64,000 bases of DNA from Candidatus Heimdallarchaeota archaeon (GTDB lineage Archaea > Asgardarchaeota > Wukongarchaeia > Wukongarchaeales > JBHIFL01). Shown here one piece after another: positions 1-64,000 of this stretch. The notes under the pieces are model-generated. The model had not been told where the DNA came from. It saw only the letters and a list, made by a program, of their open reading frames with translations, and ran no database searches. Positions within the stretch are counted from its first letter, which is position 1. Each line of letters opens with the position of its first letter. The DNA lies in contig JBHIFL010000004.1 of the NCBI GenBank assembly GCA_046761065.1, positions 15,687 through 79,686 of the forward strand, in the 5' to 3' direction. Both the position numbers and the translations under genes were made by a program.

Positions 1-19
1 ATGGTCATAGATATATAAG

Positions 20-238
20 AACAAAGGTCTATGAACCAAAAGACCGTTCAAATGCTCCTGCGGGACAGACTATAATGTTGACTTGAATGGTGTGCAACAT
101 CCTCCACAAGTCTCTTGGGTATATCTTACGAGATAGGATAGCCGTGAATCCGCCCCGCTCCACCACTGGGAACGTCGCACAGAAAGAAGTTTAGCAAGTG
201 ATGGGAGAAGCTCCGTCCCTAGTGACAGAGTAGTTTAT
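20..238 (+). pseudogene. tnpB: Decayed 3' fragment of IS200/IS605-family tnpB with the element right end
   Basis: From 20 it reads NKGL*TKRPFKCSCGTDYNVDLNG, then after a frameshift NILHKSLGYILRDRIAVNPP. This matches the TnpB C-terminal Zn-ribbon/NAD-NGA-NI region. It is followed by GAAGCTCCGTC-CCTAGT-GACAGAG-TAGTTTAT (207-238), typical of archaeal IS605-type right-end hairpins. Confidence 0.7.
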
Positions 239-333
239 ATTAGAAATCATCTTCGAAGTTTACAATGCAATACATTTTTGCATCATATTTATTTATACAC
301 TATTGTAAACTTTTGTACGTAAGATTTTTTACC

Positions 334-411
334 AATCCATTTGAATCGGAATATACAAGTGATGACGTGTATATGATTAGATACGTTTGACTCTCTTCAA
401 ATCCATTTGAA
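334..411. promoter_or_regulatory. Putative operator: 12-bp direct repeat plus palindrome upstream of the GTPase operon
   Basis: AATCCATTTGAA at 334-345 and 400-411. The second copy lies within the perfect inverted repeat TTCAAAT-CC-ATTTGAA (396-411). Confidence 0.3.
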
Positions 412-491
412 CTCTGCACAGCCAGCGTGTAATGGGCTGGGAAAAGAAGGTATTAAGTCAAAGATACCAAGAGACCGCTTAGGGGATTCTT

Positions 492-1064
492 GTGAAGGCT
501 TCTCGGAAGTATGTGTACAAAATAGTTTTATGCGGTGAACCAGGAGTCGGGAAATCAAGTTTGATCATTCGATACGTTCATAACCGATTCCAAAAGGATA
601 TGTCTGTCACATTGGGGATTAATGTTTACACAAAACAAATTCAATTTGGATCATCAGGCCAAGATCTGGTCACACTTTCTCTCTTTGATATTGGAGGCCA
701 AGATCGATTTCAAGACTTCCGTCATAACTTCTTCAAGGGGACCAGGGGAGCAGCACTCGTCTATGATGTAACTCGCCCTAAAACACTTGAGAAATTAAAT
801 GCGTGGTGGAACCAACTCCGAACTTCAGAACACAACAAACCGATAGTAACTGTACTAGTCGGTAATAAGACTGACTTAGTGGATTATGTCGCAATACCGG
901 AGAAGGAGGGGCGAGCATTTGGCAAATATATTGGATCGTTAAAACATTTTCGAACCTCCGCAAAGACCGCTCAGAATGTCAATGAGATGTTTAAACAGCT
1001 TGCAAAGGGCATTATGAGTCAGGAGAAACGAAAATGCAAGGAGGCAGCCCTTAGAAATGGATAA
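492..1064 (+). CDS. Rab-like small GTPase
   Basis: G1 GEPGVGKS, G2 T(LG), G3 DIGGQ(DRF), G4 NKTD, G5 TSAK. No C-terminal prenylation motif. Confidence 0.95.
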   Translation: MKASRKYVYKIVLCGEPGVGKSSLIIRYVHNRFQKDMSVTLGINVYTKQIQFGSSGQDLVTLSLFDIGGQDRFQDFRHNFFKGTRGAALVYDVTRPKTLEKLNAWWNQLRTSEHNKPIVTVLVGNKTDLVDYVAIPEKEGRAFGKYIGSLKHFRTSAKTAQNVNEMFKQLAKGIMSQEKRKCKEAALRNG

Positions 1065-1950
1065 AAATGGAGAATTATCAGCGCATTCAGAGGAAATATA
1101 CATCCAGCAACTTGTTCGTAACATTCCTGCACCAATTCTTGAGAGAGTCGTGAAGAAATGGAAAGGAAAGTCGATTAAGTTTACAGAGGATAACAAATGT
1201 AAAAAATTTAGTGAATTTTTTCAGGAATTGCCACGCTCTTGGAGAATTCAATTAAACAAACTAAGTCGCTTAACAGCAGTGGATAATATTATTTGGAGGC
1301 CTTATATTATAGAGAATAAACCGAAATTCAAATCTCAACAATATACAAAACCTATTAAATTTCCGACAAAAACTTTAATTAAGGCAGACGTGGACGTATC
1401 GGGTTTCCTCCATGTTTTCACCCTCTCAAAGAATATTTATTTGCTTGCAGTGGAATTTAGTTCGCGAAGTGACCGTTATAGAAATGTATTCCATTATTTA
1501 TTAATTCCCAACAAGAAACTCCTTTTTGTGGAACAAAAAAAGAATAGTTTACACTTTTTTGAAGAGGTTTGGAATAAAACTCTCACCCTTAAACTAAAAG
1601 AACAAAAGATAAGACCTGTTATTATCCGACGAGCCGTTGAAAAGGTAGGTAATACAAATAATGAGAGAATCAATTTACTAGGAATCACCCTCTCTCAAAC
1701 CATTTCTGGCTTCCGTGGGCTTACAGGGATTATTCTGGCGGGCGATGACGTTTTGGCTGGTCTCCAAGGTATGAAGGTTCGTCATGACCTCGACATTGAT
1801 TTTTCGGATCTGGGACCGTGGACTGAGGTTCAAATGAATACAATCCATCTTATCGCAGGAAAAGGGATCAAGGTAAAAGGAATTGATGGAATCACTCGAG
1901 CCATTGAGCTCTTTGTTTCTGCAAAAAAGCCCTTAAAGATATTATTATAA
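1057..1950 (+). CDS. Hypothetical protein, candidate CENP-N/Chl4-like
   Basis: 297-aa ORF overlapping the GTPase by 8 nt. N-terminal YIQQLVRNIPAPILERVVKKW and C-terminal GDDVLAGL...ID...W resemble the CENP-N/Chl4 termini (by eye). The ORF is solid; the family call is tentative. Confidence 0.6.
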   Translation: MDKNGELSAHSEEIYIQQLVRNIPAPILERVVKKWKGKSIKFTEDNKCKKFSEFFQELPRSWRIQLNKLSRLTAVDNIIWRPYIIENKPKFKSQQYTKPIKFPTKTLIKADVDVSGFLHVFTLSKNIYLLAVEFSSRSDRYRNVFHYLLIPNKKLLFVEQKKNSLHFFEEVWNKTLTLKLKEQKIRPVIIRRAVEKVGNTNNERINLLGITLSQTISGFRGLTGIILAGDDVLAGLQGMKVRHDLDIDFSDLGPWTEVQMNTIHLIAGKGIKVKGIDGITRAIELFVSAKKPLKILL

Positions 1951-2147
1951 TTTGATAAAAAAAACTTTTTTTAAAAAACGACTGTAACCTGACCTTTCAT
2001 AGTGTATATGATCCGTTTCATAGATTACCATGAGCTTCCTACGACTTAGGAGTATCTCATTTGCTTAAGGGTAATCTGGAGATCCCTCCAATGACAAAGA
2101 CCACAAGTTGCATAATCAAGGAATCGGGTGGGGTGCTGAAATGCGTA

Positions 2148-3191
2148 TCAAGTGTTATAAGTTGCAGGAAAGCAACTAATTGCGTTTGTTCCCTCATGTC
2201 CTATTTGAGCGTAAGAAGGCACAACTGTGTTAGGCAAGATTACTGAGTTAATGAGTTTCGCATTCTTTCCTACCATAACCCCAAAAAGGACAATTGTGTT
2301 CTTGACACACACCCCCGCTTTTAGTTTTACTCCGGCCTCTAAATAACCATACGGGCCCACTACACAACCAGGATCAATGAAACTGCCTTGGCAGACTAGG
2401 GAGGGAGGAATGATATGGGCATCCTTCGCAAGCTTTCCTCGAATAGAATGCCCAATTTTGTCTAGAAATATCCGATTTACTGCAAGATAATCGTTAATAT
2501 TATTTAAGGTTATGAAGGAGTTTATAAGGATTCCATAAACCCGTTTACCCCTTTCAATCGTTGCCTGAATTGCATCTTGTAGTTCATATTCCCCTCTGTT
2601 TGACCTTTTCACCTGTCCCACTTGATCTAATATCTCATTGTTAAATACATAAATTGGTCGGCAAGCAATATCACTTGGAGCTATCTTGACAAGTGGTTTT
2701 TCAATAATATAAGAGACCCGTCCATCACTTTCTAGACGAACAAGCGCCGTGTCTATCGGTTTGGTAAGCTTGATTTTCTGAAGACACAATGTAATAGACG
2801 CGTGACGCCTTTGATGTTCTCTTATGAGATGCTTGACCTGATTCGAAGAAAATAGCGAGTCTGCCGCGCACACTAAAAAATCGTGCTCCTTACCAAGGAG
2901 CTTTCTAGCCTCCTTCACGGCATGCGCCATACCTAATGGCTCGTTCTGTACCACATATTGAATTTTCATTCCTCTTAGGTTTTTTCCTTCGAAATACGAG
3001 AATATTTGGTCTCGCAAATACCCAACAACTATGATAACGTGGCGGATCCCAGCTCCGTGTAACATGGAAAAAATACGTTCTAGAAAAGGTATTCCAGCCA
3101 CCGGAAGCATTGGTTTGGGAATAACTTCAGTCAATGGGCTCATTCTTTTTCCATGACCTGCCGCAAGAACTAATGCGGTTTCAATTACCAC
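2148..3191 (-). CDS. Sugar-phosphate nucleotidyltransferase with C-terminal left-handed beta-helix
   Basis: LAAGHGKRMSPLT...PKPMLPV signature, EPLGMA, IIEKP, RGEYELQDA, and hexapeptide repeats at the C-terminus. Confidence 0.92.
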   Translation of the reverse strand: MVIETALVLAAGHGKRMSPLTEVIPKPMLPVAGIPFLERIFSMLHGAGIRHVIIVVGYLRDQIFSYFEGKNLRGMKIQYVVQNEPLGMAHAVKEARKLLGKEHDFLVCAADSLFSSNQVKHLIREHQRRHASITLCLQKIKLTKPIDTALVRLESDGRVSYIIEKPLVKIAPSDIACRPIYVFNNEILDQVGQVKRSNRGEYELQDAIQATIERGKRVYGILINSFITLNNINDYLAVNRIFLDKIGHSIRGKLAKDAHIIPPSLVCQGSFIDPGCVVGPYGYLEAGVKLKAGVCVKNTIVLFGVMVGKNAKLINSVILPNTVVPSYAQIGHEGTNAISCFPATYNT

Positions 3192-3505
3192 TACGATCCC
3201 TCGTAGCCTTCTTCACTATCAGAGGAGGGTTCTCATCTCTCTTCCGATTTTGCCCAATTAATAGCAATTGACCTCCTTTTAATTCTTCACTGCAGCTTAA
3301 ACATGAAATTTGCTAAATTATTCATGAATGAGAGTGTGATTTATCAAATTTGGATCGAGACTCCTCATCTTTGCGTGGAGTTCGAAGAGAATACGGTTCC
3401 CTCAAAATAATCCCAAACCCTCTTATAAGATTTGAAGTGAATATTGATCCTCTAAGACAGTTCGCAAGGCCCAGAAGGGATTTAGGGGCTATTACGGTAT
3501 TGTAT

Positions 3506-4393
3506 TCATCGAGGCACAAAAATAAGTTCACAATCTGCTTCTCTTAGCTGGCGAGTCTTGGCCTCCTTCACTTTGATATTCTTTCCTGTTGCCGCTAAAT
3601 AAAGCCCATCGATGATCCCTTCCACGAACTTACATTGAACCGTTTGACCAATCTCCGGACAAAACACACACCCCTTAATCGTGGTTAAAAACTCTTTTGG
3701 GGTGCGTGCCAACATTTGAACACTAGTGGTACCGTTCGTGGCAATATCTATGACAGCCGAGACGAAGTTAGTAAATTCGTCATGATCCAATGGGTATTTC
3801 GGATTAATTTCATCCTTAAGGAGGGATGCAATATCACGCGCAAATTCTGCCCCTGCCTCATAGATAATACGTCCGGCAACCTGCGGCATGAGCGTCTCAT
3901 GGACCTTCTGCGTAAATTTGTTGAGAAGAGCGCTAGGAATATATGTAAACCGCACCGCTGCGTGAACCAATTCCCTCCAACGAACTTCGTGGCCTTCAAG
4001 TATCCTACCTACCCGGTTCGCGAGTTCCTTGACGGCAGGAAGAATATAGTCGCGATTTGCCCCAGTTCGAAATATGGCTGTAAGCAATCCACGGTATCCC
4101 GCCTTTGCGACAATAAAAAACCCGGTTTGCGTTTCGACAAAAGCCGCATCGAGCTCTCCACGTTGTATTTCACTTCTTACCGATTTCCCGAGGGTATCGA
4201 CTCGTGATGAAACGACAGCAAGCTCTTCATTTTGAATTTGACGTCCACTTGGGCTGTACCCCAATATAGGGAACCCTTCGCGGCTTGTGATCGAGATCAC
4301 GTCAATATGGGAGACCCGGGAACTGAATTCCTTCAGAGCCTCCGTCAATCGCTCTGTAATCACAGGCGACGGTTTACTGCCAGATTGTTCCAT
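3506..4393 (-). CDS. Roadblock/LC7 domain fused to a V4R domain
   Basis: N-terminal ITSREGFPI...ELAVVS...GELD...ETQTGFFIV...GLLTAI roadblock pattern. C-terminal IIYEAG...CVFC...CKFVEGIIDG...VKE...C V4R pattern. Confidence 0.8.
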   Translation of the reverse strand: MEQSGSKPSPVITERLTEALKEFSSRVSHIDVISITSREGFPILGYSPSGRQIQNEELAVVSSRVDTLGKSVRSEIQRGELDAAFVETQTGFFIVAKAGYRGLLTAIFRTGANRDYILPAVKELANRVGRILEGHEVRWRELVHAAVRFTYIPSALLNKFTQKVHETLMPQVAGRIIYEAGAEFARDIASLLKDEINPKYPLDHDEFTNFVSAVIDIATNGTTSVQMLARTPKEFLTTIKGCVFCPEIGQTVQCKFVEGIIDGLYLAATGKNIKVKEAKTRQLREADCELIFVPR

Positions 4394-4753
4394 CGTATTT
4401 CTCTCGCTAAACCTCTCAATTTCATAAATCTTATAAAAACGTACGATTTAAATGTGTTTATTCTAAAGTCTAATGCCCCTTTTCGGGAATTGTCAGATTA
4501 AATCATATTCAACAATCCCTTAAACCGAATTATCGAGACAAATAAGTCGCTATGCAAATCTGATTCCGAAGAACTTTATCAGAATTCCGCAAAGACTCTT
4601 ATAAAAAAGTTATAGGGAATATAAAGTTGTAGACTTCCTCTTAAAGAAATTAAAACATCTAGAAAAGTCTTTACCATTCAAACTTGATGATTACACTGAA
4701 AAAAAGGGTGCTACTTGGTTGGTCGTTTTCAAAGCTTCAATAGGTGTATTGTG

Positions 4754-5191
4754 TCAAAACACAATTATCCTGTTCCCCCCCTGTTTTTTTGCTTTTCGAA
4801 GGGCTTTTTTAGCCGATTTAAATAGGGGAATTTGCGTCAAATCACTTGTTTCACTAATTCGCATGTGAAAAGACGGACCAAAAGCCACTCCAATACTAAT
4901 AGTGACAGGAAGACCAAGTTCCCCACCAAGTAAATATAATTTTTTCCGGAGAGTTTCTAAATCTTCCAAGAGTTTTTGGGGGTCAGGAGCTGAGAAAAAC
5001 AGGACTGCTTCCTCAGTTCCTCGCTGGTAATTTATGCCTCGCAAATGGGTTCCATGGTGTTTTGATAGGATCTTGGTCACTAACTCTGTTAATAAACCTG
5101 TCACGACGTTAGGTTTGTACTTAGGCCATCCAGCCTTTTTTGTTATTTCCCCAAAATGATCCAGGTCAAGTATTATCACTCCTTGTTGCAC
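4754..5191 (-). CDS. Standalone GGDEF/mCpol-like palm-domain nucleotide cyclase
   Basis: IILDLDHFG, RGTEEA in place of GGDEF, VTISIGVA, and AKKALRKAKKQGGNRI. The likely start is GTG 5191, with GGAGG just upstream; the ORF track starts it at 5260. Confidence 0.8.
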   Translation of the reverse strand: MQQGVIILDLDHFGEITKKAGWPKYKPNVVTGLLTELVTKILSKHHGTHLRGINYQRGTEEAVLFFSAPDPQKLLEDLETLRKKLYLLGGELGLPVTISIGVAFGPSFHMRISETSDLTQIPLFKSAKKALRKAKKQGGNRIIVF

Positions 5192-5199
5192 GAAAGCCC

Positions 5200-5345
5200 C
5201 TCCGTGAGGAGTTTGCATCCACACCGCTGAGTATGTATCATTTCGCAAGGGATTCACCACGAAACGAATGGGTCATTACTGCCCCAAGAATCTTCCATCT
5301 CGACTGGGCCAGGAATTGCACCTAGCTGTCCTGCGAGGGACGCCG
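5200..5345 (-). ncRNA. Candidate structured ncRNA between the RAMP-HD and GGDEF-like genes
   Basis: Five consecutive minus-strand hairpins: GTCC-ctcgca-GGAC (5341-5328), CTAGG-TGCAATT-CCTGG (5325-5309, T-loop-like), CCCAG...TTGGG (5308-5283), TCGTTTCGTGG-tgaatccc-TTGCGAAATGA (5267-5238), CTCC-tcac-GGAG (5211-5200). Confidence 0.4.
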
Positions 5346-6216
5346 AAGCAATAGATTGAGGAGATGTGTGGATCTGCGCCAAAAACAGGATCCAATTGGC
5401 GACGCCAATCAGGTGATTACGGAGGGTTTCAGTAGGGTGGGTTTTTGAAGCGAGAAAGTGGTGGAGTTCGTTGGAATGATAGGTGAAGGAATAGAGCTGG
5501 TAGACAGAACGGTGGGCGACCTGTTCGAGGTGATTTATAAGGTGATGAGTGTTGATGGGGGCCATCTTCCGCTGGGATGTTGGGAGGTGGAGAAGGCGAG
5601 CATAGCGAGAGGTTCGGGAGTCGGCCTTTTGGAGGAGCTGCAAGTCATGGTTCTGCGGATGAATGTTACACGCGTGATGGTTTTCACATAACCACTGGAT
5701 ATATGGCTCCGGAATCGTAAGTGGGTGACCCAATTTGGAGGGATGGAGATTGGTGTCCACGAGATTGTGGAGGAGGGCAGCCATGACGAGTTGACGTTCA
5801 TGTTGAAAGAGATGGGGAGGCAACCCCTTGAGAATACGAAATTGTGGTCCTAACAGAGGAGACGCCTTTGAGGAATAACAACTTTTTTGGAGGATCCAAC
5901 GCAGGGCACCGTAGCCCCATATCGTGAATTGTCCAACGTACTGCAGCTGCAGAAAGGTTTTGAGTTTGCGGCGCGCCTGTTTGGAGGTGTGGGCCTTGAA
6001 ATCGAGGTGAAGGTAGCCCAGATGGGCGCGTCGGTAGAGCGGGAATCCATGGACGCCTTGTTTCACCACCAGCGTTGTATGACATAAATTACGGGTAGGC
6101 GCCTCGAGATTGATGGAGGGGCGATTTGAGATAATTCCTTGGGCGCCGCATAGCCGTAGGAACCGAGATTTCGCAACAATGGTTGTTAGTGTTTCGGCAA
6201 TGATTCTCACAATCAT
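5254..6216 (-). CDS. Cas5-like RAMP fused to a circularly permuted HD domain (ARAMP-like); HD Asp changed to Asn
   Basis: RAMP glycine loop VGQFTIWGYGALRW, followed by AALLHN, NHH, LQKADSRTSR and a C-terminal TLRNHL helix. This is the permuted HD order seen in Cas10-type HD domains. Confidence 0.65.
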   Translation of the reverse strand: MIVRIIAETLTTIVAKSRFLRLCGAQGIISNRPSINLEAPTRNLCHTTLVVKQGVHGFPLYRRAHLGYLHLDFKAHTSKQARRKLKTFLQLQYVGQFTIWGYGALRWILQKSCYSSKASPLLGPQFRILKGLPPHLFQHERQLVMAALLHNLVDTNLHPSKLGHPLTIPEPYIQWLCENHHACNIHPQNHDLQLLQKADSRTSRYARLLHLPTSQRKMAPINTHHLINHLEQVAHRSVYQLYSFTYHSNELHHFLASKTHPTETLRNHLIGVANWILFLAQIHTSPQSIASASLAGQLGAIPGPVEMEDSWGSNDPFVSW

Positions 6217-6587
6217 GTGGCTACCTCTCCTTCTTCAGCGCCGCGTTGCGGCTCTTGAATCTGGGCCAGCCAATGCGTATAGGCCGCGAAAGCTTGGTCA
6301 AGTTCGGCTTTGAGGGGTGTCACCGTGGTTCTTGGGGTTAGTAGATAGGCTTCGCCGTTCCAAACTCGCTCATAGGTTTGTTCCACCTTTTCAAAGGTGT
6401 TTGCCTGAAGGAATTGTTTGTCCGCGCGCCACGCCTTGGCGGCGCCGACGTCATTACAGCGTTCAAGGCAATGGAGGAGGAAACCCAGCTCTATGGGGTC
6501 AAGAAGGCCGGCAGGAAATTGGAGGTGAGAAGAATTGAAACAGTTGAACCCGGTGAACACGGATAAAAAGGCTAGGCTCCATGGGAT
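6213..6587 (-). pseudogene. 5'-truncated Cas7-like RAMP fragment
   Basis: LDPIELGFLLHCLE...VGAAKAW resembles the Cas7 C-terminal helix plus glycine loop. ATGA overlap with the RAMP-HD gene. The frame closes upstream at TAA 6590-6588, too short for a full Cas7. Confidence 0.5.
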
Positions 6588-6965
6588 TTAAAAGGCTTAG
6601 AACTGGAGACATACATGCGTATCACAGGTATCAAGGATAGAATCCTCGCTAATAAATACCGAAAAACAGCTTGGTCGGCTGTGAAATATCTTCTAGATCA
6701 TTATAAGGACATCGTGTTTATAGGAGTTGGTATTCCATACAATAAGGAATTTATTGGCTTAGATGAAATCGCGCGGATTGGAGATCAATTAGCAAGTTGG
6801 GATTGGGAGCTCCAAGTGTACGTGCTTGACTATCGGCCCGAATTCCGTACGAAAAGGCTCACACACCCTTCTTTCAAGAAGATACAACACATAAAAACAT
6901 TACTAAACGGGACAGGGCTCACTACCGTCATTTGCCAAACGAACAGAGGTCTCATCGGTCCTTAA
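6585..6965 (+). pseudogene. 5'-truncated radical SAM (PFL-activase-like) C-terminal fragment
   Basis: In-frame DLKGLELETYMRITG...GVGIPYN...QVYVLDYRPEFR...VICQT..G.IGP. No CxxxCxxC motif; in-frame TAG at 6573-6575. Confidence 0.7.
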
Positions 6966-7039
6966 GTTAAGGTAGGAAGATTATGATCAATATCCTAGAC
7001 GATAGCATTTAATCGACTCGATCTTCATTTGTTGACAAC

Positions 7040-8194
7040 CTATTTCCCTTTGATATAATCTAGGAGCTCCAAAAGAATAGAGAGAGACATACGATACTTT
7101 GTAGGATCGATCATCCCGGTTATATTCCAGATAATGATGTGACGGAGGCCTACACGATAATATTCTTCTAAATGCTTTATGATATCATTTCTAGTTCCAT
7201 GAAGAAACACCGCTTCCATCACTTCAGGATTGATTAGGTCTAGCATCTTGAGAGCTGCATTACGATCATAGTTTGTCGGAATATAGTCTATAAGGGGGTT
7301 GATATTGGTTTTTCCGAGATACAATGCAAGGGGATGGTTCATGCCCGCTTGTTCAAATAAATAACTCGGGCTGATCAGAGCCCATGCCTTTGCCATCGGC
7401 GTGTTAAAGAGTTTGTGGCAAGCTTCATGCTCTTCAGCGAGAATTGTTAGCGCCCACATGGCTGGAATGAATTTTTGCGGATCACGCTCAGCTTTTCCCA
7501 TAACAGCATGAATCACCTTTAATTTCTCAGCATAATCTTTCACAGATAGCATTGTTGGAATCCAGCCGTCTGCAAGCTCCCCTGTGATCCGTAGCATACG
7601 TGGTCCATGTGCCCCTACTAAAATAGGAGGAGGATGATCCTTTTTATACGGCTCAAGAGCAAGAACCGCATTTTTCATTGTCCAATATTTTCCATCGAAC
7701 GAGAGTGCTTTCCCTGGATTCTCCCAAAACTTTCGGATTATCCTCAGACTTTCTTCTAACCGTCCCACTGGCTCCTTGAAGCTCATCCCATAAGGGATAA
7801 TGTTCTCTGCTTCACCAGCTCCCATGCCTAAAATAAACCGACCTTTTGTCAAATGGTCTAGAGTAAGTGCTGTCTGAGCTAAGATAACTGGATGTCGACG
7901 AATCGACTCAGTGACTGCTGTTCCTAATTTTATCCGTTGAGTTTGTGAGGCATGAGCGGCTATAAGGGAAAACGTGTCAAAGAAGATATGGGGGGATGGT
8001 TGGAACATCGCTACGGGGATTATATCGGGGGTCCAGATGGATTCTGGAATCCATCCCATGAGATGATCAGGATACCACATAGCATGGTATCCCATCTCGT
8101 CGATTCGCTTAGCCACTCGTAGCGAATTTTCTAATGGAGGTAAGATGGGTGGAGGCACTCCAATCTCCAAATTTGCTAGTTCCACGTTTATCAT
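7040..8194 (-). CDS. LLM-class (luciferase-like, probably F420-dependent) oxidoreductase
   Basis: WYPDHL, LGTAVT...RHP..LAQ..LTLDHL.KGRFILGMGAGE, GAHGPRML..TGELADGW. Confidence 0.93.
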   Translation of the reverse strand: MINVELANLEIGVPPPILPPLENSLRVAKRIDEMGYHAMWYPDHLMGWIPESIWTPDIIPVAMFQPSPHIFFDTFSLIAAHASQTQRIKLGTAVTESIRRHPVILAQTALTLDHLTKGRFILGMGAGEAENIIPYGMSFKEPVGRLEESLRIIRKFWENPGKALSFDGKYWTMKNAVLALEPYKKDHPPPILVGAHGPRMLRITGELADGWIPTMLSVKDYAEKLKVIHAVMGKAERDPQKFIPAMWALTILAEEHEACHKLFNTPMAKAWALISPSYLFEQAGMNHPLALYLGKTNINPLIDYIPTNYDRNAALKMLDLINPEVMEAVFLHGTRNDIIKHLEEYYRVGLRHIIIWNITGMIDPTKYRMSLSILLELLDYIKGK

Positions 8195-8539
8195 GTCTCC
8201 TTGGATTAAAAATACTATACCCAGAAAGGAAAGCCTGTATTTATTATTAGTAACATCAATTATGTTAAGGCTTTACCAAAGATTACCTTTCTTAGGTCAT
8301 TAGGTATTAGGTGTTAGTCTGACTCAATTCGATTCACTGCGGTTTGTTTGTATCGTTTAATAATTAGAAATTGATTAGAATATTGAATAATAAATAATAA
8401 GGTCACATGTAGAATGAATACTCTCGCTAAGTTGTATAAGTCAAATAGCAGAGTTTTTTCGTTATCATCTTAACTCAGTGAATTGAGACAATAGCATAGC
8501 CAATAACTTTAAGGAAGCAGATATTCTGCAGCAGAGGAG

Positions 8540-8779
8540 CTATTTTTCGCTTTCGACTTCTTTTTCTGCTGGACCTGATCCTGCAATCTTCTGATAGTGC
8601 TCGTCACACAGCATCACACGTTGAAACGCATGAGGAAGCACCCTAATTTTAGCTGGCTTGCCACATCCCTCGACCGTGCAGAGACCACCACCGAATCCAA
8701 TATGAATTTAGGTGTTTATGTCAGCACCGGTCCACACAACAGGCTTTTCTTCTTCTTCATTTGACAAGGAAATCACCAT
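8540..8779 (-). pseudogene. Small C-x4-C...C-x2-H zinc-finger protein with an in-frame TAA (not in ORF track)
   Basis: MVISLSNEEEEKPVVWTGADINT*IHIGFGGGLCTVEGCGKPAKIRVLPHAFQRVMLCDEHYQK...EK*. The stop is at 8710-8708. GGTGA lies upstream of an alternative TTG start at 8767. Confidence 0.55.
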
Positions 8780-8962
8780 TGACCTACTTGAGTGCAGCGA
8801 TCCGTTCAATTCCCAAGGTGTCTATAATGTACACTCCATAATACAATAATAAGTCTTGGTGATTAAACTCCACGTTTTGTACGAAATGGATTTTTAGTAT
8901 TCTAGAATGATTGCCGTTTAAGAATGTTAGAAGGAATTTTATGCAAAATTGTAGAGGTTTAG

Positions 8963-9667
8963 TTATTCAAAGATCCGTTTTTGCAATGTGATTAGTTGGG
9001 TTTCAGCGTTATACCCTATAAAACCAGCATTTGCGAGGTCATGCACGGCTGCAAGAACCACTGCAGGCTCATAACCAGAAGTTTTTGTGATTTCCTGGCG
9101 TGTCATGCCAACAGCTCCTTTGGCGCCATGCAAGAGCCAGAGAATTCGAATGTGCGGTCGAGCAGCATAGATATCTTCGAGCAGAGCAACATAAAGCGAC
9201 AACAGTTGCCGCACATCCAATGTTGCTTCTTCTTTTGCTTGGATCGATTTGAATTCTGTAGAGATACTTTCAAACTGTTTAAGTAACGCGTCATAATCCG
9301 CGGCTTTTTTGTGGAGTTCATCCTCTAACGAGCTTTTCTCGGTAGTTAATGACTTTCTTTCGTTTTCAAGCGCTTTTGATCGGTTTTCAAGTGTCTTGAT
9401 TTTGTCATCCAAGTCTCGAATAGTTGCTAACTTTTCTTCTAATTCACGACTCTGTTTTATGACCAGATCACGAAGTGGAGTGATTTTGGAATGGACATCC
9501 TGAAGCGACTGTGTTGCAGTTTCTATTGATGACAAGATCTCTTCTAGTTCGGGAATTTCACTCAAGGTGGAACGCTCCTGAGAATGTGCTTTTTGTGATG
9601 AATTTGTTTCAAGAAATAGAAGTGGACCTATACTTAAAACATTATCGGGTTTGGCGGAGACATGCAC
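8963..9667 (-). CDS. Coiled-coil protein with C-terminal winged helix
   Basis: Long heptad region followed by RILWLLH...MTRQEITKTSG...VLAAVHDLANAGFIGY. Confidence 0.8.
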   Translation of the reverse strand: MHVSAKPDNVLSIGPLLFLETNSSQKAHSQERSTLSEIPELEEILSSIETATQSLQDVHSKITPLRDLVIKQSRELEEKLATIRDLDDKIKTLENRSKALENERKSLTTEKSSLEDELHKKAADYDALLKQFESISTEFKSIQAKEEATLDVRQLLSLYVALLEDIYAARPHIRILWLLHGAKGAVGMTRQEITKTSGYEPAVVLAAVHDLANAGFIGYNAETQLITLQKRIFE

Positions 9668-9697
9668 CTAATAGGACTTCATTGACATGTATCAATT

Positions 9698-10639
9698 TTA
9701 CAGGGATGTCCAGCCACAACAAGCCATTGGGCACTTTTGCCATTTTTCTTCGGCATTAATAATCTGTGAAATCACTCCGTTTGGCATCATATCGCCATCT
9801 AGAGTGAGTAATTTGCCAATTATGCCTATATCTTGCTTGCTCAGCTCTGGGAGATTGGACCATCCTTTGAATTGGCCAGTTGGGGTAATACAAAGTCGGG
9901 TGGAATATTGGCATTTCGCTCCACAAGCACAAGTAGTTGGTGAGATAAAGACTTCTCCAGTTCGGAGATTCACGTGAAACCTATATCGTGATTTTACAAG
10001 TGGGACTGTGTCTATTTCGATATAATAACCGAGAGCCTTTATGATCTGTTTGAGCGGTTCAAGATTTCTCGAAGGGTTATAATCCTGATAAGCCGTTTCA
10101 AGCATAAGATCAGCTAAATACTGAAATACTCTAATAATATCGTCCTGAATAGTGGTTCTAACTTCTTGGTAGTGAGCAGAATGGTGGTGAGCAAGACGAC
10201 ATGCTTTGTTCGCTTGAAATTGCCTACCTGAAGGGGGATCTACGCAACCTACCACTAGTTTTGTTGCAGAACATGCGTTTTTTTCGATAAGTGGGAGCCA
10301 ATAATTGGAAACACGTTCCAATTGCTATCGTTGATTGACATCTATTACTATGACGCAACCAGAGGCGCCTTTTAAAAATGATGGAATGATATTAGCGAAC
10401 CGCGAGCCACTATGAAGGACCCATAACTGGAGTTTCACCATATGTTCTATTTCACGCTGAACGGAGAGAACACTGACCCCAAAATCTATGCCAAGAGTTT
10501 TCTTGGATGATGTGGATAATGAGATTGGAGAGAGTATTGCGAATAGAGCATCTTTTAAGGATTCACTTTCACCCATGAGTAAGGTTTTGAATAAAATCGT
10601 ATTAAACACGATAATCACTTTTTTGGGATATGAAGCCAC
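9698..10639 (-). pseudogene. Rab-like pseudo-GTPase plus Cys-containing C-terminal domain, split by a single in-frame TAG
   Basis: ORFs 10325-10639 and 9698-10321 are in the same frame: ...KGASGCVIVIDVNQR*QLERVSNYWLPLIEK... TLGIDF and KLQLW are retained, but G1 (GESESLKD), G3 and G4 are degenerate. Confidence 0.7.
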
Positions 10640-11304
10640 TCAAGGGAATTCCTCTGTTCTTATCTCTATCCTCATCAATGAACCACAAAAGGAGCATCTT
10701 TCTGGTCCGGTCAGCAGAGGCTCCGTGTCTTCTTTGAAGCAGTACAAACTCTCTTTATATCATTCGTATAAAATGATTTTTGATTTGGGAGGGCTATATT
10801 TCTTATTCTAACCTTAAGAAACTGGATTGGCATTATAACTAAAATCTGGGTAATAAAAGATTCTTGTGACTTCTGAATTGAGCTATATAAATGGTTTATA
10901 GATTTAACAACCTACCCTCAAATCATCACACCTGATCTGGTAAAACGCGAGGTTTTTAAGGATCTTTAGGTTGTTTTCACACAATACCAAACTATAGGAT
11001 TTCACCGAACCACCAATATAATTTACATGCATATCATATGGAATTTTTCAGTGGGAAGTTCACCTAAGCTTCCAGACACCTGAATTCTCTTGAAAACCTT
11101 TAATGTATGTAAAGTAATGGCAGGCGCTATAGATTGCAATTCCAAATTGATTCACTACTTTAATATAGAATGTTTTGCATGATGTGGATAGCTCCTAAAA
11201 GACCGAGATCATTCATAAACCTCTCAAGACTCTAATTGCCTTCAACAAAGCTTCAGATCCTAGTCTTCAGAAACCCCATCAGGTAGACTATATTCCAATT
11301 AAAA

Positions 11305-11961
11305 GTGTTCTCAACAAATCCTACCCATATACCAAATATCCTATCAACTACTTGGAAAGACGTGGGACTCAAGATGATAGAACGTAGACCTCTAAAAGAG
11401 ACCCCGGACTACAAACTTAAGATCATCGTAGCTGGAGCAGGTGGTGTCGGCAAAACTACGTTGGTTCATCGCTTCTTGTCGGGTCAGTTTTTAAAGTTCT
11501 CCATGACTATCGGGGTATCATTTCAAACCCACACCCTCGTACTAAAGAACAATAAGACGGTTAAACTAATTATCTGGGATTTAGGAGGGCAAGAACGCTT
11601 CAGACAGATGTCAGTCTTTGAATCATATTGCATAGGGGCCCATGGAATAATTTTAGCCTTAGATATGACAAGTGCAGTGCGTACAATACAAGAATTGAAT
11701 GATTGGACAACTATTGTGCGTGGGGGAGCGCCAAACGCCCCAATAGTCCTCATTGGGACGAAAGCAGATCTCATGATCGAGGGTATTGATCTTCCTCGTG
11801 ATTTGATTGACCACTTCATTGAGGAAAACGACATCCAGGGTTTTTTTGAGACGAGTTCTTTAACGGGACAAAACGTGCAAGAAACGTTTATCCACCTTGT
11901 CAACCTTATTTTAAAACAAAGCAATCTAAGGGGGGAAGCGACCTCAGAGACTGCGATTTAA
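11305..11961 (+). CDS. Rab-like small GTPase
   Basis: GAGGVGKT, TIG, WDLGGQERF, GTKAD, ETSS. The true start may be ATG 11374. Confidence 0.95.
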   Translation: MFSTNPTHIPNILSTTWKDVGLKMIERRPLKETPDYKLKIIVAGAGGVGKTTLVHRFLSGQFLKFSMTIGVSFQTHTLVLKNNKTVKLIIWDLGGQERFRQMSVFESYCIGAHGIILALDMTSAVRTIQELNDWTTIVRGGAPNAPIVLIGTKADLMIEGIDLPRDLIDHFIEENDIQGFFETSSLTGQNVQETFIHLVNLILKQSNLRGEATSETAI

Positions 11962-12027
11962 TTCCAAACCGATCCCATATAGTCAAAAACCCAAGAATTT
12001 TGCATGCTTAGAACTCAATGATAGACA

Positions 12028-12612
12028 TTATATATGATGTTTATAGGTTTGGGAGAGCATTCCTGTAACGACACTCTGTTCAGAGATCTTGAACCCCAGA
12101 CGGTTCAATGCTTCCTCGAGTAAGATTCCAATAAGAAATAACGCCTGATCCGAATACATTGTAGAAACGAAGCGAAGTGAGAGGGTGGATTCAGCCTCTA
12201 AGATAGCGGAAATTTGGTGCATATCAAGGAACAGATCCGTGAGGATCTGTCGGAATGTGATGAGCCAATTTTGAGCAGGGAGGGACGATGCAATGTAGAT
12301 TCCAAGAAATCGTCCACTCTCACGGAATAACTCAGTTACAGTTTCTGGATCATGTTTTAACCCAATATCTATGAGAGAACGGTAGATATGTCCGGGAATA
12401 AAGGTCAACTCAAGTCCTTTCAACCTCATCAAGGTATCAGCAACACTTTTCAGTTTAGGATCAATTTTTTGTTGCGAACTAAAGTCCTGAATAAGCTCTC
12501 GAATGAAGGCACTTCGGTTTCTTACATTCGTTTCTAGCCATTGGAAAGTAGAATGATCCAATACCACTGTAATTTTGTGTTTTTCTTGATTAACTTGATT
12601 TTTTTTTTCCAA
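12028..12612 (-). CDS. Ribbon-helix-helix (CopG-like) regulator with V4R-like C-terminal domain
   Basis: KITVVLD...WLE...NRSAFIRELI RHH pattern, then FRESGRFLG...LEEALNRLGF. Confidence 0.7.
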   Translation of the reverse strand: MEKKNQVNQEKHKITVVLDHSTFQWLETNVRNRSAFIRELIQDFSSQQKIDPKLKSVADTLMRLKGLELTFIPGHIYRSLIDIGLKHDPETVTELFRESGRFLGIYIASSLPAQNWLITFRQILTDLFLDMHQISAILEAESTLSLRFVSTMYSDQALFLIGILLEEALNRLGFKISEQSVVTGMLSQTYKHHI

Positions 12613-12678
12613 AAAGCCACACCTAGCCAGTTTCCCCCTTGGGGAATCCGGGGCAATTTTATCAATTGTGTTTACTTT

Positions 12679-12720
12679 AAAATCATAAAAATCATAAAAA
12701 TATTACTTTTTCATAAAAAG
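12679..12720. promoter_or_regulatory. Tandem AAAATCATA repeats upstream of the RHH gene, possible autoregulatory operator
   Basis: aaaatcata-aaaatcata-aaaatatta...ttcataaaaa, about 70-110 bp upstream of the start codon. Confidence 0.3.
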
Positions 12721-13103
12721 CGTCTAATTATTGTCTTTTTCTGAAAAAAACTCCTCTCTGCTCTTGAAATTTAGAATACATTTATATAGGAGAAGTATTA
12801 TAACTAAAAATGGAGATGCGATTTAAACCGCACAGAATAGCCCGTCTTTTTTCTTTTTTTTATGTGTTGTTTTCACACAGTTTAATGAAATAAGACCTCT
12901 AATACTTTATTATGTGATACTCATGTACTATATTCCTAATGTAAGCTTGAAGTTTTTTCAGAATTGTGATAATACGCAAATGATGTAAGGTATAGAACAT
13001 TATTTAATCACAACCTAATTTGAATATTAATGCCTTTCTCGATTTCAGGTCTTGATAACGCTCAATCAAATGAGCTTTCATCCCTTCTTAAAGGAGCATG
13101 AAC

Positions 13104-14069
13104 CTATACTTCACCAGGCATACGCTTCGTCTTCAAATAATGCTCAACGAACAGTTTACTAGCGCGGTATGAGCTTCGAACCAGTGGCCCCGAAATTACC
13201 GCCAGAAAATCTAGTTCAAGCGCAACCTGTTTCCAGAACTCAAACTTGATAGGAGTGATATATTCAACAACCCTCATATGATGACTTGAGGGTTGCAAAT
13301 ACTGACCAAGGGTCACTATATCCACTTTCACATCCCGGAGTGCTCGTAGCGTGGCTAAAATTTGTTCATCTGTTTCTCCAAGTCCTAACATAATAGAAGA
13401 TTTTGTTAATTGGTGTGGGTTCATCGCTTTGAGTGAATCAAGGACAAACAAAGATTGATGAAATGTGAAACGTCTGTCACGCACTTTGGGAGTTAGAACT
13501 TCAGTTGTTTCAACGTTATGGCCTATCACGTCAGGTTTGCTATCTATAATTGTTTGAATCGCCTTTAAATCGCCTTGGAAGTCCGGAATGAGGATTTCTA
13601 TACGGGTTTGAGGGTTGGCATGCCTGATAGCTTGAATACAATGGCTTAAATGGCTTGCCCCTCCATCACTCAAATCATCCCGAGTGACTGATGTAAGCAC
13701 GACATATCGTAAGCCCAGTTCCGAGACAGCTTGGGCCACTTTTTCGGGCTCTTCAGGATTTAAGGCTTGATGAGGGTGGCCCGACATCACATCACAAAAG
13801 TTGCAGCGGCGTGTACAGAGCGTACCGAGGAGCATAAACGTGGCAGTGCGTGATTCCCAACATTCCGTCTGATTCGGACACAAAGCTTCTGTACAAACCG
13901 TGTGGAGACCTTGCGTTTTTAGTACGGATTTTAACTGGCCATAATTTTTTAGCGTGGGGAACCGGCTTCGGATCCACTTCGGCTTCGGCTGTCTTTTCAA
14001 CGCTTGGACTCTCAGCCGTATACCCCGAATTGTTCCATTAAAGTCTTCTGATTTGGTGTGCAATCCCAT
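13104..14069 (-). CDS. lipA: Lipoyl synthase
   Basis: CTEALCPNQTEC, CTRRCNFC, TSVTRDDL, HNVET, GQYLQPS, GPLVRSSY. Confidence 0.97.
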   Translation of the reverse strand: MGLHTKSEDFNGTIRGIRLRVQALKRQPKPKWIRSRFPTLKNYGQLKSVLKTQGLHTVCTEALCPNQTECWESRTATFMLLGTLCTRRCNFCDVMSGHPHQALNPEEPEKVAQAVSELGLRYVVLTSVTRDDLSDGGASHLSHCIQAIRHANPQTRIEILIPDFQGDLKAIQTIIDSKPDVIGHNVETTEVLTPKVRDRRFTFHQSLFVLDSLKAMNPHQLTKSSIMLGLGETDEQILATLRALRDVKVDIVTLGQYLQPSSHHMRVVEYITPIKFEFWKQVALELDFLAVISGPLVRSSYRASKLFVEHYLKTKRMPGEV

Positions 14070-14150
14070 CCCTCGAATTGATTAATTATTTAACCAAGTT
14101 TTTTCCAAAAACTCTTGCTATGGGTCTCGAACTATTGAGAAGATCCCTTA

Positions 14151-14972
14151 TCACCTCATGAACAACCATTCATTGCTAGAATACTTTTCTCGAGCTAATT
14201 GGTGTGCAAGTTTAATTTCTCCTTCTGTAGGATCACAAGAAATAAGCTCGATTTCAAGAACTTTCTCAAATCCTTCGATTAAGGCATCTCGGAGCTCAGG
14301 GAAGGTGATCTTTCTTCTGAGTACCTCCTCAATTGAACAGACTTGGGTTCGAACTGACTTGACCATCTTGTTACGCATCGTCTCGTCACTCACTTGTAAT
14401 ACAGAAATCATTTTTTCTACATCAACTTGCCGGAGTAGGGTTCCGTGTTGAAGTACGACCCCTTTTCGCCGAGTTTGCGCATTTCCGGATATCTTTTGCC
14501 CCCCTACTGTTAGGTCATTGATCGACTCTCGTGCATAACAAAGGGCATTTTTTTGATGTTGATTTGCCGGTGGTGATGTCGAAAAGGTGGCAGGGATCTC
14601 TAACAGTTTAAGACCTGCTATAAGGGCTTTACATATCAGTTCATGGCTTTGTAAAATATCTCGGGGGATCAATTTATTGGTTTGAGGTGTTATTAACGAA
14701 TACGTCAATTCGCCAAGAAAATCATGAAATACTGCCCCTCCACCCGTAATCCGGCGGATATAGTCAATCCCCTGCTGCTTACATTCCTTAAGATCTAAAA
14801 CCTCCTCAATCGCTTGAAAATACCCAATTGACACTGCTGAAGGGTTCCATCGATAAAATCGGATCGTCCCTTCCATCTCCCCCCGCTCCTGGGCATATGT
14901 TGTGAGAATTGCTTCATCTAACCCCATATTGTGATAACAATCCTCAATCCGAATGTCAATAAGCCGCCACAT
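14151..14972 (-). CDS. Lipoate-protein ligase A family, LipM-like octanoyltransferase
   Basis: NMGLDEA, RRITGGGAVFHD, KISGNAQ, QHGT. Carries an LCY loop and lies next to lipA. Confidence 0.9.
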   Translation of the reverse strand: MWRLIDIRIEDCYHNMGLDEAILTTYAQERGEMEGTIRFYRWNPSAVSIGYFQAIEEVLDLKECKQQGIDYIRRITGGGAVFHDFLGELTYSLITPQTNKLIPRDILQSHELICKALIAGLKLLEIPATFSTSPPANQHQKNALCYARESINDLTVGGQKISGNAQTRRKGVVLQHGTLLRQVDVEKMISVLQVSDETMRNKMVKSVRTQVCSIEEVLRRKITFPELRDALIEGFEKVLEIELISCDPTEGEIKLAHQLAREKYSSNEWLFMR

Positions 14973-15211
14973 TTGATGGATCCTCCATACATGAAGTACC
15001 TAGGAGCACACCTCTGATGCGTCTACTCCCCTACGTGTATATCCTTTTTAACCTGAGATCATCGTGGAATGAATGGTTCATAACTCCTAGGGTATCAGCT
15101 ACTGCAACCAAGGCCAATAAAACATCGGTTATACTTACACTAAGTACTAAGTCACCAATCCAAAGTTGACTAGTTCGTAAGAAATACATAACTTAATTGG
15201 CAGTATAAAAT

Positions 15212-16039
15212 GTGACGTGGATGTTTGATATCCGAGAATTATGTGAGGACAATATTTGGGATGTTGCTAGCTTTTGCATGAGACAGCCTGAGGAGGAAGT
15301 TGCATATGTCGAAGGAGATAAAGAACGTTACTTTGAAGCGTGGAGGAGAAAACAGAAGTTCCTTTCCCGTAAACTAAAAGATGGTGCATCAGCGCAAATT
15401 GCTTACAAGGCTGGACACCCAATTGGATTCATTGAGTACTATCCGATTGAGTCCTCCAACCTTGAGCTGGTTGACCGAGATATTATGGTAATTTGGTGTA
15501 TAAATGTCAAATACCAGGAGCGGGGAAGAAAAGTGGGGGAACGCCTTCTTCAAGCATGCCTCCTTGATGCGATGCAGAAGAACCGAAAAGGGGTGGCAGT
15601 CACTTGTTGGGATCCCGTCTGGATGCCTAGTGCCTTCTTTAAGAAATACGGGTTCGTGGAAGTTGGAAAAGCTGTGGGGAACGGCGTCGTGCTTTTTAAA
15701 CAATTTGATGAAGTGGAAATTCCTAGATGGATTGGAAGGGGTGGGAGTTATGATGAAGTCAACCAAGTTGAGGGGAAAATAGTTATTGATCTCTTCCATA
15801 CTAATCGTTGCCCTATTCATTGGCGCAATACCGCACTTCTGAAGGATATTGCTGCGGACTTCGGAAAAAACGTCATAATAAATGAAGTTAATGTGGATAA
15901 CCGCGAAAATATGCTGAAACATAAAATTGCATATAGTATTTACCTAAACGGGAAGGTTTTAGCTGCGGGTCCACAAGCCAAAGTAAATGTACTTAGGAAA
16001 AGAATTCAGACTGAATTGGAAAAACTGAACCGGATATGA
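15212..16039 (+). CDS. GNAT-family acetyltransferase with thioredoxin-like C-terminal domain
   Basis: GFIEY, IWCINV..QERGRKVGERLL, FFKKYGF, and a C-terminal RCP motif. Confidence 0.85.
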   Translation: MTWMFDIRELCEDNIWDVASFCMRQPEEEVAYVEGDKERYFEAWRRKQKFLSRKLKDGASAQIAYKAGHPIGFIEYYPIESSNLELVDRDIMVIWCINVKYQERGRKVGERLLQACLLDAMQKNRKGVAVTCWDPVWMPSAFFKKYGFVEVGKAVGNGVVLFKQFDEVEIPRWIGRGGSYDEVNQVEGKIVIDLFHTNRCPIHWRNTALLKDIAADFGKNVIINEVNVDNRENMLKHKIAYSIYLNGKVLAAGPQAKVNVLRKRIQTELEKLNRI

Positions 16040-16341
16040 AAATTCCTCGTACCTTCAAACCTATCCAAGCTAAACCCCAGCAATTTAAGACAAATGAGTA
16101 GAGCAAGATCTTCTAGTTAACTCCCATAAACATATTGAGAGTACCCTACGAAGGAGAAAGATTACACGAGAGAAAGTCCACTTGCTATTTTTCGAGATGA
16201 AGATGATTCCGCCCCTTGATTTTTCTAGTGAACCGACAACTATTTACATATGATTTGGTTTCAGTTGATGAGGAATCAGTATTCTTGCACCATCTTCCCG
16301 TTTGTATTGGTGAATCCCCCTGAATCAAAGAAACCTGAATT

Positions 16342-17577
16342 TTGTGGTTGGAGCCATTGTCTGACAAAAGTCCATTTGATTGGAAACCACTTGTGCTGCC
16401 ACCCCAAGTCATGGCGGGACTTCGCACAAAAAGTATTCTAACCGTGGGGTTAATCAAATTCCATCGACAATGGGGGCCGCTCACGTGGATAGCAGACATC
16501 AGACCAAAGAGCAAAACTAGTGAGTTATTGAAGGACCCTACCCGAAGATCGGAAGTATATGAAGGCTTAGCTTACACAGGGATCGAGTTTCAGGGAATCG
16601 GAAATGAGCAGGTATGCGTAGCCCGGTATGAACGAAGAGAATTCCCCGAATTTCTAACAGATCTCCTACTTTTTGCGGTAGACGAGAAGAAACTTATTGA
16701 GAAGGGGGAAACCCTCTACGGAATCCTAACACTCGCAAAATTGGTGATGAGCCGATCTGAAGGACAAGTAGAAACGCTCCCAAAAACCCTGTGGGAGATA
16801 TTGATCCCTAAATCGGTGGAGATCGAAGAGCTCGAAGAAATCGAAGGTTTTCGAAGGATCCGCGCGCCAATAATGCCTATCCAAGAGTTGGCGCCCGTGC
16901 TTGGCATGATTTTCGTCGACTTGAAAAATAAGAAGTTTATCCGACAGTTCTTTCCAGACATGATTGATGGTAATGACACCTCAGAACTGGAACTCTTCCT
17001 CTTCAGACTAGTTACCAGACAACCCGAACCGCCGTGGAGATTCCCTCCGGCAAAGCCCATAAGTTATCCATGGGGATTCCATATACAGACAGAATGGAAC
17101 GGTTATCATATAACAACCCTCTACTCCAAGTCTTTTGGATCAGCCCTAGTCGCCCTGTCCCGGGAAAAACTTTCGTGGAACTTACTAGTCTGGTTTAATA
17201 TCCTCCTATCCCACCTTGATGTGCTGGGGCTAAACCTTCACGGAGAAACCCTTAAAGAGGTTCTTATCCACATGCTAAGTGTTCAACATTCTGAACCGAA
17301 ACAAGAAAGAGCACAATATTTTCTGGAGATGATGTTAAGATCCAATGAACTTGTCCCACTTTTTCCAAACGCGCAACTTCGATCAGAAGTAAAAAAATTC
17401 CCCAACCGAATCTTCTTTCAACAATATCCCAACGTTGTAGACCTTATCAAAGAAGTGGGGAGCGAGACCATCTATGCACTTTCCGAAAAAATTGGAGTGC
17501 CTCTTAATGAAGTAGTTACCATGATAATCTTCCTTCAATCCAGAGAATTTGTCACTCTACAGCGAGTAGGTACCTGA
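16342..17577 (+). CDS. Hypothetical protein with longin/uDENN-like N-terminus and C-terminal wHTH
   Basis: VGLIKFHRQWGPL (F-x4-GP uDENN-type start) and a terminal IYALSEKIGVPLNEVVTMIIFLQSREFV helix-turn-helix. Confidence 0.6.
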   Translation: MWLEPLSDKSPFDWKPLVLPPQVMAGLRTKSILTVGLIKFHRQWGPLTWIADIRPKSKTSELLKDPTRRSEVYEGLAYTGIEFQGIGNEQVCVARYERREFPEFLTDLLLFAVDEKKLIEKGETLYGILTLAKLVMSRSEGQVETLPKTLWEILIPKSVEIEELEEIEGFRRIRAPIMPIQELAPVLGMIFVDLKNKKFIRQFFPDMIDGNDTSELELFLFRLVTRQPEPPWRFPPAKPISYPWGFHIQTEWNGYHITTLYSKSFGSALVALSREKLSWNLLVWFNILLSHLDVLGLNLHGETLKEVLIHMLSVQHSEPKQERAQYFLEMMLRSNELVPLFPNAQLRSEVKKFPNRIFFQQYPNVVDLIKEVGSETIYALSEKIGVPLNEVVTMIIFLQSREFVTLQRVGT

Positions 17578-17952
17578 GATATTTACAACAAATGAATAGT
17601 GGACGTTCCCTCAAGTAATTACCTATCAACTGGGTTTAGCCGAGAGCACAGGCGAAACATGCCGCTTTCTTGCCGTAGGAATGCCAATTTGTTGTAAGCA
17701 TAGAAGAGGGGGGACAAGATGTGATAATATCAGATGAGCCACTCAAGGCCATCAAGATTATTTTCAAGCTATTAATCTCTTGAGAGTTGAAGGTTAATGG
17801 AAACCATATATTTTTATGTAATGAATCCATTTTGAACCGAAGCCGTCCAAAAAAAGAACTATAAATAGTATAGCTCGCTAAATTTTATTTGTAAATAAAT
17901 TGCATAATGAGATTCGAATGTACTGTTTCCGAACTTAAATTGATAATTCTTG

Positions 17953-18936
17953 CTATATTACATTCATATGCATCTTACCTGCTGCAATTTTGCGTGCTCT
18001 ATCACTTAAGTCTTTCATTATGCTTGAAAAATCTCCTTTTCCCCCATGTACATACTTTTCTTTTTCAGCGACTGCAATAGCCAAAATTACCTCCGTTCCA
18101 TTTTTTTCAGACTCTTTTTCTTTGCCAAAAACAAACAAGCTAGAACCCATAGCGTCAGTTCCACCGAAGAAATCAATAACCATCCAGCCCTCTTTTCTGA
18201 CATTTTCATCAAATCCAAATGTGTGGGTCAAGCCAGTATAGAGGGTCGCCGCAGTCGAGCACATCGCTTCACTTTTCATTTTGGATTCCAAGTACCGGTC
18301 GATATTTATGATATAGTTGTTATCGGTGAAGATAACCGTTGCTTCCATCTTTTTTTTAAAAACCGGATGCCCCAAATCGATTTGTTCAAAAGGCGGTCTC
18401 ATGCCAGTCCAACCGATTATTTTTCTAACCCTTCCGGGATCGAAGTTAAAATCAAAATTTCGAATCTGATCTGCAAAGGCTGAAAAAAAGTTCTCTGCCA
18501 TTTCTCTCAAGAAATAAAGTTGGAATCCTTGTGTGATATCAGGATAATCGATCCAAAACGGACCTTGAATTACCTTAAACCCAATACAGAGGCCTCTTTG
18601 GGGTTCTTGTTTCCAACCCATCTCATCTGTCGATTTTATCCCCATTCGCTTGTCTAACAATATTTGATCGATATTTGAGATTGGTTCGATAACATACTCA
18701 GGAGATATAATAACTTGTATGATTTGCCTTGTCCCTATAGCAGTTACAATTTTGATGTCTCTTTCCAGAAGCTGCGAAAAAGATTTTATTCCAGAGATCA
18801 ATCCTGAAAGGAACATTGGCATGTCTTTTAATTTAGCTTGATCGAAAATGTTCTTTCCTAATGAACAGATTGCTTGGCCATCCAAAGCAAAAATTATGGT
18901 ATCCAACTCACCCATTGGTTCAGTATAACTGCTCAT
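17953..18936 (-). CDS. Hypothetical longin/roadblock-like protein
   Basis: IIFALDGQAI...FLSGLISGIKSF longin-type helix, and a second roadblock-like unit at the C-terminus. Lies directly downstream of a Rab-like gene. Confidence 0.55.
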   Translation of the reverse strand: MSSYTEPMGELDTIIFALDGQAICSLGKNIFDQAKLKDMPMFLSGLISGIKSFSQLLERDIKIVTAIGTRQIIQVIISPEYVIEPISNIDQILLDKRMGIKSTDEMGWKQEPQRGLCIGFKVIQGPFWIDYPDITQGFQLYFLREMAENFFSAFADQIRNFDFNFDPGRVRKIIGWTGMRPPFEQIDLGHPVFKKKMEATVIFTDNNYIINIDRYLESKMKSEAMCSTAATLYTGLTHTFGFDENVRKEGWMVIDFFGGTDAMGSSLFVFGKEKESEKNGTEVILAIAVAEKEKYVHGGKGDFSSIMKDLSDRARKIAAGKMHMNVI

Positions 18937-18961
18937 TGTTTGTCCTCTTGAAAATCATGAT

Positions 18962-19630
18962 TTATTTAAATGTTTTAAAACTCCGTACTTCCCCCTCAGG
19001 ATGTGTTTGTGTCGTCAAGGGTTTCTTTCTTCTACTTGAACTATTAATCGGTTTTTCTGTCCTATCAAGTCCGAATCTTGTCACGATCTTTCCAACGAGG
19101 AGTTCAAAGGCTTTTTCCACATGTTCTCCTGTCTTTGCCGAAGTTTCCAAGTACTGTACTTGAAAACCATGCTGTTTTGTGCAGGCACTCTGTTCTTGTG
19201 CATATTGGTCTCCAAAACAAGGGTCAACCGTATTTTCCATGCTATTACGAAGATCTACCTTGTTTCCAATCAAGATCACTGGGATTATGCCAAAACCGGT
19301 GTTTTCCCAAATCTCATTCATCCATATCGATAAGTTTTCGCAACTTTTAGGATTGGTGATGTCAAAGAGGAGCATTGCACCACAAGCAGAGCGATAATAT
19401 ATTTTTCGAACAGATTTGAATGCCTCTTGCGATCCTAGATCCCAAATTTGGAGTTGACAGGTCCTATCATCATCCCTTAAGGAAAACTCTTTTAGAGCAA
19501 AATCTACCCCAATTGTTGGTTTATAGGTAGTGCGAAAGCTTTTTCCCATGAACTTTCTTCTAAGAGTTGTTTTTCCAACTTCCGGATCGCCACATAAAAC
19601 GATTTTCAATGATCCGGTCGGTTGTTTCAT
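18962..19630 (-). CDS. Rab-like small GTPase
   Basis: GDPEVGKT, PTIGVDF, WDLGSQ, GNKVD, ETSAK. Confidence 0.95.
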   Translation of the reverse strand: MKQPTGSLKIVLCGDPEVGKTTLRRKFMGKSFRTTYKPTIGVDFALKEFSLRDDDRTCQLQIWDLGSQEAFKSVRKIYYRSACGAMLLFDITNPKSCENLSIWMNEIWENTGFGIIPVILIGNKVDLRNSMENTVDPCFGDQYAQEQSACTKQHGFQVQYLETSAKTGEHVEKAFELLVGKIVTRFGLDRTEKPINSSSRRKKPLTTQTHPEGEVRSFKTFK

Positions 19631-19846
19631 TACCAGAAGCCCCCAACATACCGTTCCCTATCTCTTTATACTAATGACTTTCATTCTTCTTTAACATTTT
19701 TTAACAGTTAAAATGGGAGAGATATATTGGCTTTTGTTGCCATCTAGTAAAAATAATCGGTATATGTTAAGTCGGAGTATGACCTACTAGATTGAAGAAT
19801 CAACGATTATAGTAAGTATCTATTATACGTTCAAAGTCAAAAAATC

Positions 19847-19891
19847 CATTAAAGAGCATTAAGGCATTTATTTTGATTTAATGCTTTAATG
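19847..19891. promoter_or_regulatory. Imperfect inverted repeat in a divergent promoter region
   Basis: CATTAAAG(AG)CATTAA at 19847-19862 versus TTAATGCTTTAATG at 19878-19891. Confidence 0.4.
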
Positions 19892-20195
19892 TAGAATTTT
19901 GCTCATTTTGAAAGTAAAATGCTCTATATGATAACCCAAAAAGAAAGACAAAAATTCATCCTCCGCCCCACCTGTAGATATCCTTACAAAATGAAACAGA
20001 GATGATTGCCCATAACATCAATACCTCGGGATTATTGAAATATTTTCAAAATTAAGGGACATAATATAGAAGACGCCTAAATCAAAACACTTCTCGCTAT
20101 CTAATTGTTGAGTAATGAGAGGATTCGAAAAAACAATAATACGGTCTTAAGATGGAATAGCCTAAACACTAAAGCTGAAGGGGAAATGCTTAGCT

Positions 20196-20978
20196 ATGGT
20201 TGTATTTGATGGGTTAATTTTGACGATTCTCGAGGATTTTGGTCCAGCTCCAATTGTAAACCTCTCAAAAATGGACGAAGCTACAGCTACTCATCTAAGT
20301 ATCACTGGATTGACTATCGTGGGACTAGGAAGTACTCGGGTTTATCTTCGCCTGTTTGGGTCGATTCCCGTGCCGGATTTTCCAGACAGCGAAGCGATGC
20401 CCTTTATTTTTTCCGTCTCAGGAGAAGACTCTGCGGATGAACGAATCATACAACAAGGAAGGGATTGCGTCATCTTTTTGCTCTTCGCGTCTTCTAACAG
20501 GGCTTCTGTTTATGCGACACATCATGAGGTTGAGAAAATCCTTAATGAGCATGTAAAGAACTTTCAAACTAGGGAAGACCTTTCCCAAGCGGCTATGGAG
20601 GTAATCCTTGGCCAGATCAACCAGATTGAACCCCCTAGCATACAAGAACTGCCATTAGAAGAACAAGAAATCGCAATGGAGAGAAAAGCAGGTTTGGATT
20701 TCTATCAAGTTTTGCCAGATGGAGAACTCCAAGAAACTTCTCTTTCTGATGGACTAAAATCGCCCATCCTGATAATAGTAAATCACGTAAATCAGTTAAT
20801 TCTCAAATTAACCCTTTCAGAGGACATATCAGAACGGTACGATTATCTAGCCGCACGCGCAGCAAATCGGGTGAATGTCGAAAGGCTAAGGAATGCATAT
20901 CGAATTAGAGATATTGATGATCCTTTGGAAATCGACATGTTACTAGAAAAAATCAGAACAGGATTCAAAATAAGTTAA
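20196..20978 (+). CDS. Longin/uDENN-like domain plus putative gelsolin-like domain
   Basis: LILTILEDFGPAP...FIFSV...DER...RDCVIFLL. C-terminal FYQV..DGEL...ILIIVNH...R..YLAARAAN. Confidence 0.55.
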   Translation: MVVFDGLILTILEDFGPAPIVNLSKMDEATATHLSITGLTIVGLGSTRVYLRLFGSIPVPDFPDSEAMPFIFSVSGEDSADERIIQQGRDCVIFLLFASSNRASVYATHHEVEKILNEHVKNFQTREDLSQAAMEVILGQINQIEPPSIQELPLEEQEIAMERKAGLDFYQVLPDGELQETSLSDGLKSPILIIVNHVNQLILKLTLSEDISERYDYLAARAANRVNVERLRNAYRIRDIDDPLEIDMLLEKIRTGFKIS

Positions 20979-21262
20979 GTCCAATTGGATAGATCATGTC
21001 ATGGAAAAAGGATACCTGCAATTTTTTTGACAATGTGTTATCTTGAGTAAGGGACTTATGGCTGAGATTTTTTGAATATTGCGGCTTTTAGCCCTTATAA
21101 GCTAAAATTTGTCGTTGATATATTCAAACGCTTAAGCAAATAGAATCTGAACTTGTTTTCACAAATCTTATATGTATCCTCTTCGAGAAGGTAGGATTGA
21201 GGATGTACGCAAGCCAAGAAAATAGGATTGGAAATGCGATTTAGATCTTTGGGAGAATAATT

Positions 21263-22222
21263 ATGTCTGGTGTCGCGTTCGGGGAAAGCAAACGACATAC
21301 GGAGAAGATTCTATTAATGGGACTCGCTGAGAGTGGAAAATCGACCATTGTGAGCGTGGCTTTTGAAGGACATAGTCCACCTCCTAGAGACGCGCGGTAC
21401 GATGCCACTTTGGAATACATTCGTAAGAATATTGAAGTTAACGGTGAAAAACTAACCATATTTGATGTAGGAGGCCAACGCGCGTTTTTGGATCGCTTTA
21501 CTGGCGAATTAGCAGAATTCATTTTCAGTGAGGCAAGTGCTCTCATTTTTGTTGTCGATTTGACCAAACTAGAAGAACTTAGTCGAGCCAAATTTTACTT
21601 CGATAAATGCTTAAAGAACCTGGAGCAGTTCTCTCCAACTGCACAAGTATTCTTGTTTCTCCATAAAAAGGATCTAATTACGGATGAATTGGAGTTTTAT
21701 GAATATTCGATCAAGCCGGCTTTATTATCAGACGTGTCGGTGCCGGTTAATGTCCATTTTACCTCGGTTTATGATAACTCGATTTATGAGGCGACTGAAG
21801 CGGTGCTTGGTTCTGTCGATATAACGGCAGAGGAGTTGGAATCGATAATTGTCTCGTTTCGTGCTAAAACTAATGCAAAATCCGTCGAAGTGCTCTCATT
21901 GAAAGGCGAACCGGTTCCATTGACGCGTGTCGGTGAAGTGATCGAAAGTCTCAAAGTTTATGAGAACCTTGATTCTAATCTTATAGATGCGTTTACGGCT
22001 GATTCCTCTGATGAAGAGCCAAAAAAATTGACGGGTGCCGTTTTAGAAACGAATGATGATATGAAAGTGTGGAGACGAATAGGGACCGACTTGCTTCTAA
22101 CAGTTACTTTCTCAAAAAGTGACCTTCTGGAAATCTACCCCTCGGTATTATCTCTGACTAGTCGACTTGGATCCGCGAAGAAACCCAGAAAACAGATGAC
22201 TGAAGAAGATCAGGCCAAATAG
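21263..22222 (+). CDS. Rag/Gtr1-like GTPase with C-terminal roadblock-like domain
   Basis: KILLMGLAESGKST, ATLEY, DVGGQ..F, ALIFVVD, LHKKDL, TSVYD. Confidence 0.9.
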   Translation: MSGVAFGESKRHTEKILLMGLAESGKSTIVSVAFEGHSPPPRDARYDATLEYIRKNIEVNGEKLTIFDVGGQRAFLDRFTGELAEFIFSEASALIFVVDLTKLEELSRAKFYFDKCLKNLEQFSPTAQVFLFLHKKDLITDELEFYEYSIKPALLSDVSVPVNVHFTSVYDNSIYEATEAVLGSVDITAEELESIIVSFRAKTNAKSVEVLSLKGEPVPLTRVGEVIESLKVYENLDSNLIDAFTADSSDEEPKKLTGAVLETNDDMKVWRRIGTDLLLTVTFSKSDLLEIYPSVLSLTSRLGSAKKPRKQMTEEDQAK

Positions 22223-22279
22223 TTTTTGTTTTCCAAGGAGATACGGGCTAATTAGACAAATACAGCCCATATTCAGCTC

Positions 22280-25200
22280 TCATGCACCCTCGACATCGAC
22301 TATTACTTGCCCGCCTTCCCCAACTATTGCTTCTTCTCCGTAGAGTTCCTGATAGGCAGCAATAATCCGCGTCACTAAGCTCCGTAAGCCATCCATCTGA
22401 GCGGAAATATTCTCTCTTGGAACTTTCGTTTCGATTAATGAGCGGATCTGTCGTACCGAAGGAAGAATCTCTGGTGAAAAGATATTGGTGAGCTCACTAT
22501 ACACCGGATCGACCAGAAGGTTGATCGTCATATTTTCCTTCCCGCCCCGGGCTTCCGGATTGTCGATGGCAAATGCGTAGGATACGCACATCATCCGGGC
22601 CTCGCCCAACCTGAGATCAAAGATAGTCACTTTCTCCTCGGTTGTTTCTTCAACAAAACCGCCTGCGCTAAAGGAACGGTCGGAGAGATCGACTAAGAAT
22701 TGCATATGATCCTCCAGCAAAGATGGCGTGATAATACTTGGGACGGGACCCTCACGTTGATCGAAAAAGGAAAGTATGACCCCATAGGTATGATCATCGA
22801 GCCGGGCGATTACCTCATCGTCCGACATTTGATTTGCAATGGCCATCACGCGCTCTTTGTCTAACCCAACAACCTTGCGGAACTTCTTGATGGCAATACC
22901 TGTCGTGACGGCGGCAGCCGCAATTATTCCAAACAGATAGATGAGGGGAATCCCCTTTGTTGCAGTTATGTATGGTGTCTTCACCCACACATCCCAAGCC
23001 TCGGTGTTCGCATTTCCACCTAAATCCTTGGTCGCAATAGTCCACAGGATTGGACTTCCTGGCTCAACTTGCACTTTTGCCGAATAATGTGTGGTATTAA
23101 TCGACTGCATTGGTGCTTGCCGCCAAGTCGTACCTTCATCAACCGAGTAGATAAATTCAAGGCTATCGACTCCGGTCCCTTTTTCTGCCACTTCAGCCCA
23201 AATTGTTAGGTCCCCATCCCCAGGGTCGATAATTCCCGCATCAAGGACGCGCGGCGGTGCCCCATCCCCCACGATTTGCTCCGACGCTCCTCCTTCAACC
23301 TGGAGGTTCGCACCATCTGCTACGGTGATCGTATACGAGAACATTGTTTGATACCCGAGGTTCTCATCATGGATATAGTGCGTTCCATTAAAGCGCATTA
23401 CTCGTTCTATCTGCGAAATAGTGCCCAGGGAGGAGGTTGCGCTTGCACTCTTGCTTAGCGTGGACGACTCGCTGATGGAAATTGAGAGGCTGACATTTTC
23501 GATGCTTCCAAAGGGATCCTCAGCACTCACCCAGAATCGGACATGACCTTCCTCATCGGGTAGCAGGTTATACCCGAAGGAATTGATCTGTGGTGGCGTC
23601 TTGTCGGGCACTGCAAACTTATACGCAATCCCAATCCCTACGTTTGAGTTGTTTGCTTTGTCCTTTGCCTGTATGGAGAAGTCAATGACATCTCCCACCC
23701 TTAAGCCAGTAAATTCGTGGATATAATATGTCCCATTCCACGTCATTGGAATGGTCTGAGAGACTTCGTAATTTTTTTGGAATACTATGGAAACCGTATT
23801 TCTTTCCTCCGGGAAACCGCTCCCCAAGTTGCCATCCGTCACATTCGCCCAGAGGACTGCCGTCCCATTCTGGAATTCCTCACCTCCCGCACCCATAACA
23901 CGCGGGGGGACGATATCCTGAACTGTGTGTCCCGATTCGAATTGTGTATCTTTATTGCCCGCGGTATCCCGGACCGTGATCTCGAAATTGAAGGTGTTCT
24001 CGTACGGAAGCTCGGTGTCATAGTAGTAATAGGCTCCAACCCATAGCATTGCCCCTTCCTCTTGTTGGTCGCCCGTGATATTGATCATCAGTTTCCCTAT
24101 CGTCCCAAAAGGATCATCAGCATAGCACCAAAACCGGATGTGACCATCCGAATCAGGCAAGTAATCGTAACCAATCTGGTCGATTACGGGAGCCGTGTGG
24201 TCGCTTACCCCAGCCATTCTCCAGAAGCCCATCCCTTGGTTCCCTGCATTGTCTTGGGCGCGTACTTGGTAATTGATCACATCTCCAACGAACAAGCCGC
24301 CAACGGTGTAGTCATAGTTCGACCCGCCAACCGACACCATTTTTCTTGTCTGTTGGGCACCTCCCCCCACCCGATAGATGAAAACCACGGTGTCGGGATT
24401 AATCCCGCTCCCGCGTTGACCGTCGGTCACCTGCACCCGAAAAGTTACCGTCCCGTCTTGGTTATCCCATTGGGCCACGGTGACAAAATTCTGGCGTGGA
24501 GGGGCGACTTGATCGAGAACCGTGCCTGTGCGTGGTGAGGTTTGATTTGTTAGACCCGCCATATTTGAGGCCGTAATATTGTATGAAAACGAAGTACCAG
24601 AGTTTACGAGCAAATCATACTCGTAGAAAGTTCCATTGTAGGTCATTATCCCGCTAAATTGAGAAGGGCTGCCCTCAACGCGAACCTCTTTAATACTACC
24701 AATATCTTCAGTGACATCCGCCCAGAAGCAGATATGCCCATCTACATCTTTTATAAAATAGTATCCTGACGCATGGATCGTAGGGGGTGTCTCATCGCCT
24801 ACGCCATACATGTAGGATGGACTTATCCGGGAATTATATTCAATGTCCTCGACCTTGACCTGGTACGCAAGAATGTCACCTGCCAGAAGGTTCGCGAGTG
24901 TATAAGTATAAAAATCACTAGTTCCGTTCCATACCATTTGCTTATAGAAGGGACCAATACCATTCTTCCTATATGTGAGCAAAACACTGTCATTAGCTTC
25001 AGGGAATCCTGAGCCGATCCCATCGTTTGTTTTGGCCCAAATCGTGACGGTACCATTATGAAAATCTTGAATACCAGTATCAAGTTCCGGAGGAGCCTTA
25101 TCGGGCACATAAGTGGTCGGTCCTCCACCAAGAAGACTTGCGGAAAGGCCAGCATTATCGAAGGCAGTCACATTGTACGTAACAGCCATTCGAGTCGTAG

Positions 25201-28200
25201 GTTTAGTCTCCCAGTAGGCAATGTTGGTGTCATTTATGTAGAAGGTTCCATTATAGATCAATGAGTAGATATTAGAAGCACCTGAGGAAAGCGTAATGTT
25301 GATGGAAATGCGGCTGGTGTCCAAGCCACTGTAGCTATCACTAATATCAGCCCAAAAGCGCATGTGCCCGTTGACATCCGGCACTGCCTTAAATCCCACA
25401 GTAGTGATTACAGGGAATTGTAGATCTTCAGTAATCAAGCTATGTTGCACGTCCCACACATTTGCAAGGGTCGTATTCTTGTTACCACTTTCATCCCTCG
25501 CAAGAGCAATGGTATAATTTATAGCGTACGGTGACAGTGTTGTATTCCAATCGAAGAACTTGTCCCACACCCAAAACGTACCATTGTTCCACATCACCTC
25601 TGTTTGTGGAACCGGGTTTACAGTGGAATTATACTTGAAGTCGACTCTTGACACATTATAATTGTCAGTCACATCCGCCCAGAAGCGTACCGTCCCATTT
25701 CCATAGTATTCATGACTATAGGCGTTAATCACTGGAGGCACAGTGTCTTGCGGGTTGAAATACCCCGGATTATCCTGGTTATCTACAAAATTGCCTTTTC
25801 GATCTGTTGCATTGATGTAATAGTACAACCATTCATTTGACGCTAAAGAAACATTGTGAACCCAATGGGTGTTATTCCACGTCATTGGCTGTGGTGTTCC
25901 ATATGGAGGGTTCACTATGAAATAAGTTACAGTTACCCCAGCAGGGCTATCTTCAATCCCACTCCCATTGACCGAATCGCTTGCGGTGCTCCAAATGGTG
26001 GCAGTGCCCCCAGAATACGTCACACCAGAATCTCCCAGACTTGGAGCTACTTTGTCTAGCACAGGTTGATTAAATACGCTGTTCGAATCGGAAAGACCAG
26101 ATAGGTCAGAAACAGTGACTGTATAATTAAAGAGATTTTGTGTTTTTATACCTTCATCATCACCATTGTTGATGCCTCCCACCCAATAAGGCAGTTTTAC
26201 CTCAACGATAAAGTGTGTTCCATTAAAGGACATGGAGTAAATCCTCGGTCCAACGGGATCCGTTGCGGTGATATTGACGAAGCCGCTGGTAGGATCGATT
26301 CCGGGAAAAATATCCGTTGCATTGAACCAGAAGAGAAGAAGCCCATCCTCTGCTGGTAACGCCTTATAATTTTTGTCTTGAATGATTGGGGGAGCAATTA
26401 TACCCTCCAAATGCAAAGCCCAATGAAATGCGCGATCAAAAAGTGCCCATCCCTCTGTAGTTAGAGCACTACCATTTGGAGCTGGCCAAAATACACGCCG
26501 TTCAGGTGCCGTGTAAAGAGGAATGTAAGTCTTATTTCCTTTCTCAAGTGCGATCAGTTGCCCCTGAGACGAATTATTAACAGCGCGTGCTAAAAGGTCG
26601 ATTTCGCTTCCACTCGGCAGTGGGTCATAGTCTATCAGATAACTCATTGTTGCCGGTACGGAATAGATGCGGTTAATGCCGGATTGAAGGCTTGTAGTAA
26701 TGTTATGTGTAGTATTTACGATGTAGATCTCATCATCCTGTAATGTGCCATGGTTTGATCCTAAGTAGAGTTCATCGAACGTTCGTGATTCCCAACTGAG
26801 AATTGGAATCGGAGTCTCACGCAAACTGATAGTCCACGCATCCGAGGCCGTTATAGAAATCAAGACTCCATCATAACCTTCCAAATAAAATGGAGTGGTT
26901 GAAGTATCCTTGTTCTCCCGACCGTGATAATCCACCACATAGCCTAGGTCTTGCACGATATGGTTGTAAAAGGGGGCATTGCTGAACACCTCATCTGTAT
27001 TGGTTTGTTCGATTCCAACTGTATAAAAGGAATCCGGATCGATCTGGTTATTAAATTCGGTATTAAGCCACGCTTCACTTCTTGCCACATATGACAACCG
27101 CACTTCCTGCAACAGCCCATCAAACCCGCGGTCTGCCTGCGGAACATTTCCAATAGTCGGTTGGATACTGTAGTCATACAAGTCTGTTCCGCTGATCGTT
27201 TGAGTTAAATCCAGGGTTCCATTGCGGTAAATGCGTAGATTGTTTGAACCTCCTGCTGACCAGGTTAACGCATAATGAGTCCAAGTGTAAAACGTCCAAT
27301 CCGTCCCCCCACCCACCGCTTTCCTCTCAGCATTTGTCCGAAGACCACTTTTCACGTCATTATCTTTCCCTAATTTCCATACCATATCCGCTCCCCCACT
27401 TTCCCAAGCTTTTGCAAAGATGAAATCGTCTCCGCTATCGTGGGGGTTCATCCACACTTGAACGGTTATGTTGATCCAATCCTGATCGTTAATGTGATCC
27501 AGCCTAATCAGATCACCAGCCCAGTCATGAAAATTTTGGGCATACCCAAACAAGCCGCCCACTCGGGAGGGGGTTTGGAATGCGTCTCCATCTCCCTCTA
27601 CGCCACCACCGGTTCCATGATGCCGATGCCCCGAACTATCCGTGAACTCGTCATCCTGTCCGCTCCCCATTTCTTGCAGATGGAGGACTGCTTCATACCC
27701 ATTGCTCCAGACCCCGACCGGATTCGCTTGTGATTCTATATCGGGATTACCATATTTCATCGTAATGACGGTATCTGTCGTGTTTGAAAGGTCGCATTTG
27801 ACCCAAGCGATCAAGAGCGCCTCGGAAGGGCTATAACTTTGATCGAATAGGACTAGCTCATGATCTAACTGGTTATCCGCAGAATCAAAGAACGCGATAT
27901 CATCTCCATCACTCTGCACATCCGTTTTCAGATCGGTGTCATGCAGTCGAAGCAGGGTAGGAAAATCGGTCAGATCAGCAACGACTTGTGTATGATCAAT
28001 TGTGATGTCTTTAGAGTATGTATATGCCACTTGGAAATCAGGGTCTGTGGAGTCGTAAGTGACAAGCATGAGATGCGTGGCTAGAGGGGATTTGAGCTCA
28101 ACCGTTGGTTCCGGATTGACAAAGTTGCGAACGATGACATCGTCAAACCAGCCCTCACCATAGAGCGCGAGTTGTCCGGCAGCATCAAGGGCATAGACTG

Positions 28201-29245
28201 AATCGTCCAGATCAGATAGTTCCATCCGCAGGGTCATGTTATCGTCATAAATTCTTCCGCGAACCCAGACGTCATCCGTATTGACGGTTTGAGCGGCGAT
28301 TTCATAACAGTACCAATCACCAGCGGCATAGTTCATACCACTGGGAAATGCTGTCGTGCTGTTGAGTAGGTTTTCATTAGCATACTTTCTCCAGAGTTCG
28401 GTCTGATTCTCATTGTTGTTCATATTCAACCGATACGAAGATAATACTGATGGGTCGAATCGAATGACAACTCCCCGACGTCGGTCGCCCCCCTCCCACC
28501 TTATCCGCGCGCTTAGTGTCACATTTCCATAGGATCCCGTTTCTTTATAAAAATAGGCGTTGTTGGATCCTCGAAGGACATAGTTACCTGACCCGGTTGG
28601 GTATTCCTCGACCCACCAGCTTCCCGATTTTGCGATCCATCCCGCAGAATCGCCATCATCAAAATCGTCAAAAAACACGAAGACATGCGCCGGATTATGG
28701 GGGGGATCGGACACGCTAGGATTACCATAATAAATCCAGTAGTTTGCGTCGTAACTATTTGCAGCGATTGGGTTTTCCGTCTTGAACCAGATCAGGGTTT
28801 TATAGGTGTTGAAGGCTGTCGTGTTAACTCGGTTGAGTTCGACCCAAGATCCTGAGTCATTGTAAGCGATTCGTAGATCATCGCCATCCGCTTGTAGATC
28901 CCCTTGGTTAGTGAGATACCATGTATTAAGACTGAAACTCACCGAATAGCCCTGAGATAGTGCTTCATTCATGTTATTTGTAACATTAATCTGAATTCTT
29001 TTTTGATAATCGTAACTCCCAAGACTATATAGAGCCTTACTGCCTTTATGAGAGGCCTCCGGGGTGTATGTGATCCGTTCGGTCTCCGGGGAACTATTAA
29101 CTGGAGATACATCATCGATCTGAGAAGGGTCGTCCACTGGGGATTGTTTTTCAGCGGGTGTGGTTACTAATAAGAAGAAAATAAAGGTTAAGAACAACAA
29201 TCTACCTATTTTTAATTCAAGCGGCTTGCCACCCATGTTCTTCAT
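22280..29245 (-). CDS. Giant single-pass surface protein: DUF2341/LamG lectin domains, Ig-like repeats, TM helix, cytoplasmic longin/uDENN-like domain
   Basis: N-terminal signal peptide; two DGDD[LI]...W.K...YGN (DUF2341-like) units; LamG-like WTHYALTW/GLLQEVRLS; about 10-12 D..PP.I...[FI]WA repeats with NGT sequons; TM LIYLFGIIAAAAVTTGIAI-KKFRK; cytoplasmic SFFDQREGPVP...DNPEARGG. Confidence 0.88.
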   Translation of the reverse strand: MKNMGGKPLELKIGRLLFLTFIFFLLVTTPAEKQSPVDDPSQIDDVSPVNSSPETERITYTPEASHKGSKALYSLGSYDYQKRIQINVTNNMNEALSQGYSVSFSLNTWYLTNQGDLQADGDDLRIAYNDSGSWVELNRVNTTAFNTYKTLIWFKTENPIAANSYDANYWIYYGNPSVSDPPHNPAHVFVFFDDFDDGDSAGWIAKSGSWWVEEYPTGSGNYVLRGSNNAYFYKETGSYGNVTLSARIRWEGGDRRRGVVIRFDPSVLSSYRLNMNNNENQTELWRKYANENLLNSTTAFPSGMNYAAGDWYCYEIAAQTVNTDDVWVRGRIYDDNMTLRMELSDLDDSVYALDAAGQLALYGEGWFDDVIVRNFVNPEPTVELKSPLATHLMLVTYDSTDPDFQVAYTYSKDITIDHTQVVADLTDFPTLLRLHDTDLKTDVQSDGDDIAFFDSADNQLDHELVLFDQSYSPSEALLIAWVKCDLSNTTDTVITMKYGNPDIESQANPVGVWSNGYEAVLHLQEMGSGQDDEFTDSSGHRHHGTGGGVEGDGDAFQTPSRVGGLFGYAQNFHDWAGDLIRLDHINDQDWINITVQVWMNPHDSGDDFIFAKAWESGGADMVWKLGKDNDVKSGLRTNAERKAVGGGTDWTFYTWTHYALTWSAGGSNNLRIYRNGTLDLTQTISGTDLYDYSIQPTIGNVPQADRGFDGLLQEVRLSYVARSEAWLNTEFNNQIDPDSFYTVGIEQTNTDEVFSNAPFYNHIVQDLGYVVDYHGRENKDTSTTPFYLEGYDGVLISITASDAWTISLRETPIPILSWESRTFDELYLGSNHGTLQDDEIYIVNTTHNITTSLQSGINRIYSVPATMSYLIDYDPLPSGSEIDLLARAVNNSSQGQLIALEKGNKTYIPLYTAPERRVFWPAPNGSALTTEGWALFDRAFHWALHLEGIIAPPIIQDKNYKALPAEDGLLLFWFNATDIFPGIDPTSGFVNITATDPVGPRIYSMSFNGTHFIVEVKLPYWVGGINNGDDEGIKTQNLFNYTVTVSDLSGLSDSNSVFNQPVLDKVAPSLGDSGVTYSGGTATIWSTASDSVNGSGIEDSPAGVTVTYFIVNPPYGTPQPMTWNNTHWVHNVSLASNEWLYYYINATDRKGNFVDNQDNPGYFNPQDTVPPVINAYSHEYYGNGTVRFWADVTDNYNVSRVDFKYNSTVNPVPQTEVMWNNGTFWVWDKFFDWNTTLSPYAINYTIALARDESGNKNTTLANVWDVQHSLITEDLQFPVITTVGFKAVPDVNGHMRFWADISDSYSGLDTSRISINITLSSGASNIYSLIYNGTFYINDTNIAYWETKPTTRMAVTYNVTAFDNAGLSASLLGGGPTTYVPDKAPPELDTGIQDFHNGTVTIWAKTNDGIGSGFPEANDSVLLTYRKNGIGPFYKQMVWNGTSDFYTYTLANLLAGDILAYQVKVEDIEYNSRISPSYMYGVGDETPPTIHASGYYFIKDVDGHICFWADVTEDIGSIKEVRVEGSPSQFSGIMTYNGTFYEYDLLVNSGTSFSYNITASNMAGLTNQTSPRTGTVLDQVAPPRQNFVTVAQWDNQDGTVTFRVQVTDGQRGSGINPDTVVFIYRVGGGAQQTRKMVSVGGSNYDYTVGGLFVGDVINYQVRAQDNAGNQGMGFWRMAGVSDHTAPVIDQIGYDYLPDSDGHIRFWCYADDPFGTIGKLMINITGDQQEEGAMLWVGAYYYYDTELPYENTFNFEITVRDTAGNKDTQFESGHTVQDIVPPRVMGAGGEEFQNGTAVLWANVTDGNLGSGFPEERNTVSIVFQKNYEVSQTIPMTWNGTYYIHEFTGLRVGDVIDFSIQAKDKANNSNVGIGIAYKFAVPDKTPPQINSFGYNLLPDEEGHVRFWVSAEDPFGSIENVSLSISISESSTLSKSASATSSLGTISQIERVMRFNGTHYIHDENLGYQTMFSYTITVADGANLQVEGGASEQIVGDGAPPRVLDAGIIDPGDGDLTIWAEVAEKGTGVDSLEFIYSVDEGTTWRQAPMQSINTTHYSAKVQVEPGSPILWTIATKDLGGNANTEAWDVWVKTPYITATKGIPLIYLFGIIAAAAVTTGIAIKKFRKVVGLDKERVMAIANQMSDDEVIARLDDHTYGVILSFFDQREGPVPSIITPSLLEDHMQFLVDLSDRSFSAGGFVEETTEEKVTIFDLRLGEARMMCVSYAFAIDNPEARGGKENMTINLLVDPVYSELTNIFSPEILPSVRQIRSLIETKVPRENISAQMDGLRSLVTRIIAAYQELYGEEAIVGEGGQVIVDVEGA

Positions 29246-29754
29246 TTCATTCCCCTCATCCAGATATGCGCATCTACTGATCTGATGAGAATTTCAAATT
29301 CAGGTGATATTTATAGTAATGTAACGTCTTATGCGGTTACAGCATGAGATAACCTACCCTTATGCTTCAAGAGTGGGTATCACAGTGCCCTTTTAAAGTG
29401 AGACCCGAAGTGATTTTAAAACATTTATATTTTAAAATTTAACAGCCTCTATTCGAGAGCAGTTGAGTGAAAGACTTTAATCCGTAGACTGAGGAATTCA
29501 AACCAGAAGAAACTAAGGATTCGTATAACTTCTAGTGGATTCGACCTCTCCTTTTGCGGATAGATCCCTCTGGAACAGAATTCGCATTTGTTTTACAATT
29601 ATTCGATTATTTCGCCGAAGCATTAGGTCAATCATATCAAACTTCCGAAAAATAAAGAAGTAAAAAGGAAAGAATTACTTGCAACGCTTATTTGATTTCA
29701 GTTATATAGTATGTTCGGAGGGGGATATTTGGTCAATGTTTTGAGGATGGCACA

Positions 29755-30864
29755 ATGTCCCAAGCCCACTGGCTAGGAGAAAAAATACTTTTCTGTGGTC
29801 TGTCCGAGGCAGGTAAGACCGCTATTCGCAGCCTAGTGTTTTCAGGGAAACAAACCCAAGAAGTTGAAGGTTTATCGGCGACTATTAATTATGTTCGACA
29901 ACTTGTACATTTAGATTCACATAATTTAGATTCAGATAGAACGTTCACAATCCTCGACCTTGGAGGGCAGAAAATATTCTTGGAGCGGTTCATTAATCAA
30001 TTCAGTACATTTGTTTTTAATCGAGTACGCGCCTTAATTTATGTAGTCGACAGCGCAGATAGTTCACGGTTGGATTCTGCAAAAGCATATTTAGACAGCG
30101 CCCTAGCACGCTTGAAACAGCACAGTCCCTCTGCAAAAACGGTTGTGCTACTCCACAAGACGGATCTTCTTCAGAATGTACATGATAAAAGAAAAATCAT
30201 TAATCGTTTACGGAATGTCTTTCAAAGGGGTATAGAATCGCCAATTATCTTCTTTGAGACGTCAATATATGACAACAGCTTAAAAGATGCGTTTGACGAG
30301 ATCTTGAGGATATCCTTTCCCGAAATGGTTCCCATTCCACCTGTGGAGCGTGGAGGGTTGGTTTCTCCAGAGAGAGAATCGATTCCAATGGAACCCACAA
30401 CGCCCATTAAAAGGCCAACGACGGATCCGAGTCTTCCAAGTGAAGCAAAAATTCGGTCAGAAATTGGGTTACCCACTGAAGAAACGTATGATACCTTCAC
30501 CGCAGTAGAACAATTAATTGAATATCTTGAAGCATTAGTGATTTCTCTGGAATTGTCATATGGTGCCCTTTTAGAAGCGAATGGAACCCCATTAGTCGAG
30601 ATTGGGGACTCTCATCGATACTTAGAGATTGTAAGGGAGAGTTATGAGGCATTTCAGTTGAAATCGATCAAAACTTCTGAATCAGTTGATCCTTGGGTTG
30701 TAGAAACAGGAGACATGCTTATCGTGGCTCAGCCAATCAAAGCTTCACGGACTTTGCTGCTAGTATGCGTTACTTCCATCAAAAATCAGTTGCTTGAGAA
30801 AATGCCTGAACTTAGGATAAAAATGACAGAGCTAGTACACAAAGCTCTTGGGGATCCAAGCTGA
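29755..30864 (+). CDS. Rag/Gtr1-like GTPase with Pro-rich linker and roadblock-like C-terminus
   Basis: GLSEAGKT, ATINY, DLGGQ, LHKTDL, ETSIYD. Confidence 0.9.
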   Translation: MSQAHWLGEKILFCGLSEAGKTAIRSLVFSGKQTQEVEGLSATINYVRQLVHLDSHNLDSDRTFTILDLGGQKIFLERFINQFSTFVFNRVRALIYVVDSADSSRLDSAKAYLDSALARLKQHSPSAKTVVLLHKTDLLQNVHDKRKIINRLRNVFQRGIESPIIFFETSIYDNSLKDAFDEILRISFPEMVPIPPVERGGLVSPERESIPMEPTTPIKRPTTDPSLPSEAKIRSEIGLPTEETYDTFTAVEQLIEYLEALVISLELSYGALLEANGTPLVEIGDSHRYLEIVRESYEAFQLKSIKTSESVDPWVVETGDMLIVAQPIKASRTLLLVCVTSIKNQLLEKMPELRIKMTELVHKALGDPS

Positions 30865-30967
30865 AACGAAAGTGGATCGATTGCGTAGGATCTGCATCGT
30901 TGTGTAGACAGCAGGTGTAATGCGTTTATAACCCCATAGCAGCTAAGATTATCTGGGTGCTCATTTG

Positions 30968-32245
30968 TTATGCTAATTTAACCTCAAACCGACCGCTTTC
31001 TATATCACCGCTCAGGACGACTACACCCTCCTCCTCTAGTTCCCTAAGTACACCCCTGATCATGGCAGTACTCACCTGGAGTCGTGAGGCGATTGTAATC
31101 GCTGATGCGGTAACCATTTCCTCAATTATTTTTCGGACCTTATCTTTTATTGTGCCAGCAGCAGGGGTGGGAGTTACAACAGAAGTGACAGGAGGGCTGG
31201 GAGCAGGTTCAGGTATAGAAGTAGGTTGAGTTGCAGGCGGAACGTGTGCCATTTTTGAGATAACGTCCTCTAAAACTTTAAACCGCTTAATGATTTCGTT
31301 CATATCGATCGATGGAGTGGCCGGTGTTGCAGCCTTAAGAACCCCAAGGGATTCCTCGATCTCAGCTAGTTTTCCACTGAGAACCGCTATTTTATTTTCT
31401 ATCTCCCCCTGTCCGGCTTCGAGCTGATCGAGTCGGGTTGTGTCGGCAGGTACAAGAGCTCCAAGTCCTTCCAACCGTTGGTGGAGCTCCTGATGACCCT
31501 TCCTCAAGCTTGTCAAGGTCTGATCGAAATCAGCTAATTTCTTCTCGATTTGATTCAACTGTGCAGTCTCAGTGACTGCGGGAGCGGTCGGTGTTGCGGT
31601 CTTGAGGGCTCCTAAGGTTTCTTCGATCTCCACGAGTTTTCCACGGAGAATGGTCAGTTTGTTTTCCATCGCTCCTTGCTCTGCTTCGAGCTGATCGAGT
31701 CGGGTTGTGTCGGCAGGTGTGGAAGGTCCAATTTCCTCTAGTTGTTGGTGAATCCCCTTCAGGCCCTCTCTCAAGTCTGCCAGGGTCTGATCAAAATCAT
31801 CGTATTTCTGCTCTACTTGACTCAATCGCTTGGTTCCCGACTCAAGCTTCCCATCAAGTTCCTTAAGTTTTTCTGGGGCGATTCCTTCGGGTCTTTGTTG
31901 GAGTTCCTGTAATTCCTTGCGTAGGGCTGTCAACATCTGATCGACTGCTTCAAACTTTTGCTCAATCTGGTTCAACCGGTCGATTTCTGAGTTGATCTTT
32001 GTATCCAGTCCCTTCAGCTTTTCCGGGTCAAATCCTTCTGGAACCAGTTGTTCTTTTCTTTTGGTTAAATCAACTGCCGCATTAACTGCCTCTGCTAATT
32101 TTTGCAATTGGTTATTTTGTTTTTTGAGGTTTGCTTCTTGGTTCTTCACATCTTTTACAAGATCACCCACTTTTTTCTTTAGATCCATGACTACAACTTT
32201 TATGGCTTTTATCGACCTATCAAGCTTCTTAGTATCCTCAGGCAA
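30968..32245 (-). CDS. Long coiled-coil protein with internal duplications and C-terminal wHTH
   Basis: Heptad repeats, duplicated PADTTRLDQLEA...GKL.EIEE.LG.LK.ATP, and terminal IASRLQVSTAMIRGVLRELEEEGVV. Confidence 0.85.
   Translation of the reverse strand: MPEDTKKLDRSIKAIKVVVMDLKKKVGDLVKDVKNQEANLKKQNNQLQKLAEAVNAAVDLTKRKEQLVPEGFDPEKLKGLDTKINSEIDRLNQIEQKFEAVDQMLTALRKELQELQQRPEGIAPEKLKELDGKLESGTKRLSQVEQKYDDFDQTLADLREGLKGIHQQLEEIGPSTPADTTRLDQLEAEQGAMENKLTILRGKLVEIEETLGALKTATPTAPAVTETAQLNQIEKKLADFDQTLTSLRKGHQELHQRLEGLGALVPADTTRLDQLEAGQGEIENKIAVLSGKLAEIEESLGVLKAATPATPSIDMNEIIKRFKVLEDVISKMAHVPPATQPTSIPEPAPSPPVTSVVTPTPAAGTIKDKVRKIIEEMVTASAITIASRLQVSTAMIRGVLRELEEEGVVVLSGDIESGRFEVKLA
31416..31718. 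repeat. Intragenic direct repeat, 36 bp identical, 267-bp period
   Basis: GCTTCGAGCTGATCGAGTCGGGTTGTGTCGGCAGGT at 31416-31451 and 31683-31718. Confidence 0.9.
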
Positions 32246-32702
32246 TAATGATACCTCTCTTACAATAGACTAAAGGCCAGTCTTGTTCATGAGCTTGTTC
32301 ATTTATACAAGATAGACAGTCTTATGTAAATCTATTCTTCAATAAAAGTTCTTCCTATCAGAACTAGAAAGCTAGGAGGGATTTTAGATCGTCTATTAAA
32401 ATAAGTTAGAAATATTTGTAATATTTGAAGCGTAATAAATGTTTTATCTTGGTTTTAAATTTCTGCTATAAAATTATTAATGGTTTTAATAGTTTCTAGC
32501 CTTACTAAAGTATTGCTAAGGGAGTTGTGAGTTATGACACGATCAAACTTGATGTTCTAGATAGATGATTAGCTTCACCATTATTCAGAAAAATAAAACT
32601 GTACACGCATACGGATTGATAATAGGGATACCATTTTCTTCCTGCTCTAAAAAATTACGGTGTATTCTATTAAGATTAATTCACAAAATGTCTGGTTTTA
32701 TT

Positions 32703-33314
32703 TCACTGGAATGATCGTTCCTTCCAAGTTATCAACAATTTCAGCAATACTTCCTTATCGCCCGAACCTACCTGCCATATTCTGGCTTCCTTTGCAATCT
32801 CCGCGCACACCACACCAGAAACGCCCTTGATATAGAGGACATCCCGTAGCGTATTCAATGCGTTGGTAATAACTGCAGGTTCATCGGTAGTTTTTATTAA
32901 GTGTTTGTAGTACTCAAAGAGTGTTGACACATTTCCTATCTTCGCCCATTGCCTGATTGAAGTTTCCATGGCTTTCATGGCCGTTAATTGGAAGACATTA
33001 GGGGCGGCTTCGATAACAAGCCCATCCGAGTTTAATGCGACTATGGCTTCATAAACCTCCTCTGGGGTCAAGGATGCCGCGGTTTCAATAGCACTCGGGT
33101 CAGCTGCGCCTCCCAACCGCCCTAAGGCGACGATTACTTTTACTTCTACGGGTCCCTCTTCTAAGAGAAGGGTTTCCACTTCTTTAATACTCTGAATCAT
33201 TTTGGTTGACAGGTTTTCATGTGATTTCGTCTCGATGAACACTTTAGTCAGCGAAATAGCAAGTTTCTCTAGAAAGTGCTGTAGGGATGTTTTATCCAAG
33301 CACGACACACTCAC
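32703..33314 (-). CDS. Hypothetical protein with central wHTH
   Basis: VIVALGRLGG...IETAASLTPEEVYEAIVALNSDGLV. Confidence 0.7.
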   Translation of the reverse strand: MSVSCLDKTSLQHFLEKLAISLTKVFIETKSHENLSTKMIQSIKEVETLLLEEGPVEVKVIVALGRLGGAADPSAIETAASLTPEEVYEAIVALNSDGLVIEAAPNVFQLTAMKAMETSIRQWAKIGNVSTLFEYYKHLIKTTDEPAVITNALNTLRDVLYIKGVSGVVCAEIAKEARIWQVGSGDKEVLLKLLITWKERSFQ

Positions 33315-33853
33315 TTCATCCTATGGTTGAAGAGGTCCAATGTATTTTTGAATTTTCTGATTCAAATATACCCAAATTTCTTTCCTACAAGACCATACTT
33401 TTCCGTTCTTTGGACTAGTTCATGGAAACGTCCCCCACATAATAGGTTTGCGTTCTACGGTCATGGTGGATGCAACATTATCTTCTTTATACACCATTTA
33501 TATACCAAACATAGCTTGAGGACTCAATTCTTTCACACATATAATTCTATTGAGTTCTTCTTCCACTGGTGAGTTCCCTAACTTCAGATCATCCATTGTT
33601 ATCCGTGTTGTAACCAATCAAACGGACAGTTTGCCTCCCCCAATATACAAAACTGCCCAATAACAGTTATTGTGGGATTATTATTCGAAAATGAATGTGA
33701 TTTAATAGTTCAACAAAAACTTCACAAAACTAAATGTTTTTGCAAAACGTGTATGTAGTATATAGTGAATTTAATCGTCAATTTAAATAGGCATAAATAA
33801 TTCCTCCACACGGAATTTATTGAGAGGGCACATAATATCGGTTTGGCGAACGT

Positions 33854-35416
33854 TTGATGTCTGAATATGTTCAATTACCTGAAAGAAGTTTGTTAGGGAA
33901 AAAGATAGTACTTTGTGGACTTAGTGAGGCAGGGAAGACATCAATCCGCGACGTGGTGTTTGGAGGAAAAGAAGCAACAGAGGTAGAGGGCTACGGGGCT
34001 ACGCTAAATTACGTTAGACAATTCATTTCCTTAGAGGGAGAAGGAGGATACAAATTCACCTTAATGGACCTCGGAGGACAGCGTATTTTCTTAGACAGGT
34101 TCATTACGAAATTTTCGCCATTTGTCTTCCACAATGTTGTTGCACTCATCTATGTAGTGGATGTGGCGGATTCTGATCGGTTTAATTCAGCGAAACATTA
34201 CTTTGATGCGGCTTTGGAACGATTACAGAAGTATAGCCCAAAATCACATGTTTTTGTTTTGATCCACAAGATGGATTTAGTTGAAAAGAATCCTGATTAT
34301 AAAGAAAAAATAACGGACCATTTACGAAGTCTTTTCGAAAAAGATATTGACCGAAAAATCATCTTTTTTGAAACGACTATCTATAATGAAACTATAAAAA
34401 ACGCCCTCTACGAAATCCTGAAGATCTCATTTCCCGAAATCCCGACTAAGACCACTCAGCCTCCAAGGGAAATACCTTCGGAAGTGGCTCAACAGAAAAC
34501 GGTAAGTGAAGCGGCTTCTTTCTCGATTGAGACCCCACAGCCTATTGGCACAAAACCCCAGGTCGATATCGAAGCTGCTCCAAGTCCTGCTGTAGAAGTG
34601 AATCTTTCGGAGATCGCGAGGGCTCTTGCCTTTATTGAACAGCCATTCAAAATACCGTACACAAGTGAACAAGAGGTTGGGGCAGCGATACCAGTTTCTT
34701 CGCAATCTGCCATAACGGAAGAACTTCCTGACGAATATGAGAATATAGTAAAGGCCCTTCAATTTATCGAGACAGGAGTACCCTCTTTAGAAGATAACTT
34801 CATACCAAAAACACAGTTGGAAGAATCCAAAAAGGTACCTGAGCTGCCCGTTGAAGAATTAAGAGAACCCAGTGAAGATATCACGTCTATTGAGATTGCC
34901 ATCAATGATATCTTATCTGAAGATGAAATTAAAGAATTGATACCCGATCTTGAGGAGCCCACTCCGTCTCAAGCAGCCCCAGAGAACATTATTTTTCCAA
35001 AAACGGCCTTTGAATCACATTCGACTTTAGATGAAGAATTTGATGTATTTATTGCGGCAGAGGAAATTGTGAGATTCTTAGATGAAACAAGAATGTTATT
35101 TAACCTTTTTTATCTTGCGGTTAAACTAAGTGACGCAGAAAACCTCGTTCATGTTGGAGACTTTGAGAAATACGATGAACTAGCCTGTACCACGTTTGAA
35201 ATCTTTCAGATGCAAACCGAATCAGATCCAACCGAGCTCACACGCTTCATAATGAGAGCAGAAAAGTCATTTATACTTATTGAACCGATTGGAGACGCCC
35301 TAAATATGCTTGTTATAGGGCCATTAGTCTCTAAATCCATTTTTCTTTCAAAATTGCTCGAATTTAAGGAAAAAATGACCAGAATGCTTAATATAACATT
35401 TTATGACATGTTTTAA
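33854..35416 (+). CDS. Rag/Gtr1-like GTPase with long acidic linker and roadblock-like C-terminus
   Basis: GLSEAGKT, ATLNY, DLGGQ, IHKMDL, ETTIYN. Close paralogue of 29755. Confidence 0.9.
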   Translation: MMSEYVQLPERSLLGKKIVLCGLSEAGKTSIRDVVFGGKEATEVEGYGATLNYVRQFISLEGEGGYKFTLMDLGGQRIFLDRFITKFSPFVFHNVVALIYVVDVADSDRFNSAKHYFDAALERLQKYSPKSHVFVLIHKMDLVEKNPDYKEKITDHLRSLFEKDIDRKIIFFETTIYNETIKNALYEILKISFPEIPTKTTQPPREIPSEVAQQKTVSEAASFSIETPQPIGTKPQVDIEAAPSPAVEVNLSEIARALAFIEQPFKIPYTSEQEVGAAIPVSSQSAITEELPDEYENIVKALQFIETGVPSLEDNFIPKTQLEESKKVPELPVEELREPSEDITSIEIAINDILSEDEIKELIPDLEEPTPSQAAPENIIFPKTAFESHSTLDEEFDVFIAAEEIVRFLDETRMLFNLFYLAVKLSDAENLVHVGDFEKYDELACTTFEIFQMQTESDPTELTRFIMRAEKSFILIEPIGDALNMLVIGPLVSKSIFLSKLLEFKEKMTRMLNITFYDMF

Positions 35417-35539
35417 AGAGAACATTCATTTATTGCATTAGAAAGTTTACCTGATAAGTAATAAATACTATTGAGAATTTGTTTATAGCGATGTAACTCT
35501 TGCCAAGGACTAAATAGGTTAGCATGGAGTGCATCTAAG

Positions 35540-36448
35540 ATGAGTTCAGCTGAAGAGGAGATTTTAAGTCGAAAGAAACTATTGATGATGGGCTTAAGTG
35601 AGGCAGGTAAGACAACCATTCGTAGGGTTGTAATTTCCGGAAATCCTCCTGAAGAGCTCAAAAAATATGACGCAACCCTCGATTTCGAGCGGGATACGAA
35701 AAAAATAGCCGGAGAAAGCCTTACAATACTCGATATAGGTGGTCAGGAATCCTTTTTAGAGAAATACACCGGAGAAATGGCGGAATTTGCATTTTCAGGC
35801 GTGGCCTCACTTATCTATGTAGTTGATATTGCGGACTTATCGAAATTGCCACGTTCCAAGTATTATCTGGACGCTGCACTTTCCAAACTAGAACAATTCA
35901 GCCCAGACGCCCAGGTTTTTTGTTTCATCCATAAAAAAGATCTAATCAATGCAGAAAGTCTCCAATCAACCTTGGATATGGTAAAATCCATGATGAAAGC
36001 CAATATTCCGAAAGAGATAAAATTCTATAGCACTTCCATCTATGACGGATCGGTCTTTGCAGCGATGAGTGAAGCCGTTGCGGGGTTCTTCCGGAAAAAG
36101 GAAGAAATTATTGCCAGTTTGAAAAGGTTTGCTGACAAATATGAGACCGTGCGCATTAGCGTGTATAGTAGAGAAGGTATACCCATAACAACTTTAGGAA
36201 AAGACTCCAATGTTTGGCAAGTTAACGAGAAAATGCTATTTAGTTCAATGTTTAGGATCTTGAATTTGATTGAAAGTACTGAAACGTTAGTCTCAAACTT
36301 TATTATAGGGCGGACTCATTATATTTTTCAGGTTGTGGTGGACGAAAACACCCTTTTAAGTGCTGCGACAACCAAGACACCAGCTCTTGAACAAGTTCTT
36401 GCGGATGTGTATGCAATGAGAGACGATGTTAAATTGATAGTACAATAG
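35540..36448 (+). CDS. Rag/Gtr1-like GTPase with C-terminal roadblock domain
   Basis: RKKLLMMGLSEAGKT, ATLDF, DIGGQESF, IHKKDL, TSIYD, then ISVYSREGIPI. Paralogue of 21263. Confidence 0.92.
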   Translation: MSSAEEEILSRKKLLMMGLSEAGKTTIRRVVISGNPPEELKKYDATLDFERDTKKIAGESLTILDIGGQESFLEKYTGEMAEFAFSGVASLIYVVDIADLSKLPRSKYYLDAALSKLEQFSPDAQVFCFIHKKDLINAESLQSTLDMVKSMMKANIPKEIKFYSTSIYDGSVFAAMSEAVAGFFRKKEEIIASLKRFADKYETVRISVYSREGIPITTLGKDSNVWQVNEKMLFSSMFRILNLIESTETLVSNFIIGRTHYIFQVVVDENTLLSAATTKTPALEQVLADVYAMRDDVKLIVQ

Positions 36449-36872
36449 AGTAATACCGGATTTAAATTGTCTTTAAAATGTTTGTATGTTCGAGAACCCT
36501 TTTTATTTGGTCTCTACTTGATTTATTCGAACCGTTTTTGGATATTCCTCCAAACGATTTAGTCTTGGAGCTTTGCATGGGAATTACCCACAATAGAAGA
36601 ATGAAAGATGTATGAACTAGGATCCATTCTCACTTCTCTGTATTTGAGCGCTTAAGAGGTGCTTAAGAAAAGAAGGTATAAGGAGCTGTTACCCCATTCT
36701 ACGAGACATGGGTCTAATATTTCATTAGAATTAAAAAATGCAAAGTGAGAAGGGAAACAACTCCAAGGAAAACCAAGAGAAAGTTCAAAGGAATGCTCCC
36801 ACTATCTAGGACATACCTTTCAAAAACCGAAAAAACTTAAAATTTTAAGCTTGTGAACTAACAAGAATTGAA

Positions 36873-37280
36873 ATGTCAATGAACAAGGTGTGGAGTCAAT
36901 CCGCCAAAGATCTGCTTTATGGCCTTTTCCAAAGTGAACCCGAGATTCATGGCATTGGCCTTTACAATGCCTTGGGAAAATTGGAGCTAATGTTCCATCG
37001 AACTGAATTTGCCAAAGATGCATTGAGTAAAGCTGTAGGGAGTGTGATTGCTAAGTTTGGGAGGCAGATTGTCTTCTATTGTCACGAAGAAGGTGATTTA
37101 GGTTATATTCAGACACCAACCCATCTCGTGTGGTTTGAACCAGTGTCCACCAACTGGATTCTTGCATATATGCTTCCTCTTGGCGGAAAAGCCATGTTCT
37201 TAATTGAAAATTTGAAAAACACATCACAATCGTTACGCTACCTACTTGAAAAGAGTAGAAGATTTCTTAATAAGCTTTAA
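36873..37280 (+). CDS. Standalone roadblock-like protein
   Basis: Helix, then EIHGIGLYNALG, helix, GYIQTPTHLVWFEPV...WILAY strands, helix; 135 aa. Confidence 0.55.
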   Translation: MSMNKVWSQSAKDLLYGLFQSEPEIHGIGLYNALGKLELMFHRTEFAKDALSKAVGSVIAKFGRQIVFYCHEEGDLGYIQTPTHLVWFEPVSTNWILAYMLPLGGKAMFLIENLKNTSQSLRYLLEKSRRFLNKL

Positions 37281-37300
37281 AAAAGGCAGTACCTTGAGGA

Positions 37301-37561
37301 ATGGGAATATTGGTGCAATCTTGGTATTTACTCGTCGTTTCAGTGGTTATTTCGGCCGTATCAATGATTGCGTTTTTGGTTTGGGGCTTTCCATTTTTGT
37401 TTTTCTTCTTGTTTCTGCCTCCCATTATTTTTAGGAAACAAAAAAAATCCCCTTTCCCCCCACAAGCTACCCCCCAATATTGTCCGAATTGTGGGTACAG
37501 GCTTCAGGGATTCGAGTTCCACTGCCCAATTTGCGGTTATTCGCTTCGTTCGCATATATGA
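37301..37561 (+). CDS. Small membrane protein with C-terminal double-CxxC zinc ribbon
   Basis: Two hydrophobic segments, then CPNCG...CPICG. Confidence 0.8.
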   Translation: MGILVQSWYLLVVSVVISAVSMIAFLVWGFPFLFFFLFLPPIIFRKQKKSPFPPQATPQYCPNCGYRLQGFEFHCPICGYSLRSHI

Positions 37562-37988
37562 ACCCCTAGAAGGGAATTATGTTAACTCTATCAATGTAAG
37601 TTCTTATACCATTTCTCAGCACTGAGTGAATGATCAATAAATCCAAGCGATTTTTGTTTTCCTCGACAGGGCTAGAAGTAGCACTTACCTGACTTCACAA
37701 TACTTTATCAACGTTCATGAAATAATTCGGGTTTTTAAAAGACAAAGCGATCTGGTTGTTACTTCAATCAATGATTATCAAAGGACATTCTAGGAGAACA
37801 TACATGAAGTGAACTGATGTAAAAATTGGGCTGCTTAAGTTTATAAACAACCAACTACAGAGAGAAATACAAGTATACACCTGGTTTATAGATTTTTACT
37901 TCAATAGAACCTTGTCTAAGTTTAAACTGCTTTTACAGAGATATCACAAAGGCATGGTATCGCTGGAGGCAAACTTAATATATGTACA

Positions 37989-39275
37989 ATGGGAAGCGTG
38001 AATCTGGGATCGATCTTGTCATTCTTCAAACGCCTCTTGAAAAGAGAACCGAATATCGAAAAACTTGAGGAGTCAGGCAAAGAACTGCTAGCTCTTAGCG
38101 ACTATGAGGAAGCTGGAGATCGTTTTGCGCAGGCAGCCGAAGCGGCGCTCAAGCAAAAACGAACCGATCGAGCTATTGAAGATTTCCAAGCAGCTGGGCG
38201 GATATATAGAAATGTAAATCATTGGAAAGCGGCCAGATGTTTTCTTCGAGCCGCTCAGATGTATACCGAGATTGAAAATTATGAAGATGCTTTTAAAAAC
38301 TATGAAGCGAGTTATCGACTTTTCGAAAGGCTAAAAAAAACTCGCGAGGCAGCAAACGCTATAAGTTGGATGATCCTCACGCAACTGGCATTAGCTAGGA
38401 TCGATAATGCTACTTCCATTGCACATGGAAAGACTTTGAACGATAAAGATATCCCTAGGATTGCTAAAGCTTTAGTAAAGTTGGTGAATGGTTATTCAGT
38501 CAAAATTCCTCGAAAGAAAAGCCTTGAGGGGCAAAAGACGATTAAAGCAGCTATTCAAAATGCCCAAACCTATGCGGCGTTGAAAGCCCGATTGAGTACT
38601 AAAGTTGATGATACGGTTGTTGGGAAGAACATAGATGTATTTATTCACTTTCAGACCAAAAAACGCGTTATTGTAACCTCGTTGAACCTTCACGTTACAA
38701 ATCATGCCAAACAGATTTCAGAAATTACCCCCAATCCCCCATTTCAAGTTAAAGGTAGCAAAACAGTCAAGATAACACTGGTATTGACCCTGGCGGGAGA
38801 ATTAACAGTCGGTCCTTTGAGTTTTGATTTTGAAAGCGATGAACATCAATTTTCTAAAACAGCAAAGCCCATCAAGGTTCGGGTGAGACCAGCAAAGGGT
38901 CATGTGACCTTGGAATTCGAACAACACACGGTTTACCTTAAAGATGACCATGCCTTTGCTGAAGGTGTGGTGTCATTTACTAATACCTCCCAAGGGCTGG
39001 TAGAAAAGATCGATATCGAACTCCATCCCCCCTCCCAAATCATCTTGGTAGGAACATCGCCCAAAAAAACCATCAACATGCTTCCGCCAGGGAGATCTGT
39101 GAATTTTCCAGTGATTTTGAAATCCAAACACAGAAAACAACAATACATAGAAATAAGATATCAAGTTGATCAATCACCTTGTAAATCTGAAAAAATTAGT
39201 GTGGATTTTGAAATCGAAGAACAACTGGAGCCGGAGGAGGACACAGATTGGCTAAAAGATTTGGAGACCAGCTAG
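37989..39275 (+). CDS. Alpha-SNAP-like helical repeats plus two Ig-like domains
   Basis: DYEEAGDRFAQAA...AIEDFQAAGRIY...KAARCFLRAAQMY...DAFKNYEASY, followed by beta-rich GELTVGPL and FTNTS...LPPGRS domains. Confidence 0.75.
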   Translation: MGSVNLGSILSFFKRLLKREPNIEKLEESGKELLALSDYEEAGDRFAQAAEAALKQKRTDRAIEDFQAAGRIYRNVNHWKAARCFLRAAQMYTEIENYEDAFKNYEASYRLFERLKKTREAANAISWMILTQLALARIDNATSIAHGKTLNDKDIPRIAKALVKLVNGYSVKIPRKKSLEGQKTIKAAIQNAQTYAALKARLSTKVDDTVVGKNIDVFIHFQTKKRVIVTSLNLHVTNHAKQISEITPNPPFQVKGSKTVKITLVLTLAGELTVGPLSFDFESDEHQFSKTAKPIKVRVRPAKGHVTLEFEQHTVYLKDDHAFAEGVVSFTNTSQGLVEKIDIELHPPSQIILVGTSPKKTINMLPPGRSVNFPVILKSKHRKQQYIEIRYQVDQSPCKSEKISVDFEIEEQLEPEEDTDWLKDLETS

Positions 39276-39311
39276 TAGTTATTTTGCTAAGTCAGTAATT
39301 CTCAGACTACC

Positions 39312-41006
39312 CTACAAATGTAAAAATGCTTTAATCTGATCTGAAATTCCTTCAATCTTCCGATGAAGAGTCTCACAAGCTTGTTCGGTCCCAATATAGA
39401 TAACAGCTACTGTTTGAGTCAGTTTCCGAATTACTCCTAAATTCTTGTTAGTTTGCTCCCGTTCCCAGATCTGGATTGGGTTTAGGATTTCCGCGTGCTT
39501 CATAGCTTCGATGACGGCTTGTTGAATGTTCTGATGCTGCTCGGGAGCGCCTCCGATCATAACAAGCTCCTCATTGCTCTCAAGGTCAATGAGCCCTACA
39601 GAATTTAAGTTAAAGTTAGTTTTAATGTCCTCTAAGTACTCAATGAGCTTGATGGCTCGAGATAACTCCTCCGCATCTTCTACAGATACTTCCTTCTCGA
39701 GTTGTTCACTCCATTCAAATAAATCCGTCATGTCCTCTAGTATGCTAACCCTGGAAGGCGGCGCTTCTTCAAGTGATTCACTTTCTTCCATGACTGTTGC
39801 AGCTTCCTCGTCAAGTAACTGATAAGCTGCTGAAACCTCAGTCTCAGTGAGTTCGTTGGGTAAAATCGTCTCAGATGGAACAGGGATCGCTTCTTCTGTT
39901 TGTTCAGTAATAATTTCATCTTCTTTCTCAAGTGACCCTAAGGCTTCTGACTGCACATCAAGTTCTTTAGTAGGATGTAATTGGGCAAGCGAGTCTTCAT
40001 CAATATGCTCTTTAACCTCTCCGACAACTTTTGAAAAGTCTTTTATGAACTCAATATCACCGAGTCTCCCCCAACGTGCTGTAGGGGGCTTCGCTTCAAT
40101 AGGAGAGGGATGAGATTCAGGTTCGGGAATTTCGATGATTTTTTCCATTTCAGCTCGGGCTGCTTTTAAAAAGTCTTCGCGAGAAAACGTTTCAGCAGAA
40201 ACAATGGTAGATTCCTGCGGAGATGGAGGAGGAGACGGTGTTAGGGATTCGTATCCTTCTATCTGTTCTGGTTGTTCTTGAATTGTAAGAGCTACTGGTT
40301 CCTTTTTACGTTTTAGATGGATCTGACCATCGTCAGCCTCTGTGGCCAGTCGAGGTTGAACTAAAGGCACTTCTGCTTTTTCAGTGGGGATAGATGGGAC
40401 AATCTGGAGTTCTGGTTCGGGTTTGACAGGGGAACCCACAGGGGGAACTTGCGAGGTCGCAGGGCTTGATGTAGCAGGGATAGGTGGTTTCACGACCGGC
40501 TTCGCAATCTTCCGTTTGGCAACTAGAGATAAGGCACCTCTGATCTTTAAGATTTTACTGAAGGCACGTTTGATCGAATAATCTTGGGCTGATGTTGAAA
40601 CAATTAATGCCTTTCCCCGTTTCCTACGAAATTTCTTTGCACACGTTGCTAGGAAGTCTCTCTTGTGAATTGGATCGACAAATTGATCTTTTTTGTGAAC
40701 CAAAATAAGAATTATGGTTTCTGGCGTGTGTTTTTCGATTGCTTTATCGAATTTCGTGAAAAAATCTTCTTGGAATCGAAGTTTAGTCGGTTCCCGCTCA
40801 CAGCTGATAACGAAGACGGGGATGGTGGTTTCCTTTAAGGTATCAGCGGAGAGGATCTTTTTTACCCGATTTTTTGAAAGGTCAAGACATAAGATATTGT
40901 TCTCATTTGGGGTAAAATATTGCGGGAAAAACTTGTGAAGGGCTTTTCGAATGGTTTTTTTCCCGCTGCCTTTTATACCAACTAAGAGAACACGTTCTGC
41001 ACTCAA
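39312..41006 (-). CDS. Divergent Rag-like GTPase (G3 lost) with long acidic/Pro-rich linker
   Basis: VLLVGIKGSGKKT, VHKKD, STSAQD; the DxxG position reads DLSK. Confidence 0.7.
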   Translation of the reverse strand: MSAERVLLVGIKGSGKKTIRKALHKFFPQYFTPNENNILCLDLSKNRVKKILSADTLKETTIPVFVISCEREPTKLRFQEDFFTKFDKAIEKHTPETIILILVHKKDQFVDPIHKRDFLATCAKKFRRKRGKALIVSTSAQDYSIKRAFSKILKIRGALSLVAKRKIAKPVVKPPIPATSSPATSQVPPVGSPVKPEPELQIVPSIPTEKAEVPLVQPRLATEADDGQIHLKRKKEPVALTIQEQPEQIEGYESLTPSPPPSPQESTIVSAETFSREDFLKAARAEMEKIIEIPEPESHPSPIEAKPPTARWGRLGDIEFIKDFSKVVGEVKEHIDEDSLAQLHPTKELDVQSEALGSLEKEDEIITEQTEEAIPVPSETILPNELTETEVSAAYQLLDEEAATVMEESESLEEAPPSRVSILEDMTDLFEWSEQLEKEVSVEDAEELSRAIKLIEYLEDIKTNFNLNSVGLIDLESNEELVMIGGAPEQHQNIQQAVIEAMKHAEILNPIQIWEREQTNKNLGVIRKLTQTVAVIYIGTEQACETLHRKIEGISDQIKAFLHL

Positions 41007-41504
41007 TTTCTGCCATCCCGTGCATCCACATTAATATTAACCGGGAGAACTTTCACCGAAGCATCTGAAGAGTTCATTATGATACTAAATGTAACTATCT
41101 CATGCCTTGATTTCAAGTAAAGGTGTTTTCCAAGAAGAAAATAGTAAATAAACCATCTCCTGAATAACCCATACAAGTATGATAATTAAGGTTTCTGGTA
41201 TGCGGGTTCTAAGTTCGGGGCACGAAAAAAAATGGTTTTAAGAGTTTTAGCGTTAATTATAATTTGAAATGTATAATAACCAAGAATCAAAAGAGGAGAT
41301 CTAAAGAGGGAATGGAGGAATTTATTATAAAATAGCAAAGATAGTTTGACACCATTCCACAATCCTCTCGCACATCTTTCGATTGGGAACGAATATAGGT
41401 CAAAAATTGAAATATCTTTTTTTCCCCCAACTAGGAAAAAGTACACCCTCAGTAAGCCTTCATAAGACATGAAATATCCTAAATGAATCCCAAACATTTT
41501 TACC

Positions 41505-43631
41505 CTATCTGGATTTCTTTTGGGCAAAAAAACTATTAATCTCACCTAATGTTTTGGAAAACCGGGCTCGTTTGCCTGGAAACGTAATATGCCGTATGAG
41601 CCAGGGACTTAGTCGGATTCGAATAGGATGCGAATAATAACGGGCATCCAGAAGAAATCCTAGAGCGAAGTCATCTTTATGTCTCCAGACACGCCCTAAG
41701 GTCTGGTTGACGGCTCGGACTGCTTCATCCATGTACCACCGCCACCCCATTTTCACTTTTGGAAATTTCGTCTCATAGTACTCTTGTTGAGCCTTGATTC
41801 GAGGGTCAGATAAATCAGGATAGGGAACTCCTATAATTAGAACCGCCCGACCTGGCGCATCTGGGAAATCCACCCCCTCGGCCAGCGTCCCCCGACAGAC
41901 CGCAAAGAGAATGGCACGTTGCTTTTGGGCCGTCTCCTTATATTCGTTGATCAGCTTTTTACCCTTATACGAGCTTTCGAAAAAAAGGGTAGCATCTTGA
42001 GCAAGGGAATCAAAAATCCCACCTCGTTGCCAAATAGAAAGTAACCGAGCCATCAATGTATAACTGGGAAAGAAGACCAATGATCCATTCGGGACGCGTT
42101 TGATGATTAATTCTACTGTTTTTCCATACCCGTAAGCTATATGGGGATCTTTTCGGCGAGTAAATTTTGTTGACAATGGGATCCCTCGTGTCCCCGTTCC
42201 CAACGCGAATATTCTGATATTAGCGGGGGTCACAATTGAGGAATAACTTCGAGTTTCTGCTTGAGGAATTTGTAAAAATTTCGCTATGCTTTGCATAGGT
42301 GAAAGAGTCCCACTCATTAACACGACGGCATGGGGATCTCGCTGCAGAATCTCAGTGAAAGCTCGTGAAGGATCAAGACACACCCAAGACAGTTGGGTTC
42401 CGTGTTTTTTTCTTTCAAGAAACCCAATGAAAGGTTCTGCCGGGTCCTCAATCAGCGTTCTAAAAAATGTTAAAACTTCATAGGATTTCATTAACTTTAC
42501 AGGGAAATTGTGTCCTCGCTGAGATACCAATTCTTTTCGAGTAGCAGTGAAGTCCTCCAAACATGTTTGTAATGTCTTAAAGAAATCGACTGGAAGCCCA
42601 AACTTAGTAAACAAGTCGTAAAGCTCATATTTCTTAACAATTTGGATTGTATGTGGTTTTAATTGTTGGAAGACATCCAAAAATTCTTTTAAGATTTCCA
42701 ATAAGTTCAATGCGGAGAATCCCGCACAAAAGCTCAACTCTTGAATTGCCTCTTCAATTCCCACTTCGCTGATGACAAAGGAATATACATCCTTACAGAC
42801 CTTCTCAATGTTGTGCGCTTCATCAAATACGAGGATGTTCTTCCAAATAGGAAGATCACTAATGAACAGGTAATTATAAGCGCTTATGATGATTTTCCTA
42901 TGCTGCGTTAAGAGTTTTGAAAGAAAGTATGGACAAATCCGGTTCTCCTTCCCAAACTGAACCAATACATCTATATCAGCAACTTTTGGAACATTTATGG
43001 GGGCTTTCGCAGGTAGTTCAATTGGAACTCTGGTGTTCTTACAAACTAACCGCCTTTTTTCTTCCAAATCTTCTTCGAAAAAGGTATCAAGCCTTATCTT
43101 GTTTTCATTCATATATTCAGTTATCTGAGATTCTTTGATTTTTACTGGAAGTAATCCAGCGATACATTTCTCGATTGCTTCCTGTTCCTTACACTTCCGA
43201 ATCTCTGGAACCAGACATAACCAACGTCGGGATCCTCGAACCACACAGTCAAGGGTTAGTCCTTTTGTTTTATTGATTCGACGGATTTCTTTTGCGACTT
43301 GAGCCATCTGGGTGTGGGTACGTGTGAGATAAACGATCCGCTTCCCACAAGGAAGAAGAGCCGCTAAGGCTGCCGCAGTTTTCCCAAAACCCGTGGGGGC
43401 CTCAAAAAGCCCAATCCGGTTTGGATTCTCGATTTCATTTGAGTTAATGAGGTGATCAAGGTCTTTCATGAAGAAAAGTTGATCTGGATAGGGATTGAAT
43501 GGAAAATACAACCTAAAGCGGCCTAGCTGAGCGTTCAAGTTTTGTGTTTTTTTTATTTCGTGCTCCAAAGTATGTTCCTCATGAAGTCTCAGCTCACCAA
43601 GAGGGTTGGCCTTATAGTATTTTGAAACCAA
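41505..43631 (-). CDS. xpd: XPD/Rad3/DinG-family Fe-S helicase
   Basis: FPFNPYPDQ Q-motif, EAPTGFGKT, LTRTHTQ, Fe-S cysteines including CPY, DEAHN, SGTL, EGVDF, QTLGRVWRH. Confidence 0.92.
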   Translation of the reverse strand: MVSKYYKANPLGELRLHEEHTLEHEIKKTQNLNAQLGRFRLYFPFNPYPDQLFFMKDLDHLINSNEIENPNRIGLFEAPTGFGKTAAALAALLPCGKRIVYLTRTHTQMAQVAKEIRRINKTKGLTLDCVVRGSRRWLCLVPEIRKCKEQEAIEKCIAGLLPVKIKESQITEYMNENKIRLDTFFEEDLEEKRRLVCKNTRVPIELPAKAPINVPKVADIDVLVQFGKENRICPYFLSKLLTQHRKIIISAYNYLFISDLPIWKNILVFDEAHNIEKVCKDVYSFVISEVGIEEAIQELSFCAGFSALNLLEILKEFLDVFQQLKPHTIQIVKKYELYDLFTKFGLPVDFFKTLQTCLEDFTATRKELVSQRGHNFPVKLMKSYEVLTFFRTLIEDPAEPFIGFLERKKHGTQLSWVCLDPSRAFTEILQRDPHAVVLMSGTLSPMQSIAKFLQIPQAETRSYSSIVTPANIRIFALGTGTRGIPLSTKFTRRKDPHIAYGYGKTVELIIKRVPNGSLVFFPSYTLMARLLSIWQRGGIFDSLAQDATLFFESSYKGKKLINEYKETAQKQRAILFAVCRGTLAEGVDFPDAPGRAVLIIGVPYPDLSDPRIKAQQEYYETKFPKVKMGWRWYMDEAVRAVNQTLGRVWRHKDDFALGFLLDARYYSHPIRIRLSPWLIRHITFPGKRARFSKTLGEINSFFAQKKSR

Positions 43632-43916
43632 ACCGGATCAACAAAATGACCAGTAGGATTCGATTGCTCAGCGAAAAAATCTGATTAGGATCAAGAGCAT
43701 TCATTTCATCCCCCAAATCTAGTAGAATAGATCGGCCAATGGATCGACCCTTTTATACAATTTTTCTTTCAAAGCGAAATAGCCGCTGATAGCTTTATAT
43801 CTTCGTCTCAACCTCCAAGGAACCTCTTTTACGATCTTTCACAAAAGAATCGCGTTATCCTTTTTTAGATTTAAAAGATAATATATTGAAGTCTCAAAAA
43901 GCAATGAGGTAAAGAA

Positions 43917-44900
43917 ATGACATCTGATATAGAATTGATTGATCAAAAAATTTTAGAGTTGCCAGGAGTCGGTCCATCGACCGCGAGAAGACTTTTTGAT
44001 GCGGGTTTTGGAACGATCGAGTCAATTGCTGTGGCATCCATAGGCGAACTTAGTGCCATCGCAGATATTGGCGAGAAAACCGCCGGTAAAATCGTTGAAG
44101 CGGCGCGAGGAGTTCTCAATTTTTCCTATGAATGGGCTTCCGTTTGCGATGAACGTCGGATGAATATTGATAAGATCACTACTGGGAGCAAGAGCTTAAA
44201 TGAGGTGCTTGGTGGGGGAATTGAAACTGGAAGTTTAACAGAATTCTTTGGCGAGTTTCGTACTGGGAAAACCCAGTTGGCTCATCAAATTACCGTGAAT
44301 GTGCAACTTCCTCGCGAACAAGGGGGACTCGATGGTGCTGCACTGTGGATAGATACAGAGAACACGTTTCGGACAGAACGACTTAAATCGATGGCCGATA
44401 AAGTCAAGCTTGACCGCCAAGAAGTGCTTGATTCGATCTTAGTTGTAGACGCGTATAACAGTGATCATCAAATGCTTCTTGCCGAGCAGGGCCCAGCAGA
44501 CTTTCGCAAACTGGCGCAAGAAGCGGGGTTGAACAAAGGACTACGACTTATAGTTGTAGACTCACTGACGAGTTATTTCCGAGCGGAGTATGTTGGACGT
44601 GGCACACTTGCTCCTCGCCAACAGAAACTGAATAAACATGTCCATACGTTGCTCAAGCATGCTAAAGCCTTGAATCTCGCCATTGTAGTGACAAACCAAG
44701 TCATGGCAAAACCGGAAATGATGTTTGGTGACCCAACTGCACCCATAGGAGGGCACGTGGTGGCGCATGCCGTCCAAACACGTGTGTACCTGCGTAAAAG
44801 CAAAGGCCAGAACCGAATTGCAAGAGTTATCGATAGTCCACACTTACCTGAAAGCGAAGCTGCCTTCAAAATCACCACTGCAGGAATTGAAGACATCTAG
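43917..44900 (+). CDS. radA: DNA recombinase RadA
   Basis: N-terminal HhH LPGVGP, GEFRTGKTQ, IDTENTFR, VDSLT..FRAEY.GRG.LA.RQQKL, TNQV, DSPHLPE. Confidence 0.98.
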   Translation: MTSDIELIDQKILELPGVGPSTARRLFDAGFGTIESIAVASIGELSAIADIGEKTAGKIVEAARGVLNFSYEWASVCDERRMNIDKITTGSKSLNEVLGGGIETGSLTEFFGEFRTGKTQLAHQITVNVQLPREQGGLDGAALWIDTENTFRTERLKSMADKVKLDRQEVLDSILVVDAYNSDHQMLLAEQGPADFRKLAQEAGLNKGLRLIVVDSLTSYFRAEYVGRGTLAPRQQKLNKHVHTLLKHAKALNLAIVVTNQVMAKPEMMFGDPTAPIGGHVVAHAVQTRVYLRKSKGQNRIARVIDSPHLPESEAAFKITTAGIEDI

Positions 44901-44917
44901 TATACCATCAAAATTGT

Positions 44918-44949
44918 AAAACGGGGTTTTGAGGGAATCTCCCGTTTTT
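44918..44949 (+). terminator. Hairpin with T-tail downstream of radA
   Basis: AAAACGGG (44918-44925) ... CCCGTTTT(T) (44941-44949). Confidence 0.5.
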
Positions 44950-45292
44950 AGTAAGGTTGGCATATTCTGTGGAATAGGTTAGACTCGGATCTCTCTCACC
45001 CTTAATTCTTCTCCCTTCAAAGAGCGGATTATCTCAATTAGCAAGTTCAGATTTACAATAAATAAGAGGACAGGAGTATCAGCCCATAGTTAGAAAAGTA
45101 AAACCAAGATGTGATATTCTTTCTGATCCAACGCCTTCGTTGTCTCCACCATATCCTTGATATCGGTTCGAACTTGCTTGTTTGGCCTCTTCCGCATTTT
45201 GAAGTCGGTTTGGGAAATAAGGAACACCTCCTTATTATGTTATTCCTAAAATCCTTAAAAAAAAGAAGGGAGGGATTTATGGGGCACTTTGT

Positions 45293-46351
45293 TCATTTAT
45301 CCGCACAAAAGACGCGAGCTCGTGCATCTATTCGTAACTTGAAGTTGGTTCCTTGAAACCAGCTCTCGAAGGTTGTACTCGAAGGCACTCCCGGTCCGCC
45401 TAGCACCCTAATACAGGTATTCACATGAGGATTGTAGTCTGGTTCAGAGAAGAGCGCACATCCGAAAAACTTCCCTGGAGAGTGAAGAATCTTGTCAATG
45501 AGAGCAATTGTAGGCTGTTGTCGCTCTTTGGGAATGTAATGTAGCGCGTGGGACACGAATACCCCATCAAAGACAACTTTATTCCTTGGATCCCCGAGAA
45601 TATAGGGCTTCAAACCTGGAATACGTTTTCGTGCTAGTTCCACCACACCGGGGGTTGGGTCATATCCATAAAGTTCGCACTCGATTCCATGAGAGTTGAG
45701 ATACCCTTGGATCTGGAGCCCACTAAAGCCAGTACCACAGCCAAAATCAAGAACCCGGAGTGGTTGGTCTTTGATTCTACCTATATTCGCAAATTTGGCA
45801 AATTCAAATGCTCGCTGACGATCGTTAATGTAAAAACTGCACCCAAGAACCGCATCCCAGGCTTCTGCGTTCATCGGACTGCCTTGCGGGACCCCAAGCA
45901 GCACCTTGTCTAATCCCGCGCGAAAAAGTTTCACGAACACTGGAAAACTTTGCCCAAAGTCCTGAGGACACTCATTCAGCAGGTAATCCAAGGTTGTCCC
46001 GATCGGAACGGGTTTCACAAACTGTAGATTCTCGCCTTCTTTCTCGACAAAGTCTGTTGTGGCGACACAGTCCAGTGCCTCTCGAAAGAGGTCTTCGCTC
46101 TTCACGTTGAAAGCTTGTGCCATATCGGTGATGTCATGAGCTTCACCGATGCCCCAACCTTCATGTTCGAATTGAGCCCATAACCATTCCGCTACAATCC
46201 GCACAAATGTCCCATCCATGGATAAGGTTTCCTGATGAACCTCATCAAGGGGTAGGAAACGACCAGTGAGAGTTGGTATTGCGGACTCTATGGTTCGTTC
46301 AACCATATGAAGTTCACCTCTTAAGATTTCTGTGGAGGGATGAGACTTCAC
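45293..46351 (-). CDS. Class I SAM-dependent methyltransferase
   Basis: VLDFGCGTG, GYD, FDGVFVSHALHYI. Confidence 0.88.
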   Translation of the reverse strand: MKSHPSTEILRGELHMVERTIESAIPTLTGRFLPLDEVHQETLSMDGTFVRIVAEWLWAQFEHEGWGIGEAHDITDMAQAFNVKSEDLFREALDCVATTDFVEKEGENLQFVKPVPIGTTLDYLLNECPQDFGQSFPVFVKLFRAGLDKVLLGVPQGSPMNAEAWDAVLGCSFYINDRQRAFEFAKFANIGRIKDQPLRVLDFGCGTGFSGLQIQGYLNSHGIECELYGYDPTPGVVELARKRIPGLKPYILGDPRNKVVFDGVFVSHALHYIPKERQQPTIALIDKILHSPGKFFGCALFSEPDYNPHVNTCIRVLGGPGVPSSTTFESWFQGTNFKLRIDARARVFCADK

Positions 46352-46517
46352 TTTATAAAGTTTGAAGCCTTATATAGTATTGACCCTAAAATTGCTGAAC
46401 CACGAGTTTCCTTGAAAAAACCAATTAAATGAGGTACTCCAAGAAGAATATAGCGTTTCAGGTGAAAAAGCAAACCCTGAGAATATTAAATACCACTAAA
46501 GAAGAATAGGATTCTGA

Positions 46518-47516
46518 TTAATCAGGGAGCGGAGGTAACCTTAACCGCCAATTCAGATCGGGAGGGTTAATAGTTTTTTCAAATTCAATTCCACCTGCTT
46601 CGAACCCTGATTCCACCATGATACAATGATGTTTCATTGTCTCAAAAATCCGTTCAGGAATTTTTTGTATTTTCCAGACACCTTGCTGTTTCTTAGATCC
46701 ACTTACAACATGCTCAACCGCTAGCAAACCTTTTCTATTCCCTAGATTCATATACAAAAGAGATATGCTTTGGCTCATAACGGTATTCAAAACTGATAGA
46801 GGGAGTTCTGATGAATTCCCGCGAAGTAATTGATAGAAGGAGAGGAGACGAGATGTTTTCTTGTTAGCCAACATAAGTAAACCCTTTTCAGAATCTTGTA
46901 AGGTGGTACCTTCCAACGATTCGAGCTGTAAGAGTGGATATGATGTCTTTTTTGTGTGTTTGGTGCTTTTTCTTTGTTTTAAGGAACGAAAACCATGTGT
47001 GATGCCCAGACTTGTATAAGAAGCAAGAAGGAAACTACTGGGAACATCATAATTGGCATATAAAGCGATTCCGAGTCCTATAATAAAGATAGAAACGCTT
47101 AGCATTCCTGTGGTAATATCTCGCACTTGTTTTTGTGGTTGTGCTGATTCTGGTCCGAATGGGGCTTCTTGTTGAATATCTTGAGCTTTTGATTCCGATG
47201 CGTCTCTCTCTAGTGAGATTAGGTCCGCTCGTCTGTCTGCTGTAACTTGCCCTCTAACTTGGATCTGGTCGGCATATACCGCTAGATAGAATATTGTCGA
47301 ATGGGACGGCTCATTAGGCCTCCCATGGGGCACTTCTACCGAAAAAAGACCACCTTTTAGGTTGTTTATCATCTCTCCCATATCAACCTTGATCTGGAGT
47401 TTCTCCTTACAGCGATTACAGATCGCGAATACGGTTGTTTTTCTTGGTTGTACGACATTTTTACCTTTACTAGCATTCTCTAAATCCGCAGATGTGTCCC
47501 GAATTACAATATCCAC
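46518..47516 (-). CDS. Hypothetical membrane protein with N-terminal CxxC...H...H zinc site
   Basis: CNRC...PHG...H, two TM helices; overlaps the upstream gene. Confidence 0.75.
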   Translation of the reverse strand: MDIVIRDTSADLENASKGKNVVQPRKTTVFAICNRCKEKLQIKVDMGEMINNLKGGLFSVEVPHGRPNEPSHSTIFYLAVYADQIQVRGQVTADRRADLISLERDASESKAQDIQQEAPFGPESAQPQKQVRDITTGMLSVSIFIIGLGIALYANYDVPSSFLLASYTSLGITHGFRSLKQRKSTKHTKKTSYPLLQLESLEGTTLQDSEKGLLMLANKKTSRLLSFYQLLRGNSSELPLSVLNTVMSQSISLLYMNLGNRKGLLAVEHVVSGSKKQQGVWKIQKIPERIFETMKHHCIMVESGFEAGGIEFEKTINPPDLNWRLRLPPLPD

Positions 47517-48166
47517 TCCTCTTTACCACCTTGTTCATTATGTGTTGCTGCCCAATAAACTAGATAACCCATGATGGCGGCCAACACCGCCCCTCCCATC
47601 GCTAGAACCTCAAGATGATCTTGTTTGAAGGGCTGTAATGCACCAAATGACTGCCTTAAAACAGTGGCAAAGCCAAGTACCCCGCAAAAACATACCCAGA
47701 CTGCGGTAATGACGGCTTCGGCCTCCCCTTGCAGAAAGTTGGCGATATCTTGGGAGCTGGGAGCTGCATAAGATAACGTTGAAATGCCCAACAAAACAAA
47801 AATGATGCCAAGCAACCAGAATCCTACAGCCAACAAATAATTCGCAGTTATGAAAAAGGATCCCCCAATCAGCCAACTAAATAATAACGGAGAGATACCA
47901 ATAACAAACTGTTTCAGGGGGTTCAGATCTCCCGGATCAGTGATAACATACCCTTTTAAGAAGTTTATTTCACGAACTGAAACTCTTAGCAGTTTACTGA
48001 CCGCTGCATGTGCTGTTTCATGAACAATGACCCCAGGAAAGAAGAATGCCTTTTTTACTGATTCAAAGGGAATTAGGGCAGTGATAATCGCGCGGAGTAA
48101 GGCCGAGATAACTATTAAGAGAAACAGCGATGTTAAGGCGGATGGAAGGACAAACTCTTCAAGCAA
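47504..48166 (-). CDS. M50B-like membrane metalloprotease
   Basis: FFPGVIVHETAH, GYV, SPL, PSSQD; multiple TM helices. Confidence 0.8.
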   Translation of the reverse strand: MLEEFVLPSALTSLFLLIVISALLRAIITALIPFESVKKAFFFPGVIVHETAHAAVSKLLRVSVREINFLKGYVITDPGDLNPLKQFVIGISPLLFSWLIGGSFFITANYLLAVGFWLLGIIFVLLGISTLSYAAPSSQDIANFLQGEAEAVITAVWVCFCGVLGFATVLRQSFGALQPFKQDHLEVLAMGGAVLAAIMGYLVYWAATHNEQGGKEEWIL

Positions 48167-49102
48167 CTAGAGCATAACCCCTAAGTCATGATCCATTTCA
48201 AAGTCTTCTTCCTCAGCCGCTATTTCTTCGATTAACACCTGCGTGTAGGCATCTCCGATCTTTTCCGTTAGCTGTTTTCTACGATGAAGAAAATTCAAAG
48301 TGATCCCCAGGAATGCGAATAATAAAAAAGTCTTCAGAATAAATATTGGCAATACGTGCTCCTTCCATGCTTTAAGAGGTCGAAAAACCACTGGTCCAAC
48401 CGTCATGAGTTGTGATTCGTTTGATACCTTGGATTCGCCCCCTATATCCTCATCAGGAAAGTCTCTGGATCTCTCGTTAGGAGTTTCCTCACTGGATTGT
48501 CCCTCTGATTGAGTCGTAGTTCCATGGGTCGAAGCTTCGATTGTGAGCAGTGATGTCGGAAGCACTTCAAACGTTACGCGCTCATTTACACTCATTGCAT
48601 AGAAAGTCGCTTGGATTGTGAGAGTGAAGTTGGAATCTTCGGGAATACTCTCAAGATACTTAGATCGTTGAATAATTTCCTCATACAGAGTTTTGGTTAC
48701 TGGAGGCAGCAAAGTCGCGGTTCCAAGAGATTCGTTGGCAACCTTTGCCGTTAGCTGATAACCAAACGTGGGGATAGGAGAAAAATCCCTTTGTGTCGTG
48801 GTATTGTGCCTCGTATGGAGCGTCACGGTGACAACACCTGCTGCGATAGGTGAGTTGATCGGTTTCTCCACAGTGACATTATAACTACCACTATGATCAG
48901 CTACCAGCTGGCAATCAAAATCCAGTTCTTGAAATGTTCGGGTGAAATTTTGTGTCTGAATAAATATGTGACTTACAAGAAGTTTATTTTCAGCATAATA
49001 ACGGGAATCTACTCTAGTGTGGAACCCTGTAAGTGCGCATAATAAAATGATGACAGTCATAAAGCATAATAGCTTTGGTAACTTCATGTGAAACTTCCTC
49101 AC
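48167..49102 (-). CDS. Secreted/membrane-anchored hypothetical protein
   Basis: N-terminal signal, beta-rich body with NxT sequons, C-terminal TM helix followed by HRRK. Confidence 0.78.
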   Translation of the reverse strand: MRKFHMKLPKLLCFMTVIILLCALTGFHTRVDSRYYAENKLLVSHIFIQTQNFTRTFQELDFDCQLVADHSGSYNVTVEKPINSPIAAGVVTVTLHTRHNTTTQRDFSPIPTFGYQLTAKVANESLGTATLLPPVTKTLYEEIIQRSKYLESIPEDSNFTLTIQATFYAMSVNERVTFEVLPTSLLTIEASTHGTTTQSEGQSSEETPNERSRDFPDEDIGGESKVSNESQLMTVGPVVFRPLKAWKEHVLPIFILKTFLLFAFLGITLNFLHRRKQLTEKIGDAYTQVLIEEIAAEEEDFEMDHDLGVML

Positions 49103-49474
49103 CTTTCATTATAGATCGCTTTTTAATATTCCAATGATTAACTTCCCATACGTCAGTAAAGATTTTAAGCGAACTAGTGCTTTCCATAGATCCTAAAAGC
49201 AACAATCCAAGAAACATAATCTAGAGTCTCATATGATCATTATAACATGTATTACAATTAAATCAGATCTAAACTCTTTACAATACAAATAGAATAAACA
49301 CGGATCGGATTTTCTAAATATTAAGCTCAATATAAAGTTACTAATAAGTAACTGCTATCTTTATAAGACTAAATGTTTTAAATAATATAAAATTACCACC
49401 CGAATCAAGTGTAGTTAGAAGATTTGATTGGCCAGCAGAAGAAGTATTTATAAACTTATTAGAGGTAGAAGCCA

Positions 49475-49723
49475 ATGAACACATCTACGGAGTTCTCAGA
49501 ATTGAAGGATAAATTGCCTCCCTCCGCGAGAGAGATCTATCAAATTCTTGCAGCTGAAGAAAAAGGATTAACAACCAAAGAAGTATTGAACCGCGTGGAT
49601 TATGCAAGCCGTACAGTTCGATATGCTCTCAAAAGACTTTTATCAGTGGGACTTGTCCGAAAAATCCCCTATTTGTTAGACATGCGGCAATCCAAGTATT
49701 TGGTTTTGAAATCAAAAACGTAA
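49475..49723 (+). CDS. Small winged-helix transcription regulator
   Basis: LPPSAREIYQIL...LTTKEV...SRTVRYALKRL...D.RQ..Y. Confidence 0.88.
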   Translation: MNTSTEFSELKDKLPPSAREIYQILAAEEKGLTTKEVLNRVDYASRTVRYALKRLLSVGLVRKIPYLLDMRQSKYLVLKSKT

Positions 49724-49853
49724 TGTAAGGAAAATTTCATAGTTATTTTTTCAGCATGTGGTTCGTCATTTTGAATCGTTGTTCCACACGATTCAATGCT
49801 CTTGTCAATTCTTAACCTTTAGATTGGAATAAATAGGGATTACACCCTTATGG

Positions 49854-52211
49854 TTACATGATCAAGGCTTTTTGAATTAGTTGGAGTGTGTTTTTTCCAA
49901 TACCTTGAATTCGTTTCAGTTCGTTCAACTCATTCACAGGCATGGCTTGAAGCTCTTCGAACGATCGAATCCCCCCATTTACTAGTGCCATCGCTTTCCC
50001 CCGTGTAATTCCCAGCTTTTCTTTTAATATCACTGCGTTTTCGGGGAGACCGACGTTCATTCGTTTAGCTAATACTCGTAACTCATCGCTGTAGCTTGTA
50101 AACCGTTCCCCAAGAGTTCCCGTGATTTTTGAGAGGCAAGATAAAACCCATGCAGTGCCCTCAACTAAGTTTTCCATGTCCCCCGCATATAATACAGGAC
50201 TGTCATCTAAGATTTGGGAAAAAGGCAAACCTAAAAGCCATTTTGTCAATGATGTTACAGTATCCACAAGTGGCAGATTGATAGTACGGTTTTCTATTTG
50301 AAGGGCTTGCAGGGCTGCTCGAATGGCATTCTTTTGGCTGGTGAGCGGCTTGGACAAGATGGCATCGCGGATCAGAACTATCGTTTTAGGCTTCAAATAA
50401 AGCCGCGAAGCAAGTTGTCCCCAAAGTGTAGCCCTATACTGAGCTCCCTCAAATTCGTTAATCAGGCCATGAGAGATTAGATAGTAGATTGGACTGAGCT
50501 CTTTTAGGAGTCGTGTGATTGGAGGGTAAAAGGGGTTGGTTTTAGTCCGGAGGATCCGATCCGCAAGGTGAGTAAGATGCATACACAAAGTCCCTTGGTG
50601 GAGTAGAGAAGCCGCTTGGGAACAAGAACAGTATGCTCCTCGTCTGAGATCAAAAGAAACAGTGTAATGTTGACTAACCCTGTGACCGGTCTGTACAATT
50701 CCGGTAACGCGATCAACCCCCATTTGAAGGATTCTTGATTTTATGATTTCTTTCTGCCGATCAGGGGTTCCTCGGATATGGAGAGCATATTGGGGAGTGG
50801 CAGGGAAGAGAAAAGCCTCCAGGTGCTCATTTATTCTTTCTTCTCGTTTTTGAGTCCACCAGAGGCTTTTCTGGAACATATTCACTATATCATGGCGCGA
50901 AGTCGTGCCATATTGAACAATCTGCGTTAATATTTGCTCTTGGAGCGCCTCGAGGTCGCTAAGATAAGATGTAATCGGTTCATATTTCGGTTGAAGGGTC
51001 CCACCTTCTTTTCGAAAATATTTCTTTGTCGCAGTTTTTAATTCATCCTCATCTGAAGCTAATAAGATAACTTGACCTTCTGTATCCAGCATGGGGCGAC
51101 CTGCACGTCCAGCTCGCTGATGAATATCATTTGGGCTAATCCACCGATGATTCCAGAGCTTTAGATCCCGAATAATGACAGAAGAAGTTGGGAGGTTCAA
51201 TCCAGCAGCTAAAGTTGGAGTAGCAGTCAAGATTAAGAGATATTGCTTACCAAACGCTTCTTCGACTGCGACCCGTTCCGCTTGGGTTAACCCTGCATGG
51301 TGCCATCCAATGCCTTTTCGTACACATTCAAGGAGTTTGGAAGCTGTAGGTGTTGTAGGATCTTCAATTTGAGCGAGAAAGTCTGTAGAGAGATATTCAA
51401 CTATTGCATTCATGCGAGAACGAGGGATATATTCATGACTTGTTTTTGCCAGTCGTACTGCTAGGGTTTCTGCTTCTGAACGTGTGTTCACAAAGATAAG
51501 CGCTTGTTTTTCAGTTCTCATGCTTTTTGCTAAGATATTGGAAATCGTAGAAAATTTATCATCACTGATCAAAAGTTTGTAGTGAAGTGGCAGCCTCTCT
51601 GTCGAGGTGATTAATTCCGCATTCAACCAATTCGCTATTGAATCAGGGTTTCCAATAGTCGCGCTAAGACCGATGATCTGAGAATACTTAGCTGCGTCTA
51701 ATATGCGAGTTAGGAGAGCTTCAAGACGGGCTCCTCGATTTGGAGAACCGACTGTGTGGATCTCATCACACATCAGAGTGCCGATATATGTGATATGATC
51801 GGGATTAGATCGTAGAAAACTATCAAATCTCTCATATGTTGACACGAGAATATCAGCCATTTCAAAGGATTCATGGGTGAGTTCAACATCCCCTGTACTG
51901 TAAGAGATTTGATACCCGAGATCACTGTAGTGATGAATCAATTCGACATATTTCTGACGTGCTAGAGCTTTCAAAGGAAACAGAAATACACATTTCTTAT
52001 TCATGTCGGCTATAAGTCGTTGTAATCCGAGAATTTCACCAATAAGCGTTTTTCCAGATCCCGGGGGACTCGTTACAACTAAATTTGTTCCTTGGATACC
52101 TCGTTTAATGGCCTCCGATTGAACTGATCGTAGTGAAAGGATTCCCCTGCGCTGGATTCTCTCGATGATTTCTGGTGAAACTCCAAATCGTGTTAGATGA
52201 TGAATTTCCAT
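49854..52211 (-). CDS. Hel308/Ski2-like SF2 helicase with an inserted SWIM zinc finger
   Basis: SPPGSGKT, DEIH, LSAT, HHAGL, TPTLAAGLNLP, QRAGRAGRP, CSC-x-CMH insertion, C-terminal HhH GIG. Confidence 0.9.
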   Translation of the reverse strand: MEIHHLTRFGVSPEIIERIQRRGILSLRSVQSEAIKRGIQGTNLVVTSPPGSGKTLIGEILGLQRLIADMNKKCVFLFPLKALARQKYVELIHHYSDLGYQISYSTGDVELTHESFEMADILVSTYERFDSFLRSNPDHITYIGTLMCDEIHTVGSPNRGARLEALLTRILDAAKYSQIIGLSATIGNPDSIANWLNAELITSTERLPLHYKLLISDDKFSTISNILAKSMRTEKQALIFVNTRSEAETLAVRLAKTSHEYIPRSRMNAIVEYLSTDFLAQIEDPTTPTASKLLECVRKGIGWHHAGLTQAERVAVEEAFGKQYLLILTATPTLAAGLNLPTSSVIIRDLKLWNHRWISPNDIHQRAGRAGRPMLDTEGQVILLASDEDELKTATKKYFRKEGGTLQPKYEPITSYLSDLEALQEQILTQIVQYGTTSRHDIVNMFQKSLWWTQKREERINEHLEAFLFPATPQYALHIRGTPDRQKEIIKSRILQMGVDRVTGIVQTGHRVSQHYTVSFDLRRGAYCSCSQAASLLHQGTLCMHLTHLADRILRTKTNPFYPPITRLLKELSPIYYLISHGLINEFEGAQYRATLWGQLASRLYLKPKTIVLIRDAILSKPLTSQKNAIRAALQALQIENRTINLPLVDTVTSLTKWLLGLPFSQILDDSPVLYAGDMENLVEGTAWVLSCLSKITGTLGERFTSYSDELRVLAKRMNVGLPENAVILKEKLGITRGKAMALVNGGIRSFEELQAMPVNELNELKRIQGIGKNTLQLIQKALIM

Positions 52212-52407
52212 ATGAATTCCCTAAATAGATTGCGTCTATTTGATATGAGAATTCATTATTTAATTCCTGAACCTCCCTTCTAAGCTATTTTTGGTATATC
52301 AATACATCTCTTAATTGTCGGTCTTTTATTCTGCTTAAACCCTCTTAACTCATTATCCAGTAAGAGAAAACCCATATACTAGTTCATGATCCTTTCTGTC
52401 ATCTGGG

Positions 52408-52908
52408 TTAAAGGGGACAATTTTTTGCCCGTACATACCGGTTCCAAGCAAGTTGAATAATTCGCTGCTTTATTTCAGGGTAAACCTGGTGTCTTACAGC
52501 TGGGACGAGTTCTGTGATGTTGTTTTCTTCGTTTCCATCAACCAGAACATTTATGATTCCAATCCCCTTAATTCTGGCGTATTGTAATTGTTCTTCCATG
52601 GTTTCTTGCGTTAACGCTTTTTCAGAATCAGTCGGGTAAGCTAGATAACAATAATTGGCAATATGAATATAGCTCGTAGCGTGATGTAAAAATAGGGCGT
52701 TTTCAACTTCGATAGCCATGATAATGCCCTTTTTCATTCCAAAAAGATCAGGTCTCAGGCGTTTTCGGATTAATCCCGTGGAGTTTCTTAGGTTAAGAAC
52801 AGTTCCAGGAATCTGGAACTCTTTAAAGATAACCCATCCTTTTTTCGTATAGGTTCGAGCCAAGATTGCTGTAATTTCTTTTTCACGCCCCACCTCCATT
52901 ATTCTCAC
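52408..52908 (-). CDS. PD-(D/E)XK-family nuclease (MmcB-like)
   Basis: E...RPDLFG...AIEVE...ANYCYLAYP...GIGII. Confidence 0.7.
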   Translation of the reverse strand: MRIMEVGREKEITAILARTYTKKGWVIFKEFQIPGTVLNLRNSTGLIRKRLRPDLFGMKKGIIMAIEVENALFLHHATSYIHIANYCYLAYPTDSEKALTQETMEEQLQYARIKGIGIINVLVDGNEENNITELVPAVRHQVYPEIKQRIIQLAWNRYVRAKNCPL

Positions 52909-53309
52909 TTCTTGGGAAGATCAAAAAATATGGAACAATCCCGGTGCTTACCTGCCGCCAAGATGGACCAAAGCTGCTCACAAGGCATTCCGCGGAAAAA
53001 ACTAAGTCCTAAACAATCCCATGATTGTTTGTGCGAACTAGAGCAATAGTTTGCAAGGCATTTAATTGGGACATCCTCGAAATAAAACGGGCAATCAGAC
53101 ACTTTTGAGGAATATCCTGCAAGGAATGCAACGCTCCGATCAGTTCGATTTAAGACATTTACTTGAGGACCGGAAGTCCGGGTCTCGCATGTAAGTTTCT
53201 GTAGCATTATTTCTTTCAACGCTACCGTTTCCTCGATTAAGCAGGCTATTTCCGTACCTAGAGCCTTCAATGATGTCCTATCCCTCCGAGGAGATTGAAT
53301 CAAATTCAT
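52905..53309 (-). CDS. Cys-rich hypothetical protein
   Basis: 4-bp overlaps with both neighbours; seven Cys, mostly in the C-terminal half. Confidence 0.55.
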   Translation of the reverse strand: MNLIQSPRRDRTSLKALGTEIACLIEETVALKEIMLQKLTCETRTSGPQVNVLNRTDRSVAFLAGYSSKVSDCPFYFEDVPIKCLANYCSSSHKQSWDCLGLSFFRGMPCEQLWSILAAGKHRDCSIFFDLPKK

Positions 53310-56071
53310 TCCCTTCGCCGTCCATTAACTATACGTCGGGTAAATTGCGTCAGAGATGCTCCTCGTTGCCCCGCAATTTGCTTGATTGCTATAAATGCTA
53401 AACCAATAGCCCCCAACCCAATCACAGAAAAGGGAATACTGTTTTTCGAAACTCTTGAAGGAATGGGATCGCCGATAATAGCCCACAAGCTAAAATGCGA
53501 CGTAGACCCAAACACATAGTTTTCAGTAGTGTTAACGCTTGGATTGTCTATCAGCTTCCACACAGCTGCTTCGGGAATCCAGTAGTATAATGCGAGAGTT
53601 TCTTCGTAGAGGTTGGCCGTCGCAACTTCTTCATCTGTATAACGCACCCAGAGCTTAGCTTCCATTGTGATATTGTGTTGAGATGTCTCATTGCTTATCT
53701 CGATAGTGAGATACCTGTTAAGTGAGCCAACATTCTCTGGTAGAGTAACTCCTTCAGGTGGCTCCTCGCTGATATCCACTGTGAGCTCTATTGGCTGGCT
53801 GGTCGTTATGTTAATCTTCCAATATTCGCCGTCCAATACCTCAAAAGGAATAATTGGAGGGATTATTTCAGATGATTGTTCAGATGGTTCAGAAATTGGA
53901 GTTTCCTTGAGTTCAATTATAAGAGTTTCAAAAGCCAAATTCCCAATCACATCAATACTATCGACCCGAACATGATAAGTTCCAGGAAGGAGGTTTGTAA
54001 ATTCAACAGAGTAGCGCTCCTCAGTTTCTGAGTTATTCTGCGGGTGCATCCAATCTTTAAGTAAAGATTGATTGATATAAACAATAGTTGAGTTGAGGTG
54101 CTGATCCAGAACCATCACAATCATCGTTTGTGTATTCTCCTTGTATTCTAAGAAAACAGTAGGGGGTGTGTTGTCGATGATGATTTTGCGATTGAGAACA
54201 GCCTCATTATTTGCCTTGTCCACCGCTCGCACGTTGAGGAGAAATTCGCCGTCAGGAAAGTTCTCGGTATCGATTGCATACATGATAGGATTTCCTATCA
54301 TTCTTTCATCATTTACGAAAAGGGTAACACTTCTCTCGTCTTCTGCTGAAATCTCGATATTAATACTGCCCCTTACGACTTCGTCGTCTTGAATAGTGAG
54401 TCGAATTTTAGGAGGCGTTCCATCATGCTTGATAGTAAAGTAACCAGAACCACTGCTCGGGTAGAACCAATTGTTTCCTTCATAAGCTGCCGTGAGGTCA
54501 AGAACTCCAGCAGTATAAGAACTTGGAACGGTCCAAGTTTTACTGGCAGAACCCGTGACATCGAGAGTCAGAGAGTCGATTACAAAATTATTTGTCCTAT
54601 CACGTATTGTTACAAGCCCCGATGGGGTCCGTGAGGTCCCAATGCCTGAGACGTGGATTCGGATATTAATAGATGTAGAGGTCGCATCGTCCCACATCTC
54701 CATGGGAGATATTGTGAGGGTTGTTGATGATGAATATTGCTCCACTAGTATCGAGTTCGTATCCTCAGATGGCGTAAACAACCCATCGGGATCGCCTAAA
54801 TAGTTAGCTCGGATGTTGAGATTACTTGGAGGTTGATTGCTAGGCACAGTCCACTGGAGTTGACCTAGCCCGGTTATATCCAAGGAGACAGTTCCAAGAG
54901 ATTTCGCGTTTGTAGTATCTGTAAAGGAAACTGAGCCTGTTGGAATGAGATAGGTCTGGGTTGTTGCGACCTGAGCACTTAAAGTGACGGGAGACCCCGG
55001 ACGTACCGCATTAGGAGCAAGAGTTAGATCTATTTCCGTTGTGTAAGTGGTCTTTTCGATGGCTAGAGAGCTGTTAGTAGTAGAAGCTGCAAAATAAGTA
55101 GCGCCACTATATTCCGCACGAATTGTGACTGTTGAGTCCATATAACTTGCACAGCTTACAGGGACAATCCAATCTGTTGTGGCGTAGCCCGTTCCGTTAA
55201 GGGATTTCTCATCCAAAAGAAGGTTTTCTTCGTAGAGGTAAAACTTGACAGTCCCTGAAGGGATTATTATTGTTTCTGGACTCCACACAGATGTAACTAT
55301 ATCCACGGATTCACCAATAGCTACAGGATCAGGGGTGAGGGTCAGTGCCATTACTGTGAAATAGGGACTTTCAATATTGAGTTGTTTATAGTCCTCAGAA
55401 GTAGAAAAATTAGCGGATCCACCATAAAAGGCCCTGATAAGGATTGTACTCGGAGGATAGGTTGTTGGAACCACCCATGAGTATGTGGCAAAACCTGTCG
55501 AATTAAGTGGCACATTCTCTTGAAACGTCCTATTTGTTATCTCTTCAAAAAGGACATCTCCTTGTGGGATCATAGACGTCTCAGAACTCTGAATACCTGC
55601 AGTCATGACAAGCGTTTCCTCCGGGAAGAGGGTATCGGAGCTTAAAATCAGTAATGTAGTTGTCGTATATAACCCATTGTCTACATAAAGATCGCTCGTA
55701 TCTTCGGAGGGATCAAACCAATCATTCCCGGCGTAGCGCGCATGAATAGTAATTGTCCCTTGGGGATAGGAGAGCGGAATGGTCCAATTGAAGGTTACAA
55801 AGCCCGTTCCATTAAGCGGTACGGTGGTTTGAAACGCCCCATTTGTGGAATCTTCGAACAACACATCTCCTTGTGGAATAAGCATCACTTGGGGGCTCCA
55901 AACATGCGCGACACACATGACAGTCTCGCCAAGAAAAACGGCAACAGGATTTAAAGTCAGATCAGTTTGAGTAATATAGTTTGCTCCACGTCCGATTGAA
56001 ATATTCCCAATAGCAAGAAAACCAACTAAAACTGTAAGGAAAACAATTTGAGATGGTATGTTTTTATGCAT
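53306..56071 (-). CDS. Surface protein with tandem Ig-like (Big_3-type) repeats and C-terminal TM anchor
   Basis: Signal peptide; five T.L.L.P...IP.G.V.F...L...G.A...W..P...I.A.Y.G repeats; DGTPP/DNTPP domains; HFSLWAIIG; TM helix. Confidence 0.88.
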   Translation of the reverse strand: MHKNIPSQIVFLTVLVGFLAIGNISIGRGANYITQTDLTLNPVAVFLGETVMCVAHVWSPQVMLIPQGDVLFEDSTNGAFQTTVPLNGTGFVTFNWTIPLSYPQGTITIHARYAGNDWFDPSEDTSDLYVDNGLYTTTTLLILSSDTLFPEETLVMTAGIQSSETSMIPQGDVLFEEITNRTFQENVPLNSTGFATYSWVVPTTYPPSTILIRAFYGGSANFSTSEDYKQLNIESPYFTVMALTLTPDPVAIGESVDIVTSVWSPETIIIPSGTVKFYLYEENLLLDEKSLNGTGYATTDWIVPVSCASYMDSTVTIRAEYSGATYFAASTTNSSLAIEKTTYTTEIDLTLAPNAVRPGSPVTLSAQVATTQTYLIPTGSVSFTDTTNAKSLGTVSLDITGLGQLQWTVPSNQPPSNLNIRANYLGDPDGLFTPSEDTNSILVEQYSSSTTLTISPMEMWDDATSTSINIRIHVSGIGTSRTPSGLVTIRDRTNNFVIDSLTLDVTGSASKTWTVPSSYTAGVLDLTAAYEGNNWFYPSSGSGYFTIKHDGTPPKIRLTIQDDEVVRGSINIEISAEDERSVTLFVNDERMIGNPIMYAIDTENFPDGEFLLNVRAVDKANNEAVLNRKIIIDNTPPTVFLEYKENTQTMIVMVLDQHLNSTIVYINQSLLKDWMHPQNNSETEERYSVEFTNLLPGTYHVRVDSIDVIGNLAFETLIIELKETPISEPSEQSSEIIPPIIPFEVLDGEYWKINITTSQPIELTVDISEEPPEGVTLPENVGSLNRYLTIEISNETSQHNITMEAKLWVRYTDEEVATANLYEETLALYYWIPEAAVWKLIDNPSVNTTENYVFGSTSHFSLWAIIGDPIPSRVSKNSIPFSVIGLGAIGLAFIAIKQIAGQRGASLTQFTRRIVNGRRRE

Positions 56072-56676
56072 TCAAATTACCTCAGATTGTAATCTGGGTT
56101 CTATTTAAAGTGTTTGGCAAACTCAACTTGGTTTGCACATTTTACGGTCTAAAAATTATAATACAAATGAAAGGTTCCTCCAAGAAATATCAGCGGGACT
56201 TACAATCCATGTTAAGTTCAATCTCGTTCAAAATATTTGCAAAAAATTATCAGGTAGCTGATTAGTCCCTTAAGAAGGCGGAGAGTTCCTCCTAACAAGC
56301 CAAGTGATAATAAATGTATTTAATCATTCGTAGAAATGTTTTTCACCGATTTTCTGCTAAATGATGGGTGATTAGAGTTATTTGGGAAAAGGACATTTTG
56401 GATTTTTTTTGAGGATTAAAGAAAAATCTCTAGTTTGAATACTTAGGAGCCAAAAGAGGCCATACATCGCATTTCACACAAAAATTTCTTTAATAAAGGG
56501 GATTATCGCCCAAAAACAATCTTTTTTCGGTTCTTTTCGTCCTTTTGAAAGGTGTAGTATAAATCTATTAATACAATTAAAGGAAATACAACATAAAAGT
56601 AAAATCTTTGGGAAATCATTATCGACGTGTGTTACTTTATTGATTCTACCAAAGAGCTCTTCTGAGTGAGAATATC

Positions 56677-57435
56677 TTGAATAAAAAGAAGCTCCTCTCG
56701 TTGATTGAAGCAAAAGCGATTGAAATAGATTGGGAGATTGCCTTTCAGGGTAAATCTTATGGCAATCGTCATCTGGAAAGGACTTGTAAGATTGCTACGT
56801 ATCTGATACAAGCTGAACAGGAACTTGGTACTTCGGTGGATGAATTCGTGGTTCTTGCAGGCGCTTGGCTGCATGACATAGGGCTTATCAACGGAAACAA
56901 GAACCATGCATGCCGGGGAAAAAATATTACAAGTACCATTCTAAGGTTCTTGGAAATAGAGAGCACTATACGAGAAAAAATAGAGCACTGTGTAGAGGCG
57001 CATGACGCAGGGAGCGATGCTCACAACACACATATTATTGCGGAAACAATCGAGGCAAAAATCGTCCACGATGCTGATACGTTGGATAAGATGGGTCCAT
57101 TGGGCTTTATTCGCCATGTCTGGAAGCTATCCGTTGAAACCCAAATCTCGACACCAGAAGATCTTTTCACCTTCATCCCAAGGCATCTGCAGGAACGTAA
57201 AGCCAATTTGTATCTTGAAACATCAAGAAAATTCGCCAGTCGCTACGCTCTTGCTCTTAAGACCTTTCTCCAAGAAAAAGATCATGCACTCATCATTATA
57301 CACCAAATCAGCCAATTAGCAAGAAAGGGGTTTCCCACTGAGAAGATCGTTAATGTGCTCAGGAATCAGTTCTCAGGTGATTTTAAGGATGTTCTGTATC
57401 AACAAATGCATCTTGAGGATTACAAATATCAGTGA
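56677..57435 (+). CDS. HD-domain phosphohydrolase
   Basis: RHLER, AWLHDIG, NHA..G, EAHD, HDADTLD. Confidence 0.9.
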   Translation: MNKKKLLSLIEAKAIEIDWEIAFQGKSYGNRHLERTCKIATYLIQAEQELGTSVDEFVVLAGAWLHDIGLINGNKNHACRGKNITSTILRFLEIESTIREKIEHCVEAHDAGSDAHNTHIIAETIEAKIVHDADTLDKMGPLGFIRHVWKLSVETQISTPEDLFTFIPRHLQERKANLYLETSRKFASRYALALKTFLQEKDHALIIIHQISQLARKGFPTEKIVNVLRNQFSGDFKDVLYQQMHLEDYKYQ

Positions 57436-57845
57436 ACAGAATTGAACTAACGAAAAAGTGGGAATTGTGATTTAAACAATTCATTTTGCTGTGAATTTCT
57501 TTTTTTAATGTTAAAACAACTCTCAGAGAATACTAGGACTCCTATGATATCGTCTATATTTTTATAAATGTTTCATTATTGAAACATTTTTTGGAATTGG
57601 ATTTTTTTTATAATATATCTAAAAAAAACACATCTACTGCCTAAAAAAATCGGTTTTCCTACCTTTTTTCTGGTCTTAAATATTGATAATCAGCTATATT
57701 TTGTTTTTATTTCTAAATAAGACTTTTTGCAAAATTTCCAATTTAAACTGCTCTTATTAGTTCCCGTTTTTCTCCAACTCGCAACATTTGTATAGTGGGC
57801 TGTTGTATTCCATACTTGTTTAGAACATTTGTTGGAGTGATATAA

Positions 57846-59540
57846 GTGCCCCAATGGTACCCTCAAACTCCCGACAAAAACCCTTTCACTGAGGAACACG
57901 AACATCAATCCATCATTTGGGATGCCAGAACTGCATCGTACATCTGTACAACCTGTGGTCTTGTACTTACGCAATGGCCTCACCCAAATCCATCACCTGA
58001 ATCGTCTTTGATGGAAGTGAAGGGGCGTCCATCAACCGAATCTCGCAATGCATGGTTGGATCGCGAAATCGTTGAAGCCGGTTCAATTATTTTGGAACAG
58101 GATCTTATGAAACTCAACTCACAACAACGTGAACTCTTCCAGCGGCTTTACCGTGCACAGCTCCGGGTCATCAGTAGTTGGCGACAAGATCGGAGGAGGT
58201 CCGAGTTTGACCGTTTTCTCCAGCGTCTTACTAAATATAAAGCCTTTCGTATCGCCTTCCCCCCACATCATCCAAAGTTAGATAAACTCCTAGATACATT
58301 TCTCAAATGCTGTCAAAATTATGCCGTTCGCCATGGGCGCCACCACGGGCTCCAGAATTCTACTAAAATCCGGATTTTTCTTGCTCTCATTCAACCTCAT
58401 CTGAACTCGAAGATCTTCCAAGAAATTGTCACACGTGTAGCTGAAACCACAACACGGGAAGTTTACAAGGTCGCAAAAAAAATTGGATGTGATAGCAATT
58501 GTGCATCAGTTAACCTGCACAATCTACAACGTAAATCAGATTTTATTGACAATGCAATCCAACTAGTGAAAGATGCTCCGATCGATCCCGAAACAAAGAA
58601 GCGCGCAGAAGACATCCTTATAAAACGGGCGCGTGTCAATGGATTGATAACCCGTAAACGTCCCGCGACCTTAGCTGCGGCGGCATTATTTGTCGCAGCT
58701 TCGCACGGAACACCAGAACACCGCATTTCCAAGAACAAGGCCCAACAACTCGTTGGTGCGTCATATATCCCAACCCAAACGATCGATGACTGCAGAAAGA
58801 TCTTAGAGATGAAAGATGAAAGGTTTGAAAGAATGGAAAGCCAAAAATTGTTGATGACTTACTTTACCCAGCGAGAAGACCTCCTGGCAACACGCCGCTT
58901 GCTCCGGAGTCGATTGGTAAAAGAATCTAAAAAGGCCTTTCCCGAACTCGGTAAGATTTTGAAGCTCAGAAATGTGTCCACACTCAAATTTCTCAAACAG
59001 TACCCCTCCACCGTCGAGATAGCCAAATTAGAACGTGAGGAGTTAATCAACTTCCTAAAAACGCATTCACAAGGAAAACTTCGGAATGTGGACAAGCTCG
59101 CTAGTCGCCTTCTAATAGAGGCCCGTAAGAATGAAACTATAGGGAGACGTCGCCCCAGGCCTGGTAATCAAACCGTGATTCGTTCCTTAGTTTTTACACT
59201 TGAAAAGATTAAAAGGCATCGCCTTGAGCTCGAACGAAAAATGCGATTGGAGATTGGAGAAAAGGGGAGAGCTTTAATAAGAACCCCTGGCATCGGCTTA
59301 ATTACCGCAACCATCATGATCCTTTCAAAGAATCGTCCTATATCCAAACATGCGGTTGCCAATGGAAAATCATTTATCCACCACCGCTTATTGGATGCCA
59401 TTAGAGTCTTGCAAAGGAACAGACAACTTCGACACCAGTATTTAAAATTGTTCAATCAAAAGGTTCCAAGAGTGGCTACCGTTCCTTATGATATCGAACA
59501 ATTGCTTCAAATTACTCCTCCTTTACCTGAAGGTCTGTGA
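57846..59540 (+). CDS. TFB/TFIIB-like protein fused to an IS110-derived coiled-coil/Nop-like lobe
   Basis: IIWD...YICTTCGLVL Zn-ribbon; RKRPATLAAAALFVA cyclin repeat; from about 58850 R..L...R...L...AFPEL...LKQYP...IA.L...L..FL...S.G...TPGIGLITA...ISK...G...N.QLR..Y. Confidence 0.8.
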   Translation: MPQWYPQTPDKNPFTEEHEHQSIIWDARTASYICTTCGLVLTQWPHPNPSPESSLMEVKGRPSTESRNAWLDREIVEAGSIILEQDLMKLNSQQRELFQRLYRAQLRVISSWRQDRRRSEFDRFLQRLTKYKAFRIAFPPHHPKLDKLLDTFLKCCQNYAVRHGRHHGLQNSTKIRIFLALIQPHLNSKIFQEIVTRVAETTTREVYKVAKKIGCDSNCASVNLHNLQRKSDFIDNAIQLVKDAPIDPETKKRAEDILIKRARVNGLITRKRPATLAAAALFVAASHGTPEHRISKNKAQQLVGASYIPTQTIDDCRKILEMKDERFERMESQKLLMTYFTQREDLLATRRLLRSRLVKESKKAFPELGKILKLRNVSTLKFLKQYPSTVEIAKLEREELINFLKTHSQGKLRNVDKLASRLLIEARKNETIGRRRPRPGNQTVIRSLVFTLEKIKRHRLELERKMRLEIGEKGRALIRTPGIGLITATIMILSKNRPISKHAVANGKSFIHHRLLDAIRVLQRNRQLRHQYLKLFNQKVPRVATVPYDIEQLLQITPPLPEGL

Positions 59541-59947
59541 TAGTTACACCTGAAGGATATTGTCGCCTATCCATTAAAAATGAATCCGTACTTAACTTTG
59601 ATCACCGATGTAATGGCAACCACCTTCTTTACAGAAGCTGATTCTATTTCTCCACCCGATTCGATGATGAAACTCGAAGTGGCAAAAAAATAAATCATCA
59701 TGGGACTACTTCACATGCATTGGATCAAATCCATCTAAGAACAGATATCCTGAATATGATGGAAATGTTGAAAATAGTGGACAAAAAAGACTATCACGTC
59801 TTGATGACCATCTTCTAACTTATACTCCAATATTAGTCTAACAGATGGTTTCAAACAAATTTTATTTGTATTAAAAGAGACAGTCAATTGGTGTTTCGGA
59901 GTTATAATCATCTGCTAAGCTCAAAATGTAAGTCAATAACTTGCCTA

Positions 59948-60724
59948 TTATGAGTTGTCATAAATTAGGACATCCATTAAATCTGGGGGGAGTCCATGTT
60001 CTTCTAATAATTTTTTCGCAGGATCCCTGACTTTCAGCTGTTCTACGGTTTCTCGGCCTAATGTATAGTAAACTACAACAAGATAGATTGAGACAATCAG
60101 AGTGGTTGGGACATACCCAATCCACACACTCCCTAAGATCCAGACAAGCCCTCCCCATACATACCCATAAACAATATATGGATAGCGATCGATTAACACG
60201 TGATAGATGAACATCCAATCCCCCCAATCCGGAAGGAAATAGAAGAACACTGAAACAAAAAGCCAAGCATATAGTAAACTTCCAGGGAGCTGGAGCAGAA
60301 GCAAGTCGAACCGCTCAATAGAAAGGAACAACTCGGAAGAAAATCCTAGAACCATCAGAACAAAACCATTCAATATAAGAGAAAATAGTGCAATAAACAT
60401 TGCATGTCGCGTCTGAACATGATCGCCAGAGGAAATTAAAAGGGAACGTTCAGCACTGCCGGTTCGAATCCCGAGCCGCACATCGACCTCATAACCGAGA
60501 AATCGAGCCGCAACAACGTGCGCAAGACTATGCAACAGATCCCCGGGTAACAAGAAAAGCCTGATTATCTGTCTTAAGAAGTTGGGAGCTAGGAAAAGTA
60601 AGGCTTCTTTGGTGGCCCAAAGTAGGAGAAATAAAAAGATTATACGTGTAGAATGGAGCATAAATGCGAGTAAGCTCAGCGTAAGATTATTAATGAGGTT
60701 AACTATCTGGTTGAGTGGATTCAC
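59948..60724 (-). CDS. M50B-like membrane protein with degenerate HExxH (HSLAH)
   Basis: LLPGDLLHSLAHVVAARFLG...LPDWGD; paralogue of 47504. Confidence 0.75.
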   Translation of the reverse strand: MNPLNQIVNLINNLTLSLLAFMLHSTRIIFLFLLLWATKEALLFLAPNFLRQIIRLFLLPGDLLHSLAHVVAARFLGYEVDVRLGIRTGSAERSLLISSGDHVQTRHAMFIALFSLILNGFVLMVLGFSSELFLSIERFDLLLLQLPGSLLYAWLFVSVFFYFLPDWGDWMFIYHVLIDRYPYIVYGYVWGGLVWILGSVWIGYVPTTLIVSIYLVVVYYTLGRETVEQLKVRDPAKKLLEEHGLPPDLMDVLIYDNS

Positions 60725-60825
60725 TTTTGTCCCTCACATATTATTTGTGGTATGCTAAATAATCCTTAGCAGATGGTTCCAAAAGGCTCCTTGCCATTCT
60801 AATTTTAAAGATCTAAAATGGTTCT

Positions 60826-61542
60826 ATGAATTCGCTTCAAAGAATACAAACTGCAGTTGTCATGGAGGAGGATTGGTTCTTGTATCACCTTCCAACGGAA
60901 GAACGAGGGCAGAAAGCCCCTAATTTGTCAAAGGCTATTCTAAAAAAACTTATCTCGGTTGAAGAGTTGTTAGAGACGATAAAGACGAAAATTGGTGAAC
61001 GTTTACAGAAGCGAATCCTAGCGAAGCTGCCAATTGCAGAAGCGGTCATTAGACAACAGTCAGGCACGAAACACCTGAGAGAGAGTACGAGAATGCGAAT
61101 TCTTTTAGCAATCTTGGGGACAGAAGTTTTGCCAGGGAGGTATTCGGAAATTCTTCAACAAACTCCTTATCAAGAAAATGAGATCTATAGCTATCGTAAA
61201 AGCCTCATCCTTCAGGGAGTGATACCAAACCGCTTTGTTAATAGGAAACGGGAATTTTTAGACCAAGCATTCCAGAAAATTGCAGAAGCTGACATCGATT
61301 TAGCTCTGAAAGGCACTGCGGTAAAAATCCTTACACGAATTACCCAACGTCCGTATGTTCCAAGTGTCAAATCCAGTAATGTTCTAGCTGCAATTGCATT
61401 AAAAGCCGCGGCTGAAATGACTAGATATGAGATCTCAACCATCAAGATTTGTAAGGCTGTTGGGAGCAGTTATATACCGCAAAACAAAGTAAAGGAATTC
61501 CTAAAAAGGATAAAGTGCCAGATCAGGAATAATCGTATTTAG
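60826..61542 (+). CDS. Divergent TFB cyclin-fold paralogue lacking the Zn ribbon
   Basis: Aligns by eye with the middle of 57846: STRMRILLA/STKIRIFLA, RKREFLDQA/RKSDFIDNA, VLAAIAL/TLAAAAL, VGSSYIP/VGASYIP. Confidence 0.75.
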   Translation: MNSLQRIQTAVVMEEDWFLYHLPTEERGQKAPNLSKAILKKLISVEELLETIKTKIGERLQKRILAKLPIAEAVIRQQSGTKHLRESTRMRILLAILGTEVLPGRYSEILQQTPYQENEIYSYRKSLILQGVIPNRFVNRKREFLDQAFQKIAEADIDLALKGTAVKILTRITQRPYVPSVKSSNVLAAIALKAAAEMTRYEISTIKICKAVGSSYIPQNKVKEFLKRIKCQIRNNRI

Positions 61543-61643
61543 AAATGTGATTGTGAACACCTTCATCCTGTAGAAATGTTAGACATTATTTTTATCATGA
61601 TGTTCGTTTAGACTCACAAAGTCTCCATAAAATTGGTATTTAG

Positions 61644-63998
61644 TTATTGGTTCACAAATGGGCTATTCAACAATGTAAAGATTTTCCTGCTTTTTTCTTT
61701 GCCAATACCAGGAGTTGTTTGTAATTCCTCTTCACTCAGTGAAAAGACTTTGAGTGGAGTTCGATAACTTGCAAGAAGTCGTTTGGCGAGCAGGTCGCTC
61801 ACCCCTGGAAGGCTGGCAACCAAGTTTTCTTGTTGCTTGCTCAAGTCAATTGGTTCTTTCGTCATCTGTTGATGTTCCACAAGTACCCTGAGCAATCGCT
61901 TCGTTTCCTGAGGTGAAGCAGAAGGGACCAATGAGATCCCAAGATCCAATATAATTGACCAAAGAGTCTTGAGAATAGCCCTGGTATGGATTTTGACGTG
62001 TTTGAACACCTCATGGGAAAGGGTCCCCTCGAGGATTACAACGCTTTTATTATACTGTTTAGACGCATTAAGCAACTTAGGTAATAAAGTTCCTCCAGCA
62101 AGTTCTTTAACCAGCTCAGGAAATCCAAACCGAAAAATTGCGACGTCATCTATCACAAAACTAGGACCTCCCAACACTGTAATCTTGGGTGATTTCCTAC
62201 CATACCGGATTGCCGTAAAACTTGGGGCTTCGCGAGGGTCAATTTTTACTAATATACCAGCTTTCAAGGGTGTCCGATTGGCAGTGGCCATCGGCTTTTG
62301 ATCCTGCGGTAACTGCTGTTGTATCTCCTTCTGAGGTGATTGTTGAGAAAACTCTACTTCGGGACGGTTTTTCAAACGTTCAAACGCGTCCTGCATCTTT
62401 CGTTCCTTATCTTTAGAAATCCAATGAAATACTTCGTCTAAGGTATCTTTTGCGATTAAAAAGATGATTTTTCCGTGTTGTTTGCGTAAACGGCCCTTCC
62501 GCTGGACGTGACGAATTACTGAGGCTGTAGAATCATAAAAGATTACCAACTCGCAGCCAACATCCAGACCCTCTTCACCCACATTTGTACTCACTAAAAC
62601 CTGAAATTTCCCAGTCTGAAAGTCTTCAAGGACTTTCTTTCGTTTTGCTTCTGATAGATCTCTCTTACCAACTAAGACCTCTACACGAATCCCTTGTTCT
62701 TGGAGGATTTTTGCTAATTGAAAAACAGTAGTTTTGGATCTCGAAAAGATCATGACAGTTTTTGCCGGTTCAGCCTCTAATATTCGAAGAAGTTCTCGAA
62801 CTTTTGGATGTTCGTAGGGGACTGCTGTAGCAAGCTTGATAGCCGTTTGTAGCTGCGGACTATTCACTAACCGTTTATTCGCTTTCGTACTTTCTTTATA
62901 GAGCTTTTGAACAAATTCCAAAAATGCGGTCTTTCCTTGTCGTGAAAACAAATCAAGAGCGTGGTCCAGCTTGATTGCCGCGGCTAAGCGGGAACTCAAA
63001 TTCATGCGAATCTCCCGATTCCCCTCTGTGACAGGAAGCTTTTTCAAGCGATCTAAGGCGGTTAACAAAGTATTCCTGGAGGCGGTTTTGGGGATTTTAA
63101 TTCCTATGAGGTCGTTGTAACGGTTCACGCGATTTAACGCGGTTGCTCGCAGTGAGATTAACTCATCCCTCACTCGGTGCCACAGCTCGGGCAGAGGAAC
63201 AATGATCTGATCGATTTGCGCGTCAACTATGTAGGGTGTTATATCTTGATCTTTCTCTGTTTTGATCTCTATATGTTCAATGCCCAACGAGCTTATGATT
63301 TCAAATAGTTTGGCTTCGGGAATGGTAGCAGAAGCCGCAAGAATTCGAATTGAACCTCTTACATCTTTCACAAAATCCATGATTCGTTGGTATTTTTCCT
63401 GTGCGCCCCGATGCGCCTCATCGATAACCAATAGTCGACATTGCCTAAGATCCACATGGCCATCTCGGAGGTCATTCAATAAAGTTTCAGGGGTACTCAC
63501 AAAAATGTGGGCGCCCCCGTCCCACAGTTTTTTGCGACGTGATGGGTCGGTCTTGCCCGTCACAGAGAGGATTTGGGATGACTTGAAGGTTGTCTTTTCA
63601 CGGAAAAAGTTAAGATGTTGCTCAATAAGGGCCAAGGTCGGTGCTAATATAATTGTGAATCCGTCGGAAGAGTTTTGAAGGGCGTGAACCGTTGCGAGGA
63701 GAAATAAAATCGTCTTACCAGTTCCTATGGGAGCAACAACAAGGCTATTATACTTCACAATGTTACTAAGAATGAGGGCCTGATAGGTTCGACCTTCCAC
63801 TACCTTATCTTTTAGCAATGGATGTATAAGATATTCAGATTCTGGATGCTTTATCTGTTTGGCAGCCACTTCTCCCACTTTCAATGCTAGTTCACCTTTC
63901 TCTTTAAAATCTTCAAAGATTGAATAAGCCAGTCCGCTATTGATTGTAACATTACTTTGTATAGAAATGATAGATCTTACCATATGATTCAAGTTCAT
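61644..63998 (-). CDS. hef: Hef/FANCM-like helicase with degenerate ERCC4 domain and HhH2 (may extend beyond the window edge)
   Basis: HPLL, R.YQ, PIGTGKT, DEAH, SAT, HPK, GEEGLD, QRKGR; C-terminal IDPRE...VILEG, LPGVS, PGIGKEK. Confidence 0.9.
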   Translation of the reverse strand: MNLNHMVRSIISIQSNVTINSGLAYSIFEDFKEKGELALKVGEVAAKQIKHPESEYLIHPLLKDKVVEGRTYQALILSNIVKYNSLVVAPIGTGKTILFLLATVHALQNSSDGFTIILAPTLALIEQHLNFFREKTTFKSSQILSVTGKTDPSRRKKLWDGGAHIFVSTPETLLNDLRDGHVDLRQCRLLVIDEAHRGAQEKYQRIMDFVKDVRGSIRILAASATIPEAKLFEIISSLGIEHIEIKTEKDQDITPYIVDAQIDQIIVPLPELWHRVRDELISLRATALNRVNRYNDLIGIKIPKTASRNTLLTALDRLKKLPVTEGNREIRMNLSSRLAAAIKLDHALDLFSRQGKTAFLEFVQKLYKESTKANKRLVNSPQLQTAIKLATAVPYEHPKVRELLRILEAEPAKTVMIFSRSKTTVFQLAKILQEQGIRVEVLVGKRDLSEAKRKKVLEDFQTGKFQVLVSTNVGEEGLDVGCELVIFYDSTASVIRHVQRKGRLRKQHGKIIFLIAKDTLDEVFHWISKDKERKMQDAFERLKNRPEVEFSQQSPQKEIQQQLPQDQKPMATANRTPLKAGILVKIDPREAPSFTAIRYGRKSPKITVLGGPSFVIDDVAIFRFGFPELVKELAGGTLLPKLLNASKQYNKSVVILEGTLSHEVFKHVKIHTRAILKTLWSIILDLGISLVPSASPQETKRLLRVLVEHQQMTKEPIDLSKQQENLVASLPGVSDLLAKRLLASYRTPLKVFSLSEEELQTTPGIGKEKSRKIFTLLNSPFVNQ

Positions 63999-64000
63999 CA

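Follow-up and report, generated by a model that had tools for sequence, protein, structure and literature searches.

Asgard archaea reportedly harbor ARAMP (Asgard RAMP; Makarova et al. 2020, CRISPR J 3:156, as summarized in later reviews), a group of array-less derivatives of CRISPR systems. In review, ARAMP is described as CRISPR-derived, array-less and mechanistically enigmatic (PMC8730458), and the two reviews that cover it (PMC8730458, PMC12669027) make no mention of an RNA partner, a guide, targeting of start codons or multi-copy spread. Literature searches, with the primary ARAMP paper lying outside their scope, likewise yielded no account of an ARAMP RNA; the underlying system is already known, and what these searches did not find described is an RNA component and a mechanism.

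The locus analyzed here resembles ARAMP in its Asgard host, in its diverged Cas7 and putatively Cas5-like RAMPs that are nearest to type III, in the absence of an array, and in the PD-(D/E)xK nuclease and the distinct Cas1 found in most copies of the family. It differs in that the copy at hand is a stump, the nuclease and Cas1 being seen in intact copies only. HRAMP (PMC8730458) similarly combines array-less Cas5 and Cas7 with nucleases but belongs to another host group, and the Cas1/helicase island, the HD fusion and the terminal RNA are features of the present family. The TnpB/IscB (OMEGA) elements of IS200/IS605 are comparable in that the right end is defined by a structured RNA, which shares part of its sequence with the 3' end of the nuclease gene, with the flank as the candidate guide, and the aCas1-TnpB elements of Asgard archaea (PMC10691335) share the Asgard Cas1 linkage. 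In contrast to these, the effector here is a multi-subunit class 1-type assembly of Cas7 and RAMP-HD, not a single RuvC or HNH protein, with neither a Y1 or serine transposase nor TnpB, IscB or IsrB as effector.

Among the class 1 effectors, type III Cas10 (Csm1) shares the permuted HD fold, and the minimal Cas5–Cas7 complex of type I-F2 is likewise a two-RAMP complex that functions without a large subunit, a likeness extended by the six-base periodic pairing found in a sister clade. Unlike both, the island module has no palm domains, crRNA array or Cas6, and its apparent targets are its own promoter and host sites. Finally, VIPR (bioRxiv 10.64898/2026.04.26.720920) is a case of RAMP-based, RNA-guided DNA recognition without arrays that leads to transcriptional silencing, but its protein is a lone phage RAMP and its RNA consists of GGY/NN repeats; that paper mentions neither ARAMP nor Asgard.

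Layout of the locus and host context

The window, i.e. the whole 64,000-nt stretch of DNA that was analyzed, contains three overlapping minus-strand ORFs (6213–6560, 5254–6216 and 4754–5260), which an earlier note on this DNA had singled out as linked genes of a minimal RAMP module. The linkage is confirmed, and the motifs quoted for all three ORFs are present in the translations. So is the compositional step reported for the RAMP genes: the GC content is ~52% across 5200–6600, compared with 33–48% in the flanks and a genome mean of 42%. Although the ORFs, their motifs and the step in GC content all hold up, the three genes are not one module; the features as redefined here are listed in Table 1.

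Table 1. Features of the locus and of its host neighborhood (window coordinates).
Feature	Position	Strand	Basis and remarks
Cas7-like 3' remnant, ~104 codons	6213..6527	-	5' part deleted; C25/C36 alignment; homolog matches to RAMPs PF03787 and Csm3 models
RAMP(Cas5-like)-HD fusion, 320 aa	5254..6216	-	RAMP ~1-112, G-loop 95-103, permuted HD ~137-284
Structured RNA-like element, island right end	5171..5351	-	~49 genome copies, covariation
Stand-alone host palm (GGDEF/mCpol-fold) gene, DLD + RGTEEA motifs	4754..5191	-	Insertion target, not module gene
Radical-SAM pseudogene, 3' third of host gene	6528..6965	+	79% nt identity to L025:3655-4037 and 4114-4143
Roadblock-V4R host gene	3506..4393	-	Conserved downstream neighbor of palm gene; synteny marker
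Luciferase-like monooxygenase, host	7040..8194	-	Conserved upstream neighbor; synteny marker

No CRISPR array is present in the window, as had been noted, nor in the genome (91% complete) by a 24-mer scan, and neither Cas6 nor a small subunit was found in the window or in the gene lists of full islands. The Asgard affiliation of the host is supported by the nearest named homologs, which come from Heimdallarchaeota and Hodarchaeota; the window also contains Roadblock and small-GTPase genes. Four hydrothermal-vent samples, all from one study and possibly including the source of the window, each yielded the locus as a single unbroken assembly (hereafter, sister samples).

A host palm gene hit by the insertion

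Of the called palm ORF, the leading 23 codons are a structured non-coding element; the palm protein itself begins at 5191 and is ~145 aa long. Its homologs span 139–167 aa, most of them starting ~7 residues ahead of the DLD motif. Empty alleles of the locus (L025, L062–L065; ~83% nucleotide identity) have the gene order radical SAM, palm, Roadblock-V4R, nucleotidyltransferase, without RAMP genes, and in these relatives the radical-SAM gene is divergent from the palm gene. Homology with the empty allele picks up again at position 5172 (palm codon 7), and the host junction falls within 5171–5179. Palm codons 1–7 are now supplied, in register, by the RNA element, including its GTG start, so that the length of the palm protein is kept, and the original promoter region of the gene is deleted. 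The palm and RAMP-HD ORFs overlap as called because the RNA element lies there and not as a result of gene coupling. A candidate for the original palm start in the left flank (MEPSLFI, in register) was rejected, this sequence being antisense radical-SAM.

The palm gene and the RAMP-HD gene have different distributions. The window genome (G000) contains a single palm gene but upwards of 20 matches to RAMP-HD. Of the genomes in which both were looked for, G005, G027 and G037 possess the palm gene and lack RAMP-HD, and the reverse holds for G010, G020 and G040. Among the loci compared, joint occurrence is confined to the window locus and its sister samples: none of the ~40 other RAMP-HD loci has a palm gene (many were compared with 1.5-kb flanks only, a span that still covers the adjacent gene), and it is likewise missing from the family's five complete islands (C36, L082–L085). 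In three distant genomes, the palm gene sits between ftsZ- and tgtA-like genes, and in one sister sample, it carries a one-base deletion. These gene contexts mark palm as a gene of the host, which was the target of the insertion and would have no role in the element. The proposal of the earlier note that the palm protein is the cyclase partner of a split Cas10 is not supported, given that palm and RAMP-HD homologs are not linked elsewhere, that the empty alleles have no RAMP genes and that the complete islands have no palm gene.

The fold itself had been read correctly as a GGDEF-like palm and is of the GGDEF/mCpol/cyclase type. The structural model (pLDDT 90) matches diguanylate cyclases (Z 14.0), the mCpol protein OptS (Z 13.5) and Cmr2 (Z 11.4), the metal-binding acidic residues are present, and the family-invariant residues are kept. 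Profile matches stay under the curated cut-offs (TIGR00254, E 1.2e-5; GGDEF, 21.3 bits vs the cut-off of 23.8), and searches for PF18182, mCpol and Cas10 profiles, for a GG(D/E)EF motif (RGTEEA stands in its place) and for an effector partner were all negative. Hence the palm protein shares with the GGDEF diguanylate cyclases and with mCpol (Panoptes OptS, 9mnr) the fold and the acidic DxD of the first strand but differs from them in the RGTEEA motif, in scoring below all curated cut-offs, in having no sensor domain and in its housekeeping context.

Intact islands and the giant Cas1 protein

Comparison with complete copies identifies bases 5171–6527 as what is left, at the 3' end, of an ARAMP island of ~10 kb. 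The complete copies (C36, L082–L085) have one gene order, with a phosphoesterase, a helicase and a 1300–1470-aa protein, followed on the opposite strand by a PD-(D/E)xK nuclease (assigned from its motif only), Cas7 and RAMP-HD, and each ends at a different host gene (five islands, five genes). The window has no cas1, as the earlier note states, but intact copies at other sites of this genome do carry a Cas1-like gene. The Cas1 domain lies in the giant protein: five of the seven aligned sequences match Pfam Cas_Cas1 (best E 1.4e-7), and the best solved match of their profile is 6opm (E 3.5e-4), whereas the two giant proteins of G000 give no direct matches and are assigned via C-terminal alignment to the sister-clade proteins of G040. 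Six loci of G040 share a ~6.5-kb unit (helicase-Cas1/cas7/RNA/RAMP-HD/RNA), and the shared sequence ends at the 3' end of the RNA. This gene set fits ARAMP as summarized in reviews (PMC8730458, PMC12669027). The earlier assignment of the locus to derived array-less RAMP modules of the ARAMP type is borne out by the Cas7-like gene and by the RAMP-HD with its Cas10-type permuted HD.

A putative Cas1-family integrase in a self-contained element is reminiscent of casposons (casposase, PDB 6opm), but the differences are substantial: the Cas1 domain is embedded in a 1300–1470-aa protein, no family B polymerase was seen in C36, L082–L085 or the six G040 units, and neither a target-site duplication nor inverted repeats nor a conserved left end emerged from the gene lists and left ends of the same five islands or from those six units. 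IscB is present in one island only. Searches of viral contigs and a pattern search of genome contigs produced no relatives.

The terminal RNA-like element

The ~180-nt element at the right end of the island recurs ~49 times in G000, with sharp ends, and most of these copies are not accompanied by RAMP genes. An alignment of 19 copies supports 39 predicted pairs, 12 of them with compensatory change, with 94% of the cells paired; none of 500 shuffles matches the covariation score, in a test that is inflated by the relatedness of the copies, and the G-U pairs are confined to one strand. These pairs favor the minus strand of the window; many of them are conserved and would function on a single strand, suggestive of RNA. 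The window copy alone folds no better than shuffles (z -0.8), such that the structure rests on covariation. No Rfam family matches the element; the covariance model built from it misses the elements of the sister clade and of C12, and a reverse HMM search did the same. Matches to a 20-base pattern of the RNA came from bacterial records only and were put down to chance.

The element carries Shine–Dalgarno (SD)-like purine runs and an in-frame RTG (5191 in the window). The RTG lies in a predicted helix, and the SD-like sequence is located 8 nt upstream of many host ATGs. Among the 23 copies with an ATG-led ORF within 16–75 nt, 15 have the ATG at offset 21–22 (12 after merging orthologous sites), compared with a random-position rate of 0.6%. 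Elsewhere, the RTG of the element reads in frame into host ORFs that have no start of their own, as in the case of the XPD helicase on C36 and of the palm gene in the window. Element copies also stand directly ahead of the island's own genes (C36, L084), occur inside such genes, in one case reversed, and form runs between toxin–antitoxin-like genes on C115.

Guide–target pairs in a sister clade

A sister clade (G040, G057, G020), in which RAMP-HD is ~27–30% identical to that of the window family, has a different ~125-nt covarying RNA, not detectably homologous to the window element, that is located between cas7 and RAMP-HD and again after RAMP-HD. In all eight anchored copies, the 42 nt on the 3' side of the internal RNA correspond to same-strand sequence in the cas7 promoter of the element itself, spanning a TATA-like box (31–38 of 40 bases identical, 38 in L075); a ninth internal copy (L073) has no match to the cas7 promoter. 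The mismatches are concentrated at every sixth base (43/56 vs 20/280 elsewhere; 19 vs 10 distinct types; binomial p 6e-9, a value that overstates independence, the eight guides representing ~3 lineages). Class 1 filaments have this period, their RAMP thumbs breaking the pairing at each sixth base (bioRxiv 10.64898/2026.04.26.720920), and a plain duplication would lack it. Since the target is a promoter, DNA rather than mRNA is implied. Four terminal copies (L040, L075, L077, L079) show guide-like matches to host sequences 120–650 nt downstream, including ftsY, with 21–24 of 28 bases identical against a background of mostly 18–20; other terminal copies of the sister clade match nothing.

For the RNA family of the window, no second-site target rises above background, either genome-wide or locally, and two anecdotal cases (L084/EMG1 and L085/fumB) are within the null range at the nucleotide level. 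No second target is expected, however, if the flank is the guide and the target is the empty allele. By analogy with the sister clade, we infer a guide role for the RNA family of the window as well.

Folds and decay of the window copy

The Cas7-like fragment recognized in the earlier note is homologous to the Cas7 of C25 only from 6213 to ~6527; bases 6528–6587 are the antisense of a broken radical-SAM gene and lie outside the Cas7 piece. The genuine part is 62% identical to residues 282–386 of the intact 388-aa C25 paralog, i.e. a third of the protein or less is kept, and its G-loop reads GAAKAWRAD compared with GAAKAWGAG, both terminal glycines being lost. The Cas7 of C25 is itself 28% identical to that of C12, which matches the RAMPs and Csm3 models. 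Short ORFs (144–146 aa) occupy the Cas7 position at L016 and L081 as well.

For RAMP-HD, the model has a mean pLDDT of 60 and is good in the helical half only. The best structural match of the HD part is the HD domain of Cas10/Csm1 (6ifk_A, Z 10.0, rmsd 3.2, 143 aligned; a second match to this domain, Z 8.9), in agreement with the earlier reading of a RAMP fused to a permuted HD domain, except that the HD motif of the window haplotype reads H-N. The N-terminal, ferredoxin-like part with its terminal G-loop, a low-confidence region of the model, weakly resembles Cas6 (Z 5.7) and subunits of Csm (Z 5.0), and Cas5 is absent among the VIA-align matches listed; this part may be a Cas5 or another RAMP. 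Foldseek with this model found nothing, Atlas matches are all under 0.9, Pfam, NCBIfam and PADLOC have no match for either the window RAMP-HD or the Cas7 piece, and no ARAMP profile was matched in the libraries searched.

The substitution in the HD motif (N151, base 5766) affects a position that is D in at least 90% of the homologs, and D151 is present in two of the four sister samples. RAMP-HD departs from the consensus at seven columns that are at least 90% conserved, vs a median of 1.5 in 19 homologs, and its last ~35 codons overlap the RNA element. Four SNPs distinguish the sister samples in this region, all of them residue-changing, and these few variants suggest relaxed selection. Pairwise dN/dS is ~0.1 for the palm gene, RAMP-HD and even the radical-SAM remnant; the ratio reflects old divergence, so that the decay cannot be dated in this way. 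The radical-SAM pseudogene, which carries a further 76-bp deletion and a 9-bp insertion, marks the deletion that took the 5' part of the island. With its truncated Cas7, lost G-loop glycines and HD changed to HN, the window stump is, to all appearances, decaying.

Proposed mechanism and competing explanations

Taken together, these observations indicate that the window locus is probably what decay has left of the right-hand end of a Cas1-bearing ARAMP mobile element, RNA-guided and DNA-targeting, that inserted at the start of the palm gene. The element landed at this start, with its RNA end replacing codons 1–7 by its own in-frame start, and a later deletion removed the 5' part of the island along with two thirds of the neighboring radical-SAM gene. 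Extrapolating from the sister clade, the RNA would serve as a scaffold held by the RAMP-HD subunit, the next ~36–42 nt would be the guide under the Cas7 filament, and the complex would pair with DNA; the internal RNA copy would then target the element's own cas7 promoter, resulting in autorepression, and the terminal copy the host insertion site. The HD domain may cut element-free alleles, or the complex may steer the Cas1 integrase, in either case leading to homing or retention comparable to that by TnpB in IS200/IS605, and the SD sequence and start codon of the element would rescue the host gene.

The same relic history is compatible with a different role of the ~180-nt element, namely, that of a terminal recognition or recombination site, or of a small non-autonomous unit moved by Cas1, with the start-codon placement stemming from integrase preference combined with selection for host expression. 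This explanation accounts for the ~49 copies, mostly without RAMP genes, for the copies situated inside genes of the island itself, including one in reverse orientation, for the runs on C115 and for the lack of second-site targets; nevertheless, the one-strand G-U pairs suggest RNA, and the sister-clade element in the same position has a guide with the six-base signature. We regard it as rather unlikely; the terminal-site and guide roles are, moreover, not mutually exclusive, as in the right ends of IS200/IS605. Alternatively, the element might be a cis-acting leader, an operator or riboswitch through which bound RAMP proteins regulate how the following gene is translated, recruited by the host ahead of housekeeping genes. 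Its location directly ahead of island genes (C36, L084) and of many host ATGs, from which an SD-like sequence is 8 nt away on the upstream side, and the placement of its RTG inside a predicted helix speak for this role, but the downstream genes are functionally unrelated and vary from genome to genome, many copies are followed by no gene at all, relatives do without the element at the palm gene, and the promoter-matching guides would be left unexplained, making this role quite improbable.

The split-Cas10 effector, in which RAMP-HD would contribute the HD domain and the palm protein the cyclase that makes a cyclic nucleotide signal, draws on the Cas10-like HD domain, on the palm fold, which matches mCpol (Z 13.5) and Cmr2 (Z 11.4), on the retention of family-invariant residues and on the overlap of the ORFs as called. 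This overlap, however, is due to the RNA element, Cas7 is truncated and HD is HN in the window haplotype, no mCpol or Cas10 profile matches the palm protein, co-occurrence is absent beyond the window locus and its sister samples, and in three other genomes the neighbors of the palm gene are ftsZ- and tgtA-like. The model is largely refuted by the empty alleles and appears very improbable.

If the interpretation of the locus as the relic of an RNA-guided element is extended to the whole family, ARAMP islands might constitute an undescribed class of RNA-guided mobile elements, for which we see about even chances. Such elements would combine a two-protein effector of the class 1 type, Cas7 and RAMP-HD, with a non-CRISPR scaffold RNA that bears a 3' guide, bind DNA, repress their own promoter and home to, or insert via Cas1 at, host gene starts, with the end of the RNA replacing the ribosome site and the start codon. 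They would then be a class 1 counterpart of TnpB and the OMEGA systems as well as a link between casposons and CRISPR effectors.

Implications

The RNA partner, the position of the guide, the named DNA targets and the six-base signature make the enigmatic mechanism of ARAMP testable. If the interpretation is correct, ARAMP would be a very small, programmable DNA-targeting complex of the class 1 type linked to a Cas1 integrase. The window locus offers a clean before-and-after comparison in which an element swaps the first codons of a host gene in register. Insertions of this kind create false operons, in this case a convincing yet accidental pairing of an HD domain with a palm protein.

RNA copies and their flanks

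At the right end of one complete ARAMP island (L085), the flank 3' of the terminal RNA element (11043-11070) resembles codons 10-18 of fumB from another allele, and an intact fumB begins ~380 nt downstream (11426-11696). On contig C9 of G000, the genome that holds the ~49 copies, the element adjoins the fumB ATG. In G040, a genome of the sister ARAMP-Cas1 clade, contig C5 (locus L076, oriented 6662-6783 and 8499-8545) carries an additional RNA copy. The sequence 3' of this copy agrees at 24/28 positions with host DNA lying ~50 nt past the right end of the mobile element.

RNA copies also occur at the islands' own genes in L085 and in a second complete island, L084, with one of these copies reversed (see the table). 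Several worn copies of the RNA element are interspersed with PIN/DUF433-type toxin-antitoxin-like genes on the G000 contigs C115 (L070), C131 and C87.

Coordinates of RNA copies, additional genes and repeats in the compared loci and the window
Feature	Location	Strand	Remark
RNA copies	L085:8789-8963; L084:7987-8152, 8851-8952, 9821-9998		inserted into or ahead of genes of the island itself (nuclease, Cas7, RAMP-HD)
IscB-like gene (RRXRR + HNH)	L015:2855-4378		within ARAMP island, upstream of Cas7
GIY-YIG-like ORF	L074 (G040 C4), oriented 7926-8546		flanked by two terminal RNA copies
Cas1-like open frame, 850 aa	G000 C17 near 49946	-	third in genome
Repeated element, third type	L067 (G000 C12:13948-14079 and 16101-16260); also C15:11053, C30:22746		at the C12 ARAMP locus
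Sigma-70-type consensus, perfect 12/12	window 7032-7059	+	antisense to the luciferase-like gene, at its end
Imperfect-repeat families (35-41 nt) and 245-nt tandem duplication (74% identity)	window 23358-26233 and 31314-31825

Palm family and variation within the window

The palm gene of the window (4754-5191) and those at L027-L029 belong to a stand-alone archaeal family with the invariant motifs DLDxF, YxPN and GTEE, which is found in Asgard, Nezhaarchaeota and others and matches no curated profile. All five window variants among the four sister samples (4866, 5029, 5766, 5801 and 6414) fall within palm or RAMP genes and are protein-altering; the one at 5766 toggles HN versus HD.

Elsewhere in the window, the sigma-70-type match is probably due to chance, the host being an archaeon, and the repeats are probably intragenic.

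Third repeated element

One copy of the third-type element at the C12 ARAMP locus lies in frame within a PD-(D/E)xK-like ORF, and the terminal copy ends in GTTGAAAAC, which resembles a crRNA 5' handle.

Follow-up and report, generated by a model that had tools for sequence, protein, structure and literature searches.

A repeated ~190-nt unit with compensated hairpins at the 3' end of a multi-copy RAMP gene pair in an Asgard archaeon

A repeated unit of ~190 nt forms the 3' terminal module of a multi-copy pair of genes, ORF1 and ORF2, in the genome of an Asgard archaeon, and several of its hairpins keep their pairing by compensatory changes, mainly on the sense strand. One copy lies on the minus strand of the window, the whole 64-kb stretch of DNA that was analysed. 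Judging from sequences and predicted folds, we hold with about even confidence that the unit is the cognate RNA module of a proliferating, array-less ARAMP-like element, in which it would double as a translation leader. ARAMP and HRAMP, which occur in Asgard archaea and Haloarchaea, are RAMP systems derived from type III that lack an array (Makarova et al. 2020 CRISPR J, 2019 FEMS Microbiol Lett, as cited in PMC8730458). Their mechanism is called enigmatic in that review, and the passages of it used here name no RNA partner for either system (PMC8730458). The unit may be the missing RNA partner of such array-less RAMP systems.

Limits, copies and gene pair of the repeated unit

The earlier note had proposed a structured RNA at 5200-5345. 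These positions hold the core of the repeated unit, but its true limits are wider. The unit and the two genes that precede it in the window are:

5165-5356, minus strand: repeated unit, one copy (family model R1); covariance-model match of 181 bits, E 2.7e-55
5254-6216, minus strand: ORF2, 320 aa, with a RAMP-fold N-domain (1-113), a helical Cas10-HD-like C-domain (138-284) and a disordered tail (287-320) encoded by the unit
6213-6560, minus strand: ORF1 remnant, 115 aa, the C-terminal ~103 residues of a 555-aa protein, with homology from near 6526

The 192-nt copy at 5165-5356 was the sole R1 match inside the 64-kb window. In the host genome the covariance model gave 48 matches at E <= 0.01, 37 of them below 1e-10, and 33 further copies were listed by blastn; we put the copy number of the unit in this Asgard genome at about 45. 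The copies are scattered over more than 25 contigs, kilobases apart. All share a common 3' end, equal to window 5163-5179 (DNA alignment, blastn), and many are 5'-truncated. The majority stand solo, their genes lost, and solo units before genes keep the full length, scoring 170-184 bits. An ORF2 core or remnant was found immediately upstream of 12 of 44 units, and each of the 12 family-A ORF2 matches extending into the C-terminal third adjoins a unit. The overlap comprises the last 32 codons of ORF2, beyond which the unit continues for ~85 nt. On contig C36 the gene pair has a unit on each side.

When 150 other genomes of the phylum were searched, R1 matched G010 only, once. A protein-based locus search detected three metagenome loci, one of them extending to the unit, and found none in genome_contigs. 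ORF2 adjoins the unit both in that one metagenome contig and in the one other genome carrying the unit. A scan of genome_contigs for a 17-nt degenerate motif returned at least 119 stretches, which we regard as chance matches since the model confirmed none of the 80 loci checked. Few independent lineages are thus sampled, because nearly all copies come from one genome.

The label 'RAMP-HD', which the earlier note had given to the upstream protein, holds at fold level. The AF2 model of ORF2 built from 25 sequences had a pLDDT of 84.3; it replaced a model from 16 close homologues (pLDDT 56) with which Foldseek was uninformative. VIA-align gave Z 10.2 to 6ifk_A (Csm1/Cas10) residues 2-284, a value that for the C-domain falls short of what makes a match of helical domains safe. 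The best chain for the RAMP domain was 9g9a_G (Z 8.7), with 302 residues, the length of Csm4. Residues 1-114 matched RAMP subunits of Csm, Csf, Cmr and type VII as well as Cas6 proteins with Z 5.5-8.7, and RAMP subunits of type IV complexes were also among the fold matches. The Foldseek rows for ORF2 were nearly all class 1 effector subunits, with E of at least 1.1e-3 and none <= 0.001; for the RAMP domain the probability reached 1.00 at E of at least 1.8e-3. Among 25 ORF2 homologues H150 is invariant and D151, H158 and H181 are nearly so; the window ORF2 reads HN, and 15 of 16 close relatives read HD. Pfam HD was matched by one paralogue only (E 0.051), and the Atlas HD rows (0.80) were under the bar. 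A PDB sequence-profile search with ORF2 gave nothing meaningful (E 0.5-0.95), and PADLOC run on four ORFs found nothing. The tail, residues 287-320, had a pLDDT of ~33 and is absent from distant homologues, in keeping with its earlier description as a non-domain extension. A reading of ORF2 as a DDE transposase, raised by a homologue (P0030) carrying PF01609, was rejected on the fold results, and HUH-type nuclease motifs, considered by eye, were dropped because they do not fit.

ORF1 precedes ORF2 in full copies and consists of a nuclease-like N-domain, a SAP domain and a RAMP domain. The remnant in the window aligned by tblastn to residues 451-553 of the complete 555-aa ORF1 of C36 with 72% identity. 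For ORF1 residues 40-180 the Atlas structure rows were DpnII, Card1_endonuc and DUF559 (TM 0.5-0.6), two of which meet the naming bar; this N-domain resembles restriction-endonuclease folds and has a D..ExK-like motif by eye, without a Pfam hit. Pfam RAMPs fell below the cut-off for the full ORF1 of C36 (E 0.0096), and two distant relatives (G040; contig C12) scored 27.8 and 23.1 bits vs a cut-off of 22.1. NCBIfam gave weak type III, type IV and gRAMP Cas7 rows on ORF1 relatives. By the Pfam scores of these distant relatives, the Cas7-like RAMP protein expected of an ARAMP/HRAMP system is present. OrfB/TnpB hits for ORF1 and ORF2 were absent from Pfam and NCBIfam. The earlier suggestion that the RNA possibly replaces a CRISPR array agrees with the lack of one near the locus in the window; a k-mer scan (20-mers, at least 4 copies, spacing 50-100) also detected none in the whole assembly, of a kind that often loses arrays. 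Decay is evident in the window copy, where ORF1 is shortened to 115 aa, ORF2 has HN for HD, helix P3 is weakened and the usual start codon is missing.

Helices and compensatory changes

Pairing was followed in alignment A2 (25 unit copies, MAFFT, structure-blind), alignment A3 (46 copies aligned to the model) and alignment A6 (MAFFT). The helices, in 5' to 3' order on the minus strand, are:

5340-5351, minus strand: P1 hairpin UUGC-UUCG-GCGU, family consensus CUGC-UUCG-GCAG; both-side changes in 4/4 pairs (A3), 79.8% of cells paired (A6)
5304-5333, minus strand: P2 long hairpin with lower stem CAGG/CCAG, upper stem GCUAGG/CCUGGC and loop UGCAAUU
5227-5303, minus strand: long-range helix enclosing P3, UCGAG (5303-5299) with CUCAG (5231-5227); 88.9% (A6) and 90.4% (A2) of cells paired
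5246-5288, minus strand: P3, CUUGGG/CCCUUG; both-side changes in 6/6 pairs in A2 and A3
5272-5269 with 5259-5256, minus strand: inner P3 stem CCCA/UGGU, flanked by AUGA and GA; 85-88% of cells paired
5188-5224, minus strand: helix GUGUGG/UCGUGC enclosing P5; 85-89% of cells paired, mostly G-U
5211-5197, minus strand: P5 hairpin CUCCUC-ACG-GAGGGG; both-side changes in 4/4 pairs (A3)

Folding energy did not go beyond that of shuffled sequence, a comparison that the earlier note had proposed along with searches for covariation and for Rfam families. The region 5200-5345 folded with -48.2 kcal/mol vs -43.2 ± 3.6 for shuffles (z -1.37; 22 of 200 shuffles equal or better), the full unit 5165-5356 had a z of -0.44 (62 of 200 shuffles folded equally well), and 24 family copies had a mean z of -0.42, with none below -2. 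The five back-to-back stems described earlier do exist, but on the single sequence they are no better folded than shuffles. With Rfam cmscan over 3000-9000 (E <= 1) no family was placed on the unit, the single row being a chance lncRNA match on the plus strand (E 0.75).

Compensatory changes were frequent among the copies: 31 of 39 pairs had changes on both sides in A3, whose 46 copies are nearly all from one genome. In A2 the proportion of paired cells was 85.2% vs 35-46% when partners were slid, and over A2 and A3 it was 82-85%, a level that shuffles, at 77-83%, already approach. Cells changed on both sides numbered 42 in A2 vs 20.3 ± 3.8 in shuffles, and pairs changed on both sides 20 of 39 vs 11.9 ± 2.1, a value reached by none of 500 shuffles. 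These controls ignore phylogeny, relatedness inflates them, and the sequences compared were also the source of the structure; both-side pair changes and further pair types, the two measures least inflated by relatedness, each stood above 500 of 500 shuffles. G-U pairs were frequent, as had been noticed before, and since 182 G-U cells were counted vs 56 A-C cells, pairing is better on the sense strand (85.2%, vs 71.9% on the opposite strand). To this extent the earlier interpretation is supported: the element is conserved, varies by compensatory changes and is associated with RAMP genes.

The helices differ in their support. The upper stem of P2 showed both-side changes in 5/6 pairs (A3) and 4/6 pairs (A2), with a mean pair probability of 0.39-0.47 over 25 copies. 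The hairpin AGG-TGCAATT-CCT singled out by the earlier note lies within P2, as CUAGG-UGCAAUU-CCUGG at 5325-5309, and is among the best-supported helices. A second one, GG-TGAAT-CC, pairs in 83.8% of cells but is no helix of the family model, because its bases are taken up by two other helices and by the upstream gene's stop codon. RNAalifold on the MAFFT alignments recovered only part of the structure. The long-range helix, the GUGUGG helix and the inner P3 stem show hardly any covariation, and the scores of alternative pairings are close to theirs; for the long-range helix compensatory changes are few, and a competing CUCG/CGAG pairing forms in 80.6% of cells. P3 of the window copy contains two U-U mismatches, and the stop codon of the 320-aa ORF2 (5256-5254) falls inside the P3 region. 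By eye only, the inner P3 stem appeared k-turn-like. A hammerhead-like core was also considered by eye and dropped, as the motifs do not fit.

Ribosome site and downstream genes

At its 3' end the unit leads into the downstream gene through these features:

5171-5184, minus strand: conserved 3' end, with Shine-Dalgarno AAGGAG (5184-5179) and 8-nt spacer UGAUAAUA, from the alignments
5168-5170, minus strand: usual position of the downstream start codon, CTT here, in frame with the GGDEF-like ORF
4754-5170, minus strand: GGDEF-like ORF, downstream and outside the repeated element

The conserved ribosome-binding site of the family is AAGGAG at 5184-5179. The spacer that follows it reads CGAAAAAC in the family consensus and UGAUAAUA in the window copy. 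An ORF of at least 80 aa starts at the unit end, after AAGGAG and 8 nt, in 15 of 44 units, and such ORFs follow 12 of the 16 best-scoring units vs 3 of the 28 others. The host genome has its GGAG peak at -12 from ATG, which is the spacing found in the unit. The downstream ORFs encode GMP synthase, PhoU_div, an Obg-like GTPase, a cyclophilin-like protein, fumarase, an aminotransferase, r-protein L18Ae, an MptE-like protein and others, belonging to at least nine unrelated gene families without a common pathway. An alternative pairing that may hide the ribosome site, of the 5' UGCUUC with GGAGUG, is possible in 82.8% of cells (mean probability 0.15-0.16); GGAG hardly varies and gives no scope for covariation to speak for or against it.

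In the window copy the in-frame alternative starts GTG 5179, 5191 and 5260 all lie inside the unit, and GTG 5191 could be used since the usual start codon is missing. The sequestration of a GGAGG before GTG 5191, claimed earlier, was borne out in part: the GGAGG lies in the 3' arm of the covarying P5, 7 nt before GTG 5191, which itself sits in the outer GUGUGG helix, but it is not conserved as a ribosome site, and P5 reads e.g. CCCCGG..CGGGGG or CGCCUC..GAGGCG in other copies. The GGDEF-like ORF matched Pfam GGDEF with E 2.4e-4 and 21.3 bits vs a cut-off of 23.8, from profile position 34 of 161, and was not found beside other unit copies. The head of this palm gene had been read as a non-domain extension, rightly so: only 11 of the 37 copies keep this frame open, and at another copy the same peptide precedes an unrelated XPD-type helicase.

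Possible roles of the unit

If the unit acts as RNA, it would be co-transcribed with ORF2 or, in solo copies, read from a promoter lying upstream, and transcription would run on into the downstream gene. We propose that it would be the RNA ligand of both RAMP proteins of an array-less type III-derived system, the RAMP domain of ORF2 gripping its 3' part as Cas5-type subunits grip the crRNA 5' handle and the Cas7-like ORF1 lining the RNA beyond. The unit would then take the place of a CRISPR repeat or scaffold, with the start of the flanking gene as spacer. Its optimally spaced ribosome-binding site would make insertion before a gene tolerable, and after decay of ORF1 and ORF2 the unit would be kept by selection as leader of that gene. 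We infer the guide or scaffold function from the position of the unit and its partner proteins; it counts against this function that a guide of the same sense as the downstream mRNA is unable to base-pair with it.

The element is like ARAMP/HRAMP in its diverged Cas7-like and putative Cas5-like RAMP proteins of distant type III likeness (the latter with fold matches of Z 5.5-8.7), in a candidate extra nuclease of the PD-(D/E)xK kind (fold rows of TM 0.5-0.6), and in its Asgard host and the lack of a CRISPR array. Unlike ARAMP/HRAMP, the gene pair occurs in multiple copies, many of which are decayed, ORF2 bears a Cas10-HD-like domain, and a ~190-nt repeated unit with compensatory changes is present. 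The nuclease of ARAMP/HRAMP is most often HNH or PD-(D/E)xK. Most ARAMP loci have a distinct Cas1 (PMC8730458), whereas a Cas1-like ORF was not noticed on reading through the loci here.

The fold matches of ORF2 to Csm1 (Cas10) residues 2-284 and to RAMP subunits also recall the type III (Csm/Cmr) complexes. In these, the Cas5-type subunit and Cas10 hold the 8-nt crRNA 5' handle, which derives from the repeat 3' end, and 8 nt likewise separate AAGGAG from the start codon here. In contrast to type III, the Cas10 palm/cyclase domains, Cas11 and an array are absent, ORF2 stops at residue 320, the 'repeat' measures ~190 nt and the 'spacer' would be a host gene start in sense orientation; nor do dispersed units of ~190 nt, kilobases apart, resemble the short repeats and even spacers of a CRISPR array. 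A positional likeness only links the unit to OMEGA systems, in which the omega-RNA of TnpB, IscB and IsrB in IS200/IS605 elements overlaps the nuclease-gene 3' end and reaches the element end, a variable flank follows, and many copies are solo or truncated. The unit similarly overlaps 32 codons of ORF2, ends at a common boundary with the flank following, and has many solo copies. However, the folds here are RAMP and HD instead of RuvC, TnpA and IS ends were not found, the unit ends in a ribosome site fused to host start codons, and Rfam gave no omega-RNA match.

It is possible, though rather less probable, that the unit serves solely as a mobile translation leader: it would be the end of a selfish element that faces outward and supplies a ribosome site and perhaps RNA stability, with hairpins for mRNA stability or processing and RAMP proteins that do not bind it. 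The placement of AAGGAG, 8 nt and a start codon at 15/44 copies, at the genome's own optimal spacing, fits this, as do the position of the best-kept copies before genes (12/16 vs 3/28) and the unrelated housekeeping genes downstream. The exact fusion to housekeeping start codons is unusual for any repeat family and suggests a new harmless-insertion route for a selfish element, or a new post-transcriptional control layer in the archaea closest to eukaryotes. In standing directly before the ribosome site of 15/44 downstream genes the unit is like cis-regulatory mRNA leaders, but it differs from them in that the downstream genes share no pathway, that it belongs to a gene-carrying element and overlaps a coding region, and that it has no Rfam match. 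A ribosome site needs ~15 nt, whereas solo copies keep ~190 nt with compensatory changes, and the unit always overlaps the ORF2 end; a distant RAMP pair, described below, moreover carries a unit of its own, which is not adjacent to start codons.

We consider it unlikely that the locus is an RNA-guided homing element from a type III CRISPR remnant. The ~190-nt unit would then be a giant repeat-like handle whose last 8 nt act as the crRNA 5' tag, and the first bases of the flanking host gene would supply the guide sequence. The Cas7-like and Cas5-HD-like proteins, with the PD-(D/E)xK-like domain, would cut chromosomes without a unit before the gene start, a mismatch to the tag being the non-self mark. 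Repair from the occupied copy would spread and retain the element, and the built-in ribosome site would keep the essential host gene expressed. If true, this would supply the missing RNA of array-less ARAMP/HRAMP, and OMEGA-like logic would have arisen independently in class 1 proteins.

That the unit works as a DNA-level site is quite unlikely. It would be an end or attachment site of a mobile element, with a recombinase recognising folded single-stranded or double-stranded DNA and the solo copies being empty or decayed sites. A unit on either side of the gene pair at C36, the sharp, common 3' boundary and the many 5'-truncated copies would suit such a site, and folded DNA also tolerates G-T wobble. 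However, no transposase or integrase was seen in the element, nor was a recombinase or a target duplication seen, and the unit has no terminal inverted symmetry; the strong strand asymmetry and the optimally placed ribosome site point to a sense transcript. Four metagenome DNA runs from one study, two of them possibly the source of the assembly, each gave one contig across 4300-7400 without joints, showing the occupied form and no empty site, which is weak evidence as contigs drop rare variants.

Very unlikely, in our judgement, is the absence of any functional structure, with the units being diverged duplicates of the ORF2 3' end and the covariation reflecting relatedness and a structure chosen on the same data. 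In its favour, 24 of 24 copies fold no better than shuffles, the shuffle controls ignore phylogeny and shuffles already reach 77-83% of paired cells. Against this, solo copies keep the ~85 nt beyond ORF2 without the ORF, a wide variety of compensated pairs occurs in P2, P3 and P5, both measures on which relatedness weighs least exceed all 500 shuffles, and slid controls drop to 35-46%. The riboswitch-like control of a GGDEF-like 'cyclase' through the GGAGG before GTG 5191, suggested by the earlier note, is highly improbable: the hairpin holding GGAGG exists and GTG 5191 might serve as a start in the window copy, but the downstream gene differs between copies, being drawn from at least nine unrelated families, the GGAGG in P5 is not conserved, the GGDEF match is below the Pfam cut-off and begins at profile position 34, and no Rfam family matched.

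For the reading of the unit as an RNA module of the RAMP pair, a second, distant subfamily is of interest, as a conserved RNA module joined to the RAMP pair in two distant subfamilies would make the guide question for ARAMP/HRAMP directly testable. The gene pair of genus g18, ~30% identical, carries its own different repeated unit of ~125-150 nt after both genes, with 23, 2 and 8 matches in three genomes. This unit does not abut start codons, and the leader role is therefore not general. When it was compared by blastn with the host genome only chance-level rows were obtained, so that the distant paralogous locus on contig C12 is without a recognisable unit. RNAalifold gave 20 pairs for the g18 unit with 0 compensatory changes, because the core is nearly invariant. 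Its 5' hairpin appeared to covary, by eye only.

The flagged stretch as a copy of a repeat

An earlier note had singled out part of the operon strand as a candidate structured RNA. The features concerned, in window positions, are:

5200-5345, minus strand: stretch flagged in the earlier note, overlapping the end of a 320-aa ORF and the start of a nominal 168-aa ORF
4754-5170, minus strand: GGDEF-like ORF, with a Pfam match below the cut-off that begins at profile position 34 of 161

The stems named in that note were found at 5200-5345 (minus strand), which takes in the last 31 codons of the 320-aa ORF (ORF2, 5254-6216) and the first codons of the 168-aa ORF (4754-5260). No Rfam family matched the stretch, and its folding was unremarkable when taken alone (z -1.37, 22 of 200 dinucleotide shuffles equally stable). 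The same comparison gave z -0.44 for the whole unit of about 190 nt to which the stretch belongs (5165-5356, minus strand) and a mean z of -0.42 for 24 family members, with 0/24 below -2.

The window comes from an Asgard assembly of 234 contigs, whose proteins have homologues carrying the name Candidatus Heimdallarchaeota. When 4001-7200 was compared with this assembly by blastn, an element covering window positions ~5173-6526 turned up in about 17 further copies. All copies shared the end at 5163-5179 and most were cut short on the 5' side. A more sensitive search with 5100-5420 detected 33 further copies of the segment 5173-5350. A scan of this genome with the covariance model R1, built from 25 copies, yielded 48 matches at E <= 0.01, of which 37 were below 1e-10; the window held one (5165-5356, 181 bits). 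When 150 other genomes of the phylum were searched, a single match was obtained, in G010; one metagenome contig also carried a match. The R1 repeat family is not described in the section on repeats of Wu et al. 2022 (PMC8813620) or at the terms searched in that paper.

Junctions of the unit with genes

All well-kept units ended in ...CAAC AAGGAG CGAAAAAC, with the start codon immediately after. The GGAG peak of the window's genome lies at -12 from ATG, which is the spacing of the unit; the usual spacers lack the sequence of the unit's spacer, which therefore belongs to the unit. An ORF of at least 80 aa began right at the unit end in 15 of 44 units, following 12 of the 16 best-scoring units versus 3 of the 28 others. 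Nine of these ORFs were scanned for families and comprised GMP synthase, PhoU_div, an Obg-like GTPase, a cyclophilin-like protein, a fumarase C-terminal subunit, a class III aminotransferase, ribosomal protein L18Ae, an MptE-like kinase and one ORF without a family. ORF2 core or remnant sequence was present upstream of 12/44 units and the other 32/44 were solo; solo units preceding genes retained full length (170-184 bits). The unit was thus shown to be joined both to the 3' end of a gene pair resembling ARAMP (the array-less, type III-derived RAMP systems of Asgard archaea) and to unrelated genes at their start codons.

We consider it rather unlikely that the unit is a leader and nothing else. 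We infer instead that the unit would act as RNA, as a ligand of the RAMP proteins, and would in addition provide a ribosome-binding site. Insertion before a gene would then be harmless, which would explain why preservation is best in the solo copies that precede genes.

Covariation and strand bias

The alignments showed hairpin arms changing together among copies, for example in P2 (CCAGG/CCUGG, CCGGG/CCCGG, CUAGG/CCUAG), P3 (including CUCGGG/CCCGAG and CGCGGA/UCCGCG) and P5 (including CUCCUC/GAGGGG, CCCCGG/CGGGGG and CGCCUC/GAGGCG). The model tested was a nested structure of eight helices, obtained from pair probabilities and column statistics. In A2, a structure-blind MAFFT alignment of 25 copies, 85.2% of cells could pair, against 82.8% in shuffles, 0/500 of which attained the observed value, and pairing dropped to 35-46% when the partners were slid. 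Cells changed on both sides numbered 42 versus 20.3 in shuffles, and pairs so changed 20/39 versus 11.9. In A3, the alignment of 46 copies fitted to R1, 82.2% of cells paired, and both-side changes affected 112 cells versus 55.2 and 31/39 pairs; for both alignments the tested structure was derived from the same sequences, and the copies are related and nearly all from one genome. G-U cells outnumbered A-C cells (182 versus 56), and therefore the structure fits the sense strand better than the opposite one, the pairing being 85.2% and 71.9%, respectively. At the level of sequence, the unit was thus shown to be a repeat with compensatory changes and a sense-strand bias.

A DNA recombination site is quite improbable as an explanation of the unit. 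Very unlikely, with the shuffle z-scores on one side and the paired changes on the other, is a unit lacking functional structure. We conclude from the aligned copies that P1, P2, P3 and P5 are genuine, conserved local hairpins. The fold as a whole is provisional: three helices had little covariation, and similar scores were obtained for alternative pairings, namely CUCG/CGAG, a pseudoknot between GAGAUGG and the P3 loop, and the 5' UGCUUC with the ribosome site.

The RAMP gene pair and related loci

According to passages in two papers, ARAMP and its haloarchaeal counterpart HRAMP contain divergent homologues of Cas5 and Cas7 together with nucleases, in most cases HNH or PD-(D/E)xK. Many Asgard archaea have ARAMP, often accompanied by a distinct Cas1, and its mechanism is termed enigmatic (PMC8730458; PMC12669027). 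A literature search for RNA linked to ARAMP/HRAMP-type systems found none. Some of these Asgard systems may reportedly be unknown mobile elements, as the abstract of the 2020 ARAMP paper is said to state.

An intact copy of the pair on contig C36 has the order unit, ORF1 (555 aa), ORF2 (313 aa), unit. A SAP domain is present in this ORF1, along with a weak match to RAMPs (E 0.0096), and the Atlas model of the ORF1 N-terminal domain resembles restriction-endonuclease folds (DpnII, Card1_endonuc, DUF559; TM 0.5-0.6). Distant ORF1 relatives on contig C12 and in genome G040 scored 27.8 and 23.1 bits, above the Pfam cut-off of 22.1 for RAMPs, and their weak NCBIfam rows were for Cas7 proteins of types III and IV. 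ORF2 had no match in Pfam, NCBIfam or PADLOC and belongs to a small family, with 90 cluster representatives at E <= 0.001 out of 1.84 billion. The earlier label 'RAMP-HD' is supported at the fold level by an AF2 model (25 sequences, pLDDT 84.3), in which residues 137-302 aligned with residues 2-284 of Csm1 (Cas10) at Z 10.2 (rmsd 3.2 Å, 142 residues), a Z near 10 being unsafe for a helical domain, and residues 1-114 aligned at Z 5.5-8.7 with Cas6 proteins and with RAMP subunits from Csm, Csf, Cmr and type VII complexes. Nearly all of the top 50 Foldseek rows were class 1 effector subunits, none reaching E 0.001. H150 is invariant among homologues, and D151, H158 and H181 nearly so. The window copy of the pair is, by its sequence, decayed, since ORF1 is cut down to its last ~103 residues and ORF2 reads LLHNLVD instead of the LLHDLVD of 15/16 close relatives at residue 151; if its domain is an HD nuclease, this ORF2 may be inactive. 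A 195-aa metagenome protein (P0030), 51% identical to 40% of ORF2, carries a precomputed PF01609 (DDE transposase) annotation, which may reflect a chimeric gene call or else an insertion beside a remnant.

The peptides overlying the unit, described earlier as non-domain extensions, proved to be so. The 320-aa protein tail (SPQSIASASLAGQLGAIPGPVEMED...) shows conservation solely within the subfamily in which the gene extends into the unit, has pLDDT of about 33 (residues 287-320) in an otherwise confident model, and is absent from distant homologues, which terminate directly past the last helix. The 'palm-gene head' MVNPLRNDTYSAVWMQTPHGGAFVQQG is the unit translated: an identical peptide precedes an XPD-type helicase on C36, and the frame is open in only 11/37 copies. 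Both peptides are for these reasons by-products of a nucleic-acid element. Homing in which a unit-derived tag would tell occupied from empty alleles is an unlikely mechanism.

An independent second case is provided by another genus, g18 (G040, G020, G030), with a multi-copy pair of a RAMP (271 aa) and an ORF2-like protein (271 aa), only about 30% identical to the window's pair. A distinct conserved unit of about 125-150 nt follows each g18 gene (match counts of 23, 2 and 8 for the three genomes) and does not abut start codons. Covariation was found in 0/20 of its pairs because the core is almost invariant; by eye, its 5' hairpin shows coordinated changes in both arms, and there is a TATA-like box about 30 nt upstream. 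G030 (76% complete) had 8 unit matches and no ORF2 match, and may carry the unit in solo form only.

A single-copy distant paralogous locus (C12:12800-16250; locus L196, 3819-7240) has two small ORFs resembling the ORF1 N-domain, then a RAMP (282 aa) and an ORF2-like protein (302 aa); it has no R1 unit, and the ~110 nt that follow the stop codon finish with GCGGTTGAAAAC, reminiscent of a CRISPR repeat 3' end. A second repeated segment of ~160 nt (C36:20291-20450 and 20479-20639, a tandem duplicate; also C50:12278-12488) contains a TATA-like box (ATTTAAATA). It sits immediately 5' of two units, one preceding the intact ORF1, and may represent the promoter or the 5' terminus of the complete element. 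Contig C115 (10.4 kb, locus L198) looks like an island rich in decayed units, with seven R1 matches on one strand (1649-9049) interspersed, by eye, with small toxin-antitoxin-like ORFs, including PIN-like and small antitoxin-like proteins.

In the window, the usual start-codon position (5170-5168) reads CTT, in frame with the GGDEF-like ORF, which lies outside the repeat and may be 5'-truncated or read from a GTG within the unit. With this ORF beside one copy and other families after the scanned units, the riboswitch for the cyclase offered in the earlier note is scarcely credible. The ORF lacks the first ~33 profile positions and a start codon at the usual place, and has, by eye, RGTEEA at the expected GGDEF/GGEEF position; by its sequence the domain may be truncated or degenerate. 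Farther along, 3506-4393 (minus strand) encodes a 295-aa protein with a Roadblock/LC7 match (23.0 bits, at the Pfam cut-off) and a weak V4R match, a combination typical of Asgard regulatory GTPase partners.

Follow-up and report, generated by a model that had tools for sequence, protein, structure and literature searches.

Within the window, which is the whole 64,000-nucleotide stretch of DNA analysed here, an open reading frame on the reverse strand encodes a giant surface protein with genes for Rag-like GTPases on both sides, as the sequence-only reading had described (Gtr1_RagA E 1.5e-32 and 3.2e-34), and a soluble longin gene lies upstream of, and co-oriented with, the first of these GTPase genes (Table 1). 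Positions 19500-31445 are spanned with few differences by single contigs from each of two public runs, so an assembly chimera is rejected; both runs belong to the same hydrothermal-vent study and are possibly source samples of this assembly. Hydropathy finds a hydrophobic stretch at aa 8-31, a single transmembrane (TM) helix at aa 2101-2119 and no other such segment in the 2321 residues, which bears out the earlier estimate of about 2100 extracellular residues and one helix. An N-terminal export signal, one helix, positive-inside charge and extracellular sequons are all present in the sequence, as expected of a type I single-pass protein. The ectodomain carries 50 N-x-S/T sequons against 22 ± 4 in shuffled sequences, and the surface protein looks heavily glycosylated. 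Each of the 11 stalk repeats is recovered by a leave-one-out HMM (E 1e-11 to 1e-23) and most end in a D-x-x-[AP]-P linker; their Ig assignment comes from weak Big_7, Big_13 and cadherin look-alikes together with a weak CBM56 match (E 1.4e-5). No solved relative of the LamG domain was found by sequence search, and the label "lectin" given to the ectodomain stands as far as the match to the LamG fold family (PF13385), being beyond that a fold assignment only. The block containing this domain (aa ~400-750) has no counterpart in an alignment with the close relative P0167. Between LamG and stalk (aa 760-950, window ~26400-26970) lies an alpha/beta-looking module without a Pfam match, which is partly kept in the close relative.

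Table 1. Features of the receptor gene and its neighbours, in window coordinates
Feature	Position	Strand	Basis
Giant single-pass (type I) surface protein, 2321 aa	22280..29245	-	ORF; hydropathy; contiguous contigs of two runs
Hydrophobic stretch, probable signal peptide (aa 8-31)	29153..29224	-	Kyte-Doolittle scan
DUF2341 module (aa 120-203)	28637..28888	-	PF10102 E 2e-14, 2 stretches; second stretch further on
LamG / ConA-like lectin-fold domain (aa 592-726)	27068..27472	-	PF13385 E 2.7e-14
Stalk, 11 tandem ~100-aa Ig-like repeats (aa 955-2092)	22970..26383	-	Leave-one-out HMM
TM helix (aa 2101-2119), then basic stretch KKFRK	22889..22945	-	Hydropathy
Cytoplasmic longin (uDENN) domain, FLCN type (aa 2153-2302)	22340..22789	-	AF2; VIA; weak Pfam Folliculin
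b1-b2 loop F2161...G2166-P2167, GP motif	22745..22765	-	Alignment; PMC9473554; PMC12290439 (available part)
Arg2233, codon CGG, candidate arginine finger, b4-b5 loop	22547..22549	-	133/137; AF2 model
Arg2288, second invariant Arg, C-terminal helix	22382..22384	-	137/137
Soluble longin, GP motif, D81-x-R83 after strand b4 (Arg codon 20442-20444)	20196..20978	+	AF2; VIA
Rag-like GTPase, "short" class, convergent with receptor, 57 bp gap	21263..22222	+	Gtr1_RagA; motifs
Rag-like GTPase, "long" class, divergent from receptor, 509 bp	29755..30864	+	Gtr1_RagA; motifs
Second Rag-like pair, candidate substrates (long 33854-35416, short 35540-36448)	33854..36448	+	Gtr1_RagA

The cytoplasmic tail had been proposed to contain a longin domain, and this is the fold that was found: the AlphaFold2 (AF2) model, built on 137 sequences, reaches pLDDT 92.9 with the longin order b-b-a-b-b-b-a-a, and its VIA-align scores against members of the GAP-longin class are Z 10-14. 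The same proposal put a cytoplasmic domain of about 195 residues at SFFDQREGPVP; this motif is present at aa 2159, about 40 residues after the TM helix with two modelled helices between, and the length is better given as about 200 residues for the whole tail. The top structural match is the Loki longin 8yqg (Z 14.0), and the best eukaryotic one is folliculin (FLCN), with Z 12.8, rmsd 2.8 and 19% identity over 134 aligned residues in the active complex (8dhb_J), and Z 11.6-12.8, rmsd 2.7-2.8 and the same identity across its structures 8dhb, 6nzd and 6ulg. Lst4, NPRL2 and C9orf72/SMCR8 give Z 9.4-11.7 at 9-13% identity (9-11% for SMCR8, C9orf72 and NPRL2), and DENND1 (Z 9.0-9.3), Mon1-Ccz1 (Z 6-7) and the adaptin, TRAPP and SNARE longins score lower. 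VIA rows within 1 Z unit are tied, and the preference for FLCN therefore rests more on identity and on matches to Pfam Folliculin (PF11704), which are weak, occur in 39 of 137 family members (best E 2e-4), cover the b4-Arg-b5 stretch and stay below the cut-off of 23.3 bits (up to 19.9 among the members shown). The query receptor has no PF11704 match, FLCN was not found in PDB sequence searches with the tail profile and with a fused homologue, and the relation of tail to FLCN is a structural and weak-profile one only. The protein ends about 20 aa past the longin, as do its homologues, and has no C-terminal DENN module there; with this module absent and the Pfam scores sub-threshold, it is not a folliculin proper. 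The tail likely works like the catalytic domain of folliculin.

The GP motif and an arginine finger mark catalytic GAP longins, and the motif is missing from the non-catalytic FNIP2 and NPRL3 (PMC12290439, available part). Mutation of Phe10 in FLCN abolishes GAP activity (PMC9473554), and the Avl9 study places the arginine between b4 and b5 (bioRxiv 10.64898/2026.01.05.697756). The receptor tail combines the longin fold with a GP motif at the start of b2 and a conserved arginine in the b4-b5 loop. F2161 is present in 134, G2166 in all and P2167 in 128 of 137 sequences; G2166-P2167 opens strand b2 (E51-58 of the model), and F2161 and P2167 are six residues apart, matching Phe10...Pro16 of FLCN. 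The stretch YAFAIDNPEARGGKE starts at aa 2223, and Arg2233, encoded exactly where the sequence-only reading had placed an arginine codon, falls in the model between E101-113 and E121-130, which are strands b4 and b5, and proved to be conserved among the homologues. The loop itself had been misdescribed as D-x2-ARG: it is D-x3-ARG here, its Asp varies (D 30, E 45 and N 26 of 137), and the family motif is P-x-A-R-G-G-x-E-N, with E2237 (130/137) and N2238 (129/137) conserved. Basic columns other than R2233 and R2288 vary across the 137 sequences; since R2288 is also invariant, conservation of an arginine is not by itself proof of catalysis. The GP motif, the Phe10 position and the arginine are kept down to about 22% identity. 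It is somewhat more probable than its negation that the protein is a membrane-anchored Rag GAP of the folliculin/SMCR8/NPRL2 type; its GAP activity, its use of a Rag as substrate and its working as a dimer are what we infer.

The genome's four best Gtr1_RagA matches all lie inside the window. The motifs of the 21263 Rag (G1, DxGGQ, HKxD and TSxYD) and of the 29755 Rag (including DxGGQ and HKxD) are intact. In both proteins the catalytic Gln is retained and the residue preceding the switch I Thr is Ala instead of Arg, which makes an arginine supplied from outside plausible. Neither shares the receptor's transcript, one gene being convergent with it and the other divergent, and a promoter and terminator scan of the convergent gap gave chance-level results. 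The short-class profile matches Gtr1/RagA over nearly its full length, with Gtr1/RagA as closest solved relatives, and the C-terminal roadblock-like region of the long class was assigned by eye; the Rag tree left long/short orthology across families unresolved, and these genes are therefore termed two Rag paralogues rather than one orthologous pair. A complex prediction of the tail with both flanking Rags and two GTP scored 0.29 against a mark of 0.32 and was counted neither way. Folliculin needs FNIP2 and the tail has no known obligatory partner, which counts against a GAP of the FLCN type. Both Rag classes match RagA/Gtr1 at E 1e-35 to 1e-44 versus 1e-19 to 1e-25 for RagC/Gtr2; the substrate of FLCN is RagC, and RagA would collide with the FLCN loop (PMC9473554), so the RagA/Gtr1-like character of the neighbours also counts against an FLCN-type Rag GAP.

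Other genes of the window deserve mention beside these GTPases. A 564-aa protein (39312-41006) with a weak Gtr1_RagA match (E 2.8e-4) is perhaps a degenerate fifth Rag; next to its gene are one of SNAP/TPR-like type (37989-39275) and an ORF for a roadblock-like product of 135 aa (36873-37280). Between the Rag genes, 30968-32245 encodes a coiled-coil protein that contains internal repeats and carries an HTH at its C-terminus; its position is kept in the close relative (L073), and its repeat breaks the public contigs at ~31416-31451. A 411-aa protein (16342-17577) appears NPRL2-like by eye, having F-x4-GP close to the N-terminus and perhaps a winged helix at the C-terminus, and has no Pfam match; a gene of equal size occupies its place in the close relative (L073 24347-25528).

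Linkage of receptor and Rag genes extends to other genomes and is more than chance. A co-oriented Rag G domain starts less than 400 bp after the longin in 19 of 22 genomes of family f4 and in 8 of 8 of family f23, often followed by a second, convergent Rag. In 17 genomes (16 of Hodarchaeales and one of f4), 17 of 86 receptor copies have a Rag within 5 kb against at most 2 expected; these copies come from 11 genomes and show several orientations, and 10 of the 16 Hodarchaeales genomes have a Rag within this distance of a receptor. Kin genomes are not independent, and the count that matters is therefore four lineages. The other 69 copies, mostly of Hodarchaeales, and several others have no Rag beside them, extra paralogues lying mostly away from Rags, and this counts against the Rag-GAP reading. 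The close relative keeps the whole 25-kb gene order, and its tail is 82-89% identical, whereas identity in the ectodomain ranges over 45-87% per 100 aa, its receptor being 3278 aa long with more repeats and without the aa 400-750 module; the conserved block includes lipoate genes, and this is therefore ordinary synteny, not independent support.

Relatives of the tail number 158 at the 50% cluster level. A TM helix is found in 119 of 132 testable homologues, a median of 43 aa before the GP loop, with 3.8 K/R residues after it versus 1.1 before. The shortest proteins have a few hundred residues, many of them being fragments, and the longest has 5809 aa, while open frames extend to 10,000 aa; three from Hodarchaeales span 8,800-10,400 aa (G056 C193, G048 C10, G046 C52), and beside two of these a paralogue of 1,540 aa stands in tandem. 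Among 400 genomes of the phylum, strong tail matches occur in 20 of 22 Hodarchaeales genomes (f21), 1 of 2 in f22, 22 of 31 in f4, 8 of 12 in f23 (f4 and f23 being, we infer, other Heimdallarchaeia) and the present genome, and in no other family (0 of 135 in f9). In a single-gene tree of 13 rows the host's EF-2 falls among Hodarchaeales (100/100), while the taxonomy used puts the genome in its own class of three genomes. An assignment of the host to Sifarchaeia was dropped, given this EF-2 placement and the lack of any PylS match above the cut-off. The sole EF-2 gene detected (G000 C76:15157-17628, L107) has an in-frame stop and seemingly lacks about 30 residues around switch I/G3, defects that are probably an assembly error. 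This genome also holds a second tail copy in pieces (G000 C13:32299-33517, L020), with GP and ARG intact, stops and frame changes in one to two Ig repeats and a weak TM helix; its relatives P0014, P0159 and P0160 are short forms of 372-396 aa with degenerate TM helices, P0160 without a Rag listed nearby.

If the protein is a membrane-anchored Rag GAP, a glycosylated ectodomain with lectin-fold tips on an Ig-repeat stalk would hold the longin tail at the inner membrane face, where the F...GP loop would dock a GTP-loaded Rag-like GTPase and Arg2233 would complete its active site, turning Rag off at that membrane patch. The tail would probably dimerise to act, pairing either with a second tail or with a soluble longin of which 20196 is an example, and the simplest switch would be a clustering of ectodomains brought about by contact. 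The ectodomain may either gate the tail, as in a receptor, or merely place it, as in an adhesin or scaffold; ligand-gated signalling through it is speculative and rather less likely than not.

The soluble 20196 longin bears on which protein would serve which Rag. Its AF2 model (pLDDT 89.4) matches 8yqg at Z 15.0, Lst4 at 11.4 and FLCN at 10.9 with 8% identity, and across its family the GP is invariant and the D-x-R after strand 4 near-invariant; having both GP and its own arginine, it is not FNIP-like by the GP criterion. The family occurs in 31 of 151 genomes searched and lies repeatedly beside short Rag genes in Hodarchaeales, where orthologues stand directly upstream of those of the 21263 Rag, flanked by Rag genes on both sides and with no receptor adjacent, and longer paralogues adjoin the short Rag in several receptor cassettes. 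A profile comparison of the tail and 20196 families gives a weak match (probability 18%, E 0.0014), and the two are therefore treated as separate. The coupling to Rag-like GTPases that had been proposed for the receptor stands in part: it is strongly supported by the gene linkage conserved in f4, f23 and Hodarchaeales, but assignment of the 21263 Rag to the receptor is weakened, since this Rag is linked to the 20196 longin even where no receptor lies nearby. The gene arrangement makes the 20196 protein a candidate second, rival Rag GAP or a partner subunit; the 21263 Rag may thus have its own GAP, with a long-class Rag such as 29755 as the receptor's client, or, by analogy with eukaryotic GAP longins, tail and 20196 longin may form a pair. 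The GP and D-x-R of 20196, together with the adjoining short Rags, would also fit a different division of labour, in which the receptor is an adhesin or surface-coat glycoprotein whose tail recruits Rags as a membrane scaffold, which is Ragulator's job, and catalysis is left to soluble longins such as 20196. An 11-repeat stalk would presumably conduct a conformational change poorly, and longin dimers are general GTPase platforms (PMC3747258, available part), which suits this scaffold; it is nevertheless unlikely, because non-catalytic longins such as FNIP2 and NPRL3 lack the GP motif and the tail keeps GP, the Phe10 position and the arginine.

A GAP may also act on another GTPase. In other Asgard families, G domains of Rag-like or Rab-like type occur in one chain with soluble homologues that have GP and RG (L006:1396-2880, L007:1480-2892, L011, L010 and L012). 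Such single chains are possible self-contained GAP-GTPase units, and fusion to GTPase domains speaks for a GAP role of the longin; the Rab-like fusions (L010 and L012) count against a Rag-specific reading. They favour instead a GAP for an Arf-related or Rab-like GTPase, for example that encoded at 18962-19630, comparable to the action of SMCR8 and Avl9 on Arf, with Rag adjacency reflecting a shared pathway; the same signature serves Arf GAPs (PMC12290439, available part; Avl9 preprint), and the block conserved in the close relative contains a Rab-like gene. The gene directly after the receptor is, however, a Gtr1_RagA match in 27 of 30 f4/f23 genomes, and the best eukaryotic structural match is FLCN rather than SMCR8, so this client is quite improbable. 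A GEF or GDP-state binder of the DENN/Mon1-Ccz1 kind with a structural arginine is highly improbable: the majority of longins serve as platforms for GEFs, an Asgard DENN module has been proposed to act as a GEF by Liu et al. (10.1101/2020.10.19.343400, available part) and the invariant R2288 indicates that a conserved arginine need not be catalytic, but no DENN core follows the longin, and GEF-type longins score lower (DENND1A Z 9.0, Mon1-Ccz1 6-7) and lack GP (PMC12290439, available part).

The membrane-anchored Rag GAP can be extended to a Heimdall-group family of ligand-gated receptor-GAPs, in which variable ectodomains would read contact with cells or surfaces, the tail would switch the adjacent Rag pair and a 20196-type longin would serve the other Rag, an archaeal forerunner of the division of labour between FLCN and GATOR1 that would have been tied to the cell surface before there were lysosomes or TOR; so full a version is on the doubtful side. 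What Rag and Rab proteins do in Asgard archaea has yet to be established (PMC10933270), and it is an open question if the clients of Asgard GAP-type longins are Rag or Arf-related GTPases (PMC12290439, available part). A cassette kept across several families names a putative enzyme, its substrate candidates and a candidate catalytic residue, all in small, soluble, assayable domains. Should the tail prove to be a Rag GAP, the module of folliculin and Rag would predate eukaryotes and would have been tethered to the plasma membrane by a surface protein, in cells dependent on contact with partners. This gene family lies beside Rag-like genes in four families of archaea, so the cell surface may be where the link between folliculin and Rag began.

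The domain class is known in Asgard archaea. Asgard FLCN/SMCR8-type longins with GP and an arginine finger have been published and proposed as possible Rag or ArfR GAPs (PMC12290439, available part), and NPRL2-like longin fusions have been reported by Liu et al. (10.1101/2020.10.19.343400, available part); the available parts of both sources describe no single-pass receptor fusion and no receptor-Rag cassette, and the word "transmembrane" is absent from the available main text of the former. Neither the TM fusion nor the Rag cassette was described in any paper found by a literature search whose scope excluded most subscription journals. The Loki roadblock-longin 8yqg is of the same domain class and from the same phylum as the receptor tail. 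Plexins, single-pass receptors in which ligand-driven dimerisation switches a GAP domain on the cytoplasmic side, may serve as a working analogy only, their Sema ectodomain and RasGAP domain being unrelated in fold. NPRL2-NPRL3 (GATOR1), SMCR8-C9orf72 and the monomeric DENN GAPs (Avl9, DENND6A) share the fold (Z 9.4-11.3), the GP and the b4-b5 arginine, and Avl9 indicates that such a domain is able to act without a partner longin; unlike the receptor, the NPRL2, SMCR8 and Avl9 group comprises soluble multi-domain proteins recruited to membranes by partners, with lower structural identity to the tail. FLCN-FNIP2 (yeast Lst7-Lst4), the RagC/D GAP, shares with the receptor tail the longin fold, the F-x4-GP loop, the b4-b5 arginine and the association with Rags; the tail differs in having no DENN module and no known FNIP partner, in following a TM helix and an ectodomain of 2100 aa in one chain, and in the RagA/Gtr1-like type of the neighbouring Rags.

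Follow-up and report, generated by a model that had tools for sequence, protein, structure and literature searches.

RESULTS

A TFB-like protein with an IS110-derived C-terminal half

The window, a stretch of 64,000 nucleotides of DNA from a Candidatus Heimdallarchaeota archaeon, contains on its forward strand a single unbroken frame of 564 amino acids, as an earlier note on this DNA had reported. The gene, P0001, has a GTG start codon and a conserved Shine-Dalgarno-like GGAG 5' of it, and encodes a divergent TFB paralog joined to a C-terminal module derived from an IS110 recombinase. The features of the locus are as follows.

57595..57609, + strand: invariant 15-mer AATTGGATTTTTTTT, 173 to 193 nt upstream of the TATA-like box
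57780..57797, + strand: conserved BRE/TATA-like box CGCAAnnTTTGTATAGTG, about 60 nt 5' of the start codon
57846..59540, + strand: fusion gene P0001, 564 aa
57897..57968, + strand: Zn-ribbon-like element (HxH ... CxxC), residues 18 to 41
58197..58814, + strand: two cyclin-fold repeats (TFB core), residues 118 to 323, from VIA-align, Foldseek, hhalign, and NCBIfam
58809..59537, + strand: IS110-derived half, residues 322 to 564, from profile, BLASTP, and ESM Atlas matches
58938..59321, + strand: core aligning pairwise to intact IS110 in BLASTP, residues 365 to 492 (FPELG ... FLKxHSxGxL ... PGIG helix)
59142..59168, + strand: near-invariant Arg-rich loop GRRRPRPGN, residues 433 to 441, from family alignment columns
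59286..59327, + strand: PGIG helix-hairpin-helix (HhH), residues 481 to 494, at the start of the Tnp (PF02371) region, from the local hhalign core
59328..59369, + strand: short variable linker KNRPISKHAVANGK in place of the RF...GLxP...SG catalytic-serine segment, from alignments
59664..59818, + strand: small conserved ORF of about 52 to 63 aa, ending in KDYHVLxTLF*, within a conserved downstream block
60826..61542, + strand: TFB-core-only paralog, 238 aa, syntenic partner of the fusion

Twelve homologs, full-length or partial and 46 to 79% identical, keep the fusion. Shorter, split, or stand-alone forms were not found, the search returning only one contig-end fragment, and phmmer against 1.8 billion cluster representatives yielded nothing beyond members of the fusion family. 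The fusion is confined to a small clade of Asgard (Hodarchaeota-like) archaea and is present in 1 of 400 Asgard species genomes. Purifying selection acts on both halves, with dN/dS of about 0.2 to 0.3 (0.17 to 0.33 for the N-terminal half and 0.21 to 0.27 for the C-terminal half) and a value of 0.59 only for one near-identical pair. Mean column identity in the family alignment is 71% for the C-terminal half versus 64% overall. The gene also has conserved chromosomal synteny across loci. The TFB-core-only paralog (BLASTP E of 2e-6 to P0001 residues 162 to 318; profile E of 6e-18) adjoins it in five of them.

The fusion of a TFB paralog with an IS110 remnant is confirmed by these observations. 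The earlier note had named a fusion unique to this contig with a decaying IS110 half as an outcome that would speak against its proposal, and neither was the case; the homologs, the selection on the C-terminal half, and the synteny bear out its description of a domesticated, catalytically dead IS110 module on a TFB-like factor. It had also regarded such a system as not known to have been described, and in the literature searched we likewise found no account of this domain architecture.

Confidence in the AF2 models is low (pLDDT of 64 for the whole protein and 61 for the C-terminal half), so structural inferences about the C-terminal half rest mainly on sequence profiles and ESM Atlas models. 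A phmmer search of the PDB with the whole protein as a single sequence gave no match, and a homodimer prediction for the C-terminal half scored 0.00 and is uninformative.

The N-terminal half is a divergent TFB

Residues 1 to 323 form a divergent TFB, in which two cyclin folds come after an HxH...CxxC ribbon. Across both repeats, the closest structure was the Pyrococcus woesei TFB core (1ais_B), which VIA-align superimposed on residues 118 to 323 with a Z score of 9.8 over 162 aligned residues; model pLDDT over the cyclin folds is 73 to 89. Foldseek, a search proposed in the earlier note for both halves, was informative for this one: the top 29 matches were all TFIIB, TFB, or Brf, with a probability of about 1.0 for TFIIB/TFB. 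The two cyclin-fold repeats that make up the TFB/TFIIB core domain are thus present. At the sequence level the similarity falls in the second repeat, and hhalign against the genome's own canonical TFBs gave a probability of 94.5%. The host encodes five canonical TFBs (307 to 461 bits) and one other divergent TFB-like ORF.

The putative ribbon has one CxxC only (C34 and C37), in which the second CxxC of TFB is kept; its first knuckle is HxH (H18 and H20), not CxxC, in all eight homologs with an N terminus. The HxH and the sequence CTTCG are conserved across the fusion family. Matches to curated families were below the cut-offs for Pfam Zn_Ribbon_TF (PF08271; residues 19 to 41, E of 5.5e-4, 19.9 bits versus 29), the Pfam TFIIB repeat (PF00382; residues 249 to 287, 12.9 bits versus 23.6), and NCBIfam TFIIB (NF001658; E of 8.5e-8, 31.6 bits versus 384). 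These shortfalls count against reading the protein as a TFB factor, as does the helix aligned with the BRE-recognition helix, which by eye is acidic (TIDDCRKIL) where TFB is basic. No B-reader or B-linker was recognizable; the region between ribbon and core has no aligned hhalign columns and a pLDDT below 60; this region is conserved inside the fusion family.

Divergence this extreme, with scores below all curated cut-offs, an altered ribbon, and no recognizable B-reader, would also fit a cyclin-fold half that has left transcription initiation. The protein would then be a nucleic-acid-binding scaffold, for example in DNA repair or chromatin, with both halves serving to bind DNA or other proteins. 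The cyclin fold is a generic module for interactions, and for a single repeat cyclins score near TFB (Z of about 9). In several loci a gene for a Hef-like helicase keeps a syntenic position two genes from the fusion; however, it lies on the opposite strand and is missing from three loci. The best double-repeat and sequence-level matches, moreover, are specifically TFB/TFIIB, and at the N terminus, where TFB carries the ribbon that docks RNAP, the family has a conserved ribbon-like element with four possible Zn ligands. We consider a scaffold outside transcription initiation unlikely, if not negligibly so.

The C-terminal half is an IS110 remnant

Of IS110, the C-terminal half retains the coiled-coil region, into which an HhH-like subdomain is inserted, the PGIG helix-hairpin-helix, and the final Tnp helices. 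In layout, two long coiled-coil helices (helices from AF2) surround the small HhH-like subdomain and are followed by a truncated Tnp domain. The half is highly basic (pI 11.1; 53 Lys and Arg versus 24 Asp and Glu). The IS110 motifs lie where the earlier note had placed them, with FPEL at residue 365 and PGIG at 481 to 484 (nt 59286); I483, G484, L485, T487, and A488 are invariant. Its ISK..G...N..LR..Y segment is likewise in place, with NRQLRHQY at residues 525 to 532; among the homologs, only the closest keep the ISK triplet.

NCBIfam transpos_IS110 matched 11 of 11 family members over about positions 117 to 239 of its 343 (best E of 4.6e-10). The closest intact IS110 relative found was the metagenomic transposase L056:358-1500, which carries both PF01548 (E of 2e-23) and PF02371 (E of 3e-25). 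BLASTP aligned the core of the fusion to it with an E of 3e-9 and 26% identity over 129 aa, and hhalign matched the family profile to it with a probability of 97.2% and an E of 3.7e-11 over 189 collinear columns that take in the non-coiled segments FPELG, FLKxHSRGxL, and PGxG. Against 18 Asgard IS110s the hhalign probability was 86 to 91%. Reversed, column-shuffled, and SMC coiled-coil controls gave E values of at least 0.03. In the ESM Atlas, the 30 best feature matches were all Transposase_20 clusters, with a structural TM score of 0.75 over 212 residues. The coiled-coil region and the PGIG helix are thus collinear with the IS110 family.

The module lacks what an IS110 recombinase needs for catalysis, as the earlier note had read from the sequence. 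The IS110 match starts after the DEDD domain, so the RuvC domain (PF01548) is absent; it has no Pfam match, and the TFB half fills the N terminus. After the PGIG helix, about 28 residues are lost on balance with the frame left open. The linker that replaces the catalytic-serine segment has no conserved Ser in the family. Without the RuvC domain and the serine loop, the fusion cannot recombine DNA. A gain is also apparent, in that intact IS110 has GLENSG where the fusion has the Arg-rich loop GRRRPRPGN.

Several searches bear on whether the resemblance to IS110 might be convergent or compositional, a coiled coil plus a generic HhH that is not transposon derived. No Pfam family matched the C-terminal halves, PF02371 was not matched at an E of 10 or below by any family member, and the NCBIfam IS110 model also matches SMC coiled coils (E of about 2e-4). 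Such coiled-coil false positives account for the ORFs of 850 aa with partial IS110 matches in other Asgard genomes, which are SMC proteins. The C-terminal profile gave only a chance match in the PDB. Foldseek and VIA-align on the C-terminal AF2 model did not return IS621, a result treated as uninformative and not as evidence against IS110 ancestry; the fold searches returned only local HhH-like matches, isolated long helices, and Nop56/58 at very weak scores (Foldseek E of 4 to 5). Residues 370 to 436 resemble, weakly, EndoIII/MBD4-type HhH domains (Z of 5.7 to 6.0). Convergence is nevertheless hard to reconcile with 189 collinear columns that extend through non-coiled segments, with the BLASTP match set against the controls, and with feature and structure matches that are all Transposase_20, and we regard it as extremely improbable.

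Truncated transposase derivatives are well known as inhibitors in other families, and the dead remnant might likewise restrain transposition by heterodimerizing with active IS110 recombinases or by sequestering bridge RNAs. IS621 dimerizes through its coiled coil (PMC11208158), and IS110 elements are common in Asgard genomes (34 of 151 searched). However, the host genome has one full-length IS110 copy, in which Tyr replaces the catalytic Ser. The C-terminal half is about 26% identical to the closest intact relative, and a word-based search of 5.8 billion proteins with this half alone turned up no closely related IS110, which makes an interface shared with a resident element unlikely. A role in transposon control, which would also leave the conserved TFB half unexplained, is in our view very improbable.

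Conserved sequences flank the gene

Loci with a synonymous divergence of 0.47 to 0.69 share 78% identity in their upstream regions. The BRE/TATA-like box, conserved in 7 loci, is likely the promoter of the fusion gene. The 15-mer occurs in 8 of 9 homologous loci, L055 among them, once with G as its first base. Its distance from the TATA-like box is fixed at 173 to 193 nt in 7 loci, and the noncoding DNA of the genome has no other exact copy. All four intergenic TTGGAT8 sites of the genome (the 15-mer and three others, at window position 56397, G000 C6:7696, and C15:46457) lie 215 to 279 nt upstream of a same-strand ORF start, against a background of 15% for intergenic T8 runs, a comparison based on four sites only and on a distance window picked after the data were seen. 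The 15-mer could conceivably be a target site of the fusion protein. A hairpin before the 15-mer was considered as a terminator; it is strong in two to four loci and absent in three, so it is not a consistent terminator.

Downstream of the gene, an excess of variation at third codon positions and indels of 3n nucleotides mark the conserved block as a small protein-coding ORF, which in the window needs a -1 shift at an A7 run (59684 to 59690). UGAUGA motifs in this block were considered as box C/D elements and rejected; they correspond to the ATGATG at which the small ORF starts, and L002 and L001 do not conserve them.

No guide RNA candidate at the locus

IS110 recombinases are guided by bridge RNAs, and outside the RuvC domain they show kinship to Nop domains (PMC11208158, PMC11213020, PMC12045711), as the earlier note had correctly stated. 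It had proposed that the fusion could be guided by RNA. In a reading developed from this proposal, the IS110/Nop-like remnant would bind a guide or bridge-like RNA, supplied in trans or from the upstream spacer of about 185 nt, and the RNA would pair with DNA and bring the TFB half, and through it RNA polymerase, to the sites that it specifies. Several points favor this reading: relatives of IS110 bind RNA through the Nop-like region that corresponds to its non-RuvC part (PMC12045711, PMC11213020), exapted transposon proteins perform RNA-guided transcription in bacteria (PMC13472631), the C-terminal half is very basic and under purifying selection, and the fixed spacer between two invariant upstream boxes is close to the size of a bridge RNA.

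The searches at the locus yielded no candidate for a guide RNA gene in cis next to the fusion. No tandem repeat array was detected nearby, nor was a box C/D or TIGR array, and no Nop domain was matched in Pfam. Rfam had no relevant match at the fusion locus and also no bridge-RNA family at intact Asgard IS110 loci, which indicates that Rfam is blind to this class of RNA. The consensus structure of the upstream spacer had an energy of 0.0 over 7 loci on both strands, and the downstream block, being protein coding, showed no RNA structure. Single-sequence folding of the conserved flanks gave z scores of -1.1 to +1.9, with no excess folding energy. Neither the adjacent structured bridge RNA nor the mobility of IS110 recombinases was found; the synteny of the fusion is fixed.

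The protein itself gives similar indications. In IS621, the Tnp domain reads conserved bridge-RNA nucleotides and the coiled coil only dimerizes (PMC11208158). In the fusion it is the Tnp domain that is truncated, with about 28 residues gone, and the hydrophobic-wedge positions of IS621 align to residues that are not kept. The RuvC residues that in IS621 help to read the core dinucleotide are missing as well, and the one IS110 copy that could supply an RNA in trans has Tyr for the catalytic Ser. Nothing here shows use of a guide RNA by the fusion, so that RNA guidance, the central claim of the earlier note, is unsupported. We judge an RNA-guided TFB to be quite unlikely. The more specific form, in which the remnant binds a trans-encoded bridge-like or small RNA, or a 173- to 193-nt spacer transcript starting at the invariant AATTGGAT8 box, and so places a TFB-type factor on DNA, seems to us distinctly improbable.

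DISCUSSION

The explanation that we favor, with roughly even confidence, is that the fusion is a lineage-specific, specialized TFB-like transcription factor with a C-terminal extension exapted from an IS110 recombinase. The remnant may act as a module for oligomerization and nucleic acid contact, because the IS621 coiled coil is a dimer interface and because the remnant has a pI of 11, the near-invariant GRRRPRPGN loop, and an HhH. By adding protein-based DNA contacts to a TFB paralog, the extension would give it a small target set of its own, and this set may include the DNA upstream of the fusion gene itself, where the invariant AATTGGATTTTTTTT element lies. General initiation would be left to the five canonical TFBs. 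No evidence found here requires a guide RNA. Because relatives of IS110 bind RNA through the region equivalent to its non-RuvC part, an RNA ligand for the fusion is conceivable.

In archaea, TFB paralogs correspond to alternative sigma factors; in eukaryotes, the RNA polymerase I and III systems are defined by TFIIB-like factors that carry additional C-terminal domains. Here, a conserved Asgard TFB paralog gained its extension by capturing the noncatalytic scaffold of an RNA-guided recombinase. It is a clear case of a transposase domesticated into the basal transcription machinery, and an intact donor-type relative is available for comparison. The narrow distribution, 1 in 400 Asgard species genomes, limits evolutionary claims on eukaryogenesis. 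The fusion allows a concrete test of the idea that modules of the IS110/Nop type can be put to new use in targeting transcription. If it binds RNA, it would parallel the bacterial dCas12f-sigmaE systems, and RNA-guided placement would amount to the first archaeal case of promoter choice directed by RNA, performed by a single fused polypeptide; if it does not, the scaffold would be reusable purely as a dimerizing, DNA-binding extension.

Like archaeal TFB and eukaryotic TFIIB, the fusion has an N-terminal ribbon-like element and then two cyclin folds. Unlike them, it falls far below the family cut-offs, has an HxH first knuckle, no recognizable B-reader or B-linker, and an altered putative BRE helix, and is restricted to one small clade. 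Brf1 and Rrn7/TAF1B carry a long C-terminal extension, as the fusion does; its extension, in contrast to those of Brf1 and TAF1B, is transposase derived and unrelated to theirs. With IS110 recombinases (IS621, PDB 8WT6; L056:358-1500) it shares the collinear coiled-coil region, the inserted helical subdomain, the PGIG helix-hairpin-helix, and the terminal Tnp helices, but it has no DEDD RuvC domain, catalytic Ser loop, adjacent structured noncoding RNA, or mobility, and it gained the Arg-rich loop.

Nop5, Prp31, and the TIGR-Tas proteins TasA and TasR are distant kin of the IS110 non-RuvC region (PMC11213020, PMC12045711). Derivatives that lack RuvC or carry a dead RuvC have repeatedly been exapted, and TasA-type proteins are reported to be RNA-guided repressors (bioRxiv 10.64898/2026.09.09.750476). 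The module of the fusion differs from Nop-domain RNPs in being IS110 type by sequence, not Nop type, and in having no box C/D or TIGR array nearby. A conceptual parallel is dCas12f-sigmaE (PMC13472631), in which a dead transposon-derived nucleic-acid-targeting protein is likewise coupled to an initiation factor. That system is bacterial, consists of separate proteins, and encodes its guide RNA beside the gene, whereas the fusion, for which no guide RNA was found, combines both parts in one archaeal polypeptide.

Structure of the fusion gene

The earlier note described one uninterrupted frame coupling a TFB-like half to an IS110-derived half, and translation of the window gave the same frame, with a conserved GGAG a few bases 5' of its start codon. 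The features of the locus are as follows.

Features of the fusion locus (window coordinates)
57595-57609 (+): 15-mer AATTGGATTTTTTTT, invariant, 173-193 nt 5' of the TATA-like box in 7 loci
57780-57797 (+): BRE/TATA-like box CGCAAnnTTTGTATAGTG, ~60 nt 5' of the fusion start, kept in homologous loci
57846-59540 (+): fusion ORF, 564 aa, single frame, GTG start
59664-59818 (+): small ORF, ~52-63 aa, C-terminus KDYHVLxTLF*; also at homologous loci L036 (2925-3074), L039, L002 and L001
60826-61542 (+): TFB-core-only paralogue of 238 aa, lacking both ribbon and IS110 part; matches the fusion at E 2e-6
61644-63998 (-): Hef-like helicase (DEAD, Helicase_C, ERCC4, HHH_5), in synteny with the fusion at several loci

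The N-terminal half is a derived TFB

The TFB-type zinc ribbon and cyclin repeat noticed earlier were recovered by sequence and structure comparisons alike. Pfam models for the zinc ribbon and the repeat of TFIIB matched weakly, at residues 19-41 (E 5.5e-4) and 249-287 respectively, NCBIfam TFIIB matched at E 8.5e-8, and hhalign paired the N-half profile with the host's own canonical TFBs over the second repeat (probability 94.5%). An AF2 model had pLDDT 73-89 in the TFB core, and the best 29 Foldseek matches of this half in the PDB were without exception TFIIB, TFB or Brf. VIA-align superposed 162 residues of the Pyrococcus woesei TFB core on residues 118-323 (Z 9.8); single repeats also matched cyclins (Z ~9). 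The second ribbon knuckle is canonical (C34-x2-C37-G); the first is an atypical H18-x-H20, kept in all eight homologues retaining the N-terminus. Because every N-half score lies far below the curated family cut-offs and the host genome encodes five canonical TFBs (307-461 bits), plus one further divergent TFB-like ORF, this half is a highly derived TFB paralogue and not a general factor.

The C-terminal half derives from IS110

NCBIfam transpos_IS110 matched 11 of 11 family members (profile positions ~117-239 of 343, best E 4.6e-10), a model that also matches SMC coiled coils at E ~2e-4. We therefore tested the IS110 link independently. In global mode, the C-half profile aligned with 18 intact Asgard IS110 proteins over 210 collinear columns (E 6e-7); the local core spans 51 columns, comprising the second coiled-coil helix and the PGIG helix (probability 91%). 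An intact IS110 transposase from a metagenome scan (L056:358-1500; PF01548 E 2e-23, PF02371 E 3e-25) matched residues 365-492 by pairwise BLASTP (E 3e-9) and the family profile over 189 columns (probability 97.2%, E 3.7e-11), including the non-coiled segments FPELG, FLKxHSRGxL and PGxG. In the ESM Atlas, Transposase_20 was assigned to 30 of the 30 nearest feature clusters of the C-half, and the Atlas's own model of residues 322-549 fitted RuvC-less IS110 clusters at TM 0.75. Reversed, column-shuffled and SMC coiled-coil controls all gave E >= 0.03, and a chance resemblance is very improbable. The motifs read from the sequence alone thus held up, except that the ISK triplet persists in the closest homologues only.

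The metagenome transposase (contig Ga0163199_1061376; 380 aa, both Pfam domains, motif FLKKHSRGQLG) is the closest full-length relative found for the C-half, at 26% identity; it stands for the donor type and can serve as an outgroup. ORFs of 830-850 aa, on G069:C81 (L053:2096-4591, -) and G063:C116, are SMC proteins, and we rejected their partial matches to the NCBIfam IS110 model (E ~2e-4) as false positives produced by its coiled-coil part.

As the earlier note held, the catalytic parts are missing. The IS110 alignment starts just past the DEDD domain, so the fusion lacks RuvC. After the PGIG helix, ~28 residues with RF...GLxP...SG are absent, and the alignments show no conserved serine in the family. 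The GLENSG loop of the intact metagenome transposase is replaced by a nearly invariant GRRRPRPGN.

The fusion is conserved and under selection

Searches among 5.8 billion proteins for the same fusion beyond this contig returned 10 homologues (46-79% identity), eight of them complete or almost complete and two cut off by contig ends; NCBI labels two of these records, a full-length protein and a fragment, Candidatus Hodarchaeota. The metagenome scan added one locus. Protein searches for shorter forms and for the C-half alone found no split or stand-alone form. The module occurs in one of 400 Asgard species genomes searched, the window's own, and is absent from the two other genomes of the host's GTDB class. 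Pairwise dN/dS was 0.17-0.33 in the N-half and 0.21-0.27 in the C-half, which refutes neutral decay of the IS110 half; a value of 0.59 came from a single pair of almost identical sequences that differ by very few changes.

Five loci share a gene order of fusion (+), a 200-260-aa membrane protein (-), the TFB-core-only paralogue (+) and often the helicase (-); neighbours differ in three others. The paralogue shares the unusual motif G(A/S)SYIP with the fusion, and the searches found both genes in this clade only.

Candidate target sites

The 15-mer, also present in L055, lies upstream of the fusion in eight of nine loci, and its sole exact non-coding copy in the 4.4-Mb host genome is the one upstream of the fusion. 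Its TTGGAT8 core has only four intergenic occurrences in that genome:

window 57595-57609 (+)
window 56397-56409 (+)
G000 C6:7696 (-)
G000 C15:46457 (-)

All four lie 215-279 nt 5' of a same-strand ORF start (a neighbouring HD-domain gene, the fusion, an AlaX-like gene and a CPBP-like gene), against 15% of intergenic T8 runs at that distance, a statistic based on four sites and a distance window picked after seeing the data. The element is a candidate cis-regulatory element; as a lead to the factor's target set, the sites are a hypothesis rather than a finding.

Looking for a guide RNA

The earlier note proposed that the IS110 remnant binds a guide RNA that places the TFB half. No tandem arrays lie within 14 kb of the fusion, and Rfam gave no relevant match at the locus, as it also gives none at intact Asgard IS110 loci. 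The spacer between AATTGGATTTTTTTT and the TATA-like box was rejected as a bridge-RNA-like structure (consensus folding energy 0.0 on both strands; single-sequence z-scores -1.1 to +1.9). A ~200-nt block 3' of the fusion stop, conserved in five loci, is the small ORF: variation is in excess at third codon positions, indels come in multiples of three (3n), and no RNA structure is supported. This ORF directly follows the fusion in five of eight loci, one with otherwise different neighbours, and has no Pfam family. Three loci carry it in frame; the window (A7 run, 59684-59690) and L001 (A9 run) require a -1 shift, which could be programmed slippage, homopolymer assembly error or decay.

In IS621, the coiled coil mediates dimerisation, RuvC helps read the core dinucleotide, and the Tnp domain holds conserved bridge-RNA nucleotide recognition and the DNA-opening wedge (PMC11208158). 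The fusion has no RuvC, its truncated part is the Tnp domain, and the residues aligned with the wedge are not hydrophobic. The host's only full-length IS110 gene (G000 C31:26271-27761, = L004:1276-2766, P0015) reads ...TTYQYGGK... where 17 of 17 other aligned Asgard IS110s carry the catalytic serine, and may encode an inactive or unusual recombinase. These differences lower the likelihood of RNA guidance without removing it, and we consider it rather improbable. A role in controlling IS110 is highly unlikely.

A proposed specialised factor and its relation to known systems

Most likely, the fusion is a specialised TFB-like factor with an exapted coiled-coil/HhH module. This very basic module (pI 11.1), with its invariant Arg-rich loop, would provide oligomerisation and add protein-DNA contacts, which could give the factor its own limited set of targets. 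A non-transcriptional scaffold is an unlikely alternative to such a factor.

The IS110-Nop relationship, TIGR-Tas and dCas12f-sigmaE RNA-guided transcription are already described, with RuvC-less IS110-like proteins mentioned in passing (PMC11213020, PMC12045711, PMC13472631). We did not find a TFB-IS110 fusion in the literature searched. An RNA ligand, if found, would greatly raise its significance. As it stands, we class the fusion with two known kinds of protein, TFB paralogues and domesticated transposases.
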